The notes below the pieces were generated by a model that had not been told where the DNA came from, did no database searches, and saw only the letters and a list, made by a program, of their open reading frames with translations. Shown piece by piece: positions 1-64,000 of a stretch of DNA of 64,000 nucleotides. Source of the stretch: Ostreococcus lucimarinus (lineage: Eukaryota); the NCBI GenBank assembly GCA_000092065.1, contig CP000584.1. The stretch is one strand, 5' to 3'. Each line of letters opens with the position of its first letter. Positions within the stretch are counted from its first letter, which is position 1. The position numbers and the translations under genes were made by a program.

Positions 1-2303
1 GTCGTTGCGTCCATGAAGAACCCGTAAGGTCCTTCGGCGTCGGAGGTGGATTTTATGAATCCGCTTGGCGACATGATGGCGGTGACGGTGCTTTCGAGCG
101 TCGGTCGTCCGCTTGCGTACTTTTCTTCATCCTTCGTGATTGCCACACCATTGTTTTGCAACCACGCAGTGGCTTCCGCTTCGAACAGCAACTGCACACC
201 TCCAGACTTCTTACCGCCGGCGCGAGACTTTTCTTGCGCTTCGGCAAACGCCTGCGCGAAACCTTCATTGTCGAGCGTAAAACCGTTCTCCTCGGCCATA
301 AGCTCCGTAAGATCATTCGGGAAACCATACGATTCCCACAACAAGAACGCTTCCGGACCAGAAATCACTGTTCTACCTTCTTGCTTAGCCGCCGCGAGAA
401 CCTTGCCGAATTGGTCGATACCCTTTTGGAGCGTTCGGCCGAACGACTCCTCTTCGTCGGCGATGATTTCGGTAATGTGCGTTTGCTTGGCGACGAGTTC
501 TGGGAATACAGCTCCAAGCTGCTGAATCAAACACGGGACGAGTTTGTGAAAGAAACCTTGCTTTGCACCGAGCTTCTCACGTCCGAAGCGGACCGCTCGG
601 CGAAGGACGCGACGCAACACGTAGTTGCGGCCATCTGACCCGGGAGCCGCGCCATCGGCGATGGCGATGGACAATGTGCGAATATGATCAGCGACAACGC
701 GGTAAGCCATGTCTTTCTCCCCGACGTCCTCCTTGCCGAGAAGGCCAGTGTAGGGTGCGGCACCACTGATGCGCTGAATCTCCTTGAAGATGGGCATAAA
801 GACATCCGTATCGTAATTGCTCATCTTGTTTTGTAAGATCGACGTCAGACGCTCGAAACCCATACCGGTGTCGACATGCTTCGAGGGAAGCGATTTGAGA
901 ACACCGCCCTCTTCGCGATTGTACTGAATGAACACGACGTTCCAGATTTCGAGGCAGTTCGGGTCATCCATGTTCACCAAGGAGGCCGCGTCTCTGCCAC
1001 CGATGCGATCATAGTGAATCTCAGTGCATGGACCGCACGGGCCGACGTCGCCCATCTCCCAGAAGTTGTCCGCGCACCCAAATGGCATGACGCGAGACTC
1101 CGGAAGATACTTCAACCAAATTGCCTTGGCCTCTAAGTCGGGTTGCAAGCCTTGCGACTCGTCACCGCCAAAGTACGTCGCATACAAGCGATCGGGCGCG
1201 AGACCGTACACATTCGTGAGAAGATCCCACGCCATACCGATGGCTTCTTCCTTGAAGTAATCGCCGAAAGACCAGTTACCCAACATCTCAAAGAAGGTGT
1301 GATGGTACGTGTCTTTTCCAACATCGTCCAAATCGTTGTGCTTCCCGCCTGCGCGAATGCACTTTTGCGTATTCGTCGCCCTGGTGAGCTTGGCAAACGC
1401 CGTCTTCGGATCAGCCTTGCCCAGGAAAATCGGTTTGTATTGATTCATGCCCGCGTTTGCGAAGAGAAGCGTGGGGTCGTTGACAGGCACCGCTGGCGAT
1501 GACGGCCAGTTCACGTGGCCCTGCTTTTCGATGAAGTAGTTGACGAAGGTATCTCTGACGCGCGAGGACGGCCATTCTTCTACGTACTTGACCGGCCGCG
1601 GCAACTCCTTCGGTCCACTAGGATCGTACGTCGCGGCTTGCTCGCACACCGGCATCGTACCCACGGATTCAAGCCATTCTTGCGTCGCGTACACGGTCTC
1701 GATCCATCGCAAAAGCTTCGGGTAGTTGGCTTGCCATTCGCTTCGCGGGACGAGGTAGCAGTACACGTTGCTCAAGCCGCTCGCGCCGACGATATCAGCG
1801 AGCGAAAGCGCGTTATCTACCAAGAACACAGCATCGTGCGCCGATAAGTACGCCTCCACGGCCGCCATGAACCCAGCCACGATCTTTTTCGCCTCGCTCT
1901 CCTTCTTTTCATCGTACACGATTCCCCGAGCGGCGCCGATGCCCACAATCGGATACAACCACTGCGGTCCGCACACGTCCACGACGTTGAAAGAATCCAT
2001 CCAACCATCAATTCTCGCTCGTGTCCACGCATCATTGGGGTAAATGCTCCCTCCCGTAGCCCCAGTGCTCGCCAAATACCTCGCGATCGCGTTACTTTCA
2101 AACGCCGCGCTCCCGCGCTCGACGTTTTCCACGCACGGCACCTTTCCAAACGGGTTCTTTTCCTTCAAGTACGCCGCGCTCTTGTTCGTCGTCCCCATCA
2201 CGCACTCCGCTTGCTCCAGCGTTTCATCCTTCACGCCAGCGAACCGCGCCGCCGCCGCGATTCGATGCGACCGCGTCGTGCTTCCGTACAGTTTGAGTCC
2301 CAT
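1..2303 (-). CDS. Alanyl-tRNA synthetase, N-terminal ~767 codons (partial; C-terminal part lies beyond the left edge). It carries an N-terminal GST-like domain of about 220 aa.
   Basis: Minus-strand reading frame is open from the ATG (complement of CAT at 2301-2303, with an in-frame TGA just upstream) to position 1. The ORF track omits it because there is no stop inside the window. Translation contains the AlaRS hallmarks [66 protein letters not shown] and [17 protein letters not shown]. Residues 1 to about 220 ([27 protein letters not shown]...[11 protein letters not shown]...[10 protein letters not shown]) resemble the GST/EF1B-gamma-like appended domains of some eukaryotic aaRS. Confidence 0.85.
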
Positions 2304-2736
2304 CGCGCCAAAAACTTTGCCACGGATCGAGAGCAATCACCGTCGTTCCCTCGCGCGCGCGGCGCGTTCGCGGGCGTCGGTCGTGGACTTTCGCGTTCGA
2401 GTGCGTTCGCTTCGCGTCCGTTCGCTCGCGCGCGGACGATCGGCGTGCGCGACGCGCGTGGGAGTGACGTTCCATTCGCCGACGCGTCGAGGCGGCGGCT
2501 TTCGCCCTATCCACGAAAGAAAGACCTGAAACCACGCGGGTGCGAAAACCAAAAACGCGGGCGGGCGAGAAGGCGAATCGAGGTTTTAATGCACGTTCAT
2601 ACATAATGCTGTAGGTATTCTCAAGCGCGAAGACCGAGCGAAGAAGTTTGACTAGGAGCGCGAGGCGAACGAACCGAGCGCGGTGCTACGCCGCAGGGCG
2701 GCGCGAGGTCGACGCGATGCTCACGAGACGCGGCGC

Positions 2737-5745
<3,009 letters not shown>

Positions 5746-5856
5746 TTATTAGTTTTTAGTAATACAAAGATCAGATGGATATCGATAAGGATTTTCTTTT
5801 CGCTTGCCACATTTCGGTTTTGTTGTGCCGGGTCTTGGTTTATCATTCTCGGATCG

Positions 5857-7095
5857 TCAAGCGATGATATCGCTTTGCAAAGCTTCGTTACTAGCGCCAC
5901 CGCTACCGTCACCGCTACCATCGCCGCTACTGTTATCGTCGGGTGAAGCGTCGGACACTTTGCCAAAAGTTTTGGGACGCAAACGCTCGGCATCTTGGGC
6001 GTCGAGAAACGTCGAGCATCCGTCCTCCAAAAGGTCGGATTGCTGCTGCCACATTTGCTTCGAGCACATATTATTCCGCAAATTTCGAATCAGTAAAAGA
6101 GCAGTCTCCCTGTCGATGGCCGTCATATTTTCCAATGGCGTCGTGTGCGACAATCTCAAAGCGTGTTCTGGCTCTGTTCGCGCTTCGTTCACTTTGAACA
6201 AATCTGCGAGAAAACCGTAGACGGTAGCGAAATCTGGGGTGTTCGTGCTATTTTGTAGCGGTGGTGGCACGCCCGGAGCGCGTTTCGGCGCTACGGGTAG
6301 CGAGCCATCCGGTTCCACTTGCAGCCGTAAACGCATCGCTTGCGACATGCCTGGCACGTAGTTGACGGCGCGCTCACCGTCTGCATGATTGCTTTTTTTG
6401 TGTCTCGGTGGCGGCATCTGGTCTCCTTGACCAGACTTCATCAGCTTCAGGAAGTGTTTTTGCGCGTGTGATCTGATCTGCACAACGTCCTTTGATCCGA
6501 CGTATTCCTCGATTCGTTTCCAGTCGCGGCTATACAACTCCAGCGCTCGCAAAAATCTCTGATGTTCCTTCGGCGTCCACGACACACGCGCCCGAGTCTG
6601 CGTGTACGGTTTACGAGGTTTCTTTTTTCCATCCGCACTCGCTCCGCGCGTCGCCGACTTTCGCTTCGACATCTTGTTCGTGTCGCGCGCCACCTTGTCC
6701 ACGGCGGCTTGCACCATCTCCTTGGTGACGATCGGTGGCGACGTCGTCGGCCCGGGGTCCGCCTGCGCCTCCGCGTGCCCTGGCGCCGCCACCAATGCAC
6801 CGTGCTTCATCTTCCGCGTCGCGCCGATCGCGTCCTCGGTCGATCGGGTGCCGACGCGTCGAGCGGGTGCCGACGCGTCGAGCCGATCCGATCCGACGAT
6901 CGAGCCACTCGACACCGTCACCGCGCGCGCGCGCCCGACCCTCTTTCGCGTCCGCGCGCGTCGCGCGACGCGCTCGCGTCGTTCGAGCGCGCGTCTCGCC
7001 CGACGCGTCGGTGCCGCGCCGCGGTGCGTCGAGCGACCGCGTGTGACGCTTCGGTCGCGACGCGTCCGAGCGCTGGAGCGCGCGTTCGCCCGCAC
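5857..7095 (-). CDS. CCA1: CCA1/LHY/REVEILLE-type single-Myb (SHAQKYF-class) transcription factor. The real start is probably Met at 6810 (MKHGAL...), giving about 318 aa.
   Basis: Myb/SANT domain WTPKEHQRFLRALELYSRDWKRIEEYVGSKDVVQIRSHAQKHFLKL matches the CCA1/RVE signature (WTEEEH..FLEAL.LYGR.WQ.IE.H.GTK...QIRSHAQKYF). The Arg-rich first ~95 codons of the ORF look like a translated GC-rich leader. Confidence 0.75.
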   Translation of the reverse strand: MRANARSSARTRRDRSVTRGRSTHRGAAPTRRARRALERRERVARRARTRKRVGRARAVTVSSGSIVGSDRLDASAPARRVGTRSTEDAIGATRKMKHGALVAAPGHAEAQADPGPTTSPPIVTKEMVQAAVDKVARDTNKMSKRKSATRGASADGKKKPRKPYTQTRARVSWTPKEHQRFLRALELYSRDWKRIEEYVGSKDVVQIRSHAQKHFLKLMKSGQGDQMPPPRHKKSNHADGERAVNYVPGMSQAMRLRLQVEPDGSLPVAPKRAPGVPPPLQNSTNTPDFATVYGFLADLFKVNEARTEPEHALRLSHTTPLENMTAIDRETALLLIRNLRNNMCSKQMWQQQSDLLEDGCSTFLDAQDAERLRPKTFGKVSDASPDDNSSGDGSGDGSGGASNEALQSDIIA

Positions 7096-7115
7096 TTCGC
7101 GCCGCGCCTCGCAGC

Positions 7116-7664
7116 ATGGCCACGGTGGCCATCGCGCCCGACGTCCAGACGCACCCCACGGCGACGGCGGTGACGCTGGCGCTGAAGATGGCGCCGATCG
7201 CGACGTACTTGGCGTGCGAACTCGTCAATTCGGACGGTTTCGTCGCAAATTTCGTGGCGTGCGTCCTCGCGCTCGCGGTCGATTTTTGGTGGTGCAAGAA
7301 CGTCAGCGGACGCTTGCTCGTCGGTCTGCGGTATTGGAACGAGATAGACGACGCCGGGGAGTCGCGGTGGCGGTTCGAGGCGAGGGACGACGAGGGCATG
7401 GCGCGCGTGAGCGCGAACGAGAAGCGACTCTTCTGGACGACGCTGTACGGAGGCGCCATCGCGTGGGCCGCGCTGCTCGTCGGCGCCATCGCGTCGTTCG
7501 AATTGAACTACGCGTTGATCCCGTTGGTGGCGCTGTGCTTGGCGATGACGAATTTGGTGGGGTACTTTAAGTGTTCGAAGGACGCGCAGAGTCAGTTGAA
7601 TGGATTCGCGCGAAGGCAAGTCGCGAGCGCGTTGTTTTCGGGCGTCGGGTCCTCGGCCTCGTAG
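7116..7664 (+). CDS. TVP23: Golgi apparatus membrane protein TVP23 (FAM18/DUF846 family)
   Basis: 182-aa ORF with four predicted TM segments and the family motif DFWWCKNVSGRLLVGLRYWNEIDDAGESRWRFE, then later LVGYFKCSK. It is divergent from the CCA1-like gene, separated by about 300 bp. Confidence 0.8.
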   Translation: MATVAIAPDVQTHPTATAVTLALKMAPIATYLACELVNSDGFVANFVACVLALAVDFWWCKNVSGRLLVGLRYWNEIDDAGESRWRFEARDDEGMARVSANEKRLFWTTLYGGAIAWAALLVGAIASFELNYALIPLVALCLAMTNLVGYFKCSKDAQSQLNGFARRQVASALFSGVGSSAS

Positions 7665-7684
7665 ATCGAGGGTTTCGTTCATGT

Positions 7685-7693
7685 AGATATTTT
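7685..7693 (-). promoter_or_regulatory. Evening Element (AAAATATCT, the CCA1/LHY/RVE binding site), the only perfect copy in the window
   Basis: Plus-strand AGATATTTT at 7685-7693 is the reverse complement of AAAATATCT. It lies 21 bp after the TVP23 stop and about 200 bp upstream of the ATG (7897) of the giant gene. The whole window was scanned on both strands for AAAATATCT and AGATATTTT. Confidence 0.4.
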
Positions 7694-7869
7694 AGGAGTT
7701 GTAACGCGCGCGATTCGCGCGATTCTCGCGTTCGTCTTGAGCCGCACGACGTTTTGATCCTCGCGAGAGCGTCGTCGCGCCGCGCGAGATTCAACCAGTC
7801 ATCGACATTCCGAACCGGTGCGGCATCATACGGCGACGCGTCGTCACCCGATCGCGTCGGAGGCGAGAC

Positions 7870-10800
7870 TTGCGGTTATTCCGGAGTCGACGCGCGATGT
7901 CGCGCGCCGCGGGCGCGTCCGCGCCGTCCACGGCGAGCTCGCACGTTGCGTTCAGTGGCTGGCTGACCAAGCGCGGAGGAAAGGATTTATACGGTAAAGC
8001 CACGTGGCGCCTGCGATATTTCGTGCTTCGACGACCGAGACACGCGAAAGAGCGGGCGTGCGTGCGGTACTTCGCCAACGAACCCGCGGACGGGGCGGAG
8101 AGCGCGGCGAAAGGGGAGTTTGCGATTAACGGACAGAGTGCGGTGCGAATCTTGGATTCCGATGAAACGTTCGCGGAATTCGGGCTCAAAGCGCACAAGT
8201 ATGCCGGGAAGCGGATGTTTGCGTTTCAGACGATGCCGGGGCAGGGCGGGAAGAGCGCGGCGCTTGTCGTGGAGGCGGAGGATCTGACGACGATGCAACG
8301 GTGGGTGACGGCGATTAGCGAAGCAATCACTCGGGCAAGAAGTTTGGAGAATGAAGCGGCGAGTAAAACCGGTTTGGCGGTGTTAAACGCGCAAGTCGAT
8401 GGCGATGAAAACGATGTTTTACGAGGGAAGAACTTTCGGGGGACGCTTGAATTGGCGGGACTTTGCGGACCGCTCGGCGACGGCGCGCTCCCCGTGCATT
8501 TGGACGCGTGCTGGGAGAATTTGACCTTTGTTGATCTCATGGCGGATTCGTGCTTGAACGAAAAGCTCGGCAAGATGCGACGATCGAAATACGTGCGCGA
8601 GACGTTGACGAGCTTGGTCGACAGTGCGATCACGATTGGACGGTGCTTGGGGGCGTCGCCGATTCCCATGAGCGGGCCAGAGTCTAACGCGATGAGCACG
8701 ATTCGTCGAGCTCTTGATGATATGCTCGCACTCGCTCGCTTGATGCCAGTCGGTACGAAAGACAATAATATTTTTGTTTCGTTTCTTGCGGCGCTGTTGG
8801 ATCGCGTTCGTCAGCTTCGACCAGGTGAACTGATCATGTGTCCGGGAGGTTGGGCAAACGAAGAAGGCGGCGCTGCGGTGATTTACACCATTCACCGTCT
8901 CCCCGCACACTTCGTTGTGAGCTTGACCAACTGCGGCGACGGTGTGGAGTTTCATCCTATTCAAGCTGATCCTGCGAAAGATGCTTTCAAGTATATTCAT
9001 ACCATTCAGTTGATGGACGTTCCGATAGCCGTCGCGATGGACTCCTCGGCGTGGGCGCTGCTGTTCCGCCCGTTGATTTTCCCTCAAGACGCCGCCAGTG
9101 CGAAAGACATGATTTACAACAAGCTCCTTCCCATGATGAATGGTCGTCCTCTACTCGCTTCGGTCACCCCCAAACCACTGCGCACTGTTAAGTTTGCGAA
9201 ACAGCCAAGAGGACGCGATTCAAGCGGCGTCTTTACCGCACTCGAAGCCGCTCGATGCGGTCTCGCTAGTTTAGGTTGCCCGCCGAATCGTGCAGATGCG
9301 TTGGTGAACCTTGGAGTAAGGTTTGTCATGCTTGAAGAGGCCAAGCGCGATTTGGAGCGCGTGAACATGATCGGTGCAAGCGCTCTGGTTACGTTGCAAG
9401 CGGCGTGTAGAACGGTTGCGGAATACGCGGCGAATCATGCCGACTTGTGCGTCGAGGCAGAAGAAGCAAGTAATGGTGAGCCACCGAAGAAAACGACAAT
9501 GCCCCGAGAAACGCTGGCGCAGATGTTGCGCTCAGTTGAATCGGTGATTCTGCGGACAAAGGCCCTGCACGGCGCAACGACACTACCGCCGGCATTGCAA
9601 CCGCCGAAGGTACCGATCACGGCGTGCGCTTTACCACTCTTCAACCGCCTCGCCAGCGAAGGTAACGTAGATTCGTTAGCAGGTGCAGCTAGAACGCCAC
9701 CGATTTTGAGGCCAGTCGAACTCACATTGGTGCCGGATGCCGTGGCGAAGCTAGAAGACGTACCCAAGGCGTTGAGAAACGCGCTGCATTGCTGCACGAT
9801 TCTCGCAAACCAAGCGGATTTGATGCCAAACTCTTACGCCTTGCGCGTGAGCTTGCTCGTGCACTTGTTTGTACATGTCCTGCCGGCACCTTTACCTATT
9901 ACGCACCCTGAGAGACATACGAAATGCTTTTGGGCATCGGTGAACACCACCTATGAGCTCCAAGCTGAAATTTTGAGGAGTCTAAATTTGTTGCTGCGGC
10001 ACTTTTCCGCCGCAGCGCTTTCAATCAGCGTCACGCAGACTTTCGATGCAGCGCGTTTACTCACCATTGCCAATTTCGCGGCAATCGCGGATGCGACGCT
10101 TCGTCTTAAAGTAGCAGACGCGCCGTCTGCGTTCATGCAACACTACGCCGGATACGCCGAAGGTCCGATTTCGGCGTTTGGTTTTGAAATCGGTCCGTTC
10201 GCCGTTGAGGCAGAGTACTTGCGTTTCCACTGCCCAGAACGTACCATTAGGTTGACTCAGACGCTGGATTACTTTCATAGCTTGAAGAAAACGATCGAGA
10301 GCGATCACATGATTTACCGTTGGGAGAATGAAGCCGCGGGTGGGATGTCGTTTGGCGTCGGCGAGGCGAGACTCATCGATCAAGTCTGTTTGCAAATGGG
10401 TATCGGCCGAGAAGATCCAGAGTACTTGGCAAAGTATCACAGTGGCGAGTTGCGTGAGTTTGCCGATAGCTATCCGGAAATGAGTGCACTTCGAGATATC
10501 ATTTTCATGTTCAAGTTACTCATGGCGCCGACGTCAGACGACCTTCCAGAGCTCGCACGTTGGAAGCCCATCGACGCTGCGTTGGATTGGAGTGTGGCGC
10601 GACGCGAAAGTTCGCGTAGTTACTTTGACTTGGAAGTGCGGGCTTTCGGTCGTGCTTTGACTATTCAGCCTTGGAAAGAACCAGAGGTAGAACAGGGCAC
10701 GTCTAAGACAGGTTGGCGTAACATTTTTGGCGGTGGATTTTTCGCAAGAATGCAAGATCGCCGGCCGCGATGCCCACCTTCGGGCGCCAATCCCAGCAAC

Positions 10801-13800
10801 CTGGCTGGTCAGCGAGTCGACACCGAAGAAGACGTCCTTCATTTGCGCGAGGTACCAACGTTTGACAATCTGCTTAAACCAAGCGAGTCGGAGCTGCTCC
10901 TGACTTACTTGACCGCTCCCATGATTCGTTTGCCGCTCGTGATGAAGCTGTTCGCAGAACCGACACGCGTGCGCGGGTTGACGCACAACGACATTCAGAG
11001 TGTTTTAGACGCTGTGATTTTCGAGCCCGGACCTTGGGCGCCTCCAGAGCCGACGACAATACCAAAGGAAATACCTGCAACAACGCGAGCGCATATGGCA
11101 ACGCCGACTGGTTTACTCGTGCACGAGCTCATCAACTGTCCGGCGCCTCTCGCGGATAGCGCCGAAGAGCTGTTGGCGTTGAGTTTGGAATTAGATACCG
11201 GGCGTCACGACGCACCGAGCGCACAAGGGGTGTTGTTCGCGTGTAGGATGCTCACTAGACTGCTGGCGTTCGTAGATAGCATCCTCAAGGCAAATTCGCT
11301 CGATTCGGAATTCACGACATCCACTGGCTTGACGCGAGGGCTGGATTGTTCGTCGGCGTCTTTGTCGGCACTCGCGGACGTCAAAGTCCGCATCACCAAA
11401 GCACTCAAGGAGAGATGTCGACCAGTGATTCAGCGATGGTTACGTCACGCGGTGAAGAAAAATGCAATTCGTGCGGCTTGCGCACTTCACGCACATCTCG
11501 CGTACATGTACTACTGGACGCCTCGAGTAGAAATAGACAAACAAGCGGCCCTCATTATTCTCACGGCACAGCAGTACATTTTCGTGAACTACCACTTCAC
11601 AGATACACCGGATGGAAGCGAGACGAGCAATAGAAAGTTGGCGGACACGGGGAGTATGAGCGGTGTCGATACTGGTCTCGGCTTTGCGCCGACGGAGATT
11701 TTTGACCTGTTCCAGCGAAAGCGACGGAGCATTCTGGAATGGGCGGCGGCGAATCCGCAAGACGCTAATAGCATTCTGGAGAACGTCGTCGAGACGCTCA
11801 CTACTAAGAAGACAGATGGCTCGAACTCACCAACGAACGTGTTGGATGCAGAGGACACGTTTAGCGCGAAGCGTGCGTGGCGCCGTGCACCAGGTGCGGG
11901 TGGTGCTGGTAGATTTGTCAGCTACGTGTCGGATATCCCATTCGCAGATCTCGTCGAGAGGGACAAACGGGCCGCGGCGCTTTTACTTCAAAACCATCGT
12001 CACTACGGAGAGTGGCTTCTGGAGACGACGCTGCAGTCTTTCGATATGGAAATTAATGCTCAGCTCGGCGAATTCACCGTTCGAAAGAACCGATTGCGTC
12101 ATTTAGAAGCTAGTATTCGTGAAATGCCGGACTTCGTCGCAGCGCTGGGACCAGTGCTCGCCAAGCGCGGGATTGAGCCGTCGCACTTCCAAGAACTCAG
12201 CAAAGGGGACGAGCTCGTGATCGGCGATTCGGGGGATGTCGTTCACTGTGCGGAGGTAAAGAATACGGAGCATCGTACATGGATGCGTCTCGTGGGTCTC
12301 AATCATGATATTCAGTTGTGGGATCGAGATCCAAGACCGCCGCTGAACGAATTTACGCGACCGCTCGTTAGCCGCGTGCAGACAAAGTCACAAGCATTAG
12401 AACTTTTGGGTCGTGCAGTCGGTGCTGGTGGTCTCGCAAGCTGCGAGCAATGGATTCTTTCTATTCTTGATCCCATCATCAAGGGTCCGGGCGCGGGATA
12501 TCTGCACGGTGTCGAGCTCTTTTTACCCAAAAATACAATTCACGGGTCCATAGCTCGCCTCGCCGGCACTGGCGCGCCTGAGAATGCGGTGAGCGAACCT
12601 TGGAGTTTTTGGAAGCGAAAGACTGTGAGCACATCCAATGACGATCAACGTCGCGTGGAAGAGGCCAAGCAGCTCTTGACGGAGGTAATGATCGTTAGAG
12701 AACCTCCTCTGGTACAAGTTTTCCGCGTGGAATCGTACGGTCGACGTTGGCGACGTTCGTTAGTGTTCGCATCAAATGCTTCTTTCTGCCTCGCAGATAT
12801 CGATCCCGATGGTCAACCAATTCTAAAGGATGAAAATGAACGATTTTTACTATCTGCCGCGCGTCTAGGCTCGCGAGCTCCGAGTTTAGTCGTCACGAGA
12901 CTCTTGAATGGCTTCATCGGACGCGAGTCGTTTGTTCCGGCGCGACATTTGCGTGGCTTACTGCCCCAGGTTTTGCTCGAAGAGTACCAGTTTTGGCGAA
13001 GCGAAACTACTGGTGATTTATTTGGTACCGCGAATGAAAGTGCTTCGCACCCGAATACTATGATCCATGTGCGATTGGGCTATGAAAACAATTTACTGCT
13101 CGATGGAGGATTTCCCGTAGATACTCGCGCCATCGTGCGAAGACTTCCAACAATGGGTGCTGATGGGATTTCGCGTCTCCCCCCGCTAGATGGTTCGTAC
13201 GTCGATGGTCAGCTTACATTAGTAGATCTTCTGTATGCGCCCTCGCTGGCGGGTGAACAAGGGCGCGCTCTACTCGCGCTCACCAAGTCTCTCGCCGCCG
13301 TCGAAGGATTGGCACATTCGCTTGTCTGGTCATCAAAACCTGGGCTCGAAAGTGGGCCGAATGAGCACATCGCGGGTGTGTGCGATATATCGCGTGTTGA
13401 ACTTCCAAGACTTGGTGTTTCGTTCAATGCGATAGAGTCAGGTGGTGCTATTCGCTTGGAGTGTGAGGAACACGCCGGGTTGTTTTTAGCGCAAAGACGC
13501 AACGCCGCGCTCGAGATTCTGCTTACCGGGCTGCCGCATGCGCTTCTTCTCGAAGCTCGAGACGGTGCACTGTCTGTGCTATTATCGGCGAGCGCAATAC
13601 CTCGACCCGCGGCGACTGCGTCGGACTTCGCGCATGGAGCGAGCACGGGACTCGGCTCAGATCTCATAATCGATCGTTGGAGCACGCAGTGGGTGGAAAA
13701 CATAGGCAGCACAAAGCACTATGTGTATCCTGTGCATCCTTCGCATGCGACAATCAGTGCAACGTCGATGCCAGCCGCTCTATATCTCGCAATCCTGCGA

Positions 13801-16800
13801 TTCATAGGTCGCGATTATCTCGCCGTGCTCAGACTTGCGGAACTCTGTGTGTCAGAAGCGGTGCCCACGCCAGAGGAAGCGCAGCTGTGGGACGCGCTCG
13901 CGCATGCGTGCTCTTTGGATCCAAGCCCCGACGCCACAGCAGTTCGCGTGAAGCTTATGTTGATGGTAAAAGACACTCCAATCGAACCCCGACTCGCGCT
14001 GAAGTGGCCACCCGTGGCGGATGTACTGAATTACGTCAATTGCTGGTCGTACATCAGCGCAAATTGTCGCCTCACTGGACATGAAGAGCTCACCGCGATC
14101 GAAAGCTTGGTTACGGAGACCATGGCAAAGAAGAAAACTTCCAAGTTCAAGGCTGTCATTAGTTTCATGTTCCCCGGCTCCAAGAAGGCGAGCGCGGCGG
14201 ATATGAGTATGGATCCAACGAAGACCCCAGAGTTGTTGAATCGTGCGGCGTACTTGAGGCAGCTCGTGGGCGGAATCGCGCGCATGAGCGCCGGATCTAC
14301 GCCGACGAGTTCTGGATTCCCTCTAGTATATCCAGTGGCGCCAGAATATGACAGATTCGATACCGTGGACGACCTGACTTGCTTGTCCGATAAGGTAACG
14401 GGTGAAGGACCTCTGGGCAAACTCGCGGGTCTGATTCAAACGTACAATCGTCCAGATGACGTGAGCGTCAACGGTAGTCAGGCGCTCGCTTTGATCGGCC
14501 AATGGATCGACAAGGAAAAGTTCAATCTCGACGGTAACTTGGGATTCCCGTTATTCTTTGAGCTCATGACTGGAACCCTGCCGCTGCGCGTTCTTCCTGG
14601 TGATTCTCCCCATCGTTGGGGTTGCGTTCTCCTTCGTTTTGTGCCAAACGAGCAATCGATGAAGTGCGGTACACTCATGAGTACGTTACGCGTACTTGCT
14701 TCCAGCCCCAACATCGCGCAGGATTGTCCTAAAATGGAAGAACAGAGCGTTGGTCAACGGTTTAGTTCAATGTTTACTTCGGACGGTGCGATAGGTATGT
14801 TACTTCGCAAAGTACGACCGTACCTGCAACAGCGAAAAGAGGAATTCCCCGGTCGCATATCTTGGACGGGCAAGGAGTACTTGACGCAGAGCATATACGA
14901 GTCTGACGTGCAGACTTGGGCGCGTACGATTGCTACTGGCGGCAGATGGGCGCTGACTCGATTCATGAATACATCGTGCTCTGAGCGCGAGTTCTCTCTC
15001 AAGTCGAGCGATAGCGCTGAGATGGCTGGTGGTACCACGTGGAGTGGGAAAACACTCCAGCACGTGGATCTGGAGATGCTCGTGAAGCGCCCACTCGGTG
15101 TCCTTGATTTGAACAAGTATGTCGTTCCTCTTACGGAAGATAGAGCCGATGAACTCGCGGAATCCGTCGCGCTCGGCGGTGTCGGTGGTTTGCCGTTTGA
15201 CGTCAGCCAGCATCCAGCGGCTACGACGTCCGTCGCTAGACAGATGCTCAATCGTTTGCGCGCCGACGTAACCGGAGCATCAGACAAAGCTAAGGCGCGA
15301 CGCATGAATGGTGATTTTAGTGCGGTGACGTTGAAGGGTTTCTCCCCCAGTGATACTGCCGCGATCGCATCTGAAGCGGGTGCAGGCCGCGCCGGTCATG
15401 CCGCGGGGACCGCCCGTGCGGTTCTACGTGAATTGCTAGAAGGAATTCGTCGTGTCACCGCCGACGATAAGGCGGCCGCATCTGAGGCTATGTCAGCTGC
15501 ACTTGCTACGGCGAATGGTTTACGAAAAGACGTCGAGTCTGGGACAAAGATGTTACGTCTCGGATTGCAGCGCCGCGCAGGGGCTTGGGCCGAGGTGACA
15601 TTTGAAGATTTGGTTGAGTGTTTGACGTGCGAAGGCGGCGAACACATTTTATCCCGTTTGTCTCCAGATGTGACCGCAAAGCAAATAGTTGATGCGTTAT
15701 ATTTGACGTCGCAAGCGTTGCTGCTCACGCTTCGCGCGACGCTAGCCGCGAAAGCGGCGGGTATGGTGGCTGACACGCTCATAGCGTTGACGAATTGTGC
15801 AAAGACAGCGGCTATTGACGGTATTGATTCTGTCGATCGAGACTTGAGGCTCAAAGCTCTGGCAATCGCGGAGTTGATTTCAGTGGAACGACATTACTTC
15901 CAGGCGGACACTGCGAATCCATTCAGCAAGGCAACGCGCTTGATCTTTGATCCTCGTTTGCTAGTCTACGAGTACAGTCAGAGCATCGTGCTGCGCAAGC
16001 GCCAAGTCGAGCTGACTCGAGATTTCGTTGACACGGCTGAGAACGGTGGCGGCCAGTGCGCACAGATGCTCATGGGTGAAGGTAAAACAACTGTGGTGTG
16101 TCCATTACTGGGCTTCGTTCTCGCCAAGAGCAGCTCTGTCGTCGTCCAAGTAGTCCCTCACGCACTTCTCGAGTTTTCGCGAAGCACTTTGCGCAAGGCG
16201 TACTCAGGAGTCATCAGACGTTCGGTCGTTACCCTCGAGTTCAACCGATACACATCCCTCGCCGATGGCTCAATACTCGCAACTTTAAGGAAAGCGAAAG
16301 AGAATCGAGCCATCGTCATCTCGTCACCGACAAGCATCAAGTCTCTCGCGCTTAAATTTTTGGAAGTCTGCCACCTGCTCGATCAATCGTACATCGCTGA
16401 CCGTGATGGCAAGACCGGTGGTATGCTCGCACAAGGAGCTGATTTAGTCAGTCGCGTTTTTGGTGGCGCTAAAAGTCGGAGTGAACGTGTTGCTGAGGCT
16501 GGTGGGTTAACCATCGAAGAAATAAACACATTGCGCTCAGAGGCAACGGCGGCCGCGGAAATTTTTGAAATTTTCCAAACTGGCACGCTTATTTTGGACG
16601 AAGTCGACTTGATTCTTCATCCTTTGAAATCCGAACTCAACTGGCCAATGGGTCGACGTATTCCGCTCGACTTCAGCAAGGCTGCGTCAGGCGACGGTTT
16701 GAGATGGAAGCTTCCATATTACATCCTTGACGCCATCTTCGCAGTCACGTACGGGCGCTCGACGGCTTCGGAGGCTGAAGGTTCGCAAGAGGCAATCGAT

Positions 16801-19800
16801 CTGCTCGACGGTATACGCGCCGCGGTTCGAACGGCGATCGAATCGAAACAATTGCAGACATCACCGCATCTAGCGTTGCTCGATAAGTCTTGGTATCAAG
16901 ATATCTTGCGTCCGCTCTTGGCGCAGTGGACGAGCATTTGGCTGCGTGCTCATGGCGCGTTGCGTGGCATGTCAGAGGCACTCATTATGGCGTATCTTCT
17001 GCGGGGACCGGGCGCGGCTGAAGCAAAAGCGCAGCTGAATCGTGAATGTGAAGACGAGGCTGTGAAGATGACCAACCTCGCGCGAGATTGGCTTTGCTCT
17101 CTGTTGCCTCACATGCTCGCGAAGATTAATCGCGTAACGTTTGGTTTGTTACAGCCCGCGGACGTATCGCTACTCGAAGAAGTGACGGGATCGCGTCTGC
17201 CGAAAACCCGTAGACTTTTGGCAGTTCCTTTCGTGGGTAAGGATATTCCGAGTCGAACGAATGAGTTCTCACATCCAGATGTCGTTCTCGGGTTGACAAT
17301 TTGCGCATACCGCCTCGAGGGTTTGCGCCGTGCCGACTTCAAGCAAATGCTTCGAATCTTAATGGAAGAGTACGATAACGAGGCCGGTCCTCCTCAGAAG
17401 CGACCGGCTGCTCGTAGGTGGGCGGACTGGGTGCGTACGACTGGGAAGCGAGTGCGAGGTGAAGCGCGCGCTGAGGCAGCGCTCGCCGCAAGACGACGCG
17501 GCGTTTCGCAGCAAACCGGAACTACAAATGTCGGGGATACCCGCGGATTGGCGTGGCTCGAAGACGACACCGCAGGTCTGCAAGACGACGAGGTTTGGCC
17601 TTTGCAGCTTATCGATCTCAGAGATCACGATCAGGTTGAAGAAATCTACCAACTTCTGCGAAGGACGCCGCCGTGTATCGAGTATTATCTCGACGAATTT
17701 GTCTTCCCTGAAACGGCGCAGCATCAAGATTTGAAACTGAGCGCCACTGGCCAAGAACTCGGTGGTGATGTGTTGTTCCCCAACCGACTCGGTTTTAGCG
17801 GTACCCCGAGCGACTTACTGCCGCTCGAGCTCGGTGCTCCGCGATACGAATCCGGCTCTGACGCCAAGATGCTGGCATACTTGACGGATCCGGAAACCGC
17901 AGCGACGATGCCTTTGGACGTTGATTGGAACGTGCAGACTCTCCTCACCCGTATTGCGACGGTAGACCCACCGATACGTGCGCTCATCGATACGGGTGCG
18001 CTTGTCACGGGCATGTCCAACCTCGATGTCTCGAGATTCTTACTCGAGAAGGGTCTGAAATGGGCTGAAGGATGTGTGTTCCTCGACGAAAATGATCGAC
18101 AGATGATTCTCATGCGCAAAGGATGGGAAGTCATTCCTCTTCAACGCGTCGCCGCAATGCCTTTGACGAAACGATTTACGTTCTATGATCAAGTTCATAC
18201 GACCGGTATGGACATCAAACAGGCCGCGGCGTCGCAGGCAGCCATCACCCTCGGTAAAGACATGTGTCTTCGCGATTATGCGCAGGGTGCTTGGCGCATG
18301 CGCGGTTTGGGCAAGGGTCAGACGCTAAAGGTGATTGTGATTCCGGAGGTTGCGAGACTCATCTCGCACGAAGTTGCCAAAGGAGGTGGACAGATCCCAT
18401 CGACGCGCGATGCTGAACTCGCGACAATGTCGGCCGAAGCGGTCGAGAAGCGTAAGTTACGAGACATCACGGCTTGGCTCGTCGTGAACAGTATGCGAAG
18501 TGAGAATATTCAAGCCGGTTTGCTCGCAGAGCAACGCGCGGCGAATATCTGGAGAAAGCATTCATACAGGAAGCTTGTGTCATCGCCCACTGCACCGGGA
18601 ACACCAAAGGCGGAGGGTATGATTCACGCGTGCCTTGACGTCTTCCGAGATCGCGTGTCGTACGTCGTGGCGAATGTCATTCCTCAAAGTGTATCGCCTT
18701 CAGAGAAGTTAGCGAGGAGCGTACAGCAGTTCGGACATTTGCTCGACGATAGTCCTCGCGCAAAAGAGCAATTACGATTGATCGTGAACGACGTGAAGCA
18801 AATGGAGGAGACGACGAATGCGGCGTTGAAGCGGATTCGCGCTGGCACACACATGGCTCCAGATGCGGCGGAGTCCGGTGATCAAGGTTTGGCTGGTGGT
18901 TTGGAGCACGCCTTGGACCTCGAGCAAGTTCAAGAGAATGAGGAAGAACAAGAAAATGAGCAAGAACAAGAGCAAGAGAAGGAAGAAGAACGTGAGGAAG
19001 AAATCATCGAGGAAGCCCCAGATGGCTTGAAGTACGTGCGCGACGACGAGAAACAGCCGTCGTGGAGTTACGAGTCTTTGTGCAAAAGTCCAAGCTCAAT
19101 GGCTCAAGGTTTCTACCCACTCAAAACGTTCAAGATACATAAAGGTGTCGGCAAGACTACAGCACCTTTGGATTTCCCGGAGTATCTATATCTATCGAAA
19201 AATTACTTCCGTGAAGGATGGGCGCTCAACGGCCATCGACGCTTGAAGAATCTCACCGTCGTGCTGGACTGGGTACCGGATAGCAGCGCTTTATCGACCG
19301 ACGCCGGTGGTAGCGTCGCGGCGGGTACGTTCACAGCAGACCAGGAGTCAGCGCTACGAACTGCGTTCGATATGTTTGACTCTTCCGGAAACGGTCGTTT
19401 GACAGAGTCCGACCTCCGAGAGGTTTTGCGTGAGATCGACGCTTGCGTAGAAGACGATGAGCTTCGTCTTCAACAGTTGGCGCGTGAGGTTGCTGCAGAA
19501 TCACGCACGTTCAATACCGGGGGTAAGTCATCTGGGACGTCTTTCGAGGAGTTAAAGCGCGTCCTTCGTTCGAAGAACATTTACTCATTGCAACGTGGGC
19601 GATACTACGTCGCGTTGTCTCTGGCTGAAGCCGAGTCGCTGCGCGTTGTCATGCATCTCACGAAGGGTAGTAAAGCGAGTGACGGCAAACTGATTCCATC
19701 CAAACTCACCGAAGCTGCGTTGCGAATCGGTGGCGGTACGCTCATCGATAACACGTCGAGATTTACGCCCGCACAGGTGTTTCAAGGTGCGACGGCCGAG

Positions 19801-21672
19801 CAATGTTTCAGATTTCTCGACAGTCAGCTGGATTTCGAAGACCGCGAAGTTTCATTGCTGCTTCGTGCGCTCCAAGGGTCGTCGTGCGATAAGCGAGCGC
19901 AATTTTTCGTGTCTGTTCGGGCGTGCAGGCGGCGCGCTAAAATTCCATGGGCGTCGTCGCCACTCGCCAAGGTTCTCACTACGGTGGATGAATTCCATTT
20001 ACTCGCGTCGAGAGCACTCGTCGCTCGTGTACGTACGGCGCTCAAGTCCAAACGTATGCGTCTTTTAGATGCGTTCCGGGCTTTTGACGGAGATAACATT
20101 GGAAAGCTTACGTATGAAGCGTTATATGGTGGCTTGTCGTGGCTCGGCCTTTCGCTCACGTCGGCTCAAATGCTCGAGCTGGCTGCGCGTGTGGACAAGA
20201 CGCACGACGGCTACATCAGTCGAGAAGAGTTCGAGGAAGCTTTCGGGCCAGATGACGATTGGGTTTTAGATGGCGATTTCCACGAACAGGTTCCCATACC
20301 GACTCTAGCTCCCTCGGTGCCAGTGCCGACGTCTCAGCTTGCGCAAGTGAGCTTGATGGATATTCTCGGCGACGTTGGAAGCGACGAGGGGTCGAAATCG
20401 TCGAGTAAGGATCTTGTCGCTCCTGAGATACAGTCGCCATCGAAGGTAATGAGCACGGAAAATTTGAGCATCGATGACGGTACAGGACTTGGTGACTGGG
20501 GCGCGCTCGGAATGGCGGCGACTTTACCAGTTGTTGCGAAGAAGAACCCGCCTCTCGCCAAGGAACAGCCCAAGCCAAGCGCGAACGATCCGTTTGGTTT
20601 GGGTCCTCCAGCCGGCGCGTCGTCAACCGCGTTCGATGATTGGTTGTCTGGCGGTTCGGGCAACATGCTTGGCGGTGGCTCGTTGAACGATCCCCTCGGC
20701 ACTCAAGCAAACCCAAATGCCGCAGACGGCTGGGAAGGCAACGACATGATTCAGCTCGACACCTCGACTGGTACCATCGCCGCGCCGGCGCGAGATAAAA
20801 TCCAGGCAAGAGCTCTTGTGGATCCGGCAAAGGAAGCTGAAGAGCGCAGGCACCGCCAAGTCGATTCCAAGTTGACGAGCTCGGCTCTTAATGGGTTCCA
20901 AGTAGCCGTCGTGCACCAAAAATCGTTCCAAAAAGTTTGGACGAGCGACGGCACTGGAAGCCGTTCGACTGGAAGCGTGTGGCAAGCAAACTTGGGTAAA
21001 TCGACGCTGAAGAAAAAGACTGAGCGCATTTCGCTCGGTCACTACGCTTCGCCACACTTTTCGCAACCGAAACCTGCGCCATTTGCTGTCGAAGTGACCG
21101 ACATAAATGCGTTCGCGCTCACTGGTTCGAACTATATGCCACGAGTGTTGGATCGCTTGTTCCCACATCCGAGCCGGTTCAGACAGGTTTGGGGACAAGA
21201 ATGGAAAGGAACGGCGGTGTATGCGTGGACTCCCGTGCCGCCACCTGGATGCGTAGCCATTGGTATGGTGTTGACGTCTATCCCGCAGGCACCGGACGTG
21301 TCCACCATGCGATGCATTCCAGAGAAATGGGCAATAAAGCCAACGATGGAACCCCAACTCGTGTGGACGAATGAAGGCAGTGGTGGTCGTCCGGCGAGTA
21401 TTTGGTTGGTGAACTCGCTCGGTTTGTTGTACGTGAATGTCGGGCACAATCCTCCTCCGGCGAGAGATGTTTGGGACATCAAACGAGGTCAGCTCACCGC
21501 GGACCAGGTGCTTCAGTATCAGGCGTCGGCGCCGCAAACGTCCTACGGCGGAACAGGAATTTCGAGCGACAGCTTTGACGGACCGACGTACAACCCTCCG
21601 CGGCCTCCACCCCCGAGCGGCAACAGCGGTGGATCAAACGCTTTGCCCGCGGGATTAGGATCGCTGATTTAG
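7870..21672 (+). CDS. Giant single-exon multidomain protein (about 4,590 aa from ATG 7897). Domains in order: PH domain, long alpha-rich region, P-loop NTPase module resembling DUF3638/DUF3645, acidic E/Q tract, two EF-hands, Vps62/DUF946-like C-terminal domain.
   Basis: Uninterrupted 13.8 kb ORF. Codon 1 in the track is TTG; the first ATG is at 7897 (MSRAAG...). PH-like N-terminus: HVAFSGWLTKRGGKDLYGKATWRLRYFVLRR. P-loop: CAQMLMGEGKTTVVCPLLGFVLA (around 16068-16097), with a downstream ILDEVDLILHPLKSELNWP block. Acidic tract EEQENEQEQEQEKEEEREEE (around 18925-19012). EF-hand loops DSSGNGRLTESD and DGDNIGKLTYEA/DKTHDGYISREE. C-terminal VWTSDG...SIWLVNSLGLLYV...WTPVPPPGCVAIGMVLT resembles the plant Vps62/DUF946 motif (SIWRP.PP.GY..LG). 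Confidence 0.8.
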   Translation: MRLFRSRRAMSRAAGASAPSTASSHVAFSGWLTKRGGKDLYGKATWRLRYFVLRRPRHAKERACVRYFANEPADGAESAAKGEFAINGQSAVRILDSDETFAEFGLKAHKYAGKRMFAFQTMPGQGGKSAALVVEAEDLTTMQRWVTAISEAITRARSLENEAASKTGLAVLNAQVDGDENDVLRGKNFRGTLELAGLCGPLGDGALPVHLDACWENLTFVDLMADSCLNEKLGKMRRSKYVRETLTSLVDSAITIGRCLGASPIPMSGPESNAMSTIRRALDDMLALARLMPVGTKDNNIFVSFLAALLDRVRQLRPGELIMCPGGWANEEGGAAVIYTIHRLPAHFVVSLTNCGDGVEFHPIQADPAKDAFKYIHTIQLMDVPIAVAMDSSAWALLFRPLIFPQDAASAKDMIYNKLLPMMNGRPLLASVTPKPLRTVKFAKQPRGRDSSGVFTALEAARCGLASLGCPPNRADALVNLGVRFVMLEEAKRDLERVNMIGASALVTLQAACRTVAEYAANHADLCVEAEEASNGEPPKKTTMPRETLAQMLRSVESVILRTKALHGATTLPPALQPPKVPITACALPLFNRLASEGNVDSLAGAARTPPILRPVELTLVPDAVAKLEDVPKALRNALHCCTILANQADLMPNSYALRVSLLVHLFVHVLPAPLPITHPERHTKCFWASVNTTYELQAEILRSLNLLLRHFSAAALSISVTQTFDAARLLTIANFAAIADATLRLKVADAPSAFMQHYAGYAEGPISAFGFEIGPFAVEAEYLRFHCPERTIRLTQTLDYFHSLKKTIESDHMIYRWENEAAGGMSFGVGEARLIDQVCLQMGIGREDPEYLAKYHSGELREFADSYPEMSALRDIIFMFKLLMAPTSDDLPELARWKPIDAALDWSVARRESSRSYFDLEVRAFGRALTIQPWKEPEVEQGTSKTGWRNIFGGGFFARMQDRRPRCPPSGANPSNLAGQRVDTEEDVLHLREVPTFDNLLKPSESELLLTYLTAPMIRLPLVMKLFAEPTRVRGLTHNDIQSVLDAVIFEPGPWAPPEPTTIPKEIPATTRAHMATPTGLLVHELINCPAPLADSAEELLALSLELDTGRHDAPSAQGVLFACRMLTRLLAFVDSILKANSLDSEFTTSTGLTRGLDCSSASLSALADVKVRITKALKERCRPVIQRWLRHAVKKNAIRAACALHAHLAYMYYWTPRVEIDKQAALIILTAQQYIFVNYHFTDTPDGSETSNRKLADTGSMSGVDTGLGFAPTEIFDLFQRKRRSILEWAAANPQDANSILENVVETLTTKKTDGSNSPTNVLDAEDTFSAKRAWRRAPGAGGAGRFVSYVSDIPFADLVERDKRAAALLLQNHRHYGEWLLETTLQSFDMEINAQLGEFTVRKNRLRHLEASIREMPDFVAALGPVLAKRGIEPSHFQELSKGDELVIGDSGDVVHCAEVKNTEHRTWMRLVGLNHDIQLWDRDPRPPLNEFTRPLVSRVQTKSQALELLGRAVGAGGLASCEQWILSILDPIIKGPGAGYLHGVELFLPKNTIHGSIARLAGTGAPENAVSEPWSFWKRKTVSTSNDDQRRVEEAKQLLTEVMIVREPPLVQVFRVESYGRRWRRSLVFASNASFCLADIDPDGQPILKDENERFLLSAARLGSRAPSLVVTRLLNGFIGRESFVPARHLRGLLPQVLLEEYQFWRSETTGDLFGTANESASHPNTMIHVRLGYENNLLLDGGFPVDTRAIVRRLPTMGADGISRLPPLDGSYVDGQLTLVDLLYAPSLAGEQGRALLALTKSLAAVEGLAHSLVWSSKPGLESGPNEHIAGVCDISRVELPRLGVSFNAIESGGAIRLECEEHAGLFLAQRRNAALEILLTGLPHALLLEARDGALSVLLSASAIPRPAATASDFAHGASTGLGSDLIIDRWSTQWVENIGSTKHYVYPVHPSHATISATSMPAALYLAILRFIGRDYLAVLRLAELCVSEAVPTPEEAQLWDALAHACSLDPSPDATAVRVKLMLMVKDTPIEPRLALKWPPVADVLNYVNCWSYISANCRLTGHEELTAIESLVTETMAKKKTSKFKAVISFMFPGSKKASAADMSMDPTKTPELLNRAAYLRQLVGGIARMSAGSTPTSSGFPLVYPVAPEYDRFDTVDDLTCLSDKVTGEGPLGKLAGLIQTYNRPDDVSVNGSQALALIGQWIDKEKFNLDGNLGFPLFFELMTGTLPLRVLPGDSPHRWGCVLLRFVPNEQSMKCGTLMSTLRVLASSPNIAQDCPKMEEQSVGQRFSSMFTSDGAIGMLLRKVRPYLQQRKEEFPGRISWTGKEYLTQSIYESDVQTWARTIATGGRWALTRFMNTSCSEREFSLKSSDSAEMAGGTTWSGKTLQHVDLEMLVKRPLGVLDLNKYVVPLTEDRADELAESVALGGVGGLPFDVSQHPAATTSVARQMLNRLRADVTGASDKAKARRMNGDFSAVTLKGFSPSDTAAIASEAGAGRAGHAAGTARAVLRELLEGIRRVTADDKAAASEAMSAALATANGLRKDVESGTKMLRLGLQRRAGAWAEVTFEDLVECLTCEGGEHILSRLSPDVTAKQIVDALYLTSQALLLTLRATLAAKAAGMVADTLIALTNCAKTAAIDGIDSVDRDLRLKALAIAELISVERHYFQADTANPFSKATRLIFDPRLLVYEYSQSIVLRKRQVELTRDFVDTAENGGGQCAQMLMGEGKTTVVCPLLGFVLAKSSSVVVQVVPHALLEFSRSTLRKAYSGVIRRSVVTLEFNRYTSLADGSILATLRKAKENRAIVISSPTSIKSLALKFLEVCHLLDQSYIADRDGKTGGMLAQGADLVSRVFGGAKSRSERVAEAGGLTIEEINTLRSEATAAAEIFEIFQTGTLILDEVDLILHPLKSELNWPMGRRIPLDFSKAASGDGLRWKLPYYILDAIFAVTYGRSTASEAEGSQEAIDLLDGIRAAVRTAIESKQLQTSPHLALLDKSWYQDILRPLLAQWTSIWLRAHGALRGMSEALIMAYLLRGPGAAEAKAQLNRECEDEAVKMTNLARDWLCSLLPHMLAKINRVTFGLLQPADVSLLEEVTGSRLPKTRRLLAVPFVGKDIPSRTNEFSHPDVVLGLTICAYRLEGLRRADFKQMLRILMEEYDNEAGPPQKRPAARRWADWVRTTGKRVRGEARAEAALAARRRGVSQQTGTTNVGDTRGLAWLEDDTAGLQDDEVWPLQLIDLRDHDQVEEIYQLLRRTPPCIEYYLDEFVFPETAQHQDLKLSATGQELGGDVLFPNRLGFSGTPSDLLPLELGAPRYESGSDAKMLAYLTDPETAATMPLDVDWNVQTLLTRIATVDPPIRALIDTGALVTGMSNLDVSRFLLEKGLKWAEGCVFLDENDRQMILMRKGWEVIPLQRVAAMPLTKRFTFYDQVHTTGMDIKQAAASQAAITLGKDMCLRDYAQGAWRMRGLGKGQTLKVIVIPEVARLISHEVAKGGGQIPSTRDAELATMSAEAVEKRKLRDITAWLVVNSMRSENIQAGLLAEQRAANIWRKHSYRKLVSSPTAPGTPKAEGMIHACLDVFRDRVSYVVANVIPQSVSPSEKLARSVQQFGHLLDDSPRAKEQLRLIVNDVKQMEETTNAALKRIRAGTHMAPDAAESGDQGLAGGLEHALDLEQVQENEEEQENEQEQEQEKEEEREEEIIEEAPDGLKYVRDDEKQPSWSYESLCKSPSSMAQGFYPLKTFKIHKGVGKTTAPLDFPEYLYLSKNYFREGWALNGHRRLKNLTVVLDWVPDSSALSTDAGGSVAAGTFTADQESALRTAFDMFDSSGNGRLTESDLREVLREIDACVEDDELRLQQLAREVAAESRTFNTGGKSSGTSFEELKRVLRSKNIYSLQRGRYYVALSLAEAESLRVVMHLTKGSKASDGKLIPSKLTEAALRIGGGTLIDNTSRFTPAQVFQGATAEQCFRFLDSQLDFEDREVSLLLRALQGSSCDKRAQFFVSVRACRRRAKIPWASSPLAKVLTTVDEFHLLASRALVARVRTALKSKRMRLLDAFRAFDGDNIGKLTYEALYGGLSWLGLSLTSAQMLELAARVDKTHDGYISREEFEEAFGPDDDWVLDGDFHEQVPIPTLAPSVPVPTSQLAQVSLMDILGDVGSDEGSKSSSKDLVAPEIQSPSKVMSTENLSIDDGTGLGDWGALGMAATLPVVAKKNPPLAKEQPKPSANDPFGLGPPAGASSTAFDDWLSGGSGNMLGGGSLNDPLGTQANPNAADGWEGNDMIQLDTSTGTIAAPARDKIQARALVDPAKEAEERRHRQVDSKLTSSALNGFQVAVVHQKSFQKVWTSDGTGSRSTGSVWQANLGKSTLKKKTERISLGHYASPHFSQPKPAPFAVEVTDINAFALTGSNYMPRVLDRLFPHPSRFRQVWGQEWKGTAVYAWTPVPPPGCVAIGMVLTSIPQAPDVSTMRCIPEKWAIKPTMEPQLVWTNEGSGGRPASIWLVNSLGLLYVNVGHNPPPARDVWDIKRGQLTADQVLQYQASAPQTSYGGTGISSDSFDGPTYNPPRPPPPSGNSGGSNALPAGLGSLI
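18925..19012 (+). repeat. Coding low-complexity (GAA/CAA/GAG)n tract encoding an E/Q-rich acidic stretch inside the giant ORF
   Basis: caagagaatgaggaagaacaagaaaatgagcaagaacaagagcaagagaaggaagaagaacgtgaggaagaa. Confidence 0.7.
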
Positions 21673-21766
21673 AAAGCGTCCAAGCGCGCGTGTTGAATAC
21701 ATACAAGAACTGCGAATCTTTTACAACCGTTTTGCCCCTCGTCATTCTTGATAAATAAAACGCCTA

Positions 21767-24352
21767 TTAGTTGTGGAACATCGGCGAAAGTGGCGCGCGG
21801 TCTCGGCTTCGGCCAGCCGACGAGCGCCTGGGAGATGGCTCGTACGCCTTCGAGCCTCTCATAGGATTCGGCGAATATTGCGCGAATTGCGCCTTGGCTT
21901 CGGCGATGCCCTCACTCAAATCGTGGCTCGCTCGAAGGATTTCGTCCTGCGCCGCCATCTCGCGCGCAGCTGCGCTGTGGAACGTCGTCCCACCAACGGC
22001 TGCCTTCGCGGCGGCTTGCGTTGCAGGAGAGTTACCGCTCGATGCCTCGAGCTGCGAGTGGATCGATGCAAACTTGGACTGTATGTGCTCCATTTGCTCG
22101 AGCTCGCTCTCAAGCTTGTGACGACGAGACTCGAGCGCGCTTCGGACGCTCTTGACGTCGAAGACGGAGTCGAGACTAATCTCAAACGCGTCTTCCATCT
22201 CGTTGCGCAAAAAACTATTGAAGTCGTTCAGCAGAGGCATAAGGAAGAAGCAGTTGAACTTGAGCTCGACCGACTGAACGATGTGTGCGCGAATACCGGA
22301 GAAGATTTGACGAACCAACATGTCAACAATATCCACCGTGACCGACTTCATCGTTCTGTTCCAGAGCGTGTTTTCAACCAAATCCGTGAGCTTGCAGTTC
22401 TTCAACTCCTTATCCGACATCACGAGCTCGCCACCGGAGCGGCGCTTTTCGTCTTTCGCGTCATGTTCGCCTTCATGCGGCGCCAAGACGTTTCGTAGAC
22501 CAGCCTTGTTTCCAGAGTGCAACGACCAAGTGACGAACTGAGTCGTAGACTTGAGGTCTTCGTGGCACTTTTCTTGGCATTCCTTGACTCGGTCGTCCAC
22601 GAATCGAGCGAAAGTGCCGCCAATCTTCTTCAAGAAGACTTCGTGCCCGTTCAAAATTCGTCCCTCCTTTTGCAAAAGGTACATGGCCACAGGCAAAGTT
22701 CGTCGCGCGATGTGAGACAGACGGAAGCCGAGTTGGTGCACGAAGGGCTCAAACGTTTCTCGAGCCCGAGCGATGGCAATGACGCACGCAGTGCGCGTGT
22801 AATTGACACCGTTGTGGATTTCATCAACACCGCACGAGTTGACGATATCTTCTCGGCTCACCGGCGGGCACTCCACGGCGTTGACGATTAAGCGGAACTC
22901 TTCGAGGGCTCGATGGTATTGCGCGCCACCGAAGAGCCGCATATCGGCGTTTGGCACGGGTTGCTGCGGCATGCAAGGTCGACCGTCCGCGTTCACGAAC
23001 GCGCCGCCACGAATGTGCTCGTGCGCGAGAGACTCGCCAAAGATGCGCGGCGGCGCGGCGAGCGTACCTCGGACAATCTCCGGAATCTTTTCCAAAAAGT
23101 GCTGATAAAAGGCGCGACCCTTCTCCTTGAGGTGATCTTGGTTCAAGTCCGCCAACTCTTGCACGGTTTCAGAGAGCTTGCTCGTGGCGATGCGATGCTC
23201 GCGTTCGAGCACGGGAACAATCGTGGGAACGTTCTCCAAGTATCGCTGCTGCAACAATCGCTCGAGGAAAAATCGCAGTTGGCTCACGCCGATGCGGCCG
23301 CGCTCGTGCGAAGACAGGTGACGATCCAAGCGGCGCTCGAGTTCGGCGATATCGTGTTGCTCGCGCTCGAGAACGGCCTCCCGATAGTGATCGTTCGAGC
23401 GATACTTCGAATCTCGTGCGAGTCCAACGCGGCCAGAGGGCACGGAGGAAAAGAACGGACCACCACCCAAGACGGTCGGCTCGAGTAGACGCGCCGGCGG
23501 GTGCAAGAACATTTCGACGTCTTGCGAGTGAGAAAATTGCGGGATTCGCGTGTCGAACTTGGTGCTCACCACGACGGTACGTCGCAGCTCGGGATCGGCT
23601 TCGAGAACCAATCGCCGAGTGGTGGCGTTGGACCAATCTGAGCTGTCTTCCAGGCACAAGATGATGTAGTCTCGCTGGTGCATCTTTTGCTTGACTAAAT
23701 CCTCCACCAAGCGCGCAGACTGTTGCAAACCAGAAAACTTTCGGCCCGGCGCGGCGGAGATCAAACCGGGGGTATCGATGATGGTGAGGTTCGGGCAATA
23801 CTTATACTCGATCTTCACGACGATGTCCTTCGCCCAAAACCCGTTCTCGTTTTCCAATCGTCTGTTTTCGCCTTCAATGTGCGCCTGCAACTCGGGAAGC
23901 GAGAGCTCGTCCTCGCGCCCAAGATTGTCGTCCTTCATCAAAAAGCACCTCGGCTCCACGGCGGAAGGGTTGTACTTCATGTTGATCGCGATTGGACGCC
24001 TCGTCTTCGTTCCACCACCGACGTGGTTGAACTGGAACCCCATCAACGCCTCCACGAGCGCCGACTTTCCATCCGTCTGGTGTCCGACGACGAGAATCGC
24101 CGGCGAATCAAACGGCTTATCAAACTCTTGCGCCATCGTGTGCAACTGCGAATACGCCTCGTACAACCGCTCGTTCGCCTTGTTAAAGAACCGCTTGGGA
24201 GATGCCCGTCCATCGTCTTGACTCGAATCCACCGCTTGTCCGTGCGCCCAATACGCCGGCTTCGCCGCCGTCCCCGGCGCCGCGCGTCGCTCCGTCTCCC
24301 GCTCGTACCTCGCACCCCCGTACGAAGATTCGCGCGCCTGCGTGTGAACCAC
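21767..24352 (-). CDS. ARC5: Dynamin-related protein 5B (ARC5, plastid-division dynamin). The N-terminus is unresolved.
   Basis: 861-aa ORF. Strong similarity across the GTPase domain and beyond to Arabidopsis ARC5 as recalled: LYEAYSQLHTMAQEFDKPFDSPAILVVGHQTDGKSALVEALMGFQFNHVGGGTKTRRPI, then CPNLTIIDTPGLI, ILCLEDSSDWSNATTRRLV, VVSTKFDTRIPQF, MRLFGGAQYHRALEEFR and VFLKK. Codon 1 of the ORF is GTG. The first in-frame ATG (..HTMAQEF) falls inside the conserved N-terminal block, so either a non-AUG start or an upstream 5' exon (acceptor ..CACGCAG|GCG at about 24337) is implied. Confidence 0.85.
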   Translation of the reverse strand: MVHTQARESSYGGARYERETERRAAPGTAAKPAYWAHGQAVDSSQDDGRASPKRFFNKANERLYEAYSQLHTMAQEFDKPFDSPAILVVGHQTDGKSALVEALMGFQFNHVGGGTKTRRPIAINMKYNPSAVEPRCFLMKDDNLGREDELSLPELQAHIEGENRRLENENGFWAKDIVVKIEYKYCPNLTIIDTPGLISAAPGRKFSGLQQSARLVEDLVKQKMHQRDYIILCLEDSSDWSNATTRRLVLEADPELRRTVVVSTKFDTRIPQFSHSQDVEMFLHPPARLLEPTVLGGGPFFSSVPSGRVGLARDSKYRSNDHYREAVLEREQHDIAELERRLDRHLSSHERGRIGVSQLRFFLERLLQQRYLENVPTIVPVLEREHRIATSKLSETVQELADLNQDHLKEKGRAFYQHFLEKIPEIVRGTLAAPPRIFGESLAHEHIRGGAFVNADGRPCMPQQPVPNADMRLFGGAQYHRALEEFRLIVNAVECPPVSREDIVNSCGVDEIHNGVNYTRTACVIAIARARETFEPFVHQLGFRLSHIARRTLPVAMYLLQKEGRILNGHEVFLKKIGGTFARFVDDRVKECQEKCHEDLKSTTQFVTWSLHSGNKAGLRNVLAPHEGEHDAKDEKRRSGGELVMSDKELKNCKLTDLVENTLWNRTMKSVTVDIVDMLVRQIFSGIRAHIVQSVELKFNCFFLMPLLNDFNSFLRNEMEDAFEISLDSVFDVKSVRSALESRRHKLESELEQMEHIQSKFASIHSQLEASSGNSPATQAAAKAAVGGTTFHSAAAREMAAQDEILRASHDLSEGIAEAKAQFAQYSPNPMRGSKAYEPSPRRSSAGRSRDRAPLSPMFHN

Positions 24353-24981
24353 CGCGCATCATTCGTCAGTCTCGTTCTCCGTCCTCGAATCACCCGCGCG
24401 CGTCTCCGACCTCGCGTCTCCGCGCCCGTCCGCCCGAATCCTCTGAATTCGACCGTTTAAAAACCGTTTCGAAATCCCGCGTCGCCCTCGACCCGTTCGC
24501 GCGCGCGCGCGCGACGTCCCGCGCACCTCCTCCCGTCGCGCCGACGCTCGATCGACGACGTTCACGCTCGCCTCCCCGAACGCCTTCTGCAACCACCGCT
24601 CGGCGGACGCCCCCGACGCCGCGGGCGAGTGTCGCGCCGACGACCCCGGCGGGCTCATCGCGTTTGAATCTCCGATCGCCTCTCGCGCGCGTTCGCGGTC
24701 GCGTCCGACGCGCGTCGCGTCGCGCTCGCGGGTCGACGCGCGCGGTAAAAACTCGCGCGTCGTTTCGCTCGCTCGCGGCGCGCGGCGAGCGGTCGCGCGG
24801 GACGGTGTGCGGCGCGGGCGCGCGGCCGCGGCGCGCGTCTCACGGGGGTCAACGCGGGACGGGGTTTTATACCAAGGCGCGCGCGTCGTGACTGTGACTG
24901 TTTGCCCACACGACGCACGACGTCGCGACCGCGTTATCCGAATCGCGCGCGCGCGCGGTCGCACTCCGCGGCGACGAGACG

Positions 24982-26724
24982 ATGTTCGCGGTGCAGCGCG
25001 CGCCCGCGCGCGCGCTCGCGAAGAGCGCGCGCGGCGACAGGTGCGCGGCGCGGCGCGGCGCAGCGCGCGACGCGCGACGCGCGAACGCGAGACGCGAGAC
25101 GCGACGATCGAACGGCGAGGTCAAAAGCGTCGCGCGACGGGACGGCGACGGCGCGGCGACGACGCGCGAGGCGAGGGGCGAAGAAAAAACGACGAGCGAG
25201 GACTGACGAAAGGCGACTCGACGACGCAGACGCGCGAGAAGCGCGCGACGAAGCGCGGTGGTGCGCGCGGCGGAGAAGTCGTACGACTACGACTTGGTGA
25301 TCATCGGCGCGGGCGTCGGCGGACACGGCGCGGCGATGCACGCGGTGTCGCGAGGGATGAAGACGGCGATCATCGAGGGCGATGTGATCGGAGGGACGTG
25401 TGTGAATCGAGGGTGCGTGCCGTCGAAGGCGCTGCTCGCGGCGTCTGGACGCGTGCGGGAGATGCGCAACGCGGAGCACTTGCGCTCGCTCGGTATCCAG
25501 TTGGATCCGAGCGCGGTGAGCTTTGATCGTCAAGGCATCGCCGATCACGCCACGAATTTGGCGTCGACGATCCGGGGTAACTTGGAACGTTCGTTGATCG
25601 GGCTTGGGGTTGAAATTTTGACCGGGGCGGCGAAGATTGAGGACAACCACACAGTTTCCTACGGCGCGCCGGGCACGGTCACCGGGGGGAGAGTGACGGC
25701 GAAGAACATCATCATCGCCACCGGTTCCACGCCGTTCGTGCCGCCGGGCATCGAAGTCGACCACAAGACGGTGTTCACCTCCGATGCGGGTTTGAAGCTC
25801 GACTGGGTCCCGGAATGGGTCGCCATAATCGGTTCCGGTTACATCGGTTTGGAATTCTCCGACGTGTACACCGCGCTCGGCTCCGACGTCACCTTCATCG
25901 AAGCCATGCCTAACATCATGCCGGGTTTCGACAAGGAGATCGCTAAGATGGCGGAACGTATTTTGATTACCCCGCGTAACATCGACTACGTCACCAACGT
26001 GTTGGCGACCAAGGTCACGCCGGGTATCCCGGGCGAAAAGCCGGTGACGATTGAGCTCACCGACTTCAAGACGAAGGAAGTCGTCGACACTATGGAAGTC
26101 GACGCCGTCTTGGTTGCCACCGGTCGTTCTCCGTACACCGCTGGCTTGAACGTCGAAAGCATCGGCGTCGAGCTCCAACGCGGCTTTATCCCGGTCAACG
26201 AAAAGATGCAAGTGTTGGACAAGGATGGCAAGGTTGTCGAGGGCATGTGGTGCATCGGCGACGCCAATGGTAAGATGATGTTGGCGCACGCGGCGAGCGC
26301 CCAGGGTATTAGCGCGATCGAGAACATGCACGGTAACGAGCACGTCCTCAACCACCTCTCCGTTCCGGCCGCATGCTTCACTCACCCCGAAGTGTCCTTC
26401 GTCGGTTTGACTGAGGAGCAGGCTCGCGCCAAGGGTGAGGAGGAAGGCTTCGAAGTCGCCGTCCGCAAGACGTCGTTCAAGGCCAACTCCAAGGCGCTCG
26501 CTGAGAAGGAAGGTGAGGGTATGGCTAAGTTGATTTACAACCCGAAGACGAACGAGATCTTGGGTATGTGGATCATGGGCTTGCACGCCGCGGATTTGAT
26601 TCACGAAGCGTCCAACGCCATCTCCACAGGCGCCACTTTGGACGACTTGAAGTTCACCGTGCACGCCCACCCGACGCTTTCCGAAGTCATCGAATCTCTC
26701 TTGCGAGGCTCGGACGGGCACTAA
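24982..26724 (+). CDS. Dihydrolipoamide dehydrogenase (E3; plastid or cyanobacterial-type LPD). Proposed exons: 24982..25040 (presequence) and 25230..26724. The core ORF 25258..26724 is certain.
   Basis: Core: FAD/NAD Rossmann motif [17 protein letters not shown], redox disulfide [17 protein letters not shown]-terminal HAHPTLSE. The track's first codon at 25258 is GTG. ATG 24982 ([19 protein letters not shown], transit-peptide-like) is in the same frame but separated by a TGA. A 189-nt GT..AG intron (donor GACAG|GTGCGCGG at 25041, acceptor CGACGCAG| at 25229) would join it in frame. This is inference only. Confidence 0.8.
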
Positions 26725-26767
26725 GTATGTCGAGTTGTGAATACCAATACAAAATTCATTATTACAA

Positions 26768-27085
26768 TCAGTAGAAGTCCTTCAACTGCTCACGCAATTT
26801 ATCTATGTCGCCGTAAATGTCGACGTCCTCCGATTCGAGCGCCACGCTAATCGTGCGATTGGGCGTCAACGTCCCCGGTGCGCCCGGTTGATTTTCAGCC
26901 ATGGGCCGACCAAAGTGTATGTGCCACAACGCTCGTCCAGCGTCGCTCTCAGAGAGCCACTCGGCGATCTCCTTTACGCGGTCCTTTTGCGCTTGATTCA
27001 TAAACGGTTCGGCGTCCTGAGAGGGAACAAAGTCAGTCACCAATGTCGATCGCGCGCGGTAAGTTCGCGAAAAATACATCAACAT
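26768..27085 (-). CDS. Hypothetical 105-aa protein. It may be a separate small gene or part of the upstream gene.
   Basis: ORF with a non-low-complexity, acidic composition (..EPFMNQAQKDRVKEIAEWLSESDAGRALWHIHFGRP..DKLREQLKDFY). It sits 38 bp downstream of the 27124..27846 ORF in another frame. No convincing splice was found that links them. Confidence 0.3.
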   Translation of the reverse strand: MLMYFSRTYRARSTLVTDFVPSQDAEPFMNQAQKDRVKEIAEWLSESDAGRALWHIHFGRPMAENQPGAPGTLTPNRTISVALESEDVDIYGDIDKLREQLKDFY

Positions 27086-27123
27086 CGCCTAGCATCGTCT
27101 CATTCAATGGTATTCATTTCTCT

Positions 27124-27846
27124 TCAATGACTTTCAGATCCGAAAGATGGTGTTTTTGAAGGTGTATAATCATCGACGACGCTCGGTCGAAGGCGCGGAC
27201 AAAAAAACGTTTGCGCAAACAGACCACTCACCGTAAGCTTTGCAAAAGTCTCGATCGTTTCCCCCGACGGTACCGAGCCAAACTCTTTCATGTATCCGAA
27301 CACATCACACGTCGCGTCGTACGCCTTCTCCTCCAATCGTCGCGTCGCCAACGCGACGAACCAATTACTCGTCAGCACCTCGTCGCCGCGCTCGCGTCCG
27401 CCCGCCTTGACAAACTCCACAATCTCCCTCGCCAGATCCCACTGCTCCATCCGCCCCACCCCCACGAGCACGCTCTTATATCCATCCAGCTCCATGTTTC
27501 CCTTGACCTTATTCAGCAGGACGTCCGCCTTCAATCCTCGTCGATGATTTCTCAGCAGCGCCAGCATGAGCTCGCTCAAAAACTTTTCATCCAGCGGCTT
27601 TTTCCCGACGCTGTACGTTCCTCCCTCGTCGCGCGCGTCCGCGTACTCGCGCCACCGCTCCGCCGCTGGTTCGGTCTTGGCCCACCTCGCGTAATCGTCC
27701 TCGCTCGCCGTCTCCGCGACGGCGTCGATGTCGTCGAATCCGCGTCGGCGCGCGCGCGACGCGCGCCGGCGGCGGCGCGTGGAATCGCGACGATGCGCGC
27801 GCGCGCGCGCCGGCGCGGACACCGCGCGCGAGATCGCGACGCGCAT
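27124..27846 (-). CDS. Hypothetical protein with a helical-repeat (TPR/PPR-like) C-terminal half
   Basis: 240-aa ORF: Arg-rich N-terminus, then LLNKVKGNMELDGYKSVLVGVGRMEQWDLAREIVEFVKAGG...VFGYMKEFGSVPSGETIETFAKL, which looks repeat-like. I recognise no family. Confidence 0.5.
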   Translation of the reverse strand: MRVAISRAVSAPARARAHRRDSTRRRRRASRARRRGFDDIDAVAETASEDDYARWAKTEPAAERWREYADARDEGGTYSVGKKPLDEKFLSELMLALLRNHRRGLKADVLLNKVKGNMELDGYKSVLVGVGRMEQWDLAREIVEFVKAGGRERGDEVLTSNWFVALATRRLEEKAYDATCDVFGYMKEFGSVPSGETIETFAKLTVSGLFAQTFFCPRLRPSVVDDYTPSKTPSFGSESH

Positions 27847-27922
27847 GACGTCGCGCGGCGTCGCTCGCGAGCGATGCGCGCGCGTCGGCGTCGCGCGCGC
27901 GAGTGACGAATCACACCGAACG

Positions 27923-27942
27923 AAATCAAATCAAATCAAATC
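27923..27942. repeat. (AAATC)4 microsatellite in the intergenic 3' or 5' region
   Basis: cgAAATCAAATCAAATCAAATCgac between the 27124..27846 gene start and the 3' end of the sulfotransferase-like gene. Confidence 0.9.
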
Positions 27943-27983
27943 GACGACGTCGTTACAGTTGCGCAGTCGCGCCGTCGCGCTCG

Positions 27984-30053
27984 TCAGAGGAAAAAGGATT
28001 GAAGAAAACCGCGAACGTCTGGAATCGAGCGCTCGCGCGTCGTGGAGTCGTCGGAATCGAGGGAAATGTCCGTGGTCTCGCGCGCGCGAGCCCAGGCGTA
28101 GAGCTTGCGATCGAGCCAATCGGCCTCCTGGGCGTCGGCGTGGGCGCGAACGACGGCGTCGACGGCGGCGGCTTCGGCGCGGGAGTAATCGCTCACGTGA
28201 CGCATGGACGCCTCGAGCGATGCGGTGGTGGCTTCGCTCGGGACGCTGAAAAACGCCGTGACGGCGTGAACCACCGCTTTGGGGTGCTCCAAGGTGAAGA
28301 ACCAGTCGAAGTTGCGCAGGAGGAGGTCGGCGGTGGTCGAGAAAACATCCGGCAAAGACGCGGTTTCGCTCGTTAAACGCGCGGGTAGAATGGACGTCGC
28401 GTCCTTCGTACCCGCGTTTGCGAGCAGAAAACGGGCCTGTGCGTTCGATGCGAGAGGCTCGGATGCATTTCTCGCGACGACGTCGCTCATATCGCGAAGA
28501 AGAGGTTCTCGCATCACCGTGAACGACTTCAGCTCGCATCGACGAAGCTTGGCGCGTTTGCGCAGCGACGCCAGCCTTTCCTCCATACCTAACAACCCCG
28601 ATCGACCGACGTGATGAGCGATGACGTGATTTCCGGGGTTGAGAACGCGATCTGTCACGCGTTTCCAGTGCTCATCTTCGTCGAGCGCTTGTAATTGTGC
28701 GAGATCCGATCCCTCCTTCGCGTACTTTGAGCGCTCGAATCGTTGAACGTCTACGCCGAGACGCGAAAAGAAGGTAAGCAACGTTCCGCCGCCCGTGCGA
28801 GGAATGTGGTAAAAGTACAGAATCTTGCACGATCTTTGGCCACCCAGCAGTGGTGTAGCGGCGTCTTCACTGCTATTGCTGTAGTAACGCCGACGCAAAA
28901 TATTCAGCCCCTCGAGTGACGCCTTACTTGAAAGCGACGACGCAACGCCGATCTCACGAGTCGCCCGTGAGTCGCCTTGACCGTTTTGGAAAACATGATC
29001 GCCGTAATCCGCGATAAAATCGGCGTTGCTAATCAAGTCATCCCTCCACATTGCCTCGACGCGCTGCAAATGCTCGTGACGACTCTTCTTCGGCGTGCCC
29101 CCAGGTGTTGGGCCTTTCTCCTTGACGTGACGAGTCGCCTGCGTCGTGGAAGAACGCTCCTTCACCGGTCGATCCGCCTTCGACTTTCCGCGCATCATCA
29201 TTTTTCTATGTCCCACCGCGGCCGTGTCCGCCTCTTGTCTCTCCTTCAAAGCTGCGCGCGCTCGGCGCAAGGACCGCAACAACTTTTCCGTCCCGCCGAC
29301 GTCGCCGTCGTCGTCGCGACCCCCACCCAAATGCGCCACTCGCATCACGCCCGCTTCATCATCTTTGACGTACTCCATGACATCTTCCAAGAACTCCGTG
29401 CCGTTCTCGCCGCCGATATCGTAAACGCGCTGCGGCCGTCCCTCGAGCTCGCTTCTAATCGCGTTGCCGATCGCCCGAGCGCGAAAACTATCAACCAGCT
29501 CCATCGTCCCTCTCGCCTCGCTCGCGCCGACGCCGAGCGACGTGAGCGGCGAACGCGCGCTCGACGTCCGCGCCGATCGCGCCGGCGCGCCGTCGCCGCG
29601 TTCGCGCGCACCGTCGAGAACCATCGCGTAACACCCAAGCGTTAGGAGCACCAAACCACCGACCGAGCGAAACGTCGCGCTCGTCGCGCGCGCGCGCGTC
29701 GCGCGCGCGTCGTCATCGCGCGCGTCGTCGCTTCGCGCCAAGAGCGCGGTGTCGTCGCGCGGCGCGCCGCCGGCGGCGACGACCGCCATGACGCGTCGCC
29801 GAGTGACGCCAGTGCGCGCCGACCGCGGCGGCGCGTCGACGTCGAGCGGCGGCGAGCGCGCGTCGACGTCGCGAGCGCGTTGCGTTCGAGCGGTCGACGA
29901 CGCCATGGCGTCGACGGCGCGCGTGCGGCGTCGCGCGAGCGTCATCTTGACGATGACGCTCGCGCTGATGACTGTCCGCGCGGACGCGAAATCGCAAATC
30001 ACGCGCACGCTGCGCATGCGAACCGCGGACGCGCGCGCGCTGACGAGAGACAC
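27984..30053 (-). CDS. Type II membrane sulfotransferase-like protein (Golgi Sulfotransfer_2-like); probable start Met at 29789
   Basis: 689-aa ORF with one predicted N-terminal TM helix (VGGLVLLTLGCYAMVL). It carries a 5'-PSB-like motif ILYFYHIPRTGGGTL, as in Golgi carbohydrate sulfotransferases (hIPKtGGT). The first ~88 codons overlap the PAM start region on the other strand and are likely not translated. Confidence 0.5.
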   Translation of the reverse strand: MSLVSARASAVRMRSVRVICDFASARTVISASVIVKMTLARRRTRAVDAMASSTARTQRARDVDARSPPLDVDAPPRSARTGVTRRRVMAVVAAGGAPRDDTALLARSDDARDDDARATRARATSATFRSVGGLVLLTLGCYAMVLDGARERGDGAPARSARTSSARSPLTSLGVGASEARGTMELVDSFRARAIGNAIRSELEGRPQRVYDIGGENGTEFLEDVMEYVKDDEAGVMRVAHLGGGRDDDGDVGGTEKLLRSLRRARAALKERQEADTAAVGHRKMMMRGKSKADRPVKERSSTTQATRHVKEKGPTPGGTPKKSRHEHLQRVEAMWRDDLISNADFIADYGDHVFQNGQGDSRATREIGVASSLSSKASLEGLNILRRRYYSNSSEDAATPLLGGQRSCKILYFYHIPRTGGGTLLTFFSRLGVDVQRFERSKYAKEGSDLAQLQALDEDEHWKRVTDRVLNPGNHVIAHHVGRSGLLGMEERLASLRKRAKLRRCELKSFTVMREPLLRDMSDVVARNASEPLASNAQARFLLANAGTKDATSILPARLTSETASLPDVFSTTADLLLRNFDWFFTLEHPKAVVHAVTAFFSVPSEATTASLEASMRHVSDYSRAEAAAVDAVVRAHADAQEADWLDRKLYAWARARETTDISLDSDDSTTRERSIPDVRGFLQSFFL

Positions 30054-32229
30054 GTATTTGTACGTCCCGATTCGAGTCCCCGAAGGCGCGTGGCACGTGG
30101 TGAAGTACGAGCCGAGCGCGAAGCAGGAGATCGTCCATCACATGCTCCTGTACGGGTGCCGAGACGCGGCGGCGAGCGGATTGGATAAGGTGGTCGGTGG
30201 GATGTACAGCTCTGGTTCGCACGTCGCGACGTGCGGAGATGGAACGTCGCAGGCGCTGTTGTACGGATGGGGAAAGAACGCGCCGCCGATGCACATGCCT
30301 GAAGACGTCGGATTTCGCGTCGGCGAAGGCGCGTTTCGAGTGTTGGTGCTGGAGGTGCACTATTTGGAAAAGCAGAGCGCGGGCGCGGTGGGGAAGAGCG
30401 GGCTGGACGTCATCTTGGCCAGTGGGCGGCCGAAGATGAGCGCGTCGGTGTTGGCGTGGGCGAGTTATTTCTCGTTGCAGCCGGGAAAGAAGGACGAGCT
30501 CGTAGCGGCGACGTGCGCGTACGAGCAATCGCGAGAGCTCAAGGCGTTTGGGTTCCGCGTGCACACGCACGATCGTGGGACGATCGTGCGTTTAGATAGA
30601 CTAGTGGGTGGGGATCCGGGTAAGCCCGTGCGCGTGCTCGAGCGCGATCCGCAGTTACCGCAAGAGTTTGAGTTGCTGTCAGAAAAGGGGACGTCGTTGA
30701 CGGTGTCAGCGGGCGACGCTTTGCGGGTGACGTGTAGTTTTGACACGACCAACGAGACCGCGGTCGTGAATGCGGGATTTGGGGCGTCGCACGAGATGTG
30801 TAACATGTACGTCATGGTGTACAGCGATGAGCCGCAATATCTGTCGTGCCTCGGATCGAACGACGGCTCGATGGGGAAATTCGCGCTCGAAGTCGGCGAC
30901 GCAAAGCAACCGATCGAGGACATGGATGCGGTGCGCGCGCGCGTGGTGCCGTCGCGCGTGAAATGGCCGGCACTCGGTGGGATCGGTGGAATTCAAGCAA
31001 CGAGCGATGGTGAGTACGTTTGGATGACGAACCGCGGACCAAACGTGTGGGAAGCCGGCTCCTCGTTGAGCGAGGCAAAGACCATCCAAGAGGACGCCAT
31101 AGTGCGCATGAACCTGTTCACCGGGGCGATCGATAGAGCTTTTGGCGCAAACGCGCACGTGATGCCCCACGGTATACGCATCGCTCCCGATGGGTCTATT
31201 TGGGTCACCGACACCGCGCTTCACCAAGTGTTTCAGTACTCGCCCGACTCTGGCGAGCGAGTGCGCGCTTTCGGACAAGCGGGCGTGAAACGTGGGGGCG
31301 GTGAGGGATTCTGTGCCCCAGCGGACGTTTTAGTTTTAGAAGACGGTTCATTCATCGTCGCAGACGGATATGGACTGTGTCCGAACAGAATCGCTCGCTT
31401 CGGCGCCGACGGCGCGTACGCGGGCGATTTCGACCTCGGCTCCGCCGGCAAAGTGAGCGTGGCGCACCAGCTCGCGTACTCTCAAGTTCGTAGAGAAATC
31501 GCCTTGGCCGACCGCGAAAACTCTCGAGTCATTCTGTTCGACTACGCAGGTAAGTTCAAGCAGGCGGTCGATTTGTCCGAGCATGGATTCGCGTACGGGT
31601 TAGCGTGGATGGGGAGTTCTCTCGAAGGCTTAGGTGGATACTACGCCTTGTGTTGGACCCGCGACGCGCCGAATCCCAAAACATCTCTCGTGCGCATCTT
31701 CTGGACCGGCGACAATGCGCCCGTGACGCACGTTTGGGACTTGAACGCCATGGGCGTCATTTTCAAATCGCCGCACGTACTCGCCGCGCAGAGCAGCAAG
31801 AACGGCGGTACCGCGTCTTGGGGCGCGGGATTGACTCTACACATCGGCTCCACGACGTCGACGATCGGCAAAAATTACCAGCGCCTTTGGCTCGGGTTAA
31901 ACGAGCCGCGCGCGCTCGAACCACCGTCGCGCTCGGCCTCCGCGGCGCGAGGCGTCGCGCCTCCGCGCCTCCGCGCGCCCGCCGTCCTCATCGCCCATCC
32001 CATCGCCGCCATCCTCTGCGCCGGTCTCGCCGTGATCGCCCTCGCGCACGCCCGTCGTCACCGCGCTCCACCGGCGCCCTCCCGGCCGTGGCCGCGCGAC
32101 GTGGAATCCGTCGCGTTTCGAGACTTTGCCGCCGACGACGACTCCGACGACGACGACTCCGACGCGCCGCCGCGCGATTCCGCCCCCATCCCGCCCCACC
32201 GCCGCGGCTTAAAACTCGCAAAGGATTAA
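29905..32229 (+). CDS. PAM: Peptidylglycine alpha-amidating monooxygenase, bifunctional: N-terminal PHM (copper monooxygenase) plus PAL (NHL-repeat lyase), with a C-terminal TM anchor
   Basis: Signal-peptide-like start MASTARVRRRASVILTMTLALMTV (ATG 29905; ORF opens at 29749 with an Arg-rich leader). PHM copper sites: HHMLLYGC, then H-x-H in FRVHTHDRG and the CuM Met in HEMCNMYVMVY. PAL NHL repeats: IAPDGSIWVTDTALHQVFQY, FCAPADVLVLEDGSFIVADGYGLCPNRIARF, ENSRVILFDYAG. C-terminal TM: VLIAHPIAAILCAGLAVIALA, followed by an acidic cytosolic tail. Confidence 0.85.
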   Translation: MASTARVRRRASVILTMTLALMTVRADAKSQITRTLRMRTADARALTRDTYLYVPIRVPEGAWHVVKYEPSAKQEIVHHMLLYGCRDAAASGLDKVVGGMYSSGSHVATCGDGTSQALLYGWGKNAPPMHMPEDVGFRVGEGAFRVLVLEVHYLEKQSAGAVGKSGLDVILASGRPKMSASVLAWASYFSLQPGKKDELVAATCAYEQSRELKAFGFRVHTHDRGTIVRLDRLVGGDPGKPVRVLERDPQLPQEFELLSEKGTSLTVSAGDALRVTCSFDTTNETAVVNAGFGASHEMCNMYVMVYSDEPQYLSCLGSNDGSMGKFALEVGDAKQPIEDMDAVRARVVPSRVKWPALGGIGGIQATSDGEYVWMTNRGPNVWEAGSSLSEAKTIQEDAIVRMNLFTGAIDRAFGANAHVMPHGIRIAPDGSIWVTDTALHQVFQYSPDSGERVRAFGQAGVKRGGGEGFCAPADVLVLEDGSFIVADGYGLCPNRIARFGADGAYAGDFDLGSAGKVSVAHQLAYSQVRREIALADRENSRVILFDYAGKFKQAVDLSEHGFAYGLAWMGSSLEGLGGYYALCWTRDAPNPKTSLVRIFWTGDNAPVTHVWDLNAMGVIFKSPHVLAAQSSKNGGTASWGAGLTLHIGSTTSTIGKNYQRLWLGLNEPRALEPPSRSASAARGVAPPRLRAPAVLIAHPIAAILCAGLAVIALAHARRHRAPPAPSRPWPRDVESVAFRDFAADDDSDDDDSDAPPRDSAPIPPHRRGLKLAKD

Positions 32230-32350
32230 TCCAACGCACATCGCCCGTTCCAACGCCTCGCCGTCGTCGATTCGCGTCCTCGACGTCCCGCGCGTCTCGC
32301 GGAAAACCTCGGGTAATCCACCGTTCGCGACTCGACGTCGCACCCCCCCC

Positions 32351-33418
32351 ATGTCCGTCGGTCGCGACGCCTTGACGTCACACCGCGCCTCGACCGCTCA
32401 CGACATGTCCGCGTTCACGATCTCCGCCGCCGCCGCCCGCGTCAACGCCGCCCCGGCGTTCGCCAACAAGGCCTCCAAGGTACGCCTCGTTCGCCTCGAC
32501 GCGCCGACGCGACGCGCGTCGCGCGCCGACGCGCGCGCGCCGTCGCGAACGTCGACGGCGCAGCCCTAACCCCGAAGGACCGGCGGCGACGCGCGCGGAC
32601 CGCGCGACGCGCGCGGACGCGCGCGATGGCCGCCGCGACGCGCGCGCGCGATGGGATAAAATACGCACGACGCATTCGCGGCGCGTCGGGCGACCGACGC
32701 GTCGCGCGGAGACGCGACGACGGGAATCCGACGACTGACCCCGCACCACGATGTCGCGCGCGCAGCCGACGTCCGTTCGCCCGACCGCGGCGAAGCGCAC
32801 GTCCGTCGTCCTCGCGTCGGCGAAGACGGATGCGATCATCGAAGAGATGAAGACGCTCACGGTACGTGCGGCGCGCGCGATCGCGCGAGGACGCGGCGTG
32901 GGAGGCGCGATGATGATGACGCGACGCGCGGACGACCCTACGCGATAAGGGTCTGGGGAAACCCTGAAAACGGAGCTCGCGCGGACGCTCGGGAAGGCGC
33001 GTGGAACGCGGGAAAGATGGCGCGATGCGACGCGGAACGAAGACTGACGATAAAATCGTGATCGTTCTCTCGCGCGTAGCTCCTTGAAGCGTCCGAGCTC
33101 GTCGCTCAAATCGAAGAAGTGTTCGGCGTCGACGCCTCCGCTCCGGCGGGCGGCATGATGATGGCCGCCGGCCCGGCTGCCGGTGGCGAAGCCGCCGAAG
33201 AAAAGACCGAGTTCGACCTTGTCATTGACAACGTTGACGCCGATAAGCGCATCGCGATCATTAAGGTTGTGCGTGGCCTCACCGACTTGGGCTTGAAGGA
33301 AGCGAAGGATGCCGTCACCAACGTGCCGTTCACCATCCTCGCGGGCAAGACGAAGGGTGAAGTCGAAGAAGCCAAGAAGGCGCTCGAAGAAGGCGGTGCC
33401 AAGTGCTCCATCAAGTAA
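32351..33418 (+). CDS. Organellar ribosomal protein bL12 (L7/L12). Three exons: 32351..32479, 32766..32861, 33080..33418.
   Basis: Exon 1 is a presequence (MSVGRD...[25 protein letters not shown]), followed by a GTACGC donor. Exon 2 (acceptor CGCAG|) encodes [32 protein letters not shown], followed by a GTACGT donor. Exon 3 (acceptor CGCGTAG|) continues [17 protein letters not shown]...[43 protein letters not shown]...[12 protein letters not shown], which is the bL12 N- and C-terminal domains. All junctions preserve frame. The product is 187 aa. Confidence 0.75.
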
Positions 33419-33564
33419 ATTCGTTGATATCAGCATGCCTCTAATTCTTTCGGTAGGAAGAGGAGCCGCGTAGATTCTGCGATATAGTCGATAGGAGAAG
33501 GAATGGCCCTTTTGCAAAACACATAACACATATTTCTTGATGATTTTACTACGCCGCGCTAAAG

Positions 33565-34424
33565 CTAATTCGCACCGCCGTCGACCTCGTCCTCGAGCTC
33601 GTATCTCAACTCCTCGATTGCGTCGTTGATTTCCCCAAACGCGCGCTCGAGGGTCTGCGTCGCCTCGCCGACGGCGTTCGAGTACTCCTCCTCCGTCGGC
33701 TCGGGACCATCCTTCGCGCACGCGCATCCGATCGCACACGCCGCCGGATCGCAATCCTCCGTGCGCGCCCATGACGGTTTCAAATTCATAGTCGTCTCCG
33801 CCGCCGCGCGTTCGCCGCCTCGTTGCCACGACCACGCCTCTCTTGCCGCGGCTCTTCGCAGCACTTGCAGCGCCGCCGTCATCTCCAATCGCACGCGTTC
33901 GTTCTGTTGAATCACGCGCACGAGCATCGCCGCTGACGTGCGATCGAGTCGTTTCAATCCCTCTTCTATGCCTAAAATCTGCATCAACGAACGAGCGCTC
34001 GCGCGGTCATCGTCAGTCGCTCGAGTCGAGTCGCGCCGCGGCGACGCCGGCGCCGTCCCGCTCGCGCCGCGGGGCGAGGTGACCTCCCAGTCGCGCGCGT
34101 GCGCCGCACCTTTTCGCTGTAACCCCGCATGTCGTCCGTCGTGCGCTTGGTTTCGAGCACGAACGCGTCCTCGGACGTCGTCCCGGCGAGCATCGACGCG
34201 TACGCGCCGTTCCACCGCTCGTAGCTCGAGCTCCTCGCGCGTTGCTGCTCGAAGAAAGACTCCAGCAGCGCGCGCGCCGAACCCGAGGCGGGCTCAATCG
34301 GGGCGGAGAACACGCGCCCGGTGGCGGTCATCGGCGACGCGGCGTGCGTCGACATGACGGAGGCGCGCGCGTGTGTGGGGGCTCGGACGGCTTTGCGAGC
34401 GAGGAGCGAGCGAGTCAATAACAT
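33565..34424 (-). CDS. Hypothetical protein, probably two exons (overlapping ORFs 33984..34424 and 33565..34215 in different frames)
   Basis: The N-terminal ORF (..MTATGRVFSAPIEPASGSARALLESFFEQQRARSSSYERWNGAYASMLAGTTSEDAFVLETKRTTDDMRGYSEK) and the C-terminal ORF (..LMQILGIEEGLKRLDRTSAAMLVRVIQQNERVRLEMTAALQVLRR...EEEYSNAVGEATQTLERAFGEINDAIEELRYELEDE) both have protein-like composition. The junction was not resolved and I recognise no family. Confidence 0.4.
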
Positions 34425-34496
34425 TTCAAAACCTTTTAAACTCCTTATCTGTACACCGTCATATCGTGCATATCATGCACGTATCGATCATATTAT

Positions 34497-35384
34497 TTAC
34501 TTCTTCACGCGCTTGCTGCACGTCGTGCCCGCCTCCTTGCATTTGGAACACGCGCTACGACCGCCGGCGGGGACCGCAAAGTGACCGGCCTCGTGCGTCT
34601 CGAGCACCGTGCGCAACTCGATGACGTCCTTGTGCGCACAGTCGTAGTAAATGAACCCACTGCCTTCCTTTTGTAACCACGCCACCTCGAGGGGGCACTT
34701 CGCGTTCGACTGTCGCACTTTCGTCACCTCGCCGTACCACGTCTCGTTCCCTTCGCCGCGAACCTCGACCTCCATCCCGACCGCGAAGTCCGACGTCTTC
34801 AACGGATCGTTCGCGCTTCGCTTCGGTTTCACCGTTTTCTTCGCCTTGACCTTCTTCGCCTTCGCCTTCGCCTTCGCCTTCGCCTTCGTCTTCGTCTTCG
34901 TCGTCGCCGTCGCCTTCGTCGTCGCCTTCGCCGTCTTCTTCTTCGTCCTTTCCACCGGCGTCGCCGGCGCGCTGCCCGTGATCGCCGTCAACTGCGCCGC
35001 GATCTTCGCGATCTCCGCCCTCCTCGCCGCCGTCTCGACCTCGCGCCGCGCCTCCGCCTCCTCGTCGCGTCGCGTCGCGCTCGCGAGCATCCGTCGCAAC
35101 GTCTCCAATTTCGCCTCGTCCGCCATCGTCGCGTCGTTCGCGCGCGCGCGCGCGCGAGATCGACGACGACGCGAGGTCGTCGTCGCGCGCGTCGTCGCCG
35201 CGTCGTCGACCGCGTCGTCGCCCGCGCGCGCGTCGAGTCGCGACGGGCGCCGCGCGATGCCGTCGCGCCGCACGATGCCGCGCGCGGCGCCGTCGTCGTC
35301 GTCGAGCGCGTCGTCGTCGAGCGACGATGGCGACGACGACGGCGTCGACGACACGCTGGCCGCGATGTCCGACGACGCGATCAA
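34497..35384 (-). CDS. Lysine-rich protein (A/K/T repeat, histone-H1-like tail) with a C-terminal Tudor/agenet-like beta domain. The probable start is Met at about 35126 (MADEAKLETLRR).
   Basis: KKKTAKATTKATATTKTKTKAKAKAKAKAKKVKAKK is followed by FAVGMEVEVRGEGNETWYGEVTKVRQSNAKCPLEVAWLQKEGSGFIYYDCAHKDVIELR and a Cys-rich end. The first ~85 codons are Ser/Asp-rich and overlap the 5' region of the divergent gene. Confidence 0.5.
   Translation of the reverse strand: MIASSDIAASVSSTPSSSPSSLDDDALDDDDGAARGIVRRDGIARRPSRLDARAGDDAVDDAATTRATTTSRRRRSRARARANDATMADEAKLETLRRMLASATRRDEEAEARREVETAARRAEIAKIAAQLTAITGSAPATPVERTKKKTAKATTKATATTKTKTKAKAKAKAKAKKVKAKKTVKPKRSANDPLKTSDFAVGMEVEVRGEGNETWYGEVTKVRQSNAKCPLEVAWLQKEGSGFIYYDCAHKDVIELRTVLETHEAGHFAVPAGGRSACSKCKEAGTTCSKRVKK
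34851..34940. repeat. (GCCTTC)n/(GTCTTC)n coding microsatellite (encodes AKAKAK... on the minus strand)
   Basis: cttcgccttcgccttcgccttcgccttcgccttcgtcttcgtcttcgtcgtcgcc within the lysine-rich gene. Confidence 0.9.
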
Positions 35385-36885
35385 CGCGCGCGTCGCGCCG
35401 TCGTTTTACGCGCTGACGCGAAGCATCGACCGCGAGGACCGACGCGCGTTTCATCGCGTGCACTCGATCGCGCGCGACGCCGCGTTCGTGGAGGCGCAGG
35501 GCGAGCGGTTTTTGCGCGATTCGACGCGCGCGGCGTTCGCGAACGCGCGCGCGGGAGCGTGGTACGCGGGGGGGGGGAGGTTCGCGTACGAGACGTGCTA
35601 CTTTAAGAGCACCGACGGACACAATAATAACTGGACGATGTCGGCGACGAGGTTGAATCGACGCGTGGCGATGGCGTGCGCGGCGGGGAGGGGAGGGATG
35701 ATCGTGGACGCGACGCGGAGCGCGGTGAAACGGTTTCCGGATGCGCTGTCGAAGACGGTGCCGATTTGGTGCGACGCGTTGAACAGGGCGTGCGCGAGGG
35801 CGAAGCGGGACGCGGGAGCGGCGGACGCGGACGATCGCGCGTGGTTCGAGGGACCGCATTTGCCGGAGTGGGTGGCGGAACACGAGCGGAACAGCATACG
35901 CGCGCTCGTGCCGGAGTTTGAGGCGAGTTTGAAGTCTACGGGATGGGACGTCGGCGAGCTCGCGGCGATTTTGGAAAAGCCGTTTCGATGCGTGTGGGTG
36001 AGTCGGGGCGAAGACGGCGCCGAACTCTCGCTCGAGTCGCTCGCCGAGGCGGACTTTACTCCGCTTATACTCGTCACGGCGAGCGCGCCGCTGCATTGGC
36101 GCGGTGAGCGGCGGGTCGGGGTGAACGGGCACAGTTTCGCGTACGTTCCGGGAGCCGCGGACGACGAGGAGAGTTGGTCGCGTGGACTCACGGCTGACAT
36201 GTTTCACGAACACCGCGATGCTTTGCTCCACGCTTCTGAGCGCGACATTGACAACATCATCGCGCGCATCGTCGACGGTCGAATCGGGAAGCCGCGCGAG
36301 TTGGATCCTCGGTCTCGACTCGCGCCGCGAGGGTGTGCGCCGATGGACAGCCGCGCAGCGGAGGAGGCGAATCGTTCGAACGGTGCGATTTGCGCCGGCG
36401 GCATGCGAGAGCTTTCGCCAGAATGCGGCATCGGTCGATGCTCGATCGCGTCGTTCGCCGTGTACGATCGCGCTGACATGGAAAAACTCGCGGACGCATT
36501 TCTTCACGTCGGGGAAACCGTCGTGGATCCGAGCAAGGCGTGCTCGACTGCGTTTCTGCACGTTCCAGCGAGAAAAGCGAAAGTGAGCCGAACAGATCTC
36601 ATGAAAGCACTGCCTCGATGCATCGACTTCGCTCGTCGGACGTTCGAAACGCCAGGCGCACGTCTGTGCGTCACGTGCGACGACGGCGTCGACCACTCTG
36701 TCGCCGTCGCCGTGGCGCTTTGCATCGCCATGGGACCGTCGCCGTGTTCAAACGCGGACTTAGACAAAGACGACGTGCGCAAACAACTAGCGGCGGTATC
36801 GAAAACCCATCCCGACGCCAGACCGACGCGCGCGTCGCTCAAACAAGTGTACAATTTCTTTCTTCATAGCGAGGTAGCCGATTAG
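35267..36885 (+). CDS. Putative initiator-tRNA 2'-O-ribosylphosphate transferase (Rit1)-like protein. Family assignment is tentative.
   Basis: Track ORF 34651..36885. The portion upstream of about 35267 is antisense to the lysine-rich gene. N-terminal block SFYALTRSIDREDRRAFHRVHSIARDAAFV resembles the Rit1 SI.NRL.SI..D..FV motif. There is a central PLILVTAS block and a C-terminal phosphatase-like CVTCDDGVDHSVAVAVALC. Start is ATG at 35267 (MPSRRTMPRAAP) or 35366 (MSDDAINARV). Confidence 0.5.
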
Positions 36886-36940
36886 CGAGTAGCGAGGATT
36901 AGTTTAGCTAAAATCTATTGCAACGACACGAGCGAGGTCT

Positions 36941-37558
36941 CTAAACGCACAGTCTGTACGTGACGTACCGCCCCGCGGTCTCACTCGGCCTGATGATGCG
37001 CACGACTTGTCCGCGACGCATTCCGTAATACCGCGCGATCGGATCGTGCATCTGAATTCGTGGCAACTGCGTATCCTTCACCTTGTACCGATCCAGCAGC
37101 GTCCTCTTCTGATCGTCGCTCAGCAAAATATGTTCCGGCACCAACACGTGATCGATGATGTTCACCAACAACTCCGTCTCTTGGAACTGTTCGATGTAAA
37201 ACTTTTGCGTCTGACACTCCAGCAACGACTGCTTCGCGAACGGCGTCAGCGACGCCTGCACCACGATGATCGCTCGAAACACATTTTCATCCTTCATGCG
37301 CTTCGCCAGATCCTTAATCGTCTTCACACCAACCTTTTCCTCGTCCGGGAAGAACACGAAGATATTTTCCGAGGGATCGTCGCGTTTCGGCGCCAGGATC
37401 GTCAGGCTCTCTCGCTTTGGCTCTTCGCCGAAATCCTCCGTGAACGAATCGATATCTCTCTCGAGCTCTTTCGCGCTCACGAGGTATCCACGCGCTGCGA
37501 GCATTTTGTGAATCGTCTTGCGCACGCGGAACAACCGCGTTCGCTTATCGTTGCTCAT
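36941..37558 (-). CDS. RPB5: DNA-directed RNA polymerases I, II and III subunit RPABC1 (Rpb5)
   Basis: 205 aa: MSNDKRTRLFRVRKTIHKMLAARGYLV...RAIIVVQASLTPFAKQ...HVLVPEHILLSDDQKRTLLDRYKVKDTQLPRIQMHDPIARYYGMRRGQVVRIIRPSETAGRYVTYRLCV. This is a canonical Rpb5 along its full length. Confidence 0.9.
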   Translation of the reverse strand: MSNDKRTRLFRVRKTIHKMLAARGYLVSAKELERDIDSFTEDFGEEPKRESLTILAPKRDDPSENIFVFFPDEEKVGVKTIKDLAKRMKDENVFRAIIVVQASLTPFAKQSLLECQTQKFYIEQFQETELLVNIIDHVLVPEHILLSDDQKRTLLDRYKVKDTQLPRIQMHDPIARYYGMRRGQVVRIIRPSETAGRYVTYRLCV

Positions 37559-37818
37559 CGTCGCGCGCGTTTAGGTCGTTCAAAGTTTGCAAATCGCCGA
37601 TGGAGATCCCTGACGGCGGATCGAAATCGTCGACGTGCGCGCGCGCTCGGGATGGCGAGCGCGTGTGACGGCGACGGGACGCGTCGACGTGCGTTCGTGC
37701 GTGCGCGCGCGAGAGTGCGGGCGACGCGAGGCGCGATGTGGGGACGCGGCGTCGCGTTTTCAGTTCGGCGGCTCGAGCGCGGGTTTAGGCGGCATGGAAG
37801 CTTAGCCGACGCGACGCG

Positions 37819-40665
37819 CTACAATTTTACGTCTAATCGAGGGATTCGGGTGGTGATTGCCGACGAGCGCGCGTCGTCGAGCGCGATTGGGTCGTCCGCG
37901 ATGCGCTCGAGCGCTGTTAAGGCGCGAGCTTTGCAATCAGCGGCGGCGGCGACGGCGAAGGAAGCCGCGGCGCGAACGTCGACGTCGCAGTCGGCGCGAT
38001 GGCGCCGCGCGGCGATGGCGGTGAAATGCTCTAAAGCGGTGGACAGAGGGGAGTTTTCGGCGTATGCGATGGCGACGGGGGTGTCTCGGAGAGAAGTGGC
38101 GACGAGGGCACCGGCGACGAGGGCGGAACGGCGGAGATGGGGTTGGTCGGAGTCTGCCAACGCGGGAGTGACGGCGAATTCAAGCACCGCGCGGCCGATC
38201 AACGGTCCATCGGTCGCGTTCTTGGCGTGCTTGGCGCACTGACCGAGTGTGTAGAGAATATGTCCGTTCACCATGGCGTCCAGGCCATCGGGGTTGTATT
38301 CTGGCGCGGACTGACGCTCGAGCCTTTGCGCCGCCGCGCGCAAGAGCGGCGCGACGAAGCACTCGCCTATGAGATGACTTCGCGTCGGCGCCGATGTCGC
38401 ACCTTTCGCTTGCATCTCCATGGATTTCGGCGCAAACCTTCGCTCGATACCCACGCGAGCAGTCGAACGAGTCGACGCCGAAGCATCGAGCAGGTGCTCG
38501 GCTTTTGACGGCGACGCGAGCTCCGTCATCGCCATGTCCAACGCGCTCAGCGTGTCCATAACTTGGGACGCGTCGCATTTCTCCGACAACGCGTGGTCGA
38601 TAATTGTTGGGCCTGCGAGACCAGGGGTCACCGTGAGCACCGAAGCTAAGCCTTGGCGCCGCGCGCGGTCGAGTGGGTCGGAGTCCGGCGTGGGCGGTTG
38701 CGCGTGCAAAATGGTGACAGCGAGATCCGCGGCGCACGACGCCAATTCGTGCGGCTGGCGCATGACGATATCGGAAACTGCGTGCACCGCACCTTCAGCT
38801 GCGTCCGCAATATCGATATCGGTCTGCCGAGTCGACGCATCGCCCGAACGCGCCTGCCTCAAGGCGCCGATGCACTCTCGTAAAGTTTGCGGCTTCGGCA
38901 GCGACGCGATTCGCGCTTCAGTCAAACTCGCTGGATCACGAGAACGAAGCGTCGCGTCGTCATCACTATCCATATCATACGGTACGAGCTCGTCATCGGA
39001 ATAGTCATCGCTATCGGAGGCATCCGAGTCGCTCTCGTCGCGGCGAAGGCTCCACATATCGACAACTTCGTCCGGGTCTTCGACTTTAATCTGAAACCCA
39101 GACGAACCGGTTAGATTGACGTTGGCGGCGATGGATTCTTTTTCATCGTCGCCGCCGCCGCCGCCGTCGTCATCATTGCAGACGACGAAGACGTCGTCTT
39201 GAACGATCGACTCTATGGTCTGTTCCCATTCCGATTCCTCGTCCGATGACGCGTCGACGTCGTCGCCGTCATCGACGAGTCGCAAAGGCTTGCTCGCGTC
39301 CATCTTCAGCGAAAGTTCCAAGGCGACTTTGCTCGCGTGTCTGCGCGGACGCAATGATGGCGAATCGAGACGCGCGCTCACGCCTTTCAATAACATTTGC
39401 GTCGGCTTTCCTCGCATAGCGTCCCACTCTTCGCTCGGCAACGCCGCAAGAATTGCTCGAACGCTCGACGTGAGCGTCCGTTGTAGCTCGACGGACGCCT
39501 CACGCACGAAACCTTCCCCGGACCAAGTATCCAAGAGTGCGAATATATTCGCATCGCTCGCCGCTTTGACGCGCGTGGCGTCGGCGCCTCGACGAATGGG
39601 TCGCAGAATCGTCAACCGTAAGAGCGCCGGCAGCGCGGCGCGCGGCGCGCTCTTTCGCAATAGCAACGTTTCGCACAGCGCGAATCGCGTGGCTTCGCAC
39701 GCCCAATACCTATCGCGTAGCAACACGCGCAAAACTAAATCTAGAGTTCGCCAGCTGCAGTTCACGCTCGACTCGTGACCGTCGCATTCGGCGAAGAGTT
39801 CTGAAATCCATCGACACGCGGCGTGCGCGTCGCTAACCTCATTCATCATGGTCGTCGCCCAGGCCAACGACGCCGGCACTTCATCGCCCTCGACGATCGC
39901 GCGTATCGCATCCACACCGAGCTCGCGCACGCGCGGCGCGAGCTCGCGCAGCGTGGCTCGGGCCACCGCGCGCGCGGCGCCGCGGCGACACATTCTACTC
40001 GCCGTCGCCGCCGCGCTCGCCGGCGCGTCCTCGCCGGCGTTCAACACCTGCCGAGCCAACTCCGCCTCGTACGCCTCTACACTGCGAAACACTGGTATAT
40101 CAAACCGCCGATCGAGCCGATCGAACGCTCGCAGCGCGACGTCCAGCGTCTCTTTCGCCGCGCGCGCGTCCGCCGTCGTCCCCGCCGCCATCCGCGTCAA
40201 CCTTCCCACGACCCCTCGTCGCACGAGCTCGACGTAATACGTCACCGCGCTCCGCACGATCGCGTCATCATCGCTTCCCGCGCGCGTCGCGCCCCGCGTC
40301 GTCGCCATCGCGTCGACGCACGCGCGCGCCGCGCCCGCGCCCGCGCGTTCGTCCTCATCCGCCTCCTCCCACGAGAACCACGCGTCGACGCACGCGCGCC
40401 GATCGTCCTCGCGCATGCTCTCGTACCACAATCCGCGTCCGCATCGCAGCGCGCACGCGCACGCGTCCTCGTGCGCGCGAACGTCCGCGTCGACGACGTC
40501 CTCGTCGACGACGTTTTCGTCTTCGTTCGCGCGTTCCGACCGCTCGCGCGCGCGCGCGCGCGCGAACGCCCGTCGCAGCGCCCGCGACGCGTCGACGAAC
40601 GCGTCTCGCGCGCGCGCTTCGACGCACGCGTCGAGCGCGCGCTCGAGCGCGCCCGAGCGCGCCAT
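37819..40665 (-). CDS. Large helical-repeat (ARM/HEAT-like) protein with an internal acidic DSDDE cluster; possibly TELO2 (Tel2)-like. The start is uncertain.
   Basis: Track ORF 37819..41289 (1156 aa). The part above about 40665 is antisense to the RRM gene and its KKAKK repeat (read as FFSFFAFF). The body has an alpha-solenoid-like composition. The acidic linker DESDSDASDSDDYSDDELVPYDMDSDDD resembles the CK2-phosphorylated DpSDD(D/E) patch of Tel2. The C-terminal roughly 380 aa is conserved-looking (..LGQCAKHAKNATDGPLIGRAVLEF...). Family assignment is low confidence. Confidence 0.5.
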   Translation of the reverse strand: MARSGALERALDACVEARARDAFVDASRALRRAFARARARERSERANEDENVVDEDVVDADVRAHEDACACALRCGRGLWYESMREDDRRACVDAWFSWEEADEDERAGAGAARACVDAMATTRGATRAGSDDDAIVRSAVTYYVELVRRGVVGRLTRMAAGTTADARAAKETLDVALRAFDRLDRRFDIPVFRSVEAYEAELARQVLNAGEDAPASAAATASRMCRRGAARAVARATLRELAPRVRELGVDAIRAIVEGDEVPASLAWATTMMNEVSDAHAACRWISELFAECDGHESSVNCSWRTLDLVLRVLLRDRYWACEATRFALCETLLLRKSAPRAALPALLRLTILRPIRRGADATRVKAASDANIFALLDTWSGEGFVREASVELQRTLTSSVRAILAALPSEEWDAMRGKPTQMLLKGVSARLDSPSLRPRRHASKVALELSLKMDASKPLRLVDDGDDVDASSDEESEWEQTIESIVQDDVFVVCNDDDGGGGGDDEKESIAANVNLTGSSGFQIKVEDPDEVVDMWSLRRDESDSDASDSDDYSDDELVPYDMDSDDDATLRSRDPASLTEARIASLPKPQTLRECIGALRQARSGDASTRQTDIDIADAAEGAVHAVSDIVMRQPHELASCAADLAVTILHAQPPTPDSDPLDRARRQGLASVLTVTPGLAGPTIIDHALSEKCDASQVMDTLSALDMAMTELASPSKAEHLLDASASTRSTARVGIERRFAPKSMEMQAKGATSAPTRSHLIGECFVAPLLRAAAQRLERQSAPEYNPDGLDAMVNGHILYTLGQCAKHAKNATDGPLIGRAVLEFAVTPALADSDQPHLRRSALVAGALVATSLRDTPVAIAYAENSPLSTALEHFTAIAARRHRADCDVDVRAAASFAVAAAADCKARALTALERIADDPIALDDARSSAITTRIPRLDVKL

Positions 40666-40707
40666 GAAGTGTCGCGAAGTTCGTTCGGCGTCGCGACAAC
40701 GCGACGC

Positions 40708-41563
40708 CATGGCGAGCGACGACGCGAAGGCGGCGAAGAAGGCGAAGAAGGCGAAGAAGGAGAAGAAGGAAAAGAAATCCAAGCGCGCGCGCGAGGACGA
40801 GGAGGCGCGCGCGACGGAGCGCGGTGAGGAGAAGAAACGCTCGAAACGCGACGCCGGCGGCGGCGGTGCGAACGAGGAAAAACCGACGACGACGGACGAC
40901 GAGGCGACGGAACAGCGCGACGGGAAGAGCGATGCGGCGAAGAAAGACGCGCCGGCGCCGGGGACGTTTCCGACGTCGTCCACGCACGTGTACATGGGGA
41001 ACCTGGCGTGGACCATCGACGAGGCGGCGCTCGGCGAGGCGTTCGCCGACTGCGGAGAAATCGTGAGCGTGAATTGGTTCGAAGAGAAAGCCACGGGGAA
41101 GTTTTTAGGGGCTGGAGTGGTTGAGTTTAAAACCGCGGAGGCGGCGGCGGCGGCGGTGGCGGCGACGGGGCGGTTGGTGCATAAACGCGAGACGCCGGTG
41201 CGATTTTGGGAAAAGCGCGGCAACACGGCGGAGGAGCGAGCGGCGGCCAAGGCGGCGGGCGGGGGCGGGCGCGCGGAGATCAAGCCCATGGGGGAGAAGC
41301 CTGAGGGATGTTACACGCTGTTCATGGGGAATTTGAACTTTCAGATCGACGACGATACGATTTATAAATTCTTCATGGACGGCGCGGGCGTCGGTCCGCA
41401 CACCATTCGTTGGCTCACGAACAAAGAGACCGGGGAATTCCGCGGCGTGGGATTCGCAGATTTCTCGGGCGCCGAGATCGACGCGGCGGCGAAGTTACAC
41501 GGGGAGAAGTGCATGGGTCGGCCGATTCGTCTCGATTGGCAGGCGCCGAGCAATCGCGGTTGA
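40708..41563 (+). CDS. Nucleolin/Nsr1-like RNA-binding protein: lysine/acidic N-terminus plus two RRM domains
   Basis: ATG inside the palindromic Kozak CGCCATGGCG at 40708. MASDDAKAAKKAKKAKKEKKEKKSKRAREDEE..., RRM1 VYMGNLAWTIDEAALGEAF...VEFKTAEAA, RRM2 TLFMGNLNFQIDDDTIYKFF...RGVGFADFSGAEIDAAAKLHGEKCMGRPIRLDW. Confidence 0.8.
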
Positions 41564-41604
41564 GTAATAAAATCTACGCGTCTCTTACAAAGACTTCTAT
41601 AAAA

Positions 41605-42696
41605 CTAACTAGCGCGCGACTCGCCGCCCTGCGCGTAGGCGCGGTCGTGCGGACAACTCGGGATGGGCAGGGGCAGGAAAGGGAACGGCGCAACCGAGGT
41701 TTCACTCAGCGCCGGTCCCAAGGCGCGCGATCTGAACTGCTTCAATCTCTCTCGTTCGGGCGACCAATCGTACGCCGCCGCGAACGGCACGCAGTGCCAC
41801 GGGAAATTGGCGCTGGCTTGCCTCAAAGACTCGTACGCGTCCACGGTGTGATCGCGAGGCACTCGGTGCAAACACGCTAGAGCTTGAAACGCGGGCAAGT
41901 ACAGCAGAGAGCCGAAGAACATGCGCCGAGCGGCTGGAAACGACGGCGCCGCGTAAAACGCCGCCGCCGCGGCGACGAGCGGCGCGCCGAGCGCGAGCGT
42001 CTCGTACGCGAACGGCGACGTCGTCACCCCCATCGCGCACGCTAACACGCCGAGTGGGAGCAGTGCCAACGAGTTTCTCACCGCCACGCCCGCGACGCGA
42101 CGTCCCGTTTTGTCAAACATTGGATGCGACAACATGCGATACCCCCCGTTGACGTAGTCGTCCTTCCCCATGTACGCCAACGCCATAAAATGCGGCATCT
42201 GCCACAAATACAGCGCCGACGCCAACACGAACGCCCCTGGATCCAACGTCCCGAGCTCGTTCGCGGCCGCCCAACCCATGAGCGGGGGAATCGCCCCCAC
42301 GACCGCCCCCACCCACGTGTTCAGAAAGTGCACCCGCTTGAGCGCCGTGTACGCCCCCGCGTACAGCGCGATGTTCCCCGCCCCCAGCGCCGTCGTCGTC
42401 TCGTTCGTCGCGATCGCTAAAACACCCACCCCACTCACCGCGCACGCGCCCGCGAACGCCATCGCGACCCCGGCGCCGCACCTTCCGCTCGGCAACGGCC
42501 GACCCGCCGTGCGTCGCATCGTCCCGTCCGGCGCCCGCTCCACCACCTGATTCAGCGCGTTCGCGCTCGCGCTGCACAGCATCGTCCCCGCGCACGTCGC
42601 CGCTAATTTTCCCGCGTCCATGCTCGTCGGCGAGCCGAGCACGAACCCCGCCGCCGCCGTGCTCACGACGAACGCGCTCAGGCGAAACTTGCTCAA
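41605..42696 (-). CDS. COX10: Protoheme IX farnesyltransferase (heme O synthase, COX10). The N-terminal presequence is not resolved.
   Basis: KFRLSAFVVSTAAAGFVLGS (TM1), NALNQVVERAPDGTMRRTAGRPLPSG, GAIPPLMGWAAA, LYLWQMPHFMALAYMGKDDY. The track's first codon is TTG. The first in-frame ATG lies within TM1, so an upstream exon or a non-AUG start is likely. Confidence 0.85.
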   Translation of the reverse strand: MSKFRLSAFVVSTAAAGFVLGSPTSMDAGKLAATCAGTMLCSASANALNQVVERAPDGTMRRTAGRPLPSGRCGAGVAMAFAGACAVSGVGVLAIATNETTTALGAGNIALYAGAYTALKRVHFLNTWVGAVVGAIPPLMGWAAANELGTLDPGAFVLASALYLWQMPHFMALAYMGKDDYVNGGYRMLSHPMFDKTGRRVAGVAVRNSLALLPLGVLACAMGVTTSPFAYETLALGAPLVAAAAAFYAAPSFPAARRMFFGSLLYLPAFQALACLHRVPRDHTVDAYESLRQASANFPWHCVPFAAAYDWSPERERLKQFRSRALGPALSETSVAPFPFLPLPIPSCPHDRAYAQGGESRAS

Positions 42697-42774
42697 ATCG
42701 CGCGCCGTCTCCAGCAGCGCGCGCGCCGTGCGCGGCGTCGTCCACGTCGGCGCGAGCGTCGACGCGCGCGTCGA

Positions 42775-42809
<35 letters not shown>

Positions 42810-42884
42810 CGCTCGACGCGAACGCGCGCGGCGCGTCGAGCGCGCGCCGCGCCGAGCGCGAGCGCGCGCGCGCGCGCGGCGCGC

Positions 42885-44438
42885 ATGACGACGCGACGAC
42901 GAGTGCGACACTCGGCGACGCGCGCGCGACTCGACATGGCGCTCGCGGCGCGCGCGACGACGACGCGCGGCGACGCGGGACGCGCGGTGACGCGACGACG
43001 ACGCGCGTCCATCGCGCGCGCGCGCGAGACGACGCGCGCGAGCGACGCGCGCGACGGCGGCGCGACGGCGGGGACGATGCCGACGGGGACGAAGGTGGCG
43101 CTCGACGACGCGCGCGCGGCGTGCGTCGCGCTCGCGCTCGAGGAGGCGGACGCGGTCGGGAAGATCACGCTCACGGGACCGGGGCGAGGGACGGCGGCGG
43201 AGGCGCATCGAAGGGTGGAGTTTCGATGGGTGACGATTCGGGGGCGGACGGCGCTGCAGCGGACGCGGTACGACGAACGACAGGCGTTCACGAGTAATCA
43301 CGCGATCGAGGGCGAAGGAGGGCTCGTTTCGAAGAGCGCGAGCGGGGATGAGGACGCGATCGGGGCGAGGGAGGCGCTGGAGGAGGCGCTGAGGGCGGGA
43401 TATAAACATTGGCGCGTCGAACACGCGCGCGGCGGTTACAACGTGACGGCGAACGCGAAGAAGGCTCGGGCGACGATTTCTAGGGACAACGCGAGTAAGG
43501 GGACGCTGATAGACGGTAGTGCGAGAACGCAGACGATCGTCGTCGGCCCACAAGGGCACGACCGCGAGAAGTCGAGGTTACTGACGGGGGAGGACCCGTT
43601 TTTGCGATACGTCGGCGTCGTCGCCAAGGATGGAACCATCAAGGCGAGCAAGCGGGACAAGTACAAGCAAGTGGAGGAGTTTCTGAAGATTTTGAACGTT
43701 GCTTACGACACCGCGACGTCGGCGGGACACATGAAGGGCGGCGATGAGACTCGCCCGCTTCGTGTGTGCGATTTAGGATGCGGGAACGCGTATCTCACGT
43801 TTGGGGCGTACTCGCTCTTGAGCTCGAAGAGACGCGTGCCTACAAACGTAGTGGGCGTCGACGTGAAGCGCCAAGCGCGCGAACATAACTCGCGGGTGGC
43901 CAAAGAGCTAGGTTGGGATGCGTCGATGAGATTCATTGAAGGCACGATCGCCGACGCCGACGTGACTTTCGTAGACGGTTCAGAGGAGGACGCGTTCACC
44001 GACGTAGTGCTCGCTTTGCACGCGTGCGACACGGCGACGGATGAGTCCATCGTTCGAACGGTGCGTTGGTGCGCTCCACTGGCGCTCATCGCGCCGTGCT
44101 GTCATCACGATCTCCAAGTGCGTTTGAAAAGCGCACCTCATGTTGCTTTCCCGCCGATGGCGAGGCACGGCATCCTCAGCGAACGTCTCGGTGACGTTCT
44201 CACGGACGCATTCAGAGCTCACATTTTGCGACTGCTGGGATATCGCGTCGACGTCATGGAATTCGTAGGAGGGGAGCACACGCCTCGAAATACTCTCATT
44301 CGAGCGATCCGCACGAACGCGTCGGCGTCGAAGGCGGCGTGGGAAGAGTATGATCACATGTGTTCAACGTGGGGCGTCACGCCTTTTCTCGCGGACGCCC
44401 TCGCCGAGGAGTTGGCGGTGGCGCGTCGCGCGATCTGA
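42885..44438 (+). CDS. SAM-dependent methyltransferase, Methyltransf_32 (METTL25/RRNAD1-like) family
   Basis: VCDLGCGNAYLTFGAYSL (motif I), DVVLALHACDTATDESI (the family-typical ALHACGD-like block), CCHHDL. The Arg/Thr-rich N-terminus may be a presequence or a leader. Alternative start MPTGTK at 43077. Confidence 0.7.
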   Translation: MTTRRRVRHSATRARLDMALAARATTTRGDAGRAVTRRRRASIARARETTRASDARDGGATAGTMPTGTKVALDDARAACVALALEEADAVGKITLTGPGRGTAAEAHRRVEFRWVTIRGRTALQRTRYDERQAFTSNHAIEGEGGLVSKSASGDEDAIGAREALEEALRAGYKHWRVEHARGGYNVTANAKKARATISRDNASKGTLIDGSARTQTIVVGPQGHDREKSRLLTGEDPFLRYVGVVAKDGTIKASKRDKYKQVEEFLKILNVAYDTATSAGHMKGGDETRPLRVCDLGCGNAYLTFGAYSLLSSKRRVPTNVVGVDVKRQAREHNSRVAKELGWDASMRFIEGTIADADVTFVDGSEEDAFTDVVLALHACDTATDESIVRTVRWCAPLALIAPCCHHDLQVRLKSAPHVAFPPMARHGILSERLGDVLTDAFRAHILRLLGYRVDVMEFVGGEHTPRNTLIRAIRTNASASKAAWEEYDHMCSTWGVTPFLADALAEELAVARRAI

Positions 44439-44479
44439 GTGTAAATCTTGTTGTAAATTTACCTTCGCTAGATTAGTAC

Positions 44480-46231
44480 CTACACCCGCTCGCCGAGAAC
44501 CGTGCCGGATACGGTCCTCCGAAATCTTCGTTGATCGCCCGTGATCGACGCTTGCCCGAACGCGCGAGGCGTCGTCTCGCCATCCATGTTCCAAGAACGC
44601 GGCGAGATGTGATCTGTGTCCGACTCGTTCGCGCCTCTAAACGCACCTAATCCCTGCTCGAAGGTAGCCTTGGACTTGGCGATGTCTTGGATGCTCTGCA
44701 TCAAGTTCGCACCGAATTGCATGTTGTCCTTACCGCGTTCGCGCTTGTTGAAGCTCACAATGAACCATATGAAAATCACGCTGATGACGACGTTGATGAC
44801 GACAACGAAACCTAGACCGGCGACGGTGCCGAAGTGACCGATGACGTACACGCACAACGCGGCATCTCCGCCCAGGAGCGCAATTGTAAGAAGCAGACGG
44901 ACGGTGTTGAAGAGGAAAATACGTATGACGAGTTCCTTTACGAAGTCGACTATGCCGCTCCAGTTTGATTCCTGTACCGCCTGTCCCATCTCCGCATCAT
45001 CCGTCTCGTGTCTCGCCGCCTCGACCTCGGATACAATTTTTGCGTGTTCCCATTCCTCGTCCGTCATTCCGGGCTCGCGCTTTAGCTCGTGAGTGTCCGT
45101 AGCCCCTAGAGGGCCGACTCCGAGCACGTGCGCGATGCCTTCGGGAATCATGCTCGCCCAGTTTGACGACCCTGACGCTCGATGTAATCCGCCCGACGTT
45201 TTGACGTCGTGCTCGCCACTATGACTGCGCGAATGATCAGGTGCATGACGCGTCGATTGTTGCGGACTCGCCACGGTTTCTAAAACTTTCGACAAAATTG
45301 CGGCGGACGCCGGCGAGCCGCCGCTGCCGCGAGAGTCTCGCTGACCCCCGCTGCTGGCGCCCGTCAAGTACTCCAAACCAGCCTGAACGATCGGTGCGTC
45401 TAAAAAGCCATGTGCCGAACCTTGCGACAATCGTCGCTCGCTCGCCGATCCCAAGCTCCGTCGACGTTGCGTCTCGCCCCCGCTCGCCCGCCTTCGTCTG
45501 TCCAAATCCGGGCTCTCCAGGCTCGCCCGCGTCATCTTATCGAACATCTTCCGCATCAGCGTCTTGAATTCTTCCAGCGTAAACATTCCGAGATCATCAT
45601 CCGCGTTCGACGCGTCGACCGCGTCTTTGACGCACCGCGTCCACATGTTTGAAGCCCAACCTAAATCCACGCGGTCGCCGCGTTCCTCGAGCAACGCGCC
45701 GACGACGCTCACGCAATCACCCGCGAATTCCATCGCTTGCTCCGACGTGATCCCTCGCACCCCTCGCGCGTCCATCGCTCGAAACACGAGCTCGACCTTC
45801 GTCTCGAAACTCCCCTTACACAGCACTCCCAACAAAATCAACAATCGCGTCGTCTTCGCCGCGCGTCCCTGGTCGTCGCTCCCCTCGTCGTCCACCATCA
45901 CCGACTCCAGCGCCGTCTCCCGCACGCACTCGCTCATCACCAATCCAAACCGTCCCAGCGCGTCTCCGAACGCGCCCACCGGCGTCGTCGCCGCCATTCT
46001 CGCGTCGCGCGCGCGTCCCGCGAAGCCTTGAATTTCCTCCACGAGCTCCTCGATCGGCGTTTTCGCCCACGCCGACGCCGCGTGGATCTCGCCGAGCGCG
46101 CCCAGGACGAGCAGGTGGTCCATCGCGTTCGCCGACATCGCCCTCGCGTCGCCTCGCGCGCGCGACTGCCGCGTCGACGCGTCGCTCGCGACGATGTCGA
46201 GGCGTCGGCGGCGGTCGGTAACATCAATCAC
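44480..46231 (-). CDS. Hypothetical multi-pass membrane protein with an EF-hand-like N-terminal region; likely start Met at about 46139
   Basis: 583-aa ORF. N-terminal soluble region (LVFRAMDARGVRGITSEQAMEFAGD...). C-terminal TM helices (IFLFNTVRLLLTIALLGGDAALCVYVIGHFGTVAGLGFVVVINVVISVIFIWFIV). I recognise no family. Confidence 0.5.
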   Translation of the reverse strand: MIDVTDRRRRLDIVASDASTRQSRARGDARAMSANAMDHLLVLGALGEIHAASAWAKTPIEELVEEIQGFAGRARDARMAATTPVGAFGDALGRFGLVMSECVRETALESVMVDDEGSDDQGRAAKTTRLLILLGVLCKGSFETKVELVFRAMDARGVRGITSEQAMEFAGDCVSVVGALLEERGDRVDLGWASNMWTRCVKDAVDASNADDDLGMFTLEEFKTLMRKMFDKMTRASLESPDLDRRRRASGGETQRRRSLGSASERRLSQGSAHGFLDAPIVQAGLEYLTGASSGGQRDSRGSGGSPASAAILSKVLETVASPQQSTRHAPDHSRSHSGEHDVKTSGGLHRASGSSNWASMIPEGIAHVLGVGPLGATDTHELKREPGMTDEEWEHAKIVSEVEAARHETDDAEMGQAVQESNWSGIVDFVKELVIRIFLFNTVRLLLTIALLGGDAALCVYVIGHFGTVAGLGFVVVINVVISVIFIWFIVSFNKRERGKDNMQFGANLMQSIQDIAKSKATFEQGLGAFRGANESDTDHISPRSWNMDGETTPRAFGQASITGDQRRFRRTVSGTVLGERV

Positions 46232-46330
46232 ACACGGACCAACACGCGGCGTTTCAAATTTTCAAACCGCCGCGCCCGCGACGGCGCGCGGCGCGGCACG
46301 GCGCGACGCGGCGCGGCGACGGCGACGGCG

Positions 46331-47395
46331 ATGTCGAGCAAAAATAAACCGTGCTACAAGTGCGGACAGGGCGGACACTGGGCGAAGGACTGCACGGTGC
46401 CGCGCGAGCGATGGATTTCAAAAGAGGCGAGCGACGCGCTGAAAACGCGCGAGGACGGCGCGACGACGACGACGACGGACGACGTCGAGGGCGGCGCGCG
46501 CGGCGAGGGCTCGGGCGATGATCGCGGCGCGCGCGCGGAGAAGCGGAAGTCGAGCGCCGGGACGACGCGGCGACCGAAGTTTAGCGTGCACGATCACTTG
46601 CTCGGGCCGAACGGGCTCGGGGCGATGTACAGAGAGTTCCCGGAGAAGTTTGCCGCGCGGTCGAAGGGCGAGGGACACGAGGAACACGATATGAATTTGT
46701 TGGCGACGATGTACAAGGAGTGGGCGGTGAAGATGTACCCGTACGCGCCGGCGGAGGAGACGCTGGCGAGGGTGGACAAGTTGCAAAGCGACAAGAGCGT
46801 GAAGATGGCGGTGCGGGAGTTTAACGAATTAGATTTCGGCGGCGGTGTCGGCGAGGCCGTGGATGCGATGGAGCGCGGGGAAAACGCGGGTGAAGGCGGC
46901 GAAGACATCGATTTCCCGGACGACGACGACGACGAGGCGCCGGCGACGGCGACGGTCGCCGACGACGTCGATTTCCCAGACGACGACGTCGATTTCCCGG
47001 ACGACGATGGATTTGAGGAGCAAGATTACGTGTTTGACGACGATGAAGACGAGGACGCCGCGCGCGCGATGCAGGAGGCGGAGGCGAGCGGCGACGACGA
47101 TGATGATGAAGAAGAAGACGAAGCCGTGCAAGGTAAGCGCGGCAAAAAGATCAAGGGCGCGACGGATTCGACGAAGAATGCGTTCGAAAAGCTGGCGAAG
47201 AAATTAGGAAAAGACGTTCCGGTCGCGAACGGCGAAGAGCTGAACCCGAACTCGATGCTCTCGCCTCAACGGAAAATATTGCGCGTACGACCGAAGATTT
47301 TGGACGCATCGAGCGACGAAGAAAACGAACCGCCGAGTGAGCCCGCGCGACGACGACGCGCCGTGCACGGTATGGACGATGATGAGGATGAGTAA
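46331..47395 (+). CDS. TIPIN: TIPIN/Swi3/Csm3-family replication-fork protection protein with an N-terminal CCHC zinc knuckle and an acidic DVDFPDDD-repeat tail
   Basis: ATG 46331: MSSKNKPCYKCGQGGHWAKDC (zinc knuckle). Swi3 domain: RRPKFSVHDHLLGPNGLGAMYREFPEKFAARSKGEGHEEHDMNLLATMYKEWAVKMYPYAPAEETLARVDKL, matching the K.KFKGKGHE..DL..L...Y..WAH.LFPK pattern. The track ORF opens at 45737 with a non-coding Arg/Gln-rich leader. Confidence 0.75.
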   Translation: MSSKNKPCYKCGQGGHWAKDCTVPRERWISKEASDALKTREDGATTTTTDDVEGGARGEGSGDDRGARAEKRKSSAGTTRRPKFSVHDHLLGPNGLGAMYREFPEKFAARSKGEGHEEHDMNLLATMYKEWAVKMYPYAPAEETLARVDKLQSDKSVKMAVREFNELDFGGGVGEAVDAMERGENAGEGGEDIDFPDDDDDEAPATATVADDVDFPDDDVDFPDDDGFEEQDYVFDDDEDEDAARAMQEAEASGDDDDDEEEDEAVQGKRGKKIKGATDSTKNAFEKLAKKLGKDVPVANGEELNPNSMLSPQRKILRVRPKILDASSDEENEPPSEPARRRRAVHGMDDDEDE

Positions 47396-47439
47396 TTGTA
47401 AAAGCGCGCTTCTTTCAATATTTCAACTTACATACGCGA

Positions 47440-48861
47440 CTACGCCTTGGTCTTCTCGCGAACCGACGACGAGGACAGCACTCGCACCTCGTCGCCGTCA
47501 ATTTCGAGAACCTGCGGTTCGGCACCCAGAACGCCGAAAGACATCCCGACATCGATTCTCCAGATTTGACCGTTGCACTCGCAGTTTGCGCCGCCGAGCT
47601 GCGGCGTGTGTCCGACGACGAGTCGCGAGACGCCGTCAATCATGCCCAAAGTCTTCCCCAGCAGTTCGCACGAGGTCGAACGATCTTCGTCCGTGGCAAA
47701 CTTTTCAGTGCCGTACGCGCGATGCCAGACGATTGAATCTCGCACGCCACCGATCGCCATGCCGAGCGCCTGGCGCGTCTCGTCGTCCTTGATCTCTTTC
47801 CCGCGCATCCAATCCGTCACCGCTCGGTTGAGCTTATCGAGGCCGAATTCGACGTGCCTAGGGACTAAGCCACCGTGCGCGAACACGGTATCGTTCACGA
47901 TCAACACCGTGTGATGCATAGAGAGCTGCTGGGCTAAAGGTCCGCCCGGGGAGAACAACCCGATGCGCGCCTTGCTTTGCCTCGCCCACGCGTCCTCCTC
48001 GTCCACGCCGAACGCGTCTCGGAACTTATCCCCGAACAACTTCACTAAATGCTCGCTGAATCGCGTCGATTCCCCGAACGCACCGCGCGACACGTATCTA
48101 AAGTCTCCCGAAACGTTCAAAACCTCGTGATTGCCGTTCATCACGTACACGCGTCCGCCTTGCTTCTGCGCCTCCTTATCCAACTTTTGAAGCAAGATCA
48201 AAATCCCTATCTCGTCGTCCCCGCGGTCGAGAATGTCCCCGAGCTGCACCAACGTCGTGTCGCCGCCCACCCATCGCGGGTTCCCCGCGTCGTCTTCGTC
48301 GTCCAGGACCCCCGCCATTCGCAGCGCTCGTCTCGCCTGTCCGATGTCCCCGTGCAGGTCCCCTATCGCCACCACGCGTCCCGGCGCCGTCACTCGCAGC
48401 TGCGGGTACGTCTCCTCGCCCTTCGCCTTCGCCCGCGTCGCGCATTCGCGCGTCGCGCCCCGCGTCGCGCGTCCCGGGACCGCCGTCGCTCGCGTCCCTC
48501 GCGCCCCCTCGCTCGTCCCTCGCGCTCCATCCCCTCGCGTTCGCGTCGCGCGCGCCATCGTCGTCGCCGCGCGCGCGTCCAGCGGTCCGCGCGTCATCGC
48601 CCGCGCCGCGCTCGCGCCTCGCGGCGCCGTCGCCGGTCGCGCCCGCGCGTCGCGCGCGTGTCTCGCGCCGCCGACCCGCGCGTGGCGCGCGACCGCGCGA
48701 CCGAGGCTCGACGCGGCGCGCATCGCGCGCGATGACGCGACGTCGAGCGCGATGTCGTGCGCGACGCTCGTCGCTCGCGTCGGAGGGCGTCGGTCGACGC
48801 GCGCGCCGGTGTGCGGCGCGGCGACGCGCGAGGGCGAACGCGCGGCGTGACGTCGATGCAA
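47440..48861 (-). CDS. Shewanella-like protein phosphatase (SLP; PPP-family metallophosphoesterase) with a transit-peptide-like N-terminus
   Basis: GDLHGD, GDILDRG, GNHE, HGG motifs in canonical PPP order. The long A/R/T-rich N-terminal region has several candidate Mets (for example MARATRTRGDG). Confidence 0.8.
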   Translation of the reverse strand: MHRRHAARSPSRVAAPHTGARVDRRPPTRATSVAHDIALDVASSRAMRAASSLGRAVARHARVGGARHARDARARPATAPRGASAARAMTRGPLDARAATTMARATRTRGDGARGTSEGARGTRATAVPGRATRGATRECATRAKAKGEETYPQLRVTAPGRVVAIGDLHGDIGQARRALRMAGVLDDEDDAGNPRWVGGDTTLVQLGDILDRGDDEIGILILLQKLDKEAQKQGGRVYVMNGNHEVLNVSGDFRYVSRGAFGESTRFSEHLVKLFGDKFRDAFGVDEEDAWARQSKARIGLFSPGGPLAQQLSMHHTVLIVNDTVFAHGGLVPRHVEFGLDKLNRAVTDWMRGKEIKDDETRQALGMAIGGVRDSIVWHRAYGTEKFATDEDRSTSCELLGKTLGMIDGVSRLVVGHTPQLGGANCECNGQIWRIDVGMSFGVLGAEPQVLEIDGDEVRVLSSSSVREKTKA

Positions 48862-48937
48862 ATAAATGTGGGGTTTGGATGGGAAAGTCGCAAGGCGAGC
48901 CGCGAGGCGCGTCTCGAGGGCGCGAAGAGACGGAAAA

Positions 48938-49743
48938 TCAGCGCGCGGCGACCTCGAGGAAACCGTCGAGCGCGCGAAAGATGACGTCGGTGGCGACGAT
49001 GAGCTCGCGGCGACACGCCTCGCTGGCGCGCAACTCGGAGTCGGGATCGCAGAGCTCGGCGACGAGCGTCTCGTCGGCTTCTAGAAATTCGAGGGCGTAT
49101 GATTTCCCCGAACGCGAGTCGCGCTCGAGCTTGACGCGATATTCGCGCAGGGCGATGATGTAATCGCGCTGTTTTAACCCCTCGATCGCGAACGCGCGCT
49201 CGAGGATGTCTCGAATGCGCGCTCGCGCCTCGGCTTCGTCGACGTCGCCCGCCGCGCACCGTCGCCCGGCGTCCAGCGTCTCGTCCAGGACTCTCGTCTC
49301 CAGCGGCATCGCGCGCATTTTATACTGCGTCGTGAATATTTTTGCCAACTCCAGCAGCGTCGTCAGCTCGTCCTCGGGCGCGCGTCTCGCGTACGCCGCG
49401 TACACGGCGTCGAAGGCGTCCTCGCAGAAAGCCGCCGTCAACCGCTCGCTCGCGCAGAACGCGTCCACGAACGTCGCCGCGTCGCGCTCGCTCAGCGTGA
49501 ACGCGTGATTCACGAGCGCGATGAACGACGCGTCGATCGGCAGCGCGTCGAGCGTCGCGCCGCGACGGGCGTCGTCGTGGTCGTCCCCGGAGGCGGCGCG
49601 CAGCGGCGGCGACGACGTCCGAAAGCGACGCCGCGCGCGCGTTTCGCGCGACGCCGGCGCGACGCGCGCGCGCGACGGCGCGCGACGCGACGACGTCGAC
49701 GGCTCGCCCGCGGCGCGCGCGCTCGAGCGCGCGAGCGACGACA
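48938..49743 (-). CDS. Hypothetical alpha-helical protein (about 268 aa from Met 49743)
   Basis: Track ORF runs to 50335 but is antisense to the P4H gene above about 49800. The protein-like part: MSSLARSS...LVNHAFTLSERDAATFVDAFCASERLTAAFCEDAFDAVYAAY...LELAKIFTTQYKMRAM...YIIALREYRVKLERDSRSGKSYALEFLEA... Confidence 0.45.
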
Positions 49744-49810
49744 TCGCGCGCGACGCGGCGGGCAGTGGCGACCGCGACGCCACATCGAGGCGGTGCGCCG
49801 CGCGCGCGCG

Positions 49811-50836
49811 ATGCGACGCGCGATGCGACTCGCGCTGGCGTGGTGCGCGATGACGCTCGGCGCGTCGGCGCTCGCGCGCGGCGCCAGGATCGGGCCCGAA
49901 CGCGCGGCGCGCGGCGGCGATCGCGGAGAAGAAGGCGGAGGCGAACGCCCATCGACGCGCGTCGACGGCGCGGACGCGCGCGCGCCGCGCGATCGCGCGA
50001 TCGAGTTCGATCGCATCGAACGCGTGTCTTGGCGCCCGCACGCGGAGGTGTATCGAGGATTCTTGACGCGCGAGGAATGCGACCACTTGAAGGCGCTCGC
50101 GACGCCGAGCCTCGGTCGCTCGACCGTGGTGGACGCGAGCAACGGCGGGAGCGTGCCGAGCGATATACGCACGTCGAGCGGGATGTTCCTGCTCAGGGGG
50201 GAAGACGACGTCGTCGCGTCGATCGAGAGGCGCATCGCGTCGTGGACGCACGTGCCGGAGTCGCACGGGGAAGGTTTCCAGGTGCTGCGGTACGAATTCG
50301 GTCAAGAGTATCGGCCGCACTTTGATTATTTTCAAGACGAATTCAATCAGAAGCGCGAAAAGGGCGGGCAGCGCGTGGCGACGGTGCTGATGTATCTCAC
50401 CGACGTCGAAGAGGGGGGAGAGACGATATTTCCGGACGCCGAGGCGGGCGCGAACCCGGGCGGCGGCGACGACGCGTCTTCGTGCGCGGCGGGGAAGTTG
50501 GCGGTGAAACCGCGCAAAGGTGACGCGTTATTCTTCAGAAGTCTGCATCACAACGGGACGTCGGATGCCATGAGCTCACACGCGGGGTGTCCGGTGGTAA
50601 AGGGGGTCAAGTTTAGCGCCACGAAATGGATGCACGTCGCTCCGATTGAAGACTCGGCGACCGCCTCGGTGCGATTTGAGCCCGGCGTTTGTAAAGACGT
50701 CAACGCGGCGTGCGAGGGCTGGGCGTCGTCGGGTGAGTGCACGAAAAATCCATCGTTCATGGTTGGGCGAGGTCGTGCGAACGGCAACTGCATGCGCTCG
50801 TGCGGCGCCTGCCCGCCCGGCACTCGCGACGAGTAG
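49811..50836 (+). CDS. Prolyl 4-hydroxylase alpha-like 2OG-Fe(II) oxygenase with a signal peptide and a C-terminal ShK-toxin-like (ShKT) domain
   Basis: MRRAMRLALAWCAMTLGASALA (signal peptide). P4Hc blocks: FLTREECDHLKALA, RTSSGMFL, HFDYF, GGQRVATVLMYLTDVEEGGETIFP, GDALFF. ShKT domain: CKDVNAACEGWASSGECTKNPSFMVGRGRANGNCMRSCGAC. Confidence 0.8.
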   Translation: MRRAMRLALAWCAMTLGASALARGARIGPERAARGGDRGEEGGGERPSTRVDGADARAPRDRAIEFDRIERVSWRPHAEVYRGFLTREECDHLKALATPSLGRSTVVDASNGGSVPSDIRTSSGMFLLRGEDDVVASIERRIASWTHVPESHGEGFQVLRYEFGQEYRPHFDYFQDEFNQKREKGGQRVATVLMYLTDVEEGGETIFPDAEAGANPGGGDDASSCAAGKLAVKPRKGDALFFRSLHHNGTSDAMSSHAGCPVVKGVKFSATKWMHVAPIEDSATASVRFEPGVCKDVNAACEGWASSGECTKNPSFMVGRGRANGNCMRSCGACPPGTRDE

Positions 50837-50908
50837 AATAGAAGACGCGTAGTCGATTGATTCGCTAGCACTAGATTCGCGTGTGATTAAAACGCATCGT
50901 AGGAAATA

Positions 50909-51559
50909 CTATGTCCTATTTTGGCGCTGCCCAGTGACTTCCGCGGGCAAAGGTCTATTGAAGCCGCCGACGCGATTCATGTATTGCCTGGCTTGCCGCT
51001 TCGTCTTCTTTTGCACCGCCGACGCGTTGGCGAACTCATCCTCCACGTGCTTGCCTTGCGTCGTGCCGAATCCTCCGAATCCCATCATGCGCATCATCGC
51101 GGACTCATCGTCTTCGTCCTCACCCGCCGGCGGCGGCGGCGGCGGCGGCACGTCGACCGCTTTCCCGCCGCCCGCCGCGGGCGGCGGCGGCGGCACGTCT
51201 CTCCGTCGCTTACGGTCGTCGCGCGCCGGCGATCGCGATCGCGACCGCGACCTCGACCTCGACCGCGAATCACGTCGTCGCTTCCTTCGATCGTCATCGC
51301 GCGAATCCTCGCGCGCGCCGCGTCCGCGACCGTACCCCCCGTACCGCCGCGGCGGCGACCTCGACCTCGACCTCGACCTCGACCTCGACCTCGACCTCGA
51401 CCTCGACCTCGCTCGCCGCGCGCCGTACCCTCCGTACCGCCGTCCCGGCGACCTCGACCTTGACCTCGCCCGCGCGCCCCCCCTCCATCGCCCGTCGCGT
51501 CCATCGTCGCGTCCGTACCCTCGCCCGTCTCGTCCGTCGTCTCGTCCGAACCGCCCCAT
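50909..51559 (-). CDS. SNRNP27: U4/U6.U5 tri-snRNP-associated 27 kDa protein (SNRNP27): RS-repeat N-terminus plus conserved C-terminal DUF1777-like domain
   Basis: RSRSRSPGRR...(RS)8..., then C-terminal SAMMRMMGFGGFGTTQGKHVEDEFANASAVQKKTKRQARQYMNRVGGFNRPL. This matches the SNRNP27 end (..MMGFSGFDTTKGK..V.G....YRQYMNRKGGFNRPL). Confidence 0.7.
   Translation of the reverse strand: MGRFGRDDGRDGRGYGRDDGRDGRWRGGARARSRSRSPGRRYGGYGARRARSRSRSRSRSRSRSRSRSPPRRYGGYGRGRGAREDSRDDDRRKRRRDSRSRSRSRSRSRSPARDDRKRRRDVPPPPPAAGGGKAVDVPPPPPPPAGEDEDDESAMMRMMGFGGFGTTQGKHVEDEFANASAVQKKTKRQARQYMNRVGGFNRPLPAEVTGQRQNRT
51357..51410. repeat. (GACCTC)9 microsatellite, coding for the (RS)n dipeptide repeat of SNRNP27 on the minus strand
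   Basis: gacctcgacctcgacctc... with degenerate copies at about 51245-51265 and 51451-51470. Confidence 0.9.
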
Positions 51560-51819
51560 CGTCTACGCGTCCCGCGTCCCCGCCCCCTTATCCAGCACCG
51601 CGCGCAGTTTCGCCTCCTCCGCGCGCGCGCTCTCGAAGTGCGTCACCCACGACCTCGGACACGCCCGCTCGTACGCCTCGCGCGCGCGTCGACACGTCGC
51701 CGTCGCCGTCGCCGTCGCCGCCGAATCCGAATCCGAATCCGTCGTCGCCGCGGCGTCCGCGCACCGGTGATACGCGTCGCGCGCGTCGCGGCACGCGACC
51801 CGCGCCGCGCGTATGGATC

Positions 51820-51859
<40 letters not shown>

Positions 51860-51958
51860 GCGCCGCGCCGCGCCGTCGTCTGTCGAATCGTCGAAAATCG
51901 CGTCGAATCGCGTCGACGCGCGCGTCGACGCCCGACTGTTTGCGCATACGGCGAGGAT

Positions 51959-52083
51959 CGAGAGGGACACATTCCCGAGTCGCCATCGGTCGATGGCGCC
52001 GAGAGGGACACATTCGTGAGTCGCCATCGGTCGATGGCGCCGAGAGGGACGCATTCCCGAGTCGCCATCGGTCGATCGGTCGA
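51959..52083. repeat. Tandem repeat, 41-bp unit x3 (cgagagggacacattcccgagtcgccatcggtcgatggcgc), in the roughly 850-bp divergent SNRNP27/AP2 intergenic region
   Basis: Copies at 51959-51999, 52000-52040 and 52041 to about 52083. They differ by 1-3 substitutions. Each carries the near-palindrome ccatcggtcgatgg. Confidence 0.85.
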
Positions 52084-52402
52084 TCGGCGTCCCAGATTCT
52101 CGGGACGCTTTTTCGTCGGCACGTTTCGCTCCGACGCCGCGCGTCGACGGCGCGACTCCGCCGCGTGCGCGAGCGACGCGGCGCGACGCGACGCGAGCGC
52201 ATCGGGACGACCGCGAGGGACGACCGCGCGGCGCGCGCGACGCTCTCGGACGCGACGGCGAGCGCGCGCGCGTCGACGCGAACGCGCGAAAAAGCGCAAA
52301 AGTCCGAAGCGATAGGCGACGCGACGCGCGCGATGGCGACGCATCACGGCGCGCACTCGCGGAAATCGACGCCGGATCCCGACGAGGACGACGCGCTGGA
52401 CG

Positions 52403-53857
52403 ATGATCTCGATGATCTCGAGGTGCGAGCGCGAACGCGGGAGAGACGAGGACGAGAGGGAGGAGACGGGGGGGAATTGTGGGAACGCGGGACGACGCGG
52501 GACGACGCGCGGGACGAGGACGCGAGGCGAACGAGACGCGAGCGAACGGCAGAGGACGACGAGGCGAGGACGCGCGATCGGGACGGTAGTGATCGCGAGG
52601 TCGAGCGCGCGAGAGAGAGAGAGGGCGTCGAACGCGGGCGTGGAGGTGACTGACGAGGCGCGACGACGCACGCAGGGCGGCAAGGGCGACAAGCAGTCGA
52701 AAAAGGCGACGACGTCGCAGTATCGCGGGGTGAGACAGCGCCCGTGGGGGAGCTGGGCGGCGGAGATACGCGATCCAAATCGAGGCGCGAGATTGTGGCT
52801 CGGCACGTTCGATACCGCCGAAGAGGCGGCGAGAGCGTACGACGCGGCGGCGAGACACATTCGCGGGCCAAACGCGAAGACGAATTTTCAGCTCGCGCCG
52901 GGGGAGGAACCGCCGCCGTTCGTTTTGCCCGAGCCCCCGTCGGGGGGGCGCGGTGGTGGCGGTGGCGGTGGTGGACGCGGCCGGGGCGGACACGACGCGG
53001 GTTTGCCGTCAATCGGAGGTTTCGGCGCCGGAGCGTCGCGCCAGCCCAACGCGCTCAAGAAGCAAAAACCCGTGGGGAAGGACGCGAAGGGGGGTCCGAG
53101 CACTATTTACGGCTTCGGTCCGAGTTCGAGCGACAAGAACTCCACTCCTAAGCGTGGTTCGATAGGTTTCGGCAGTGGCACCGACTTATCCGCCCTCGTC
53201 AACGCCAATCTCGCCTTGGCCAACCAAAACCTCGCCTCGGCCGGGTCGGCGAGAAAGGATCACGAAAACAGTTTCATGAAACTCTTCGCCAACGGTAGCG
53301 TGGGTGGGACGCCGTCGAGCACGGGTGGATCGCCGCTCATTATGCCCGAGTCAGTGGAACTGCGCGACGGCATGAGCGGCATGAGCGGTGAGATTCCGGT
53401 GATTCACGGCAAACGCGACCGCGGTCCGAGCAGCGCGTTTTTTGGCACGTCGTTCGGCGTCGCGGGTTCGTTCGGTTCGATGTTTCCCCCGGACATGGGG
53501 CTGTCCTCAACCCCGGACGGTGTCGACAATTTCTACGGCGAGTTCTCCATGTCCCCCAACGATCGGTCGGCGCACGGTGCAGATCATTTCCCCGTCGGAA
53601 GCTTGGGGACGATGGTCGACTTGAACGACGCGCTGCCGGCGGTGGGATCGCTCGATCTCGGAAGTCCGGTAGACTTAGACTCGATGATGAATTCGTTGCC
53701 GAGAAATAGTGGCGGGAAGGTTCAAACCGTCGCATCTATTCTCGGCAAACCCAAGAAAAAAGAGCACGATTCACCGCTTGGAAGAGCGTCGACGCGCAAC
53801 ACGCGCGAATCCTCGCGCTCGAAGAGCGCGTTGGACGCCATGTCAGCGCTCAAATGA
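52403..53857 (+). CDS. AP2/ERF-domain transcription factor (single AP2 domain, ERF-like)
   Basis: [56 protein letters not shown]. The start was taken from the ORF (ATG 52403); 5' structure not checked further. Gly-rich and Ser-rich low-complexity C-terminal half. Confidence 0.8.
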
Positions 53858-54145
53858 AGTTTTCTTCTTGTATACGGTAGAACAGTAGAAGAAAGAGCGC
53901 AAGCTCACTCGCGAAGCATTTCCGCACATTTACCCTCTTTCATCTGTAATTTTCAAGTCAATTTTGTTCCCTCGGGCTTGCCGCGCGTCGAGTCGAAATC
54001 GCGCGCGTCGCGCGTCGCGCGTCGTATACTTTGTTCGTTCGTGTTCGCATTGACAACAAAATTGATAATAGAGTCCCGGGGTCCCCCGGTGTCATCGCCA
54101 CATCGTGCACACGCGTTCAAAGGCTAAGGCAAAGCTGGCGCGCGT

Positions 54146-54748
54146 TTAAATCTTAAACGAGCCGCCCTCCGAGATGTTCAAGCCGCCCTTCGGCTTGTAC
54201 TGCCCGCTCTTCAGGTCGTCTTCGTACCCGGCGCCGATGACGCCGGAATCGCGCACGGACTTTTCGAGCAACCAATCGAAGAATCCCTTCTTTTGGCCCG
54301 GCTGTGTCGCGTGCGTCGCGCGGTCGCGTCATCCGTCAGTCGCGCGTTCGCGTTCGCCTTCGTCTCCCCCTCGGTCTCTTCCCTCGCCCCAATCTCGCGA
54401 TCGACCGTTCGCGACCCAGCATCGACCCCCCCCCGAGGTCGCGCGATCGATCGATCGCCGCGTCGCCGTCCTTTCACCGATCGCCGCGTCGCGCGCGCGT
54501 CCTCGCGGCCGATCGATCGCGCGCGCGCGCCGATCGCGCGCGTCGCGCGCGCGCGTCGATCGCGCGTCGCGCGCGCCGCCCCGCGCCCCTCGCGGCCTCG
54601 ATCGCGGTCGCGGTCGCGACGGCTTCAGGATAAAACCAAGCGGCGCCCTGCGCACCTTGCCCGCGGCGGCCTTCTTCCCCGCGACGCGCTTCGTCCCGGA
54701 CGTGTTCGCGGCGTTCACGACGACGCGCGTGGAGCTAACGGCAAACAT
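54146..54748 (-). CDS. Small hypothetical protein, about 82 aa. Two exons: 54748..54656 and 54301..54146.
   Basis: Exon 1 is MFAVSSTRVVVNAANTSGTKRVAGKKAAAGK, followed by a GTGCGCAG donor. Exon 2 (acceptor ACACAG|) encodes PGQKKGFFDWLLEKSVRDSGVIGAGYEDDLKSGQYKPKGGLNISEGGSFKI, then stop. The presequence-like N-terminus suggests organellar targeting. I recognise no family. Confidence 0.35.
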
Positions 54749-54820
54749 GTGTCTCGGTGGCGGCGGCGCGCGTGTCTGACGCCGCGCGGCGCGCGCGCGA
54801 TCGCGGCGCGCGCGGTCGGT

Positions 54821-54859
54821 CGTAAAGGTCCGTAAAGGTCGTAAAGGTCGTAAAGGTCC
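54821..54859. repeat. Tandem (C)GTAAAGGTC x4 in the roughly 200-bp bidirectional promoter between the small minus-strand gene and eS17
   Basis: cgtaaaggtc cgtaaaggtc gtaaaggtc gtaaaggtc; about 90 bp upstream of the eS17 ATG. Confidence 0.85.
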
Positions 54860-54950
54860 GTGTGTGTACGATCGACGGACGCGAGACCGAGCCCCCGCGC
54901 GCGACGCGCGGCGCGATCCGTCTCTGCACGACGCGCGCGAACACGCCGAC

Positions 54951-55748
54951 ATGGGTCGCGTTCGCACGAAGACGGTGAAAAAGGTGCGCGTCGAATCGAA
55001 CGCGTCGCGAGCGGCACCGGCGACGGCGCGCGCGGCGACGGCGACGGCGCGAACGCGCGACGCGATGGACGGGGCGACGATGGAAACCCTAAGGACGATC
55101 GCAGAGAGAACGAACGCGCGCGGGAGGGCGGCGTCGAGCGCGCGATCGGACGCGCGAACGGACGGGGAGGCGCGGGTGATTTTGAACGCGCGCGATGACT
55201 GACGACGACGACGATGCGGTGTTCGCGCGTGCGGTAGGCGTCTCGCCAAATCATCGAAAAGTATTACTCGAGGCTCACGCTCGACTTTGCGACGAACAAG
55301 CGCATCGCGGATGATATCGCGATCATTCCGTCCAAGCGTTTGCGTAACAAGATTGCGGGTTTCACGACGGTACGTTTTAAGGCGAGCGAAGCGCGGGAAC
55401 GCGGTCGGTGCGCGAGAGGGCGCGACGGTGCGACCGAGGCTCGATCGGTGGGGTTTGAGACGCGCGAACGCGCGACTGACGTCGGGTTGATGAATCGTTC
55501 GGAAACAGCACTTGATGAAGCGTATCCAACGCGGACCGGTGCGCGGTATCTCGCTCAAGCTTCAAGAGGAGGAGCGTGAGCGCCGCATGGATTTCGTGCC
55601 GGAGAAGTCCGCGCTCGAGACGGACTCCATCGAAGTCGACCGGGACACGATGGATATGTTGAAGTCGATGAACATGGGTAACTTGCAAGGCGTTTCTGTG
55701 TCTAGCCGTGCGCACTACAACAAGGGTCCGCGACGTGATCGCGCGTAA
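54951..55748 (+). CDS. RPS17: Cytosolic ribosomal protein eS17. Three exons: 54951..54983, 55238..55369, 55509..55748.
   Basis: Exon 1 [11 protein letters not shown], followed by a GTGCGC donor. Exon 2 (acceptor GGTAG|) encodes [44 protein letters not shown], followed by a GTACGT donor. Exon 3 (acceptor AAACAG|) encodes [37 protein letters not shown]... This aligns along its full length to eS17 ([24 protein letters not shown]...[42 protein letters not shown]). The product is 134 aa. Confidence 0.85.
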
Positions 55749-55837
55749 TTTCGCACACGTATGCCCGCGAGAACATTAGGTCATCGCGAGTAGAAATGTG
55801 AGACTAATAGACTTGGTTTAAATTGTCGCGCGTCGCC

Positions 55838-58800
55838 CTACCTGCGCATCGATTCCCTGAGAGATCCTCGCGCGCGCATGTTGAGTAGAATCGCTCGAGT
55901 GTCCATATCGCCGACCTCGAGGACGTTCGTCGTTTCTTTCAGCGCGCTCTCGCTCGACTTTTCTGGACTTGCCGCGGGCGTCTCGACGACGACGGAGTCG
56001 TCGCCTTCGTTGGGCGATTTTCCATCAAAGTCGAGCTTTACCACCGTTTCGCGTCTCGCCTTGAACGATCCTTTCCTGCCAGAGGACGAAGAAGACGATC
56101 TCGTCCGTTCAAGCGGAAGCGTGGGTAACCCAGTGTTGTTTGCCGGCATGTTGTCGACGCCTCGTTTCGCTCTCTGCTCGCGCGCGACTTGCGCGTCCAG
56201 TAACGTCTGCACTTCTTGAAATATGTCTTCGAATGAAGGTCTGAGCGAGGGATCGCTCTGCCACGCGCGCTGCATCAACGCGCGATATGATTCGGCGTCG
56301 AGAAAAGCGGCGCCGTGCGTCGCATCTACCTCTGGACGATCGCCGTCCGGAACGATGGAGACGATTTGATAAACGTGCAAATCCTTGAAAGGCGCTTGCA
56401 AGCTTTGAAGCTCCCACATGACGATGGCGAAGGAGTACACATCTGATGCTGTACCATACTGTCCGTCTGTCAGAACTTCAGGGGCCATCCAACGAGGCGA
56501 GTGAAGAGTACCTGAGCGCTCTGCGCCCTCGCCCGAGGCGACGATGTCGTTGTGCACTCGAGATAGGTTGAAATCGCCGACTTTGACACGGTAGTAGCGG
56601 TCTACCATAAGATTGGCACTCTTTAAGTCTCGATGCAAAACGGACGCATCGTGCAAGTAAAGCATCCCAGCCGCGGCACCGAGTGCCATCTGAAGGCGTA
56701 TACGCCACGGCAACTCGGGCGCGCCCGGCTTGATGTGTCGCTGAAGTACCGCGTACAGCGAACCTCGAACGCAAAACTCCTGCACGATGGCTGGACGCGG
56801 TGTCATCACGACCCCGAGCAAAAGCACGATATTTGGATGTCTGAGCTTCGTCATGATGCTCACCTCTTTCTCTAACTCTTCCAAAGAATGAATGAGTCCG
56901 CTCGACGTAACATCGATGTCTTGAGCGCCGATGAATTTCACGGCGACGTCTATGTGATTCCAAGTAGCTTTGAACACGCGACCGAACGATCCTTCTCCGA
57001 TTTTTTGTTCAAGTTTAATATGATCGTACGCAATTCGCGCTGTTTCTGATAACGTAGCCGACTCGGGCGTCCTATTCACCGGAATAAATTTACTGTCATT
57101 CATCACCTTGGACGGCGATCCCAAGCCCAGACGTGAATGCTCCTTTCGCGCCGTCTGTCGAAGCTTTCCGAGCATGGCTTCGAGCTGCGAGAGAGGCCAA
57201 TACATTATGCTTCCGAAACGACCGACGGTGATGACACCGATAGAGCCACCGCCGTCTATCTTGGTTAAATGAACGAGCCCACTACCGTGCGCGACGAGCT
57301 TACTCGAGCGTAACTCGAAGGGTGAAGCGTTTTTCGAAGAAGCGAGCGTTTCGGCGTGGAGAGATGCTTCGTGCAACTCATGCGCTCCGGGGAGGGGCCA
57401 AACTGTCAGCTTTCCATTCGCGTGTCCGATGGCGATGATCGTTTCGACAGCCACGGCGCCGACGATGCTTTTACCAAAGTACTTGGAAAGCGACCACGCA
57501 TCAACCGCCTTGAATCCCATTGTGATGTTCATCACGCGCTCGCCGGTTTCTACCGCGCACTTATCTCCGCCCCATATTTGCACCGCACCCGTGTCGTGCA
57601 CGCTGACGATCAAATCTCGCACCGTGGGGTGCTGCATCAACGCAACCGCGGAGCCGAGATCTTCCAAACTCACCATGCGCACGCACTTTGCCTCAGCCAC
57701 ATCCCAAACCTCCAACACTAAATCATTCTCGCATGCGATGAATACCACCCCTTCTGAGCCGTCGCTCGCGTTGTGTAGCATACACGACACGCTTTTGGAC
57801 TTTTTACGAATCGAGTCGGGATCTGGGAAACTCGGACGATGGGTGGCGGATGCGGCGACGACGTCGCGCGCGACTTTGAACTCTCCAGCAGCATCATTCG
57901 TACTCGCGACGACTCGCAATTCAACTACGGTACCATCCGTACAGCCAATCCACGCGCGCGTGCCGTCGATCGGTGCGATCGCCGTCACGGACTCGTTGCG
58001 CGCCACGACGACGATTTGCGAGTTCATCAATCGCCCCATATCGCAATCCCACGCCATGACCCCTCCGTTTTTCAAACCGGCCCATAACAACGGCGATCCG
58101 TTCGGTGCGTTCACCATCGTGACTATGGATGACTTCAAGAACGCAGAGCTCGTGCCCCCGCTAGGCCGAGCCATGCACGACGTGCCGCCCGTGGCGTCTA
58201 CGCGCGGACTTTCGATTCGGCGCCGACCACGTATGAACATGTCGTACGCATCGAGCCTGGGAAACGCCCCGCCCGTGGACCACCAAAGCTCAGCCCCATC
58301 CGACCCCGCGGCGCACATCGTGAGCACACCCGAGCCAAAGATACTATCGATCGTCTGCGCGACGCCGCCTCGAAGCAGCCGGCGTCGCCCTTCGCTCGAC
58401 ACGCCCGCGACGCCCAATCTTCCCGACGCCCCGGCCATGTTCCACAGTTGTAGCTCCAGAGCCTCTAAATCTCGCGTCACTTCCTCGAATTTCCCATCGG
58501 TTTTCCCCCCTATCGCGTACCGCACCAGTTTTTGCGCCGTCGTGAACGACCCGTAAACCTCCGCCAGCGTCTTCCCGTGGTGCAACCGTCCCAGCACGCT
58601 CACGCATTGCCGCTTCACCTGCACCCGTCCACCATCATCATACATCGCGTACACGTTCTCCACCTCTCGCAGCGCCAACATCGTCGCCTCCGCTTGCCCC
58701 CACAGCGCCGAGCACTTCTCCCGGTGCGACACCGCGCCGTGCGCCGCGCGCTCGAGCGCGCGCGCCGCGCCGCGACACCGCTCAAACAGCCCTTCGTTCG

Positions 58801-58909
58801 CGCCACCGACATCATCGCGCATCCACGACGCGTCTTTCACCGTCGATCTGGACGTCGACGCGTCCTCGCGCGTCGTCACCGCGTCCTCGCGCGTCCCAAC
58901 CGTCGTCAT
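55838..58909 (-). CDS. Protein kinase (TKL/Raf-like catalytic domain) with an N-terminal beta-propeller (WD40-like) region
   Basis: 1023-aa ORF. Kinase subdomains: GEGSFGRVFKA...VAVK, HRDLKSANLMVD, VGDFNLSR, SPRWMAPEVL, DVYSFAIVMWEL. N-terminal region with repeated strand-rich blocks (..LLWAGLKNGGVMAWD.., ..VVELRVV.., ..LVLEVWDV.., ..AVQIWGG.., ..GKLTVWPL..). Confidence 0.8.
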   Translation of the reverse strand: MTTVGTREDAVTTREDASTSRSTVKDASWMRDDVGGANEGLFERCRGAARALERAAHGAVSHREKCSALWGQAEATMLALREVENVYAMYDDGGRVQVKRQCVSVLGRLHHGKTLAEVYGSFTTAQKLVRYAIGGKTDGKFEEVTRDLEALELQLWNMAGASGRLGVAGVSSEGRRRLLRGGVAQTIDSIFGSGVLTMCAAGSDGAELWWSTGGAFPRLDAYDMFIRGRRRIESPRVDATGGTSCMARPSGGTSSAFLKSSIVTMVNAPNGSPLLWAGLKNGGVMAWDCDMGRLMNSQIVVVARNESVTAIAPIDGTRAWIGCTDGTVVELRVVASTNDAAGEFKVARDVVAASATHRPSFPDPDSIRKKSKSVSCMLHNASDGSEGVVFIACENDLVLEVWDVAEAKCVRMVSLEDLGSAVALMQHPTVRDLIVSVHDTGAVQIWGGDKCAVETGERVMNITMGFKAVDAWSLSKYFGKSIVGAVAVETIIAIGHANGKLTVWPLPGAHELHEASLHAETLASSKNASPFELRSSKLVAHGSGLVHLTKIDGGGSIGVITVGRFGSIMYWPLSQLEAMLGKLRQTARKEHSRLGLGSPSKVMNDSKFIPVNRTPESATLSETARIAYDHIKLEQKIGEGSFGRVFKATWNHIDVAVKFIGAQDIDVTSSGLIHSLEELEKEVSIMTKLRHPNIVLLLGVVMTPRPAIVQEFCVRGSLYAVLQRHIKPGAPELPWRIRLQMALGAAAGMLYLHDASVLHRDLKSANLMVDRYYRVKVGDFNLSRVHNDIVASGEGAERSGTLHSPRWMAPEVLTDGQYGTASDVYSFAIVMWELQSLQAPFKDLHVYQIVSIVPDGDRPEVDATHGAAFLDAESYRALMQRAWQSDPSLRPSFEDIFQEVQTLLDAQVAREQRAKRGVDNMPANNTGLPTLPLERTRSSSSSSGRKGSFKARRETVVKLDFDGKSPNEGDDSVVVETPAASPEKSSESALKETTNVLEVGDMDTRAILLNMRARGSLRESMRR

Positions 58910-59216
58910 GCGCGCGCGTTCCGAAGCGCTTTCCGCGCGCTTCGAGCCGCTTCGAGCCGCGACGCGCGCGACGCGCGGCGCGACGCGCGAGCGCGCGCGT
59001 CTCGACGACGCGCGCGGGTCCGCGGCGCGCGCGCGGGTCCGCGGCCGCGCGCGCGGCGTCGAGACGCGCGCGGGTCTGCATCACGGGCGTTTTCAACGTT
59101 GAATACGAGCCTGATCGACCGGTCGTGAACCGTCGGTGCGAGGACTCGGATGCGCGCGCCAACATCCGACGATCGCCACACGTCGACGCGACGAACGCGG
59201 GACGAGCGCGCGCGCG

Positions 59217-60788
59217 ATGTCTCCGAAGCCGCGCGTGACGAAGCGCGCGCGCGCGAAGGGCGCGAAACTACTCGCGGGATGCGCGCTGGCGTCGCTCGCG
59301 GTGCGCGGTGCGCGCGGGGACGCGACGCAAACGGGAACGACGCGGTTGGGTGTTGACGACGCGCGAGGGTTAGACGAGGCGCCGCGCGAGAGCGGGCGAG
59401 CGCGGCGCGCGCGCGCGGGGATCGCGTCGCTCGGGTACGGTCTGAGTGACGTGCAGCCGAACTTGAACGACGACACGCTGCCGCACGGAAAGCCGGGATG
59501 GCGTTGGAGGTTTGGCTCGAGGGAAGGGCTGAGCTTCGTGTGCCCGGACTCGAACGCCCACCCGAACGCCGACCCGAACGCCAATCTCGGCGAGGGTGAC
59601 GAAGACTCGTACTTAGACGAGACCGATAATGCGTTGCCCGATCCTCCTCCGACGCGATACGTCGTTCGTTATGGGACGTACGGGCGTTTCGCCGATACGG
59701 GCGTGGACAAGTACAACGACGCGTGGTTTGAAAGCGTCGAACACCAAGCGGACATCAAGTGGACGTACGGCGTGTGCAGACCGGGTCAAACCATCAAATG
59801 CGAGTCTTCGACGTTCGGATACGTCAACCCATTTCCTAGCATCGCTGATGGCATGCCCGGGAAGAAGTGTCAGTACTTGAACGTGAGAGACATTCCCAGC
59901 CGCGACGTCAACGCGAGCATCTCCTTCGCTCCTGGCGAACAGCGCATGGACGTGGACTCGCTCGGCGCGGAGGTGGATTTGAATGTCATCAATACCAACA
60001 ATCGCTGGGGTGTGAGATCGTTTTATGTTTTCAGCGCGGGTAAGGTGAAGGCGATGTTGAAAGAGATGTTCCCAGACACGGTGATGCACCAAGACTTTGT
60101 GTGGCACTGGTGCGCGAACGAGGGCTCCGACTACCCGTCCTCGGGCTGCGAGTGCAACACGATGATGCGCTACGGTTGGACGGGTAACCAGACTTTACAA
60201 GCACCGAACCCGGCGGAAGACCCTGACTTTTCTAAGTGGACTATCGTCGACGCGAGATTCGAAGACACCCCCGTCATTCCGTGCAACCATCACAAGCTCG
60301 GCGGCGTGCTTCCGTTTCCGCTCGCGAACGAGCGCATTTGCCAGTGCTTGGACAACACCACGCTGGCGTTGTTCAACGCCGGTTTGCAAGCCACCATAGG
60401 TGGTCCGGACGTCCCGGGGCAAACGTTGTTCAACATGACCAACCACACGCATTACTACAACAAGACGCACGTCGATTACGTCAGAGAGCAGCACCGAGCG
60501 GCGGCGGCGGCGGCGAACGCGTCGGACCATCCAGCGGACGATGACGCCGAAACACCCGTCGAATCCGACCTCGGACGTCGACCCACCCCCGTAGAAAGAC
60601 ATCGGGCGAAGATCGCAGAGCTCAGCGCGTCGCGCACCGATGTCGACTCTATTCTCACCGCGAGCGGGGCGACGCTCGTCGTCGCCTCTGTCGCCGTCTT
60701 CGCCGTCGTGGTCTTCGCTCGGTACAGGCGTTTGCGCGAGTACGAGCGCGTGCCGGAGACGGTGCCGGAGACGGACATAGATTTTTAA
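59217..60788 (+). CDS. Hypothetical type I membrane protein with a cysteine-rich ectodomain
   Basis: Signal-like MSPKPRV...AKLLAGCALASLAVRGARG. Multiple conserved-looking Cys (..VCRPGQTIKCESSTFGY.., ..HWCANEGSDYPSSGCECNTMMRYGW.., ..IPCNHHKLGG..ICQCLDNTT..). C-terminal TM ATLVVASVAVFAVVVFARY. The track ORF begins at 59136. Confidence 0.6.
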   Translation: MSPKPRVTKRARAKGAKLLAGCALASLAVRGARGDATQTGTTRLGVDDARGLDEAPRESGRARRARAGIASLGYGLSDVQPNLNDDTLPHGKPGWRWRFGSREGLSFVCPDSNAHPNADPNANLGEGDEDSYLDETDNALPDPPPTRYVVRYGTYGRFADTGVDKYNDAWFESVEHQADIKWTYGVCRPGQTIKCESSTFGYVNPFPSIADGMPGKKCQYLNVRDIPSRDVNASISFAPGEQRMDVDSLGAEVDLNVINTNNRWGVRSFYVFSAGKVKAMLKEMFPDTVMHQDFVWHWCANEGSDYPSSGCECNTMMRYGWTGNQTLQAPNPAEDPDFSKWTIVDARFEDTPVIPCNHHKLGGVLPFPLANERICQCLDNTTLALFNAGLQATIGGPDVPGQTLFNMTNHTHYYNKTHVDYVREQHRAAAAAANASDHPADDDAETPVESDLGRRPTPVERHRAKIAELSASRTDVDSILTASGATLVVASVAVFAVVVFARYRRLREYERVPETVPETDIDF

Positions 60789-60938
60789 CGCTCTCGCGAG
60801 TGGAGGGTAATAATTGCAATCAATCGTAACACTAATCACAATCGTCGACGCGCCGCGCACGCGGCGTCGCTTCAAACGCGCGTCTCGCGCGCGCGTCCTC
60901 AGATTCCAGCGCGCCGCGCTCGGCGACGACCGACGACC

Positions 60939-61478
60939 ATGCCGAGCGTGGTGCAGAAGGGCATCGATAAGGTGCGCCTGATGGCTGGCCTCGAGCCGTC
61001 CGCGCCCGCGCCCGGCGAGCAGACCGCCGAACTCCTCGACGAGTACACGTCGTGCGCATCCTTGACGTACGAGCAGCGCATGTACGGCTTTGCGTTCTGC
61101 GCTCTGTTCGGTGTCATGTGCAGCGCGCTGTCGAGCGTGTTCTGGACGCGACCGACCAAGTTCGCGACGCTGTACAGCATGGGAAACCTGCTCTCGCTCG
61201 CGAGCACGGGGTTCCTGACCGGGTTCGCGAGGCAGCTGAAGAATATGTTTCACGGGACGCGCTTCGCGGCGACGTGCGTGTACCTGGGAGCGCTCATCAT
61301 GACGCTGGTGTGCGCGGTGGAGCTGAAATCGTTCCCACTCACGATGGTGTTCTTAGTCGTGCAGTGGTGCGCGCTGATTTGGTACTGCATGAGCTACATA
61401 CCGGGAGGCCGCGCGGCGCTCAAGGCAATCGCCAAGGCGTGCTGCGGCGCGGGTGGAGAATCGGGTGATTTCTTTTAG
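60939..61478 (+). CDS. SFT2: Vesicle transport protein SFT2 (Got1/Sft2-like family)
   Basis: 179 aa, 4 TM: ..TYEQRMYGFAFCALFGVMCSALS..FATLYSMGNLLSLASTGFLTGFARQLKNMF..RFAATCVYLGALIMTLV..LVVQWCALIWYCMSYIPGGRAA. Confidence 0.85.
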   Translation: MPSVVQKGIDKVRLMAGLEPSAPAPGEQTAELLDEYTSCASLTYEQRMYGFAFCALFGVMCSALSSVFWTRPTKFATLYSMGNLLSLASTGFLTGFARQLKNMFHGTRFAATCVYLGALIMTLVCAVELKSFPLTMVFLVVQWCALIWYCMSYIPGGRAALKAIAKACCGAGGESGDFF

Positions 61479-61628
61479 AATTTGTAAGTTTACACAAGAC
61501 AGTGCTAGCTAGCGCGCGGCGCGTCCGTGGAACGAGCGACATCGATCGCGCGCGATTCTTCGTCGATCCTTCGTCGATCATCGACTCCGAATCGCGCGGT
61601 CTTTCTTCTCGCCGACGCTCGGTTCGCG

Positions 61629-62123
61629 CTACGCCAACGATCCCAACGTCCCGCGCTCGCCTAAATCCCCCGCCGCGGTCTGCCCTCCCGCGGCCTCTCC
61701 CGCCATCTTCGCTCGAGCCTCCGCGAACAATTTATTCTGCAGCGCCATCGCGTCCTCCGCGCTCATGTCGATCCGCTTCCTCTTCTTCTTCGCCTCGCGC
61801 TTTTCGTTTTCCTCCTCCTTCGCCTCGTCGCGCGCGATTTCGCACTCAGCCTCGTACGACTCGAACCCCAGCGCTCGCAGCGCTCGCAGCACGTGCTCCG
61901 CCGTTATCGTCGACTTTCCCTCTCGCGTCGACGCCTCGTTCGCCTCCGCGCTCACCGCGTTCACGAATTCATCCCCGCACTCGCACACCATCTCGCGACA
62001 CTCGTTTGAGATTTTCTGATTCGCGTCGATCGCGCGCAGCGCGTCGTTGATCATCTTGTGCAGCGTCGCGCGCGGGAGCTGCAGCTCATCGTCGCTCACG
62101 CCGTCGCGGTCGAAGCCGTCCAT
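61629..62123 (-). CDS. DR1: Negative cofactor 2 beta (Dr1), a histone-fold TBP-binding repressor
   Basis: Start Met at 62123 (MDGFDRDG..). LPRATLHKMINDALRAIDANQKISNECREMVCECGDEFVNAVSAEANE...KSTITAEHVLRALRALGFESY matches Dr1 (LPRA.I.KMIKE.LP....A.DAR.LV..CC.EFI...SSEANE...KTI..EHV..AL..LGF..Y). Lys/Glu-rich C-terminal tail. Confidence 0.85.
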   Translation of the reverse strand: MDGFDRDGVSDDELQLPRATLHKMINDALRAIDANQKISNECREMVCECGDEFVNAVSAEANEASTREGKSTITAEHVLRALRALGFESYEAECEIARDEAKEEENEKREAKKKRKRIDMSAEDAMALQNKLFAEARAKMAGEAAGGQTAAGDLGERGTLGSLA

Positions 62124-62217
62124 CGCGCGTCCCGTCGCGCGCGCGAATGATGGCTGCGAATGCGCGCATCGACGGGACGCGAACGCGCGCGGCACGTCGC
62201 GACGCGGCGCGGCGCGC

Positions 62218-63162
62218 ATGCCGCGGTGCGCGAGCGACGACCGACGATGGTCGTCCGCGGACGTCCCGGGCGAGGCGTCGACGCGCGCGCGACGCGAGCG
62301 ACGCGAGCGACGCGTCTCGAACGCGACGACGACGGCGACGACGGCGTCGGACGCGGACGAACGCGACGGACGCGGACGACCGCCGCGCGCGACGACGACG
62401 ACGGGGACGCGCGCGAACGAGACGAACGACGCGACGACGACGGCGCGCGACGACGCGGCGCCGAGCGTGCTGCAAAAATTGCAAAAGTGGGGGGATTACG
62501 AGTCGTGCGGGGACGTCGTGCGCGGGACGCGGTTGATTCCGATGAAGACGCCGCTGTCGCCGCGGTACGTGGAGGAGAATTGCGTGAACGCGCTGACGAT
62601 GGAGTCGCTGATGCGAGGACAGCGCGCGCGAGGACGGGAGATCGGGCTGATCATCGATCTCACGAATCACGATTGTTTGTACGAGGACGACATACCGAGC
62701 GACGTGGCGCGAGTGCACGTGCGAAACGTGGCCAAGGCGGTGCCGAGCGCGAGCGACGTGCGAAAGGCGACGGAGGCGGCGAATAAGTTCTTGGCGACGG
62801 CGGGGAATGAGAATAAGTACATCGCCGTGCACTGCGCGTACGGATTCAATCGCACGGGGTTCGTGATTTGTTGTTATCTAGTGCAAATGTTCGGGGCGAC
62901 GCCCGCGGAGGCGATGGAGCTCTTCGCCGAGGCGCGGCCTCCGGGATTGAAACACTTGCACTTCAGGCACGAGCTCGTCGAACGATACGCGCCGAGCGAG
63001 ACGAGAGGCGATTCAGATTCCCCGATCGACGCCTTGTCGCGGTTGCGAATCCGTCGCTCGTTCGACAGCGAGCCGGATTTCCGCAACGCAATCGACGACG
63101 AGGACGAAAACGACACGCTCGACATCGAGATGAATCGCAAGCACTGGCGCGCGGCGCCGTGA
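62218..63162 (+). CDS. RNA 5'-triphosphatase-type cysteine phosphatase (mRNA-capping-enzyme TPase / DUSP11-like), stand-alone, with no guanylyltransferase domain
   Basis: Active-site P-loop IAVHCAYGFNRTGFVICCYLVQMFGATPAEAMELFAEARPPGLKHLHFRHELVERY equals the capping-enzyme TPase signature (HCTHGxNRTG ... RPPGI). ATG 62218 (MPRCAS..) is in frame with the ORF that opens at 62047. Low-complexity Thr/Arg/Asp N-terminal region. Confidence 0.7.
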   Translation: MPRCASDDRRWSSADVPGEASTRARRERRERRVSNATTTATTASDADERDGRGRPPRATTTTGTRANETNDATTTARDDAAPSVLQKLQKWGDYESCGDVVRGTRLIPMKTPLSPRYVEENCVNALTMESLMRGQRARGREIGLIIDLTNHDCLYEDDIPSDVARVHVRNVAKAVPSASDVRKATEAANKFLATAGNENKYIAVHCAYGFNRTGFVICCYLVQMFGATPAEAMELFAEARPPGLKHLHFRHELVERYAPSETRGDSDSPIDALSRLRIRRSFDSEPDFRNAIDDEDENDTLDIEMNRKHWRAAP

Positions 63163-63324
63163 CCGGCGCGAGTCTCCGACGGCGTTCTTCGATATTTCTC
63201 CGCACTCGCATTTCTCGCACTCGCGTGCTCTGGTGTAATATGTACTTCAGTTTTCTAGCGCAGCCGAGCGCTCGCGCGGCCCGCTCGACGCGATTCGCAC
63301 ATCGCGACTCCCGCACCGACGCAA

Positions 63325-63706
63325 TGGTGCGTCCACCGCCCGCTCGCCTCGAACGCGTCGAGATCGCGCGCGCATCGCGTCCGCGCGCGTCGCGCGCGCA
63401 TCGCGCGCGCGCGCGCTCGTTCTCGCGCGCCGACGTTCCACGCGCGGGTTTACCCCAACCCGACATCGACGACTGACGCTCGCGCACGTCGCGATCGCGC
63501 GCGCTCGACAGCCCGTGGAGTCCGTTCCACCGTTCGCCATCATCGTCGGCGCCATCACCGCCATGGGCGGGCTGCAGTACCTCACCCACGGCGCGGCGTA
63601 CGGGAAGCCGCGCGCGATCGGGCAGGACGCGTTCGATCGTCTCGTCGCGGCGCGAGACGAGCGCGTCAAGACGGCCGCCGCGAGCGGACGCGGGGCGCAA
63701 AAGTAG
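63325..63706 (+). CDS. NDUFA1: NADH dehydrogenase (complex I) 1 alpha subcomplex subunit 1 (NDUFA1/MWFE). Proposed exons: 63325..63327 (ATG only) and 63512..63706.
   Basis: ORF 63515..63706 (first codon GTG) encodes VESVPPFAIIVGAITAMGGLQYLTHGAAYGKPRAIGQDAFDRLVAARDERVKTAAASG. This is collinear with plant MWFE (..LPLGIIGGMLCIMGN.QYYIHKAYHGRPKHIGHDEWDVAMERRDKKVVEKAAA). No in-frame ATG lies upstream. ATG|GTGCGTCC at 63325-63332 plus acceptor CGACAG| at 63511 would give an in-frame 65-aa product starting MPVESVPPF. The splice is inferred. Confidence 0.5.
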
Positions 63707-63945
63707 CGCGTTTGAACCGCGACCGGGCGCTCGAGCGCCGTTGTAATTGATCCCTAGAGTAGCGCGGACGCGGCGAATCGAGACGCGACCCGGCGCCGGG
63801 CGAAGCGACACAATGTCGCGCGCGTCGTCGGCGGCGCGCTCGATCGCGCGCGCGGGCGCGCGAACGCGCGCGGGCGCTCGCGCGCGCTCGATTCGCCGCG
63901 CGCGACGCGCGCGCGTCGCGGTGTTGACGAACGAAGAAGTCGAGT

Positions 63946-64000
63946 TTATGGTTGAAAACTTCAAGCCTTGGGTGACGGATGAGGAAAGCGCGCGTAAGTG
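63946..64000 (+). CDS. First exon of an unidentified gene (partial; continues beyond the right edge)
   Basis: ATG GTT GAA AAC TTC AAG CCT TGG GTG ACG GAT GAG GAA AGC GCG C followed by GTAAGTG (a consensus donor) at the window end. Confidence 0.25.

What the first reader, a model, noticed from the sequence alone, without database searches (positions are those of the whole stretch)
5857..7900. CCA1/RVE-type clock Myb gene with a perfect Evening Element ~900 bp away in the giant gene's promoter
The minus-strand gene 5857..6810(7095) encodes a CCA1/LHY/REVEILLE-class Myb (SHAQKHF). In Ostreococcus, CCA1 is one half of the minimal TOC1-CCA1 circadian oscillator. Only one exact AAAATATCT (the EE bound by CCA1/RVE proteins) exists in the 64 kb window, at 7685-7693. 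It sits between the TVP23 stop and the start of the giant PH/EF-hand gene, about 200 bp upstream of that gene's ATG. This suggests the giant gene, and possibly TVP23's 3' region, is a direct clock output.
Basis: partly seen in the sequence, partly recalled or inferred. Interest (0 to 1): 0.6.

Follow-up and report, generated by a model that had tools for sequence, protein, structure and literature searches.

The report
RVE8-type Myb gene, unconserved Evening Element
The gene is a real clock-family Myb transcription factor of the alga Ostreococcus lucimarinus, but it is the REVEILLE8-like paralogue rather than the oscillator gene CCA1, and the nearby "Evening Element" is an unconserved 9-base match in the tail of the neighbouring gene, so the finding is mostly ordinary.

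Summary
The window is Ostreococcus lucimarinus CCE9901: the TVP23 protein is identical to XP_001417361. The minus-strand gene 5857-6810 is real and intact. It carries a SHAQK(H)F Myb domain plus the LCL/"REVEILLE 6-like" domain (PF24904).

It is not the oscillator CCA1. The published O. lucimarinus CCA1 is Ol06g02240 on chromosome 6 and shares only the Myb domain with this gene. A 66-residue Myb tree separates the two groups in 200 of 200 bootstraps. The window gene belongs to the RVE8/LCL subclade, whose presence in Ostreococcus has already been reported.

The Evening Element (EE) at 7685-7693 is real, but it is not unique. A second exact copy lies in the RPB5 coding sequence at 37360-37368.

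The intergenic copy starts 21 nt after the TVP23 stop codon. It abuts TGTAG and lies 7 nt before a conserved TGTAA, the known O. lucimarinus poly(A) signal.

All 10 O. lucimarinus-type contigs examined carry it, but the five whose spacers were aligned are identical, so this carries no information. It is absent, even at one mismatch, from the orthologous spacer of five other syntenic Ostreococcus-like lineages. The closest relative reads AGCGATTTG.

The clock-output idea is therefore unsupported, and the gene's closeness to the motif is best read as coincidence.

The parts
5857..6810 (-). Coding sequence (with stop codon) of a 317-aa single-Myb transcription factor of the LCL/RVE8 subclade. It is not CCA1.
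   Evidence: ORF and ATG. The same start is used by gene calls on 8 of the 10 O. lucimarinus-type metagenome contigs. Pfam Myb_DNA-binding plus RVE6. Orthologues in the same gene order in five other lineages. dN/dS 0.43 against the sister lineage.
6454..6588 (-). Myb/SANT DNA-binding domain (residues 75-119), with recognition helix VVQIRSHAQKH(F).
   Evidence: PF00249, 43.3 bits. Translation. Invariant columns across algae and land plants. Matches PDB 6nvz, a SHAQKYF-family Myb, at E = 1.8e-16.
6046..6237 (-). LCL ('REVEILLE 6-like') domain (residues 192-255), starting PDFATVYGFLADLF and containing DRETALLLIRNLRNN.
   Evidence: PF24904, 36.1 bits against a cut-off of 27. Translation. The block is conserved from Ostreococcus lineages to Marchantia, Physcomitrium and rice.
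6811..7115 (.). Divergent spacer (76% GC) between the Myb gene and TVP23. It holds a tandem 19-nt repeat (6839-6876) and three copies of the palindrome CGACGCGTCG. It has no EE, even at one mismatch.
7116..7664 (+). TVP23/DUF846 Golgi membrane protein gene. The product is identical to O. lucimarinus XP_001417361.
7685..7693 (-). Exact Evening Element match AAAATATCT (AGATATTTT on the + strand), 21 nt after the TVP23 stop and 204 nt before the giant gene's ATG.
   Evidence: Present on all 10 O. lucimarinus-type contigs. Absent from the five other lineages.
7682..7704 (+). Likely 3'-end processing region of the TVP23 mRNA: TGTAG (7682-7686), a U-rich stretch, then TGTAA (7700-7704). The EE match lies inside it.
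   Evidence: UGUAA is the O. lucimarinus poly(A) signal (PMC6413133). TGTA occurs within 45 nt of the stop in 12 of 31 window genes, against 5-7% of random windows. TGTAA sits in a block invariant between the window and the sister lineage.
7834..7854 (.). Inverted copy of the 21-nt element CGATCGGGTGCCGACGCGTCG, 43-63 nt upstream of the giant gene's ATG. The same element occurs twice in the Myb/TVP23 spacer.
   Evidence: The CGACGCGTCG core is invariant in the sister lineage.
7897..21672 (+). Giant 4591-aa gene (PH, DUF3638, DUF3645, EF-hands, Vps62-like), the proposed EE target.
   Evidence: Conserved at 4584-4616 aa and in the same position in all lineages.
37360..37368 (-). Second exact AAAATATCT, inside the RPB5 coding sequence (codons for SENIF).

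Best explanation
Two unrelated things sit next to each other.

(1) The gene at 5857-6810 (-) is the O. lucimarinus member of the LCL/RVE8 subclade of SHAQKYF single-Myb factors.
- Shown here: it has the Myb domain, the PPPR-K motif that follows it, and the LCL domain. It is intact and sits in the same gene order in six Ostreococcus-like lineages. It is a different gene from the oscillator CCA1 (Ol06g02240).
- Inferred by analogy with Arabidopsis RVE8/4/6: it binds EE-type sequences (AATATCT core) through the Myb domain. It uses the LCL domain to recruit a co-activator, acting as an activator opposite the CCA1 repressor.

(2) The AAAATATCT at 7685-7693 is most likely a lineage-specific, non-selected match. 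It lies in the A/U-rich stretch just upstream of the UGUAA poly(A) signal of TVP23. It is probably transcribed as part of the TVP23 3' UTR and is not a conserved promoter element of the giant gene. Its closeness to the Myb gene is coincidence.
For: Gene identity:
- TVP23 is exactly XP_001417361 of O. lucimarinus.
- PF00249 and PF24904 both score above their cut-offs.
- All named top hits are RVE6/8/3/5 with PF24904. The published Ol CCA1 retrieves LHY/RVE1/2/7, none with PF24904.
- BLASTP similarity to Ol CCA1 is limited to the Myb domain.
- The NJ split is supported in 200 of 200 bootstraps, with diagnostic residues S14, D33, V46, Y/H56 and G64.
- The LCL block aligns with land-plant RVEs.
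- Published work reports one LHY-like and two RVE-like sMYBs in O. tauri and O. lucimarinus (PMC9516744) and an O. tauri gene in the LCL clade (PMC12866927).
- Synteny is conserved.
- RVE8 activates through LNK proteins that bind its LCL domain (PMC7692566; PMC6356500).

EE:
- There are two copies in the window, one of them coding.
- The sister lineage reads AGCGATTTG, while the adjacent 30-nt block GGAGTTGTAACGCGCGCGATTCGCGCGATT is invariant.
- No 9-mer, 8-mer, 7-mer core or one-mismatch match occurs in the spacer of any of the five other lineages.
- The motif is flanked by TGTAG and TGTAA. TGTA is enriched after stop codons (12 of 31 genes against ~5%), and 3' flanks are 47% GC against 72% for 5' flanks.
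- UGUAA is the published poly(A) signal of this species.
Against: - An exact 9-mer is still rarer than composition predicts: 0.03 expected across all 3' flanks and 0.08 in the whole window.
- EEs are functional and enriched in Ostreococcus promoters. Examples are the TOC1 promoters of four Ostreococcus/Micromonas species, including O. lucimarinus at -375(-), and dusk-phased genes in O. tauri.
- A position about 200 bp upstream of an ATG, in either orientation, fits those known sites.
- Lack of conservation does not exclude a recently gained site.
- Neither transcript ends, nor DNA binding, nor expression could be examined here.
- The activator role of the Myb protein is by analogy only. No LNK homologue was looked for in Ostreococcus.
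Confidence: 0.75

Rival explanations
1. The EE at 7685-7693 is a working clock-output element of the giant PH/EF-hand gene, and perhaps of TVP23. It is bound by CCA1 and/or the neighbouring RVE-type Myb and gives evening-phased transcription.
For: - The match is an exact 9-mer against an expectation of 0.08 per window.
- It lies 204 nt upstream of the ATG. Known functional or conserved EEs in Mamiellales TOC1 promoters lie at -268 to -784 on either strand.
- The EE 8-mer is enriched in promoters of dusk-phased O. tauri genes.
- Ostreococcus intergenic spacers are so short (232 nt here) that promoter elements may overlap the upstream 3' UTR.
Against: - It is not conserved in any of five syntenic lineages, including one with a ~90% identical spacer.
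- It sits between TGTAG and the conserved TGTAA poly(A) signal of TVP23.
- A second exact copy lies in coding sequence, which shows such matches arise without function.
- The only sequence element seen to be shared by the giant gene's promoter and the Myb/TVP23 promoter is a different one, the CGACGCGTCG-containing 21-mer.
- Nearly all Ostreococcus genes cycle in light/dark (PMC9516744), so a diel rhythm alone would not discriminate.
Confidence: 0.15
2. The Myb gene is the oscillator CCA1 itself, one half of the TOC1-CCA1 loop.
For: It has a SHAQK-type Myb domain of the CCA1/LHY/RVE family.
Against: - The published O. lucimarinus CCA1 is Ol06g02240 on chromosome 6, with a different sequence.
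- The window gene has the LCL domain and SHAQKHF-LK rather than SHAQKFF-SK.
- It falls on the other side of a 200/200 split.
- Its neighbours (TIP49, TVP23) lie on ~932-kb contigs, which I take to be chromosome 4 (the chromosome assignment is my inference).
Confidence: 0.01
3. The LCL-type Myb is a real but unrecognised third component of the Ostreococcus oscillator. It would be an EE-binding activator of TOC1-type evening genes, and the O. lucimarinus-specific EE would be one of its recently acquired targets.
For: - The Myb and LCL domains are strictly conserved from Ostreococcus to land plants, and synteny is conserved across six lineages.
- RVE8/4/6 play this role in Arabidopsis.
- Ostreococcus clock models have used only CCA1 and TOC1. 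One survey counted only one RVE-family gene in O. tauri (PMC5638080).
Against: - No functional data exist.
- LNK co-activators are reported only from land plants in the paper read and were not searched for here.
- The gene is the most diverged coding sequence of its neighbourhood against the sister lineage, with dN/dS 0.43. That is relaxed for a core clock part.
- The EE target link has the weaknesses listed above.
Confidence: 0.25

Closest known systems
Arabidopsis RVE8/LCL5 (with RVE4, RVE6; LCL subclade of the REVEILLE family)
   Same: A single SHAQK(Y)F Myb domain, followed by the FLK-x-K-x-G...PPPR-K motif and a C-terminal LCL domain (PF24904). It groups with this clade in 200 of 200 bootstraps.
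   Different: - SHAQKHF instead of SHAQKYF in O. lucimarinus, its sister lineage and the two lineages represented by L012 and L015.
- The link between the Myb and LCL domains is much shorter.
- There are extra Mamiellales-specific C-terminal motifs, CSxQMWQQQxDL...GCxTFLDxxDA and SGxGSGGxSNEA, which the land-plant proteins lack.
- EE binding, LNK interaction and activator function are untested.
Ostreococcus CCA1 (ostta06g02340 / Ol06g02240), the Myb half of the TOC1-CCA1 oscillator
   Same: The same Myb superfamily, and the same organism. By family analogy both are expected to recognise the EE. Ostreococcus CCA1 is reported to bind the EE of the TOC1 promoter (PMC7692566).
   Different: A different locus and chromosome. 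Similarity is confined to the Myb domain (37% over 145 aa). CCA1 has SHAQKFF, has no LCL domain, and clusters with LHY/RVE1/2/7.
Evening Element of Mamiellales TOC1 promoters (AAAATATCT at -268 to -784)
   Same: An identical 9-mer, found on either strand, a few hundred bp upstream of an ATG.
   Different: The TOC1 EE is present in five of six Mamiellales species with a TOC1 gene and was tested functionally in O. tauri. The one here is restricted to O. lucimarinus and lies 21 nt after the upstream gene's stop codon, within its poly(A)-signal region.
Green-algal UGUAA polyadenylation signal with an upstream U-rich element
   Same: TGTAA lies 36 nt after the TVP23 stop and is preceded by TGTAG and a T-rich run. 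This matches the published O. lucimarinus pattern and the TGTA enrichment after stop codons in this window.
   Different: The poly(A) site of TVP23 has not been mapped. Assigning the EE-containing stretch to the 3' UTR is an inference.

Membership tests
LCL/RVE8 subclade of REVEILLE (SHAQKYF single-Myb) transcription factors | A single Myb/SANT domain with a SHAQK(Y/F)F recognition helix | tested here: met
   PF00249, 43.3 bits (cut-off 24.4), residues 75-119. The motif is IRSHAQKHF, with His where the clade usually has Tyr. Orthologues in the other lineages have Y.
LCL/RVE8 subclade of REVEILLE (SHAQKYF single-Myb) transcription factors | LCL (LHY/CCA1-like, 'REVEILLE 6-like') domain C-terminal to the Myb domain | tested here: met
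   PF24904, 36.1 bits (cut-off 27), residues 192-255. The block PDF..VY.F...F / ET.LLM.N aligns with Marchantia, Physcomitrium, rice and oil-palm RVEs.
LCL/RVE8 subclade of REVEILLE (SHAQKYF single-Myb) transcription factors | Groups with RVE3/4/5/6/8 rather than CCA1/LHY/RVE1/2/7 in a phylogeny | tested here: met
   NJ tree on the 66-aa Myb core. The split is recovered in 200 of 200 bootstraps, with six diagnostic columns. The reciprocal best named hits agree. Limits: a short alignment and a distance method only.
LCL/RVE8 subclade of REVEILLE (SHAQKYF single-Myb) transcription factors | Binds the Evening Element and activates transcription through LNK co-activators bound to the LCL domain | not testable with these tools
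   Known for Arabidopsis RVE8 (PMC7692566, PMC6356500). There are no binding or interaction data for Ostreococcus, and no LNK search was run.
CCA1/LHY clade (oscillator CCA1 of Ostreococcus) | Identity or orthology with the characterised CCA1 locus (ostta06g02340 / Ol06g02240) | tested here: not met
   BLASTP finds 37% identity over 145 aa, in the Myb region only. The published gene is on chromosome 6.
CCA1/LHY clade (oscillator CCA1 of Ostreococcus) | SHAQKFF motif, G-R-A-W in helix 2, and no LCL domain | tested here: not met
   The window protein has SHAQKHF and S-R-D-W and carries PF24904. None of the 120 listed hits to Ol CCA1 carries PF24904.
Functional Evening Element (clock cis-element) | Exact AAAATATCT (or the AAATATCT core) | tested here: met
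   7685-7693, minus strand.
Functional Evening Element (clock cis-element) | Conservation in orthologous promoters of related species | tested here: not met
   Absent at zero or one mismatch, and as the 7-mer core, from the TVP23-giant spacer of five other syntenic lineages. The sister lineage has AGCGATTTG at the aligned position.
Functional Evening Element (clock cis-element) | Located in promoter DNA upstream of the target's transcription start | tested here: inconclusive
   It lies 204 nt upstream of the giant gene's ATG, but also 21 nt after the TVP23 stop and before its TGTAA signal. It is therefore probably within the TVP23 transcript. Transcript ends are unknown.
Functional Evening Element (clock cis-element) | Bound by CCA1/RVE proteins, with the target showing evening-phased circadian expression | not testable with these tools
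   No expression or binding data for O. lucimarinus were available.

The most novel reading that the evidence does not exclude
Ostreococcus, long modelled as a two-gene (TOC1-CCA1) clock, keeps a strictly syntenic RVE8/LCL-type Myb with an intact LCL domain and Mamiellales-specific C-terminal motifs. This protein could be an unrecognised EE-binding activator arm of the oscillator. Its unusually high divergence between very close lineages (dS 0.22 against 0.03 for the neighbouring giant gene) could reflect clock-related ecotype adaptation. The O. lucimarinus-only EE would then be a newly gained target site.
Probability: 0.2. Interest if true: 0.55.

Novelty: already known. Interest (0 to 1): 0.18.

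Why it matters
The evidence does not support that.

What remains is a correction. This locus is the REVEILLE8-like paralogue, not CCA1. The presence of such a gene in Ostreococcus has already been noted in phylogenomic papers (PMC9516744, PMC12866927).

The only forward-looking value is that this conserved LCL-type factor has, as far as the papers read here show, never been tested functionally in the "two-gene" Ostreococcus clock. A knock-out or over-expression in O. tauri reporter lines would be a cheap and informative experiment.

Tried and rejected
- Corellou et al. 2009 (PMC2798331) is not held. CCA1 identity was taken from PMC12704426 Tables S2/S3 instead.
- Cluster look-ups did not name the non-lucimarinus lineages. 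They are called "Ostreococcus-like" on the basis of synteny and 56-59% GC. I could not say which is O. tauri, RCC809 or O. mediterraneus.
- If the sister or another lineage were RCC809, which has lost TOC1/CCA1 function, its lack of an EE would be less informative. However, all five lineages lack it.
- Spacers of the more distant lineages cannot be aligned reliably (47-51% column identity). The ancestral state of the EE site could therefore not be polarised.
- The five O. lucimarinus-type spacers that were aligned are 100% identical, so population data carry no signal.
- The Rfam scan of the window found nothing.
- The TIP49 dN/dS comparison was mis-framed and is discarded.
- Supplementary material of PMC9516744 gives no gene IDs for the Ostreococcus RVE-like genes.
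- PMC12216367 does not mention an ostta04g Myb.
- Near-EE sequences in the Myb/TVP23 divergent spacer of three other lineages sit at non-homologous positions. I treated them as probable chance matches.

Full report
**Source and layout.** The 182-aa protein encoded at 7116-7664 (+) is identical to XP_001417361 / A4RWN6 of Ostreococcus lucimarinus CCE9901. The same protein, in the same gene neighbourhood, lies on all 10 marine-metagenome contigs examined, the longest about 932 kb. The local gene order is:
- alanyl-tRNA synthetase
- class-IV aminotransferase
- TIP49/RuvBL (+, ends 5745)
- Myb gene (-, 5857-6810)
- TVP23/DUF846 (+, 7116-7664)
- a 4591-aa gene with PH, DUF3638, DUF3645, EF-hand and Vps62-like domains (+, ATG 7897 to 21672)

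**Check of the observation.**
- The ATG at 6810 is the start used by gene callers on 8 of the 10 O. lucimarinus-type contigs. It also matches the start of the sister-lineage protein P0003.
- The statement that the window holds only one exact EE is wrong. A second copy lies at 37360-37368, in the RPB5 coding sequence, within the codons for SENIF.
- The chance expectation for this 61% GC window is 0.08, not 0.5, and 2 of 100 shuffles reach two copies.
- With a rough codon-usage gene map, an order-1 model expects 0.09 copies in coding sequence, 0.03 in all 60-nt 3' flanks and 0.01 in all noncoding sequence.
- 15 of the 504 nine-mers of identical base composition also occur at least twice.
- The motif is somewhat unexpected but not striking, especially for a motif chosen after reading the sequence.

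**What the Myb gene is.**
- Pfam finds Myb_DNA-binding (43 bits) and the REVEILLE 6-like domain PF24904 (36 bits, cut-off 27). PF24904 is the LCL domain that defines the RVE3/4/5/6/8 subclade (PMC5638080; PMC9516744).
- All named hits among the top 120 are land-plant RVE6/8/3/5-type proteins carrying PF24904.
- The gene that the literature treats as O. lucimarinus CCA1 is Ol06g02240 on chromosome 6 (PMC12704426 Tables S2/S3). BLASTP of the window protein against it aligns only the Myb region, at 37% over 145 aa.
- Using Ol06g02240 as the query returns LHY, RVE1, RVE2 and RVE7, none with PF24904.
- An NJ tree was built on the 66-residue Myb core of 32 sequences. It groups the window protein, its Ostreococcus-lineage orthologues and land-plant RVE3/5/6/8. 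These separate from Mamiellales CCA1 plus land-plant LHY/RVE1/2/7 in 200 of 200 bootstraps, with six fully diagnostic columns.
- The full-length alignment shows three regions conserved from Ostreococcus to rice: the Myb domain, the FLK-K-G...PPPR-K motif and the LCL block.
- The gene is therefore an RVE8/LCL-type paralogue, not the oscillator CCA1.
- This agrees with earlier reports of one LHY-like and two RVE-like sMYBs in O. tauri and O. lucimarinus, and of an O. tauri member of the LCL clade. An earlier survey had listed only one RVE-family gene for O. tauri.

**Conservation of the locus.** Five further lineages have the same gene order from the aminotransferase to the giant gene.
- Their TVP23 proteins are 93, 67, 65, 60 and 58% identical to the window's, and their GC content is 56-59%.
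- From my own knowledge, Bathycoccus is about 48% GC and Micromonas about 64-66%. I therefore regard these lineages as other Ostreococcus clades, though none could be named.
- All have an intact Myb+RVE6 gene, except on a few long-read contigs whose frameshifts are probably assembly errors.

**Conservation of the EE.** All ten O. lucimarinus-type contigs carry it. The five whose TVP23-giant spacers were aligned are 100% identical to the window across the whole spacer, so this says nothing about constraint.
- In the sister lineage the spacer is about 90% identical. The aligned site reads AGCGATTTG, which is two substitutions plus an indel, or three mismatches in nine.
- By contrast, the 30 nt that immediately follow, GGAGTTGTAACGCGCGCGATTCGCGCGATT, are invariant.
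- In the four more distant lineages the spacer cannot be aligned. It contains no 9-mer, no 8-mer, no AATATCT core and no one-mismatch variant. No exact EE occurs anywhere in those 9-12 kb loci.

**Local context of the EE.** It starts 21 nt after the TVP23 stop codon.
- On the TVP23 sense strand the sequence is TAG...TCA-TGTAG-ATATTTTAGGAGT-TGTAA-CG.
- UGUAA is the dominant poly(A) signal of O. lucimarinus itself and is preceded by U-rich sequence (PMC6413133).
- In this window TGTA occurs within 45 nt after the stop codon in 12 of 31 genes. That compares with 5-7% of random 49-nt windows and 3% of regions upstream of an ATG.
- The 3' flanks are 47% GC, while the 5' flanks are 72% GC.
- The conserved TGTAA at 7700-7704 implies cleavage some 15-40 nt further on. 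That would put the EE inside the TVP23 3' UTR. This is an inference, because no transcript data were available.
- AT-rich words such as the EE are thus concentrated in exactly this kind of place for reasons unrelated to the clock.

**Mechanism.**
- The best-supported reading is that the Myb gene encodes an EE-type DNA-binding factor of the RVE8 kind.
- In Arabidopsis, RVE8 binds EE-containing promoters of PRR5 and TOC1 and activates them through LNK proteins that contact the LCL domain. The same is inferred here but not shown.
- The EE near it is best explained as a chance, lineage-specific match within 3'-end processing sequence.
- A transcription factor acts in trans, so the 900 bp between the gene and the motif carries no mechanistic weight.
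- I cannot exclude a recently gained functional site. EEs do work in Ostreococcus: TOC1 promoters carry them at -268 to -784 on either strand, and the 8-mer is enriched among dusk-phased O. tauri genes. I give that rival about 0.15.

**Comparison and novelty.**
- The gene is a member of the LCL/RVE8 subclade. Domain, motif and phylogeny tests are met, and function is untested.
- It fails every test for being CCA1.
- The motif meets only the sequence criterion for an EE. It fails the conservation test, and its promoter location is inconclusive.
- The genome is published, and the existence of RVE/LCL-type sMYBs in Ostreococcus has been noted. The finding is therefore already known in substance, and its new element, the clock-output claim, is unsupported.

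**Things seen along the way.**
- A 21-nt element, CGATCGGGTGCCGACGCGTCG, occurs twice in tandem register (19-nt period) in the Myb/TVP23 spacer. It occurs once more, inverted, 43-63 nt upstream of the giant gene's ATG.
- Its palindromic core CGACGCGTCG occurs 10 times in the window against 2.6 expected, and no shuffle reached 10. It is a better candidate than the EE for a shared promoter element.
- Against the sister lineage the Myb gene is a local divergence hotspot. It is 76-86% identical at the nucleotide level, with dS 0.22 and dN/dS 0.43. The giant gene is 97-100% identical with dS 0.03.
- The Mamiellales LCL proteins share C-terminal motifs that are absent from land-plant proteins.

Noticed in passing
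window 6839-6880, 7001-7010, 7834-7854; also 2480, 32695, 40585, 45608, 46175, 49526: A 21-nt element, CGATCGGGTGCCGACGCGTCG, occurs twice in the Myb/TVP23 divergent spacer. It occurs once more, inverted, 43-63 nt upstream of the giant gene's ATG. Its palindromic core CGACGCGTCG occurs 10 times in the window against 2.6 expected (0 of 100 shuffles reach 10), mostly in or near 5' regions. It is a candidate common promoter element with an ACGCGT/CGCG-box-like core.
   Followed up: partly
window 5616-7115 versus L025 (sister lineage): The Myb gene and its 5' spacer are a divergence hotspot between O. lucimarinus and its closest relative. Nucleotide identity is 76-86%, with dS 0.22 and dN/dS 0.43. 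TVP23 has dS 0.15. The adjacent giant gene is 97-100% identical with dS 0.03. A seven-fold range in dS over 10 kb suggests a mosaic or introgressed history, or unusual selection at this clock-family gene.
   Followed up: partly
window 5860-6060 (-), residues ~248-317 of the Myb protein: Two C-terminal motifs, C-S-x-Q-M-W-Q-Q-Q-x-D-L...G-C-x-T-F-L-D-x-x-D-A and S-G-x-G-S-G-G-x-S-N-E-A, are conserved among all Ostreococcus-like orthologues and related metagenome proteins. They are absent from land-plant RVEs. Their function is unknown.
   Followed up: no
L012 5704, L015 5831, L018 5727, L020 5668, L021 2438 (Myb-TVP23 divergent spacers): The O. lucimarinus divergent spacer has no EE-like sequence. 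Three other lineages carry near-EEs there: AAAATATCA (L012 and L015), AAATTATCT (L018), and GAATATCT with the AATATCT core (L020 and L021). The positions are not alignable, so these may be chance matches. Clock control of the RVE-like gene in those lineages is conceivable.
   Followed up: partly
window, all gene flanks: There is a strong compositional asymmetry around genes. The 200 nt upstream of ATGs are 72% GC and CGCG-rich. The 60 nt after stop codons are 47% GC, and TGTA occurs within 45 nt of the stop in 12 of 31 genes. This is consistent with the published UGUAA poly(A) signal.
   Followed up: yes
window ~6130-6140 (-), LCL domain loop: The reference-type window sequence reads ...RLSHTTPLE... 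The representative sequences of the two metagenome protein clusters that are 98-99% identical to the window protein (P0001, P0002) read ...RLSNAHTTPLE... This 2-aa indel polymorphism, in the variable loop of the LCL domain, gives 317 versus 319 aa.
   Followed up: no
window 7897-21672 (+): The giant gene (PH, DUF3638, DUF3645, several EF-hands, a Vps62-like C-terminus) is conserved in position in all six lineages, and its length, known for five of them, is 4584-4616 aa. It is nearly invariant against the sister lineage (99% aa identity over the first 1900 residues). Its function is unknown.
   Followed up: no
L013, L023, L026: On some long-read-derived contigs the Myb, TIP49 or giant genes are split into several short calls. 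These look like frameshift assembly errors rather than pseudogenes, because sibling contigs of the same lineage are intact.
   Followed up: no

Follow-up and report, generated by a model that had tools for sequence, protein, structure and literature searches.

A giant single-exon gene

The window analyzed here is a stretch of 64,000 nucleotides from Ostreococcus lucimarinus (contig CP000584.1). On its plus strand, the ORF listing contains one frame at 7870..21672, which counts 4,600 codons from an upstream TTG. The first methionine lies at nt 7897 and the stop codon at 21670-21672, so that the complete coding sequence (7897..21672, plus strand) is a single exon for 4,591 amino acids. The product is an exact match to a protein of O. 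lucimarinus CCE9901 (XP_001417362.1, ABO95655.1, UniProt A4RWN7), and the public annotation therefore has the same single-exon model. This agrees with the uninterrupted frame of about 4,590 codons described in an earlier note on this DNA. All Pfam models named in that note (PF12340/PF12359, PH, EF-hand and PF06101) match the protein above their curated cut-offs; an NCBIfam scan returned a sub-threshold chance match only. The note had also presented the domain combination as an undescribed system. In this it went too far, because public databases already list A4RWN7 with these domains annotated. Nor is the combination peculiar to the O. lucimarinus genome, as the core of scaffold, ATPase, acidic tract, EF-hands and beta-tripod is colinear in distant eukaryotes.

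A frame of this length could in principle be an annotation or assembly error, with adjacent genes or pseudogene remnants brought into frame by chance. The third-position GC content (GC3) of the giant gene, 0.575 compared with 0.67-0.76 in neighboring genes, could be taken in this sense. However, given the base composition of the window, the probability of 4,600 stop-free codons is only ~1e-85. Moreover, the environmental cluster of A4RWN7 comprises 238 near-identical members, including 4,591-aa and 4,506-aa versions. The same order and content also recur in a metagenome contig (L001), in a sister-species locus (L002) and in more than 12 giant proteins of 3,900-5,800 aa, several of which are complete ORFs in transcriptome assemblies (Entosiphon and Flectonema among them). 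An artefact is thus hardly credible.

PH domain, N-terminal region and middle region

As the earlier note had claimed, the protein begins with a PH domain (aa 19-144, 7951..8328, plus strand; Pfam PF00169, 34.3 bits versus a cut-off of 25.1). The sister-species locus L002 encodes a PH domain as well. The L001 homolog has an SH3 domain at the same position, and FYVE or UBA/RanBP zinc-finger domains occur in further members of the family.

The PH domain is followed by a conserved and mostly helical N-terminal region (aa 271-1300, 8707..11796, plus strand). In a phmmer search, this region found 1,860 cluster representatives at E<=1e-3, and it was modelled by AF2 with a pLDDT of 85.4 and a pTM of 0.69. 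A Foldseek search of the model against the PDB gave nothing at E<=1e-3, and a sequence profile of the same residues had no meaningful match among PDB sequences. The adjoining middle region (aa 1300-2640, 11794..15816, plus strand) has no recognizable domain. By BLASTP, it is colinear with 13 giant homologs and L001 at 23-30% identity, without a Pfam match and with nothing found in the PDB by its profile. Of the alpha-rich scaffold of roughly 2,500 residues proposed in the earlier note, the mostly helical character stands; in view of the 1,860 representatives and the well-modelled N-terminal region, it is not a featureless spacer.

An alpha/beta domain and the ubiquitinyl hydrolase name

Embedded in the N-terminal region is an alpha/beta domain (~aa 300-470, 8794..9306, plus strand) that is marked in the family by the successive motifs PGGW, a (G)HA strand, NTGxGxxYHP, FWF and LYExLLPFL. 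Its modelled fold appears nearest to that of the Legionella effectors AnkD (7ew8) and AnkH (6mca), whose middle domain is cysteine-protease-like, but this match was not reproduced by Foldseek. Unlike the effectors, the Ostreococcus protein has no ankyrin repeats, and a link at the sequence level was not found.

The AnkH-type His-Asp/Asn-Cys triad resides in the motifs rGHa, D/NRg and GNCSWANV (PMC6712400). The candidate triad columns of the Ostreococcus protein read Ala326, Asn345 and Thr447, that is A-N-T instead of a triad of the AnkH/AnkD type. Among 45 relatives, histidine is present in 18 and cysteine in 14, and the full His-Asn-Cys combination in 6. Two other candidates for protease activity were tried and rejected. 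Cys345 (in 'SLTNCGDG') is not a plausible catalytic cysteine, as relatives read NTGxG. A herpesvirus-tegument-like (VTD) deubiquitinase domain was likewise discarded for the family; non-viral VTD deubiquitinases occur mainly in Helitrons, and the study that describes them makes no mention of P-loop, NTPase or DUF domains (PMC9741609).

These residues bear on the automatic UniProt/UniRef name 'ubiquitinyl hydrolase 1', according to which the protein would be a deubiquitinase. UniRef attaches the name to A4RWN7, to one diatom homolog and to two Babesia homologs. UBA or RanBP-type zinc-finger domains in some relatives would suit such a role, as would the 6 representatives with His-Asn-Cys at the candidate columns. 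Against it, no peptidase model of Pfam (OTU, UCH, USP, Josephin, MINDY, C48 or any other) matches the Ostreococcus protein at E<=1, and 11 giant relatives lack peptidase matches at 1e-3 as well. Nor was a deubiquitinase catalytic domain of the ZUFSP, CE-clan or VTD type recognized. When 21 copies of the alpha/beta domain were scanned with Pfam at E<=10, scattered chance matches appeared and no peptidase. Profiles of aa 271-1300, 281-470 and 1300-2640 retrieved no protease from the PDB sequences, the one for aa 281-470 having no meaningful match of any kind. Together with the Ala-Asn-Thr residues, the lack of conservation of Cys345 and the absent Foldseek support for the AnkD/AnkH match, these searches make deubiquitinase activity very improbable, and our analysis finds no support for the name. 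The putatively AnkD/AnkH-like domain, whose Ostreococcus copy lacks the protease-type residues, most likely acts there in binding and not in catalysis.

A predicted superfamily-2 ATPase core

The next part of the protein (aa 2650-3560, 15844..18576, plus strand) is predicted to be a superfamily-2 (SF2) helicase/translocase-like ATPase module with two RecA-like lobes. As anticipated in the earlier note, it holds the DUF3638/DUF3645 pair together with a Walker A motif and DEVD. DUF3638 (aa 2686-2825, within 15844..18576; 84 bits, cut-off 31) corresponds to the first RecA-like lobe. Motif I, the Walker A sequence GEGKTT, was read at aa 2727-2732 (16075..16092), with G.GKTT invariant in 10 giant homologs, and motif II, the Walker B sequence DEVD, at aa 2901-2904 (16597..16608), with D, E and D invariant in alignment A2; overall, the Walker A and Walker B columns are invariant in 10-25 homologs. 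Motif II is separated from motif III by an insertion of ~385 aa (16609..17766) that contains the invariant DUF3645 motif (aa 3103-3134, 17203..17298; 51 bits, cut-off 25; invariant columns). Downstream lie the motif III-like GFSGTP (aa 3299-3304, 17791..17808), with G-F-S-G-T-P invariant, and two motifs of the second lobe, the motif V-like TTGMDI (aa 3435-3440) and QGAWRMRG (aa 3463-3470), a motif VI-like arginine finger in which Q, R and R are invariant (18199..18306 for the two). All of these features are on the plus strand. Motifs I and II conform to GxGKT/S and DExD/H; motif III (S/T-A/G-T) and motif VI (QxxGRxxR-like) were assigned by eye and from the strand order of the AF2 model.

In the AF2 model of aa 2602-3534 (mean pLDDT 62, pTM 0.53), the tandem RecA-like lobes characteristic of SF2 can be made out with moderate confidence; the insertion with DUF3645 is poorly modelled (pLDDT 29-46). 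Curated helicase Pfam models (DEAD, ResIII, SNF2, Helicase_C, SecA_DEAD) gave no match at E<=1 in the Ostreococcus protein and none above threshold in 25 homologs. Below threshold, ResIII matched in 11 of the 25 (best E 0.0017) and DEAD in one. No solved structure in the PDB meaningfully matched the module by sequence profile. With motifs I, II, III and VI intact and family-invariant and a moderately confident model, the core is probably an SF2 ATPase. The earlier note had spoken of an NTPase of unknown chemistry; this no longer applies, in view of the SF2 fold and motifs indicated by AF2 and the weak ResIII matches in homologs.

Accessory insertions are known from other SF2 enzymes (DinG/XPD, Snf2/Rad54, RIG-I, SecA), among which a counterpart of the ~385-aa DUF3645 insertion is not known. 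In contrast to known SF2 enzymes, the Ostreococcus motor is embedded in a protein of 4,591 aa with Ca2+ and membrane-type modules.

Acidic tract and EF-hands

The Glu/Gln acidic tract reported earlier is found at aa 3679-3706 (18931..19014, plus strand). Its position is kept across the family, with invariant Glu columns in alignments A2 and A3.

It is followed by EF-hands in two places. EF-hand 1 (aa 3820-3846, 19354..19434, plus strand) is matched by Pfam EF-hand_1 and EF-hand_6, the EF-hand_1 match scoring 39.8 bits. An EF-hand pair (aa 4054-4116, 20056..20244, plus strand) is the best stretch for EF-hand_7 (67.9 bits, cut-off 30), and it has PDB matches to centrin and calmodulin. The loop criterion was 12 residues that start with Asp, have Asp/Asn/Ser at 3 and 5 and Gly at 6, and end in Glu/Asp. 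The earlier note had counted two canonical loops. As read from the sequence, DKTHDGYISREE in the pair (aa 4100-4111, nt 20194-20229) is canonical, DSSGNGRLTESD in EF-hand 1 (aa 3828-3839, nt 19378-19413) is near-canonical, with Asp at position 12, and a third loop, DGDNIGKLTYEA in the pair (aa 4064-4075), is degenerate. From the Pfam matches and the loop residues, Ca2+ binding is predicted.

A beta-tripod at the C-terminus

The C-terminal domain (~aa 4340-4530, 20914..21486, plus strand) had been described as Vps62/DUF946-like. There is a Pfam match to Vps62 (PF06101) above the cut-off (aa 4335-4479, 26.8 bits versus 22.1), but the domain is in fact a beta-tripod, a type of target-recognition domain. 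The Vps62 match is partial and covers positions 29-160 of the 541-position model, with no full-length similarity to yeast Vps62. A family profile of the domain (A7) had a single match in the PDB, 6fbm_A (GNIP1Aa residues 382-471), with an E-value of 2.6e-8. Beta-tripods (InterPro IPR009291) are recognized by a sequence match to GNIP1Aa or by the Pfam model, and the domain has both. The Vps62 label on beta-tripods has been traced to a spurious alignment (PMC7613979, PMC10683392), and trafficking or vacuolar sorting is therefore not implied.

Beta-tripod repeats carry the signature D-x-G-S/T-G-x3-D (PMC8624791), of which approximate copies are present in the Ostreococcus C-terminus (SDGTGSRST and NEGSGGRPA). 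W..PVPP.G..A.G and G-S/T-G type motifs are common to the Ostreococcus domain and the C-terminal beta-tripod of GNIP1Aa (PDB 6fbm). Beyond this domain the two proteins differ, as GNIP1Aa is secreted as a pore-forming toxin of the MACPF type, whereas the Ostreococcus protein has no MACPF domain and only approximates the signature. Conservation of the beta-tripod extends to L001 and to diplonemid and apicomplexan members, among others.

A widespread eukaryotic family

The protein contains DUF3638 followed by DUF3645, both above the Pfam gathering scores, and so belongs to the DUF3638/DUF3645 family. Its giant architecture (~4,000-5,800 aa) is colinear in diatom-type (stramenopile-type) metagenome contigs, apicomplexans, diplonemids and euglenids. 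By BLASTP, aa 286-4529 are colinear with five consecutive ORFs of L001, with 42% identity in the ATPase versus 23-28% in N-terminal parts. The sister-species locus L002 is 73-85% identical over aa 7-4573 and shares the gene order. Full-length relatives of 3,900-5,800 aa were found in Cryptosporidium serpentis, Babesia duncani, Diplonema papillatum, Entosiphon and Flectonema. Among the closest known proteins, all of similar size, are Babesia duncani XP_067804707.1 (4,420 aa), Cryptosporidium serpentis KAL7066785.1 (5,234 aa, named 'EF hand family protein') and Diplonema papillatum KAJ9467248.1 (4,058 aa).

The giants with PF12340 and PF12359 have a common order of N-terminal and middle regions, ATPase, acidic tract, EF-hands and C-terminal beta-tripod-like domain. 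Among the members examined, the N-terminal module is the variable part (PH, SH3, FYVE, UBA, RanBP zinc finger). Within this sample, PH was seen solely in Ostreococcus-type sequences; others have SH3, FYVE, UBA/RanBP zinc-finger or laminin-G domains instead. Some giants differ further by insertions or C-terminal additions, and thioredoxin-like and ankyrin-like stretches were noticed by eye in P0262 and P0253. With Pfam at E<=1e-3, EF-hands were detected in 5 of 11 giant homologs, so Ca2+ control is perhaps not universal in the family, and Vps62 was detected in 3 of the 11.

The literature searched contained no functional study of DUF3638/DUF3645 proteins, and a search for the accession numbers of this protein found nothing. 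The best explanation for the gene is that it is the Ostreococcus ortholog of an old and widespread eukaryotic family of ~0.5-MDa cytosolic proteins that is catalogued solely as DUF3638/DUF3645.

Discussion

We consider a Ca2+-regulated, membrane-recruited SF2 motor of the DUF3638/DUF3645 giant family the best explanation for the protein, with a probability of about 0.45. The PH domain and the beta-tripod, as putative lipid or ligand binders, would put the protein on a membrane or a membrane-bound ligand. Across the family, the accessory modules (PH, SH3, FYVE, UBA, RanBP zinc finger) likewise point to membranes and ubiquitin. Ca2+ on the EF-hands, which flank a conserved linker, might then cause a conformational change that gates the motor. 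The large N-terminal platform would hold a polymeric substrate (protein or nucleic acid), and the motor would spend ATP to translocate along it or to remodel it. The suggestion in the earlier note of a Ca2+- and membrane-regulated mechanochemical ATPase thus remains reasonable, without the trafficking link that had been drawn from the name Vps62.

The combination of PH and beta-tripod domains in one giant protein has a parallel in plants. VPS13M1 and VPS13M2 are giant cytosolic proteins in which PH and beta-tripod ('Vps62') domains have been proposed to set localization through contacts with lipids or proteins (PMC7613979, PMC10683392). They are bridge-like lipid transfer proteins, however, whereas the Ostreococcus core is an ATPase and not a lipid-transfer groove, and Chorein, VPS13 or ATG2 Pfam matches were not found in the Ostreococcus protein.

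Nucleic acids are the substrate of most SF2 enzymes, and this circumstance would weaken a membrane-centered reading. The protein could accordingly be a helicase or translocase, for example in RNA/DNA surveillance, repair or antiviral defense, with the platform and the Ca2+ modules as regulators and PH and beta-tripod as secondary localization signals. ResIII as the sole weakly matched helicase model (apart from the single DEAD match) points in this direction, as does the occurrence of DUF3638-type ATPases in two conflict-prone settings, a Chlamydiae MAG and a giant-virus MAG. However, no Pfam nucleic-acid-binding domains (zinc-finger DNA/RNA modules, OB, KH, RRM and others) were detected in the protein or in 11 giant relatives, and the accessory domains (PH, FYVE, SH3, UBA, beta-tripod, EF-hand) belong to types associated with membranes, ubiquitin and protein interaction. 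We regard a role on nucleic acids as unlikely, yet as the most serious competitor of the membrane-recruited motor. That the protein has a chiefly structural role, as a scaffold or tether with a vestigial ATPase comparable to a giant adaptor bridging membranes or cytoskeleton, seems to us quite improbable. About 80% of the residues are outside the ATPase, one enzyme-like domain (the alpha/beta domain) is already degenerate, and PH and beta-tripod, one near each end, could connect two surfaces, similar to what has been proposed for the accessory domains of VPS13M. Yet the ATPase is the best-conserved part in the comparison with L001, and none of the aligned giants departs from its catalytic motif residues. 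This argues for retained catalysis.

The membrane-recruited motor can be extended into a bolder proposal, which we put forward as speculation and hold to be rather doubtful. The DUF3638/DUF3645 giants may be an unrecognized class of eukaryotic mechanoenzymes that probably predates the major eukaryotic groups. They would be Ca2+-gated SF2 motors acting on a protein or membrane-associated substrate, not on nucleic acid, with the beta-tripod and exchangeable heads that bind lipid or ubiquitin determining their position. A decayed CE-clan-type protease domain would now recognize ubiquitin, ubiquitin-like proteins or peptides.

For the giant protein itself, the analysis removes two misleading labels, the enzyme name ubiquitinyl hydrolase 1 and the trafficking label Vps62. 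In their place, two 'domains of unknown function' become a testable enzyme class, a putative SF2 motor with defined and mutable catalytic residues. Tractable organisms for testing the family include Ostreococcus tauri and apicomplexans. The genome of Ostreococcus is among the smallest and most compact of free-living eukaryotes, yet it has kept this 13.8 kb gene, which stramenopile-type contigs, apicomplexan parasites, diplonemids and euglenids share over its full length. That so widely conserved an ATPase of half a megadalton should lack an assigned function leaves a real gap in cell biology.

Reading frame and genomic context of the giant gene

The single long ORF that the earlier note had placed at 7870-21672 was borne out. 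The ORF listing gives one uninterrupted frame at 7870..21672 on the plus strand, and translation from the first ATG at 7897 yields a product of 4,591 aa, with the stop codon at 21670-21672. As computed from local base composition, the probability of 4,600 sense codons in a row is ~1e-85. The product exactly matches O. lucimarinus CCE9901 XP_001417362.1 / ABO95655.1 / UniProt A4RWN7, and the single-exon model is therefore already part of the public annotation, where the protein is named "predicted protein" (NCBI) or "ubiquitinyl hydrolase 1" (UniRef) and heads a 90%-identity cluster of 238 environmental sequences. The gene is not an artefact. Its GC content is 0.547 and its GC3 0.575, compared with a GC3 of 0.60-0.76 (mostly 0.67-0.76) for neighbouring ORFs (n=10); low expression or a weak codon bias could account for the lower value.

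Upstream lie a RuvBL/TIP49 ATPase gene (within 3184-5745, +), a Myb/REVEILLE-like gene (5857-7095, -) and a gene for a DUF846/TVP23-like Golgi membrane protein (7116-7664, +; Pfam E 4.6e-47), which ends 232 nt before the ATG of the giant gene. A dynamin-family gene (21767-24352, -) is convergent with the giant gene. Within the 853-aa TIP49 ORF, similarity to TIP49/RuvBL begins only at residue 420; the gene itself probably starts far downstream of the ORF start, and the long extension upstream of the match may be merely stop-poor, GC-rich sequence. A 772-kb contig from a sister species (L002) has these genes in the same order (TIP49, Myb/RVE, DUF846, giant, dynamin-like); its copy of the giant gene aligns colinearly across aa 7-4573 with 73-85% identity, interrupted only by frame changes that may be assembly errors.

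The window also contains a TELO2-like gene (37819-41289, -; ARM repeats and telomere length regulation domain), an AP2-domain transcription factor gene (52403-53857, +) and a Ser/Thr-Tyr-type protein kinase gene with a long N-terminal extension (55838-58909, -). A copper type II ascorbate-dependent monooxygenase gene (PHM/DBH-like; 29749-32229, +) has both domains and an NHL repeat. Enzymes of this type are associated mainly with animals; the gene is notable in a picoalga and merits a separate look.

Domain layout

The giant protein clearly belongs to the Pfam DUF3638/DUF3645 family and is already in public databases. All five domains named in the earlier note scored above Pfam curated thresholds: PH (aa 19-144), DUF3638 (aa 2686-2825), DUF3645 (aa 3103-3134, window 17203-17298), EF-hands (aa 3820-3846 and aa 4054-4116) and Vps62 (aa 4335-4479), all encoded on the plus strand. 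One EF-hand loop is canonical and one near-canonical. The motifs quoted in that note were read from the sequence at the positions it gave, as was the Glu/Gln tract (window 18931-19014, +; aa 3679-3706). The position of the tract is kept and its Glu columns are invariant across all aligned giant homologs; on this alignment, we take it to be a functional element and not chance low complexity. Comparison with family members indicates conservation over the full length of the protein, including the middle region (aa 1300-2640), which is colinear and conserved across the family and contains no recognisable domain.

The Vps62 call held as a Pfam match and failed as an identity. It spans just positions 29-160 of a 541-position model, and a profile of the C-terminal domain built from ten family members matched a sole PDB chain, 6fbm_A (GNIP1Aa), at residues 382-471 (E 2.6e-8), inside the C-terminal domain where a beta-tripod has been described. 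Such "Vps62" matches have been recognised as beta-tripods, the name stemming from a spurious alignment, and beta-tripods with PH and C2 domains have been proposed to localise plant VPS13M giants via lipid or protein contacts (PMC7613979, PMC8624791, PMC10683392).

The ATPase module and the protease question

The ATPase matched no solved structure by sequence. An AF2 model of aa 2602-3534 (mean pLDDT 62; first lobe ~80; much of the insertion below 50) has two lobes of parallel strands, and the giants share five invariant motifs: motif I GEGKTT (aa 2727), motif II DEVD (aa 2901), the motif III-like GFSGTP (aa 3299), TTGMDI (aa 3435) and QGAWRMRG (aa 3463). Motifs and model together show a predicted SF2 motor, of the superfamily-2 helicase/translocase type, with its catalytic motifs intact. 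Few stretches of the family are as invariant as the DUF3645 motif AVPFVGKDxPSxxSEFxHPDVxIGLTxLAY, which nonetheless falls in the lowest-confidence part of the model (pLDDT 29-46); its folding may depend on a partner or ligand.

Aa 271-1300 gave an AF2 model with a mean pLDDT of 85.4 and a pTM of 0.69, for which Foldseek found no significant counterpart among solved structures. An alpha/beta domain at aa ~300-470 carries comparable "(G)HA-strand" and "NTG" motifs family-wide. At the candidate columns for a His-Asn-Cys triad like that of the Legionella AnkD/AnkH effectors, His was present in 18, Asn in 35 and Cys in 14 of 45 representatives, and the whole triad in 6/45. The Ostreococcus protein has Ala-Asn-Thr there, and neither it nor its relatives matched peptidase models or protease structures by sequence anywhere. 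On these two grounds we reject a cysteine-protease deubiquitinase identity for the Ostreococcus protein. It is possible that this domain is a protease fold that has decayed; we regard this as a lead rather than a finding.

Distribution of the family

With aa 152-1351 as query, exhaustive HMMER searching retrieved 1,860 cluster representatives at E<=1e-3, of which 976 also pass E<=1e-10; full-length proteins (3,900-5,800 aa) are numerous among the representatives. Members include Cryptosporidium serpentis KAL7066785.1, two Babesia duncani proteins and Diplonema papillatum KAJ9467248.1; Entosiphon sulcatum and Flectonema neradi have complete ORFs in transcriptome assemblies, and a diatom and Chrysoparadoxa have partial sequences. 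On a metagenome contig (L001, GC 0.49), five successive plus-strand ORFs with short gaps between them match aa 286-4529 in order. Identity is highest over the ATPase (42%), followed by the C-terminal part (38%), and is 23-28% over the N-terminal parts. This homolog starts with SH3 in place of PH and ends with EF-hands and "Vps62".

Among 11 giants scanned with Pfam, DUF3638 was found in 11, DUF3645 in 10, EF-hands in 5 and Vps62 in 3, while FYVE, UBA, RanBP zinc finger and laminin-G occurred in 1/11 each. The C-terminal domain was found by phmmer in at least 10 distant members. From these family-wide matches it follows that the core design is old and conserved, the head module alone being variable. 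Accessory-domain shuffling appears extensive. By eye, two giants from outside the window, P0262 and P0253, exemplify additional inserted modules, P0253 having a thioredoxin-like stretch ("WCGPC") and ankyrin-like repeats near its C-terminus.

Related ATPases were also seen beyond eukaryotes. A Chlamydiae MAG (JABDEI010000011.1, L003 3..8675) has an ORF that spans 2,890 aa or more, is open at the locus start and carries a DUF3638-type ATPase (Pfam E 9.7e-26; GAGKTT, DEVD and SGT motifs). It shares only the ATPase core with the Ostreococcus protein, and suggests gene transfer between eukaryotes and intracellular bacteria, or an effector role. A 2,475-aa viral ORF (IMGVR_UViG_GVMAG-M-3300022916-4_000001, L004 99..7526) reached 62 bits with the ATPase profile of the family and has the motifs IMGAGKTTV, DEIDDLLNP, GFTGT and QGCYRMR; it had no Pfam match and looks like a divergent DUF3638-like motor of a giant virus.

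Implications

We found no functional work in papers mentioning DUF3638/DUF3645, and a 2025 paper still terms the mechanism undefined. New here are the SF2 assignment of the ATPase, the beta-tripod reading of the C-terminus, the rejection of the automatic DUB name for the Ostreococcus protein, and the demonstration that the complete ~4,600-aa design is common to distant eukaryotic groups. We propose that PH and beta-tripod would recruit the giant protein to a membrane or membrane-bound ligand, where Ca2+ bound at the EF-hands would gate the SF2 motor, and that the motor may remodel or translocate a polymer held on the N-terminal platform.

Follow-up and report, generated by a model that had tools for sequence, protein, structure and literature searches.

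The question raised by this locus is whether a picoalga that has no cilium encodes a complete peptidylglycine alpha-amidating monooxygenase (PAM) with both of its catalytic halves intact, and what such an enzyme would do there. To our knowledge PAM is the only enzyme that carries out C-terminal amidation of peptides, and in Chlamydomonas and in animals it is tied to cilia. The Chlamydomonas reinhardtii enzyme (CrPAM) has been reported to be active and membrane-tethered, with properties that resemble those of the rat enzyme (PMC5461114); it localises to cilia, and ciliogenesis requires it. The 2019 review that describes this also notes that Ostreococcus lucimarinus, which lacks both cilia and IFT machinery, has PAM (PMC6529398). 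An initial annotation of a 64-kb stretch of O. lucimarinus DNA, referred to here as the window, had described a complete, intronless gene for a bifunctional, membrane-anchored PAM of the animal type, and had taken it as a sign that an alga lacking a flagellum keeps amidated-peptide or ciliary/secretory-pathway biology. Retention of amidation in such an alga is a reasonable reading and is already in print for the same species (PMC6529398).

The gene itself proved to be as described, a single open reading frame of 2325 nt (774 codons) that runs uninterrupted from the ATG at 29905 to the end of the TAA at 32229, with a typical coding asymmetry (GC3 0.75 versus GC2 0.50). Its translated product is identical to a GenBank/RefSeq protein of O. 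lucimarinus (ABO95657.1 / XP_001417364.1; UniProt A4RWP3), which carries the name "peptidyl-glycine alpha-amidating monooxygenase-like protein". This identity bears out the picoalgal source given in the initial annotation. Public databases already list the gene, and earlier literature has discussed that this alga possesses it. We rejected a pseudogene, and likewise a degenerate PAL half, given the intact frame and the invariance of the catalytic positions, and a phage or viral origin was rejected after a megablast search against a phage collection gave no match. The gene is genuine: a single intact exon encodes a two-domain, membrane-anchored PAM, and we are highly confident that it specifies the bifunctional type I membrane enzyme of O. 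lucimarinus.

Read mechanically, the open frame at the locus begins with a GTG (29749), and a second in-frame ATG lies upstream of the assigned start, at 29788. We rejected this second ATG as the start, since beginning there would put 39 non-hydrophobic residues in front of the signal peptide, and since the database protein (774 aa) begins at the same ATG as our frame, with the homologues beginning there or later. Spurious Arg-rich open reading frames are plentiful in the GC-rich DNA of the window.

Hydropathy, together with the Pfam and rat alignments, gives the layout of the single chain as a signal-like N-terminus, PHM, PAL, one C-terminal transmembrane helix and a predicted cytosolic tail (Table 1). 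This domain order is common to rat and human PAM (1PHM/5WM0, 3FVZ), through to the transmembrane helix and a disordered tail, and the predicted folds match those of rat PAM, in keeping with the animal-type architecture first proposed. Pfam places Cu2_monooxygen at residues 47-156 (E=4e-17), Cu2_monoox_C at 188-316 (E=3e-21) and NHL at 420-445 (E=4e-10). Among solved structures the top match by sequence is rat PAM 5wm0_A (E=1.6e-54; 1.6e-119 in the profile search), which covers PHM at 44-315 and PAL at 346-547. Both the Pfam and the rat PAM scores are far beyond chance. The AlphaFold2 model of the whole protein has a pLDDT of 79.3 and a pTM of 0.77, and its two halves superpose on the rat PHM and PAL folds with TM scores of ~0.76-0.77, at an identity of ~22-29% in the Foldseek matches.

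Table 1. Features of the PAM locus, with positions in the window and the evidence on which each is based
Feature	Position	Strand	Basis
Bifunctional PAM CDS, complete, single exon	29905..32229	+	774 aa plus stop
Signal-peptide-like N-terminus, residues 1-26	29905..29982	+	hydropathy; homologues
PHM catalytic core, about residues 44-315	30034..30849	+	Pfam PF01082, PF03712; rat alignment; Foldseek
PHM-PAL linker, short, about residues 316-345	30850..30939	+	sequence; model
Six-bladed NHL beta-propeller of PAL, about residues 346-664	30940..31896	+	alignments; model; Foldseek
Juxtamembrane stalk, Pro/Ala/Arg-rich, about residues 665-691	31897..31977	+	sequence; model
Single transmembrane helix, about residues 692-716, AVLIAHPIAAILCAGLAVIALAHA	31978..32052	+	Kyte-Doolittle; model
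Cytosolic tail, 58 aa	32053..32226	+	composition; alignment

In the PHM half, PF01082 scores 63.0 bits against a gathering cut-off of 30, PF03712 scores 75.9 bits against 23, and the Foldseek matches to rat PHM have TM scores of 0.75-0.78. Residue by residue, the alignment pairs H78, H79 and H152 with the CuH ligands of the rat enzyme (H107, H108 and H172), and H220, H222 and M298 with the CuM ligands (H242, H244 and M314); the corresponding motifs read VHHM, VHY, HTH and EMC. Three conserved disulfide pairs, C85/C110, C204/C315 and C277/C299, are also present. The two-domain fold of copper type II monooxygenases is common to dopamine beta-hydroxylase (4ZEL) as well, and this enzyme is indeed found by sequence (E=2.5e-11), but far more weakly than PHM; by structure the algal half is likewise nearer to rat PHM (TM 0.77, E=4e-24) than to dopamine beta-hydroxylase (TM 0.38, E=1.6e-13). 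Moreover, dopamine beta-hydroxylase carries a DOMON domain and lacks a PAL propeller, whereas the Ostreococcus protein has the propeller and lacks DOMON. The linker to PAL, modelled at a pLDDT of 76-84, has no dibasic cleavage site among those listed from the sequence; it is short compared with that of rat and human PAM, in which dibasic sites and an exon-16-like region occur.

For the PAL half, the model shows six blades of strands over residues 346-664 with a pLDDT of ~90, and Foldseek matches the whole six-bladed propeller of rat PAL 3fvz, a chain of 329 residues, across 355 aligned columns with a target-normalised TM score of 0.76. All three zinc histidines are present in the sequence alignment, as H422, H521 and H624 (rat H585, H690 and H786). 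The first two align directly with rat PAL. The last two blades align weakly with the rat sequence (local score 30), so that the equivalence of H624 and H786 rests on an invariant PH column, which in Chlorella forms a PHD motif, together with a local alignment of blade 6 and the fold match. HMMER had instead paired rat blade 6 (MPHD) with blade 2 of the query (MPHG), a mispairing that we attribute to the repetitive nature of the propeller and set aside in favour of the restricted local alignment and the PH column. Y489, R537 and R377 align with rat Tyr654, the catalytic residue, and with Arg706 and Arg533; the roles of these residues were reportedly described by Chufan et al. in their 2009 work on the rat PAL structure. 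One rat PAL disulfide is retained (C470/C492), alongside the three in PHM. The copper sites and the full NHL propeller that the initial annotation had called are thus borne out by the comparison with the rat enzyme, and neither of the failures it had named as refuting, loss of a copper ligand or lack of the PAL Tyr/Arg/His residues, is seen.

Of the PAL calcium ligands, which had been listed for the same comparison, the side-chain one is not kept. Val625 occupies the position of rat Asp787, which we take to be a ligand of the structural calcium of PAL and the only one that binds through its side chain. The other two calcium ligands of rat PAL, as described for 3FVZ, are backbone carbonyls. A central calcium ion is present in rat PAL (PMC10303134). 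Two rat disulfides, C81-C126 of PHM and C702-C713 of PAL, are also missing from the Ostreococcus protein, and two residues, Gly-Leu, are inserted after the catalytic Tyr489. Any of these features, the valine, the absent disulfides or the insert, could alter stability or kinetics.

How much weight these differences carry can be judged from the homologues. Twelve catalytic positions (the six copper ligands, the three zinc histidines, Tyr489, Arg537 and Arg377) do not vary among 16 homologues whose identity to the query is only 30-66%, and such constancy at this divergence indicates purifying selection on catalysis. In a wider set of 138 aligned sequences, comprising library search matches and alignment members, 52 keep all twelve. 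The position of Asp787 behaves otherwise: it is V, M, G or C in all 14 close relatives, and among the 52 bifunctional homologues with every catalytic residue it is Asp in 32 and non-acidic in 20. On these alignments Asp787 seems to be accessory and free to vary rather than a defining residue. A PAL half that is impaired or altered through loss of the structural calcium site, leaving PHM hydroxylation as the only step that matters and dealkylation to proceed spontaneously or by another route, would fit the substitution of Asp787 throughout the close relatives, the missing C702-C713 disulfide and the insert beside the catalytic tyrosine, and the PAL step can indeed run spontaneously above neutral pH (review, PMC6529398). 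We consider such an impairment improbable all the same: the invariance of the zinc histidines, the tyrosine and both arginines at 30-66% identity is hard to explain without a working PAL, the 20 otherwise intact homologues imply that loss of the Asp has apparently been tolerated repeatedly, and the propeller is modelled with confidence (pLDDT ~90). The calcium site itself may survive, given that its remaining ligands are backbone carbonyls.

The flanking segments are consistent with a membrane-anchored protein. The N-terminus reads MASTARVRRRA-SVILTMTLALMTV-RA|DA, with a basic n-region (RVRRR) followed by a hydrophobic core, SVILTMTLALMTV, whose Kyte-Doolittle values at positions 12-24 are 2.1-2.5 in windows of 9-13 residues; the homologues have hydrophobic N-termini of an equivalent kind. 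On hydropathy it resembles a signal peptide, as originally called, with cleavage likely after VRA. Kyte-Doolittle windows of 19 residues exceed 1.6 in one place only, at ~692-716 with a peak of 2.4, and the AlphaFold model has a helix at 700-717, which upholds the single C-terminal transmembrane segment; the stalk ahead of it is disordered (pLDDT <50 at 676-700). The tail is probably disordered too, having a pLDDT below 50 in the model. It had been described as acidic, and this holds for the cluster DDDSDDDDSD, but not for the tail as a whole, which with 13 D/E versus 11 K/R and 2 His is just slightly acidic in net charge. It is also much shorter than the tails of rat and human PAM and unrelated to them in sequence. 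Its C-terminal KLAKD is kept as KLAKD or KLARD in homologues P0002-P0005.

Drawing on homology to rat and Chlamydomonas PAM, we can outline how the enzyme would work. PHM would bind two copper ions, one at H78/H79/H152 and one at H220/H222/M298, and would hydroxylate the alpha-carbon of a C-terminal glycine using O2 and ascorbate. The PAL propeller would then use zinc, held by H422/H521/H624, with Tyr489 as the base and Arg537 in support, to break the N-C-alpha bond, yielding the amidated product and glyoxylate. The short disordered tail, with its acidic Ser/Asp cluster and KLAKD end, would steer trafficking. Our results establish the gene, its domain structure, the conservation of every catalytic residue and the predicted folds; that the Ostreococcus protein is active, sits in the membrane as outlined, is routed by its tail and has substrates we infer. 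Neither amidating activity nor a substrate is reported for it in the literature searched. With no cilium in this alga, the enzyme has to act independently of cilia, and it would most likely modify secreted or luminal peptides.

Alternatively, the main reason for keeping the protein might be non-catalytic or unconnected with peptides, such as the sensing of copper or oxygen, or a part played by its tail in membrane and cytoskeleton trafficking, and it might make no amidated signalling peptides. We find this scarcely credible. Ostreococcus lacks cilia and known peptide signalling, PAM functions in actin organisation and trafficking have been described (PMC6529398), and a conserved KLAKD motif does end the tail; however, the metal ligands and catalytic residues are so strictly conserved as to argue for selection on the chemistry, a scaffold alone would not keep twelve catalytic positions, and the window contains nothing pertinent to sensing.

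That an alga lacking cilia and IFT machinery has an intact PAM speaks for a role that is older and independent of cilia. This point has already been published for O. lucimarinus, and the locus itself brings no new knowledge to it. A small addition from our comparison is that other residues stand in for the calcium Asp ligand of PAL in all the close algal relatives, with the catalytic residues invariant. Tentatively, PAMs of the Ostreococcus type might form a distinct PAL variant that has lost the calcium ligand and two animal disulfides, keeps every catalytic residue, and acts as a competent enzyme making amidated secreted peptides that are yet to be found. Should this variant reading be true, Ostreococcus, which is minimal, cilium-less and wall-less, would offer a very simple system in which to find PAM substrates that are ancestral and independent of cilia. 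Finding the substrates of the enzyme would be the real advance.

Further comparisons come from other algae. CrPAM and the Ostreococcus enzyme are both membrane-tethered, bifunctional green-algal PAMs. The marine metagenome homologues P0002-P0014, ~37-70% identical to the Ostreococcus protein, are alike in architecture, transmembrane helix included, and have Val, Met, Gly or Cys at the Asp787 position; they differ by ordinary divergence and in the lengths of stalk and tail, and presumably derive from other prasinophyte-type picoalgae. Those nearest to the Ostreococcus protein also end in KLAKD. The named chlorophyte in the set, Chlorella vulgaris (P0016), has a PAM that is ~30% identical and retains the Asp787 equivalent.

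The initial annotation placed an intronless gene for peptidylglycine alpha-amidating monooxygenase (PAM) at 29905..32229 (+). Both coordinates and reading frame proved correct: the interval translates into 774 uninterrupted codons from ATG to TAA, the ATG at 29905 lies in frame inside a plus-strand ORF of 826 aa counted from GTG (29749..32229 in the ORF list), and GC at codon positions 1, 2 and 3 (0.63, 0.50 and 0.75) is as expected for a genuine coding region in GC-rich DNA. An exact-sequence look-up in a public collection identified the product as ABO95657.1 / XP_001417364.1 / UniRef100_A4RWP3, which makes the window nuclear DNA of O. lucimarinus; the deposited gene model is the same, which confirms the single-exon call. 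Marine metagenomes are rich in close relatives (55-70% identity), and the 90% cluster holding the product itself has 143 members.

Pfam assigned Cu2_monooxygen (residues 47-156), Cu2_monoox_C (188-316) and an NHL repeat (420-445), each clearing its gathering score. The best sequence match of solved structure was full-length rat PAM, 5wm0_A (E=1.6e-54), aligned over residues 44-315 in PHM and 346-547 in PAL; a profile from 16 homologues improved this to E=1.6e-119. Since the chain follows standard rat PAM numbering, rat residue numbers were taken directly from the alignments. In PHM, the copper ligands H107/H108, H172, H242/H244 and M314 of rat correspond to H78/H79, H152, H220/H222 and M298 here; in PAL, R533, H585, Y654, H690 and R706 correspond to R377, H422, Y489, H521 and R537. 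The last zinc ligand, rat H786, sits in blade 6, which the repetitive nature of the propeller led HMMER to match to blade 2. When local alignment is limited to residues 560-680, rat FDMPHDIVA falls opposite FKSPHVLAA, equating H786 with H624 and D787 with V625; the score of 30 is weak taken alone, but the pairing is backed by a Pro-His column invariant across 16/16 homologues. All twelve catalytic positions (six copper ligands, three zinc histidines, the catalytic tyrosine and two arginines) are invariant among these homologues, which are only 30-66% identical to the query. The claim that both the CuH and CuM sites are present therefore stands, and the PAL zinc histidines, tyrosine and arginines are likewise all in place.

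Just past the CuM histidines, residues 223-230 (DRGTIVRL; window 30571..30594) differ locally from close relatives, with R changed to I and W to R: the query reads GTIVRLDRL, and GT(R/N/K)VWLDRL is found in P0001, the representative of its 99%-identical environmental cluster, and in all close homologues.

From the 16-sequence alignment, AlphaFold2 gave a model (mean pLDDT 79.3, pTM 0.77) that reaches about 90 in both catalytic domains and falls below 50 in the N-terminal tip, juxtamembrane stalk and tail. In Foldseek searches against the PDB, the first matches were rat PHM entries (E=4e-24; TM normalised to target, 0.75-0.78). Rat PAL, 3fvz, also matched (E=2.3e-20; TM 0.76); the alignment spans 355 columns for a chain of 329 residues, so the propeller is whole, as had been claimed, rather than a fragment. 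Dopamine beta-hydroxylase and TRIM/NHL propellers were clearly more distant.

The calcium site of PAL differs from that of rat. Val625 (codon 31777..31779), directly after the third zinc histidine, stands in place of rat Asp787, whose side chain, together with two backbone carbonyls, reportedly holds the calcium according to the 3FVZ paper. A calcium ion is contained in the central cavity of the rat propeller (PMC10303134). The equivalent position is V, M, G or C in 14/14 close relatives; P0015 and P0016 (the Chlorella vulgaris PAM), both outside that group, have Asp, their Pro-His column reading PHD as in rat. A profile search of 1.84 billion representative proteins gave 1668 matches at E<=1e-30, and the top matches of <=1400 aa plus the 16 homologues were aligned to the profile (n=138). 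All twelve catalytic positions were retained in 52/138, and among these intact bifunctional homologues the residue was Asp in 32 and non-acidic in 20. Loss of the Asp is thus common to all the close relatives, recurrent elsewhere and compatible with a strictly kept catalytic apparatus; we treat the position as a variable accessory feature. Also missing from Ostreococcus PAM are two rat disulfides, C81-C126 (PHM) and C702-C713 (PAL), and in Ostreococcus-type sequences an inserted Gly-Leu/Gly-Glu separates the catalytic Tyr from the next Cys.

The annotated signal peptide and single C-terminal transmembrane segment are supported by hydropathy. The N-terminus is signal-like: a basic stretch leads into a hydrophobic core of 13 residues, followed by the small-residue motif VRA|DA. 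Kyte-Doolittle 19-residue windows exceed 1.6 only at starts 689-700 (AVLIAHPIAAILCAGLAVIALAHA), a region overlapped by a modelled helix at residues 700-717. Taken with family membership, these features are consistent with a type I membrane protein whose catalytic domains face the lumen. Inspection of the PHM-PAL linker and stalk found no dibasic sites, and hence no hint that a convertase cuts the protein into soluble PHM and PAL. The tail, described initially as acidic, does contain the cluster DDDSDDDDSD, but its 58 residues comprise 13 acidic and 11 basic overall, so "acidic cluster" is the truer term. Its C-terminal KLAKD (window 32212..32226) is KLAKD or KLARD in the closest homologues, P0002-P0005, the remaining tail being divergent, and may serve in sorting or retrieval.

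By homology, PHM would hydroxylate the alpha-carbon of a C-terminal glycine with two coppers, O2 and ascorbate, and PAL would then break the N-C-alpha bond, using zinc and a Tyr base, to yield glyoxylate and the amide (see PMC6529398 for the chemistry). Chlamydomonas PAM is reported to be active, membrane-tethered and rat PAM-like in its properties (PMC5461114). We infer the activity, topology and substrates of the Ostreococcus protein. The occurrence of PAM in O. lucimarinus without cilia or IFT machinery has been used to argue for cilium-independent roles (PMC6529398). PMC5461114 credits Attenborough et al. 2012 with reporting PAM-like genes in green algae, and RefSeq and UniProt already give this gene its name; what was observed and what it implies biologically are thus both in print. 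Our analysis confirms the observation and supports its interpretation, correcting two small points: the calcium ligand and how acidic the tail is. The variant calcium site common to all close relatives is the sole modest new detail.

The neighbouring genes show no sign of a functional cluster with PAM, and none has an evident link to it.

Features neighbouring the PAM gene
Feature	Position	Strand	Remarks
Single uninterrupted ORF, 4600 aa	7870..21672	+	PH, DUF3638, DUF3645, several EF-hand and Vps62-like regions
Dynamin-family GTPase	21767..24352	-	
Pyridine nucleotide-disulphide oxidoreductase (dihydrolipoamide dehydrogenase/glutathione reductase type)	25258..26724	+	
Divergent upstream ORF	27984..30053	-	up to 689 aa
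Ribosomal protein L7/L12	32405..33418	+	downstream neighbour; C-terminal domain 33119..33418, E=1.6e-20
REX1-B-like small protein	33984..34424	-	
Rit1 initiator-tRNA phosphoribosyl transferase	34651..36885	+	
TELO2 homologue	37819..41289	-	

The L7/L12 product, starting near 32405, has an organelle transit-peptide-like N-terminus; this and the L12 domain are split between ORF pieces, perhaps by an intron or a change of frame. In the metagenomic PAM homologue P0006, a C-terminal extension similar to the L7/L12 transit peptide suggests a mis-called gene, fused by read-through to the equivalent neighbour. The PAM start codon lies within a CCATGG palindrome (window 29904..29907), which also gives an in-frame ATG to the divergent upstream ORF, making for a head-to-head overlap of the mechanical ORFs; the true start of the upstream one is probably further in. 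This ORF had zero Pfam matches, even at E<=5, and its YFYHIPRTGGGTL stretch resembles a sulfotransferase PAPS-binding motif. No tRNA genes were found within the 64-kb window. The 4600-aa ORF is very big for so compact a genome.

Follow-up and report, generated by a model that had tools for sequence, protein, structure and literature searches.

The 64-kb window of the Ostreococcus lucimarinus genome considered here is the whole stretch of DNA that was analysed, and all positions are given in its numbering. Downstream of a DSPc phosphatase ORF (62047-63162, Pfam DSPc, stop codon at 63160-63162) lies, on the + strand, a reading frame homologous to MWFE, the NDUFA1 subunit of complex I, in compact eukaryotic DNA with a GC content of about 0.6-0.7. 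This frame is open from 63239 to a TAG at 63704-63706. A sequence-only reading of the locus had remarked that it contains no usable in-frame ATG, and translation of 63239-63706 bears this out: the frame has no ATG ahead of the one for the internal Met in AITAMGG, and the ORF listing gives GTG 63515 as its first start-type codon.

An ATG lying in a different frame from the unspliced MWFE ORF is found at 63324-63326 (+). It is directly followed by a donor GTGCGT (63327-63332), the junction reading ATG|GTGCGTCC, and further on by a branch motif CTGAC (63473-63477, branch A at 63476, 35 nt from the 3' splice site) and by an acceptor CAG (63509-63511) in the context CGACAG|CCC, after which exon 2 begins at 63512. 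These signals delimit a predicted phase-0 intron of 185 nt (63327-63511, + strand, 75% GC), placed right after the start codon, which makes up all of the coding sequence of exon 1. The intron length is not divisible by 3, and reading on from ATG 63324 meets a TGA inside the intron (63474-63476). With the donor directly after the ATG and the acceptor at CAG|CCC (63509-63514), the MWFE homologue comes in frame at codon 2, and codons 2-65 with the stop codon occupy 63512-63706 (+). The ATG before a GT donor, the acceptor and the first base of exon 2 had all been recognised in the sequence-only reading, and these stand; it had placed the ATG at 63325 and the intron at 63328-63511, while the true start is one base to the left, at 63324, and the intron really begins at 63327.

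In silico removal of 63327-63511 yields MPVESVPPFAIIVGAITAMGGLQYLTHGAAYGKPRAIGQDAFDRLVAARDERVKTAAASGRGAQK, a product of 65 aa (MPVESVPPF...GAQK) that reproduces the one claimed earlier and is letter-for-letter XP_001417376.1. It matches the Pfam MWFE profile PF15879 with 55 bits (E=9.9e-15), for a cut-off of 27 bits, and its residues 2-54 correspond to profile positions 1-54 of 55, residue 2 being profile position 1. Plant complex I chains also align to the spliced product, over about 58 residues (6x89_A1, E=6.3e-10; 7a23_V, E=6e-08). These chains, from Vigna radiata (6x89 chain A1) and Brassica/Arabidopsis (7a23 chain V), together with related entries, are 65 aa long like the Ostreococcus protein, and have in common with it an N-terminal membrane helix followed by a G(K/R)P+.IG.D.+D region. 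However, residues 6-63 of the plant chain pair with residues 3-60 of the algal product, whose N-terminus is 3 residues shorter and whose C-terminus is 3 residues longer, so that the equal length of 65 aa is partly a coincidence. On these matches, the Ostreococcus protein is assigned to the MWFE/NDUFA1 family, as a predicted subunit of mitochondrial complex I.

The homology search gave 13 clusters, all but one of them Ostreococcus-like. Six lineages were set side by side: O. lucimarinus, O. tauri, and four represented by metagenome or Logan contigs (L002, L005, L011 and L012). The donor is ATG|GTGCGT or ATG|GTACGT (ATG|GTRCGT) in 6/6 lineages, and all six likewise have a CTGAC 23-41 nt before the acceptor, an acceptor CAG|CCN, and phase 0. 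Intron lengths are 176, 181, 185, 197, 203 and 259 nt, none of which is divisible by 3, and in each of the six, reading through the intron runs into in-frame stops. The coding exon is 62-77% identical between lineages, the intron interiors only 19-46%. Got1, NF-YB, DSPc and MWFE follow one another in a conserved gene order.

The closest comparison is with the O. tauri models. In strain RCC1115 the gene spans 404 nt, made of a 3-nt ATG (3001-3003), a 203-nt intron (3004-3206) and 198 nt of coding sequence, and its product (OUS49682.1) is a 66-aa protein beginning MPIESVPPF. The product of strain RCC4221 (CEF97758.1 / XP_022838873.1) has the same MPIESVPPF start and differs from it by one residue; the v2 annotation of this strain was guided by RNA-seq and curated by hand, and RNA-seq validated 89% of its introns (PMC4378021). 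As in O. lucimarinus, the O. tauri models consist of an ATG, a phase-0 intron and 65 codons, with the junction ATG|GTGCGTCC, the CTGAC motif, the CAG acceptor (here CAG|CCG) and the flanking genes. They differ by the length of the intron (203 nt, versus 185 nt in O. lucimarinus, with an interior 39% identical), and by the protein, which is 66 aa long and 80% identical to that of O. lucimarinus. Splice signals that are kept while the interior drifts are what one expects of a working spliceosomal intron whose position is conserved, and would be hard to explain otherwise. A more distant relative, represented by a metagenome contig of lower GC content (L006), encodes its MAWETVPPF contiguously, without intron, so that the NDUFA1 start-codon intron is not universal.

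Were there no intron at all, the mRNA would be translated unspliced, from a non-AUG start at GTG 63515 or at some near-cognate codon of the upstream open frame. Such a reading agrees with a frame open from 63239 in which GTG 63515 is the first start-type codon, and prokaryote-style callers applied to metagenome contigs do give GTG-type products (P0002, P0015, P0016), but in DNA with 75% GC a long open frame is predicted by chance alone. Moreover, GTG 63515 is not conserved across lineages: the codon after Pro, third in the spliced product, is GTG, ATC (O. tauri), GTC (L002) or GTT (L011), which argues against its being an initiation codon, whereas ATG|GTRCGT, CTGAC and CAG| are invariant in 6/6. 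A ribosome scanning the unspliced mRNA would also meet ATG 63324 first, and make an unrelated 50-codon peptide ending at TGA 63474. Translation without splicing is extremely unlikely in our view.

Two TGTAA motifs, the green-algal type of poly(A) signal, bracket the gene. The first (63234-63238, +) is likely the poly(A) signal of the upstream DSPc phosphatase gene, and the second (63742-63746, +), which begins 36 nt after the end of the stop codon, likely that of NDUFA1. The motif recurs tens of nt after stop codons in other contigs (at about 2926 in the O. tauri contig L001, 3290 in L002 and 500 in L012), in L001 and L012 at the same relative place as the motif at 63234-63238, and this recurrence in Ostreococcus lineages is consistent with a green-algal poly(A) signal; TGTAA is in this respect useful for bounding UTRs in the very compact intergenic regions of Ostreococcus. 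Since the TGTAA at 63234-63238 ends the upstream gene, it limits how far upstream the NDUFA1 transcript can begin, and from this limit we infer the transcription start and an exon 1 composed of a 5'UTR no longer than about 85 nt and the ATG. An exon consisting of the start codon alone, as the sequence-only reading had it, describes just the coding part of 3 nt, because the exon must also hold the 5'UTR; by normal gene anatomy, it would be a first exon with 3 coding nt, and not a micro-exon in the usual sense.

Exon 1 might also be longer in its coding part. An upstream ATG (63240-63242, +) is in frame with ATG 63324, 84 nt apart and without a stop in between (MYFSF...TDAM), so that a start at this codon, with the same splice, would add a 28-residue extension, MYFSFLAQPSARAARSTRFAHRDSRTDA, ahead of MPVES.... 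This extension is basic, Ala/Ser-rich and presequence-like. Nevertheless, ATG 63240 begins only 2 nt past the TGTAA of the upstream gene, and is thus probably outside the NDUFA1 mRNA. It has no counterpart in O. tauri and L012, where no ATG is present between TGTAA and ATG|GT, the latter containing the first ATG after the TGTAA; the Pfam profile and the plant MWFE chains, for their part, begin at the short N-terminus. A start at 63240 is very unlikely, and ATG 63324 is retained as the predicted start codon.

Another concern is that ATG|GT...AG be a chance match, in a locus that is decaying or mis-assembled. The string ATGGTRCGT is found 4 times in the window, for 0.49 expected, and the other three copies (1302+, 3253+ and 10247-) are inside or antisense to coding ORFs. 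For this reason, the enrichment of the motif was set aside as evidence, and the case for non-chance signals rests on conservation across lineages, not on motif counts. An ATG|GTGAGT at 31007 was examined as a start-codon donor as well, and rejected as being out of frame inside an 826-aa ORF. Decay or mis-assembly could find an argument in one contig that has neither the ATG nor the donor (L010, positions 1540-1560; ENA ERZ27294371 contig k141_217198), but against this every lineage has an intact, conserved coding sequence, the flanking genes remain syntenic, and the interior of the intron has drifted around constant splice signals. We give a chance match next to no credence.

The L010 contig deserves a description of its own. 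It is near-identical to the window, except for 59 missing nt that correspond to 63289-63347, and include both the start codon of NDUFA1 and its GTGCGT donor. The gap is flanked by two copies of GCCCGCTCG, and either a slippage deletion in nature or an error of assembly could account for it. In this contig, an upstream ATG (equivalent to 63240 of the window) enters the MWFE frame via the retained intron, giving an extended ORF of 135 aa that is rich in Arg and Ala (P0021). If this allele is real and functional, there would be no strict need for ATG 63324.

A further possibility is that the intron harbours some function of its own. The fold of the NDUFA1 intron is no more stable than that of shuffled sequences (z=-1.03), no Rfam family is found within it, the sole match being a sub-threshold mir-305 located outside (63207-63292), and the antisense ORFs have no Pfam match. 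With an ordinary fold, an unconserved interior, no Rfam family and antisense ORFs devoid of Pfam domains, this possibility was rejected.

We thus favour, with a probability of about 0.93, a two-exon model with a start-codon intron for O. lucimarinus NDUFA1, in which we infer splicing at the junction. Exon 1 of this nuclear gene would be a short 5'UTR ending in ATG 63324-63326, directly followed, in phase 0, by a canonical U2-type GT-AG intron (63327-63511), and the spliceosome would join ATG to CCC. The ribosome would then scan the mature mRNA and start at its first AUG, the translation product (MPVESVPPF...) being a 65-aa single-pass membrane subunit of mitochondrial complex I. This model is supported by the intron of the LPD gene in the same window, which is confirmed by RNA (see below) and has the same donor, branch and acceptor pattern. 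The spacing of CTGAC in NDUFA1 resembles that of ACTGAC in this LPD intron, and in the annotated DRP5B and RPS17 introns. Indirect support for the splice comes from the RNA-seq-guided O. tauri v2 annotation, in which the model is retained. The spliced ATG|CCN junction was found in JGI metagenome and metatranscriptome contigs neither by an exact scan, nor by a degenerate scan covering six lineages, and the protein collection holds no transcript-derived MPVES... entry besides genome annotations; so short an mRNA may simply go unassembled.

An exact-sequence look-up identified the spliced 65-aa product with ABO95669.1 / XP_001417376.1, and with UniProt A4RWR5. The former is listed as 'predicted protein' of O. 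lucimarinus CCE9901, and the latter as NADH dehydrogenase [ubiquinone] 1 alpha subcomplex subunit 1. From the upstream gene up to exon 2, GT follows an ATG at 63324-63326 only. The public model must therefore share the exon structure described here, and no difference separates it from our reconstruction: they are the same object. The exon structure is therefore correct but already public in GenBank, and not new. The public model may itself be an ab initio or homology-based prediction.

The intron class has been described as well. Introns in phase 0 that separate codon 1 from codon 2 are known as "start-codon introns" (Nielsen & Wernersson 2006, BMC Genomics 7:256, PMC1626468), and are over-represented among proteins that are short, conserved and devoid of a signal peptide. 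NDUFA1 has in common with this class the phase, the position between codons 1 and 2, a short conserved protein without signal peptide, and a position kept among orthologues. Judged by these sequence features, the Ostreococcus intron would belong to it, the prasinophyte complex I subunit merely adding a further instance. With the gene model public and the intron class described, no new biology is involved.

The case has more bearing on annotation. A first exon with 3 nt of coding sequence could be recovered from the raw sequence, while ORF-based or prokaryote-style callers miss such exons. For the annotation of Mamiellales genomes and MAGs, it would be worth seeking ATG|GTRCGT ... CTGAC ... YAG upstream of short conserved ORFs devoid of a start. 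Gene calls on metagenome contigs (P0004, P0001, P0018, P0053 and others) have GTG/'V' or an internal Met as their start, or include a translation of the 3' portion of the intron, and the spurious MWFE 'proteins' that result are 44-155 aa long, some of them carrying a KEGG-style name. Short intron-containing genes of picoeukaryotes suffer from a systematic gene-call artefact in metagenome catalogues. P0018 and P0021 were considered as genuine long N-terminal extensions and rejected, being read-through calls on genomic contigs with indels, and not transcripts.

From non-AUG starts in the ORF listing of three other genes, the sequence-only reading had proposed a recurring micro-exon-1 architecture for organelle-related genes, and the 5' ends of several genes of the window bear on this proposal. 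The DRP5B-like dynamin gene, on the - strand, has a first coding exon of 44 codons (24527-24658, ATG at 24658), followed by a phase-0 intron (24526-24338) with GAG|GTGCGC at 24527|24526, an ACTGAC branch and CAG|G at 24338|24337. Its product is exactly XP_001417611.1 (900 aa). The acceptor had been placed correctly, exon 2 beginning at 24337, but the supposed short unannotated 5' exon has 44 codons, and is already annotated in XP_001417611.1.

For LPD (dihydrolipoamide dehydrogenase, + strand), spliced RNA-type contigs define a first coding exon of 59 nt (24982-25040), followed by a phase-2 intron (25041-25229; GTGCGC ... ACTGAC ... GCAG). Three contigs of 1596-1644 nt (Logan SRR33975890 and SRR33975903; JGI 3300028335) encode the spliced product of 517 aa without interruption, and in one of them, L007, the junction ...GGCGACAG|ACGCGCGAG is directly read, behind a stretch recognisable as Illumina adapter. 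The intron coordinates given in the sequence-only reading were right, and are confirmed by these spliced RNA contigs; a first exon limited to the start codon is not what they reveal, since the real first coding exon has 59 nt. Among the matches listed, which are 15 of 65 cluster members, the 517-aa product with the 59-nt first exon is found only in RNA-type contigs from JGI and Logan (L007, L008 and L009), and public annotation may lack the 5' end of the O. lucimarinus gene.

Short first coding exons are also found in two ribosomal protein genes. Cytosolic RPS17 (ribosomal protein S17e, + strand) has a first coding exon of 11 codons (54951-54983), then a canonical intron (54984-55237), and a second intron at 55370-55508, its 134-aa product being exactly XP_001417372.1, and organellar RPL12 has two 5' introns after a first coding exon of about 25 codons. 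An intron postulated in RPB5 (donor 37525) proved spurious, the ORF being contiguous.

Scans of ATG|GT donors revealed no second ATG-only first coding exon in the 64 kb. The generalisation to organelle-related genes does not hold: with 44 codons in DRP5B, 59 nt in LPD, about 25 codons in RPL12 and 11 in RPS17, which is cytosolic, NDUFA1 is the sole ATG-only case. Short first coding exons are common in the window and not tied to organelle function, and a sample of 64 kb is too small for an enrichment test. That start-codon or 5'-proximal introns be enriched genome-wide in Ostreococcus genes for mitochondrial and plastid proteins is a long shot, and so, separately, is a natural extended-MWFE variant in L010. 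If true, the enrichment could reflect, for example, a dependence of short housekeeping transcripts on introns for their expression, in a genome stripped of most of its introns. A single uninterrupted ORF of 4600 aa (7870-21672, +) occupies more than one fifth of the window.

The 5' end of COX10 (heme O synthase, - strand) is of another nature. Its CDS is 5'-partial in GenBank (41605-42696; XP_001417619.1, 'predicted protein, partial', 363 aa) and starts with LSKFRL at a TTG, so that TTG 42696, which had been read as the sign of a short 5' exon, is just the edge of a partial CDS. The frame is open upstream to 43164, without ATG, and the in-frame upstream peptide (RAFASS...APTWTTPR...) is homologous to the N-terminal extensions of orthologues. 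All frame-restoring combinations of ATG, GT and AG upstream of COX10 were enumerated, and none had a canonical donor, a CTGAC branch or a YAG acceptor. A 5' intron was rejected on account of these missing signals, and of the contiguous, ATG-initiated N-terminal extension of orthologues. ATG 42937 (MSSRAR..., similar to the start of the orthologue P0085) and ATG 42886 are not in the COX10 frame, from which a (GC)n run near 42840-42880 separates them. This suggests an indel of 1-2 bp or a sequencing error. An indel in the GC-repeat region would be a likelier cause than an intron, a frameshift between these ATGs and the COX10 frame being possible. A divergent gene starting at ATG 42885 (+) overlaps the region upstream of COX10 (42700-42940).

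Two members of the COX10 protein cluster have unusual ends. P0084 begins with MCIRDR and finishes with ...CLLYTSPSPRD, ends which we take to be translated transposase-adapter sequence. In the Logan protein P0247, the first 80 residues or so are divergent, and fused to a sequence identical to the window, which looks like a chimeric assembly.
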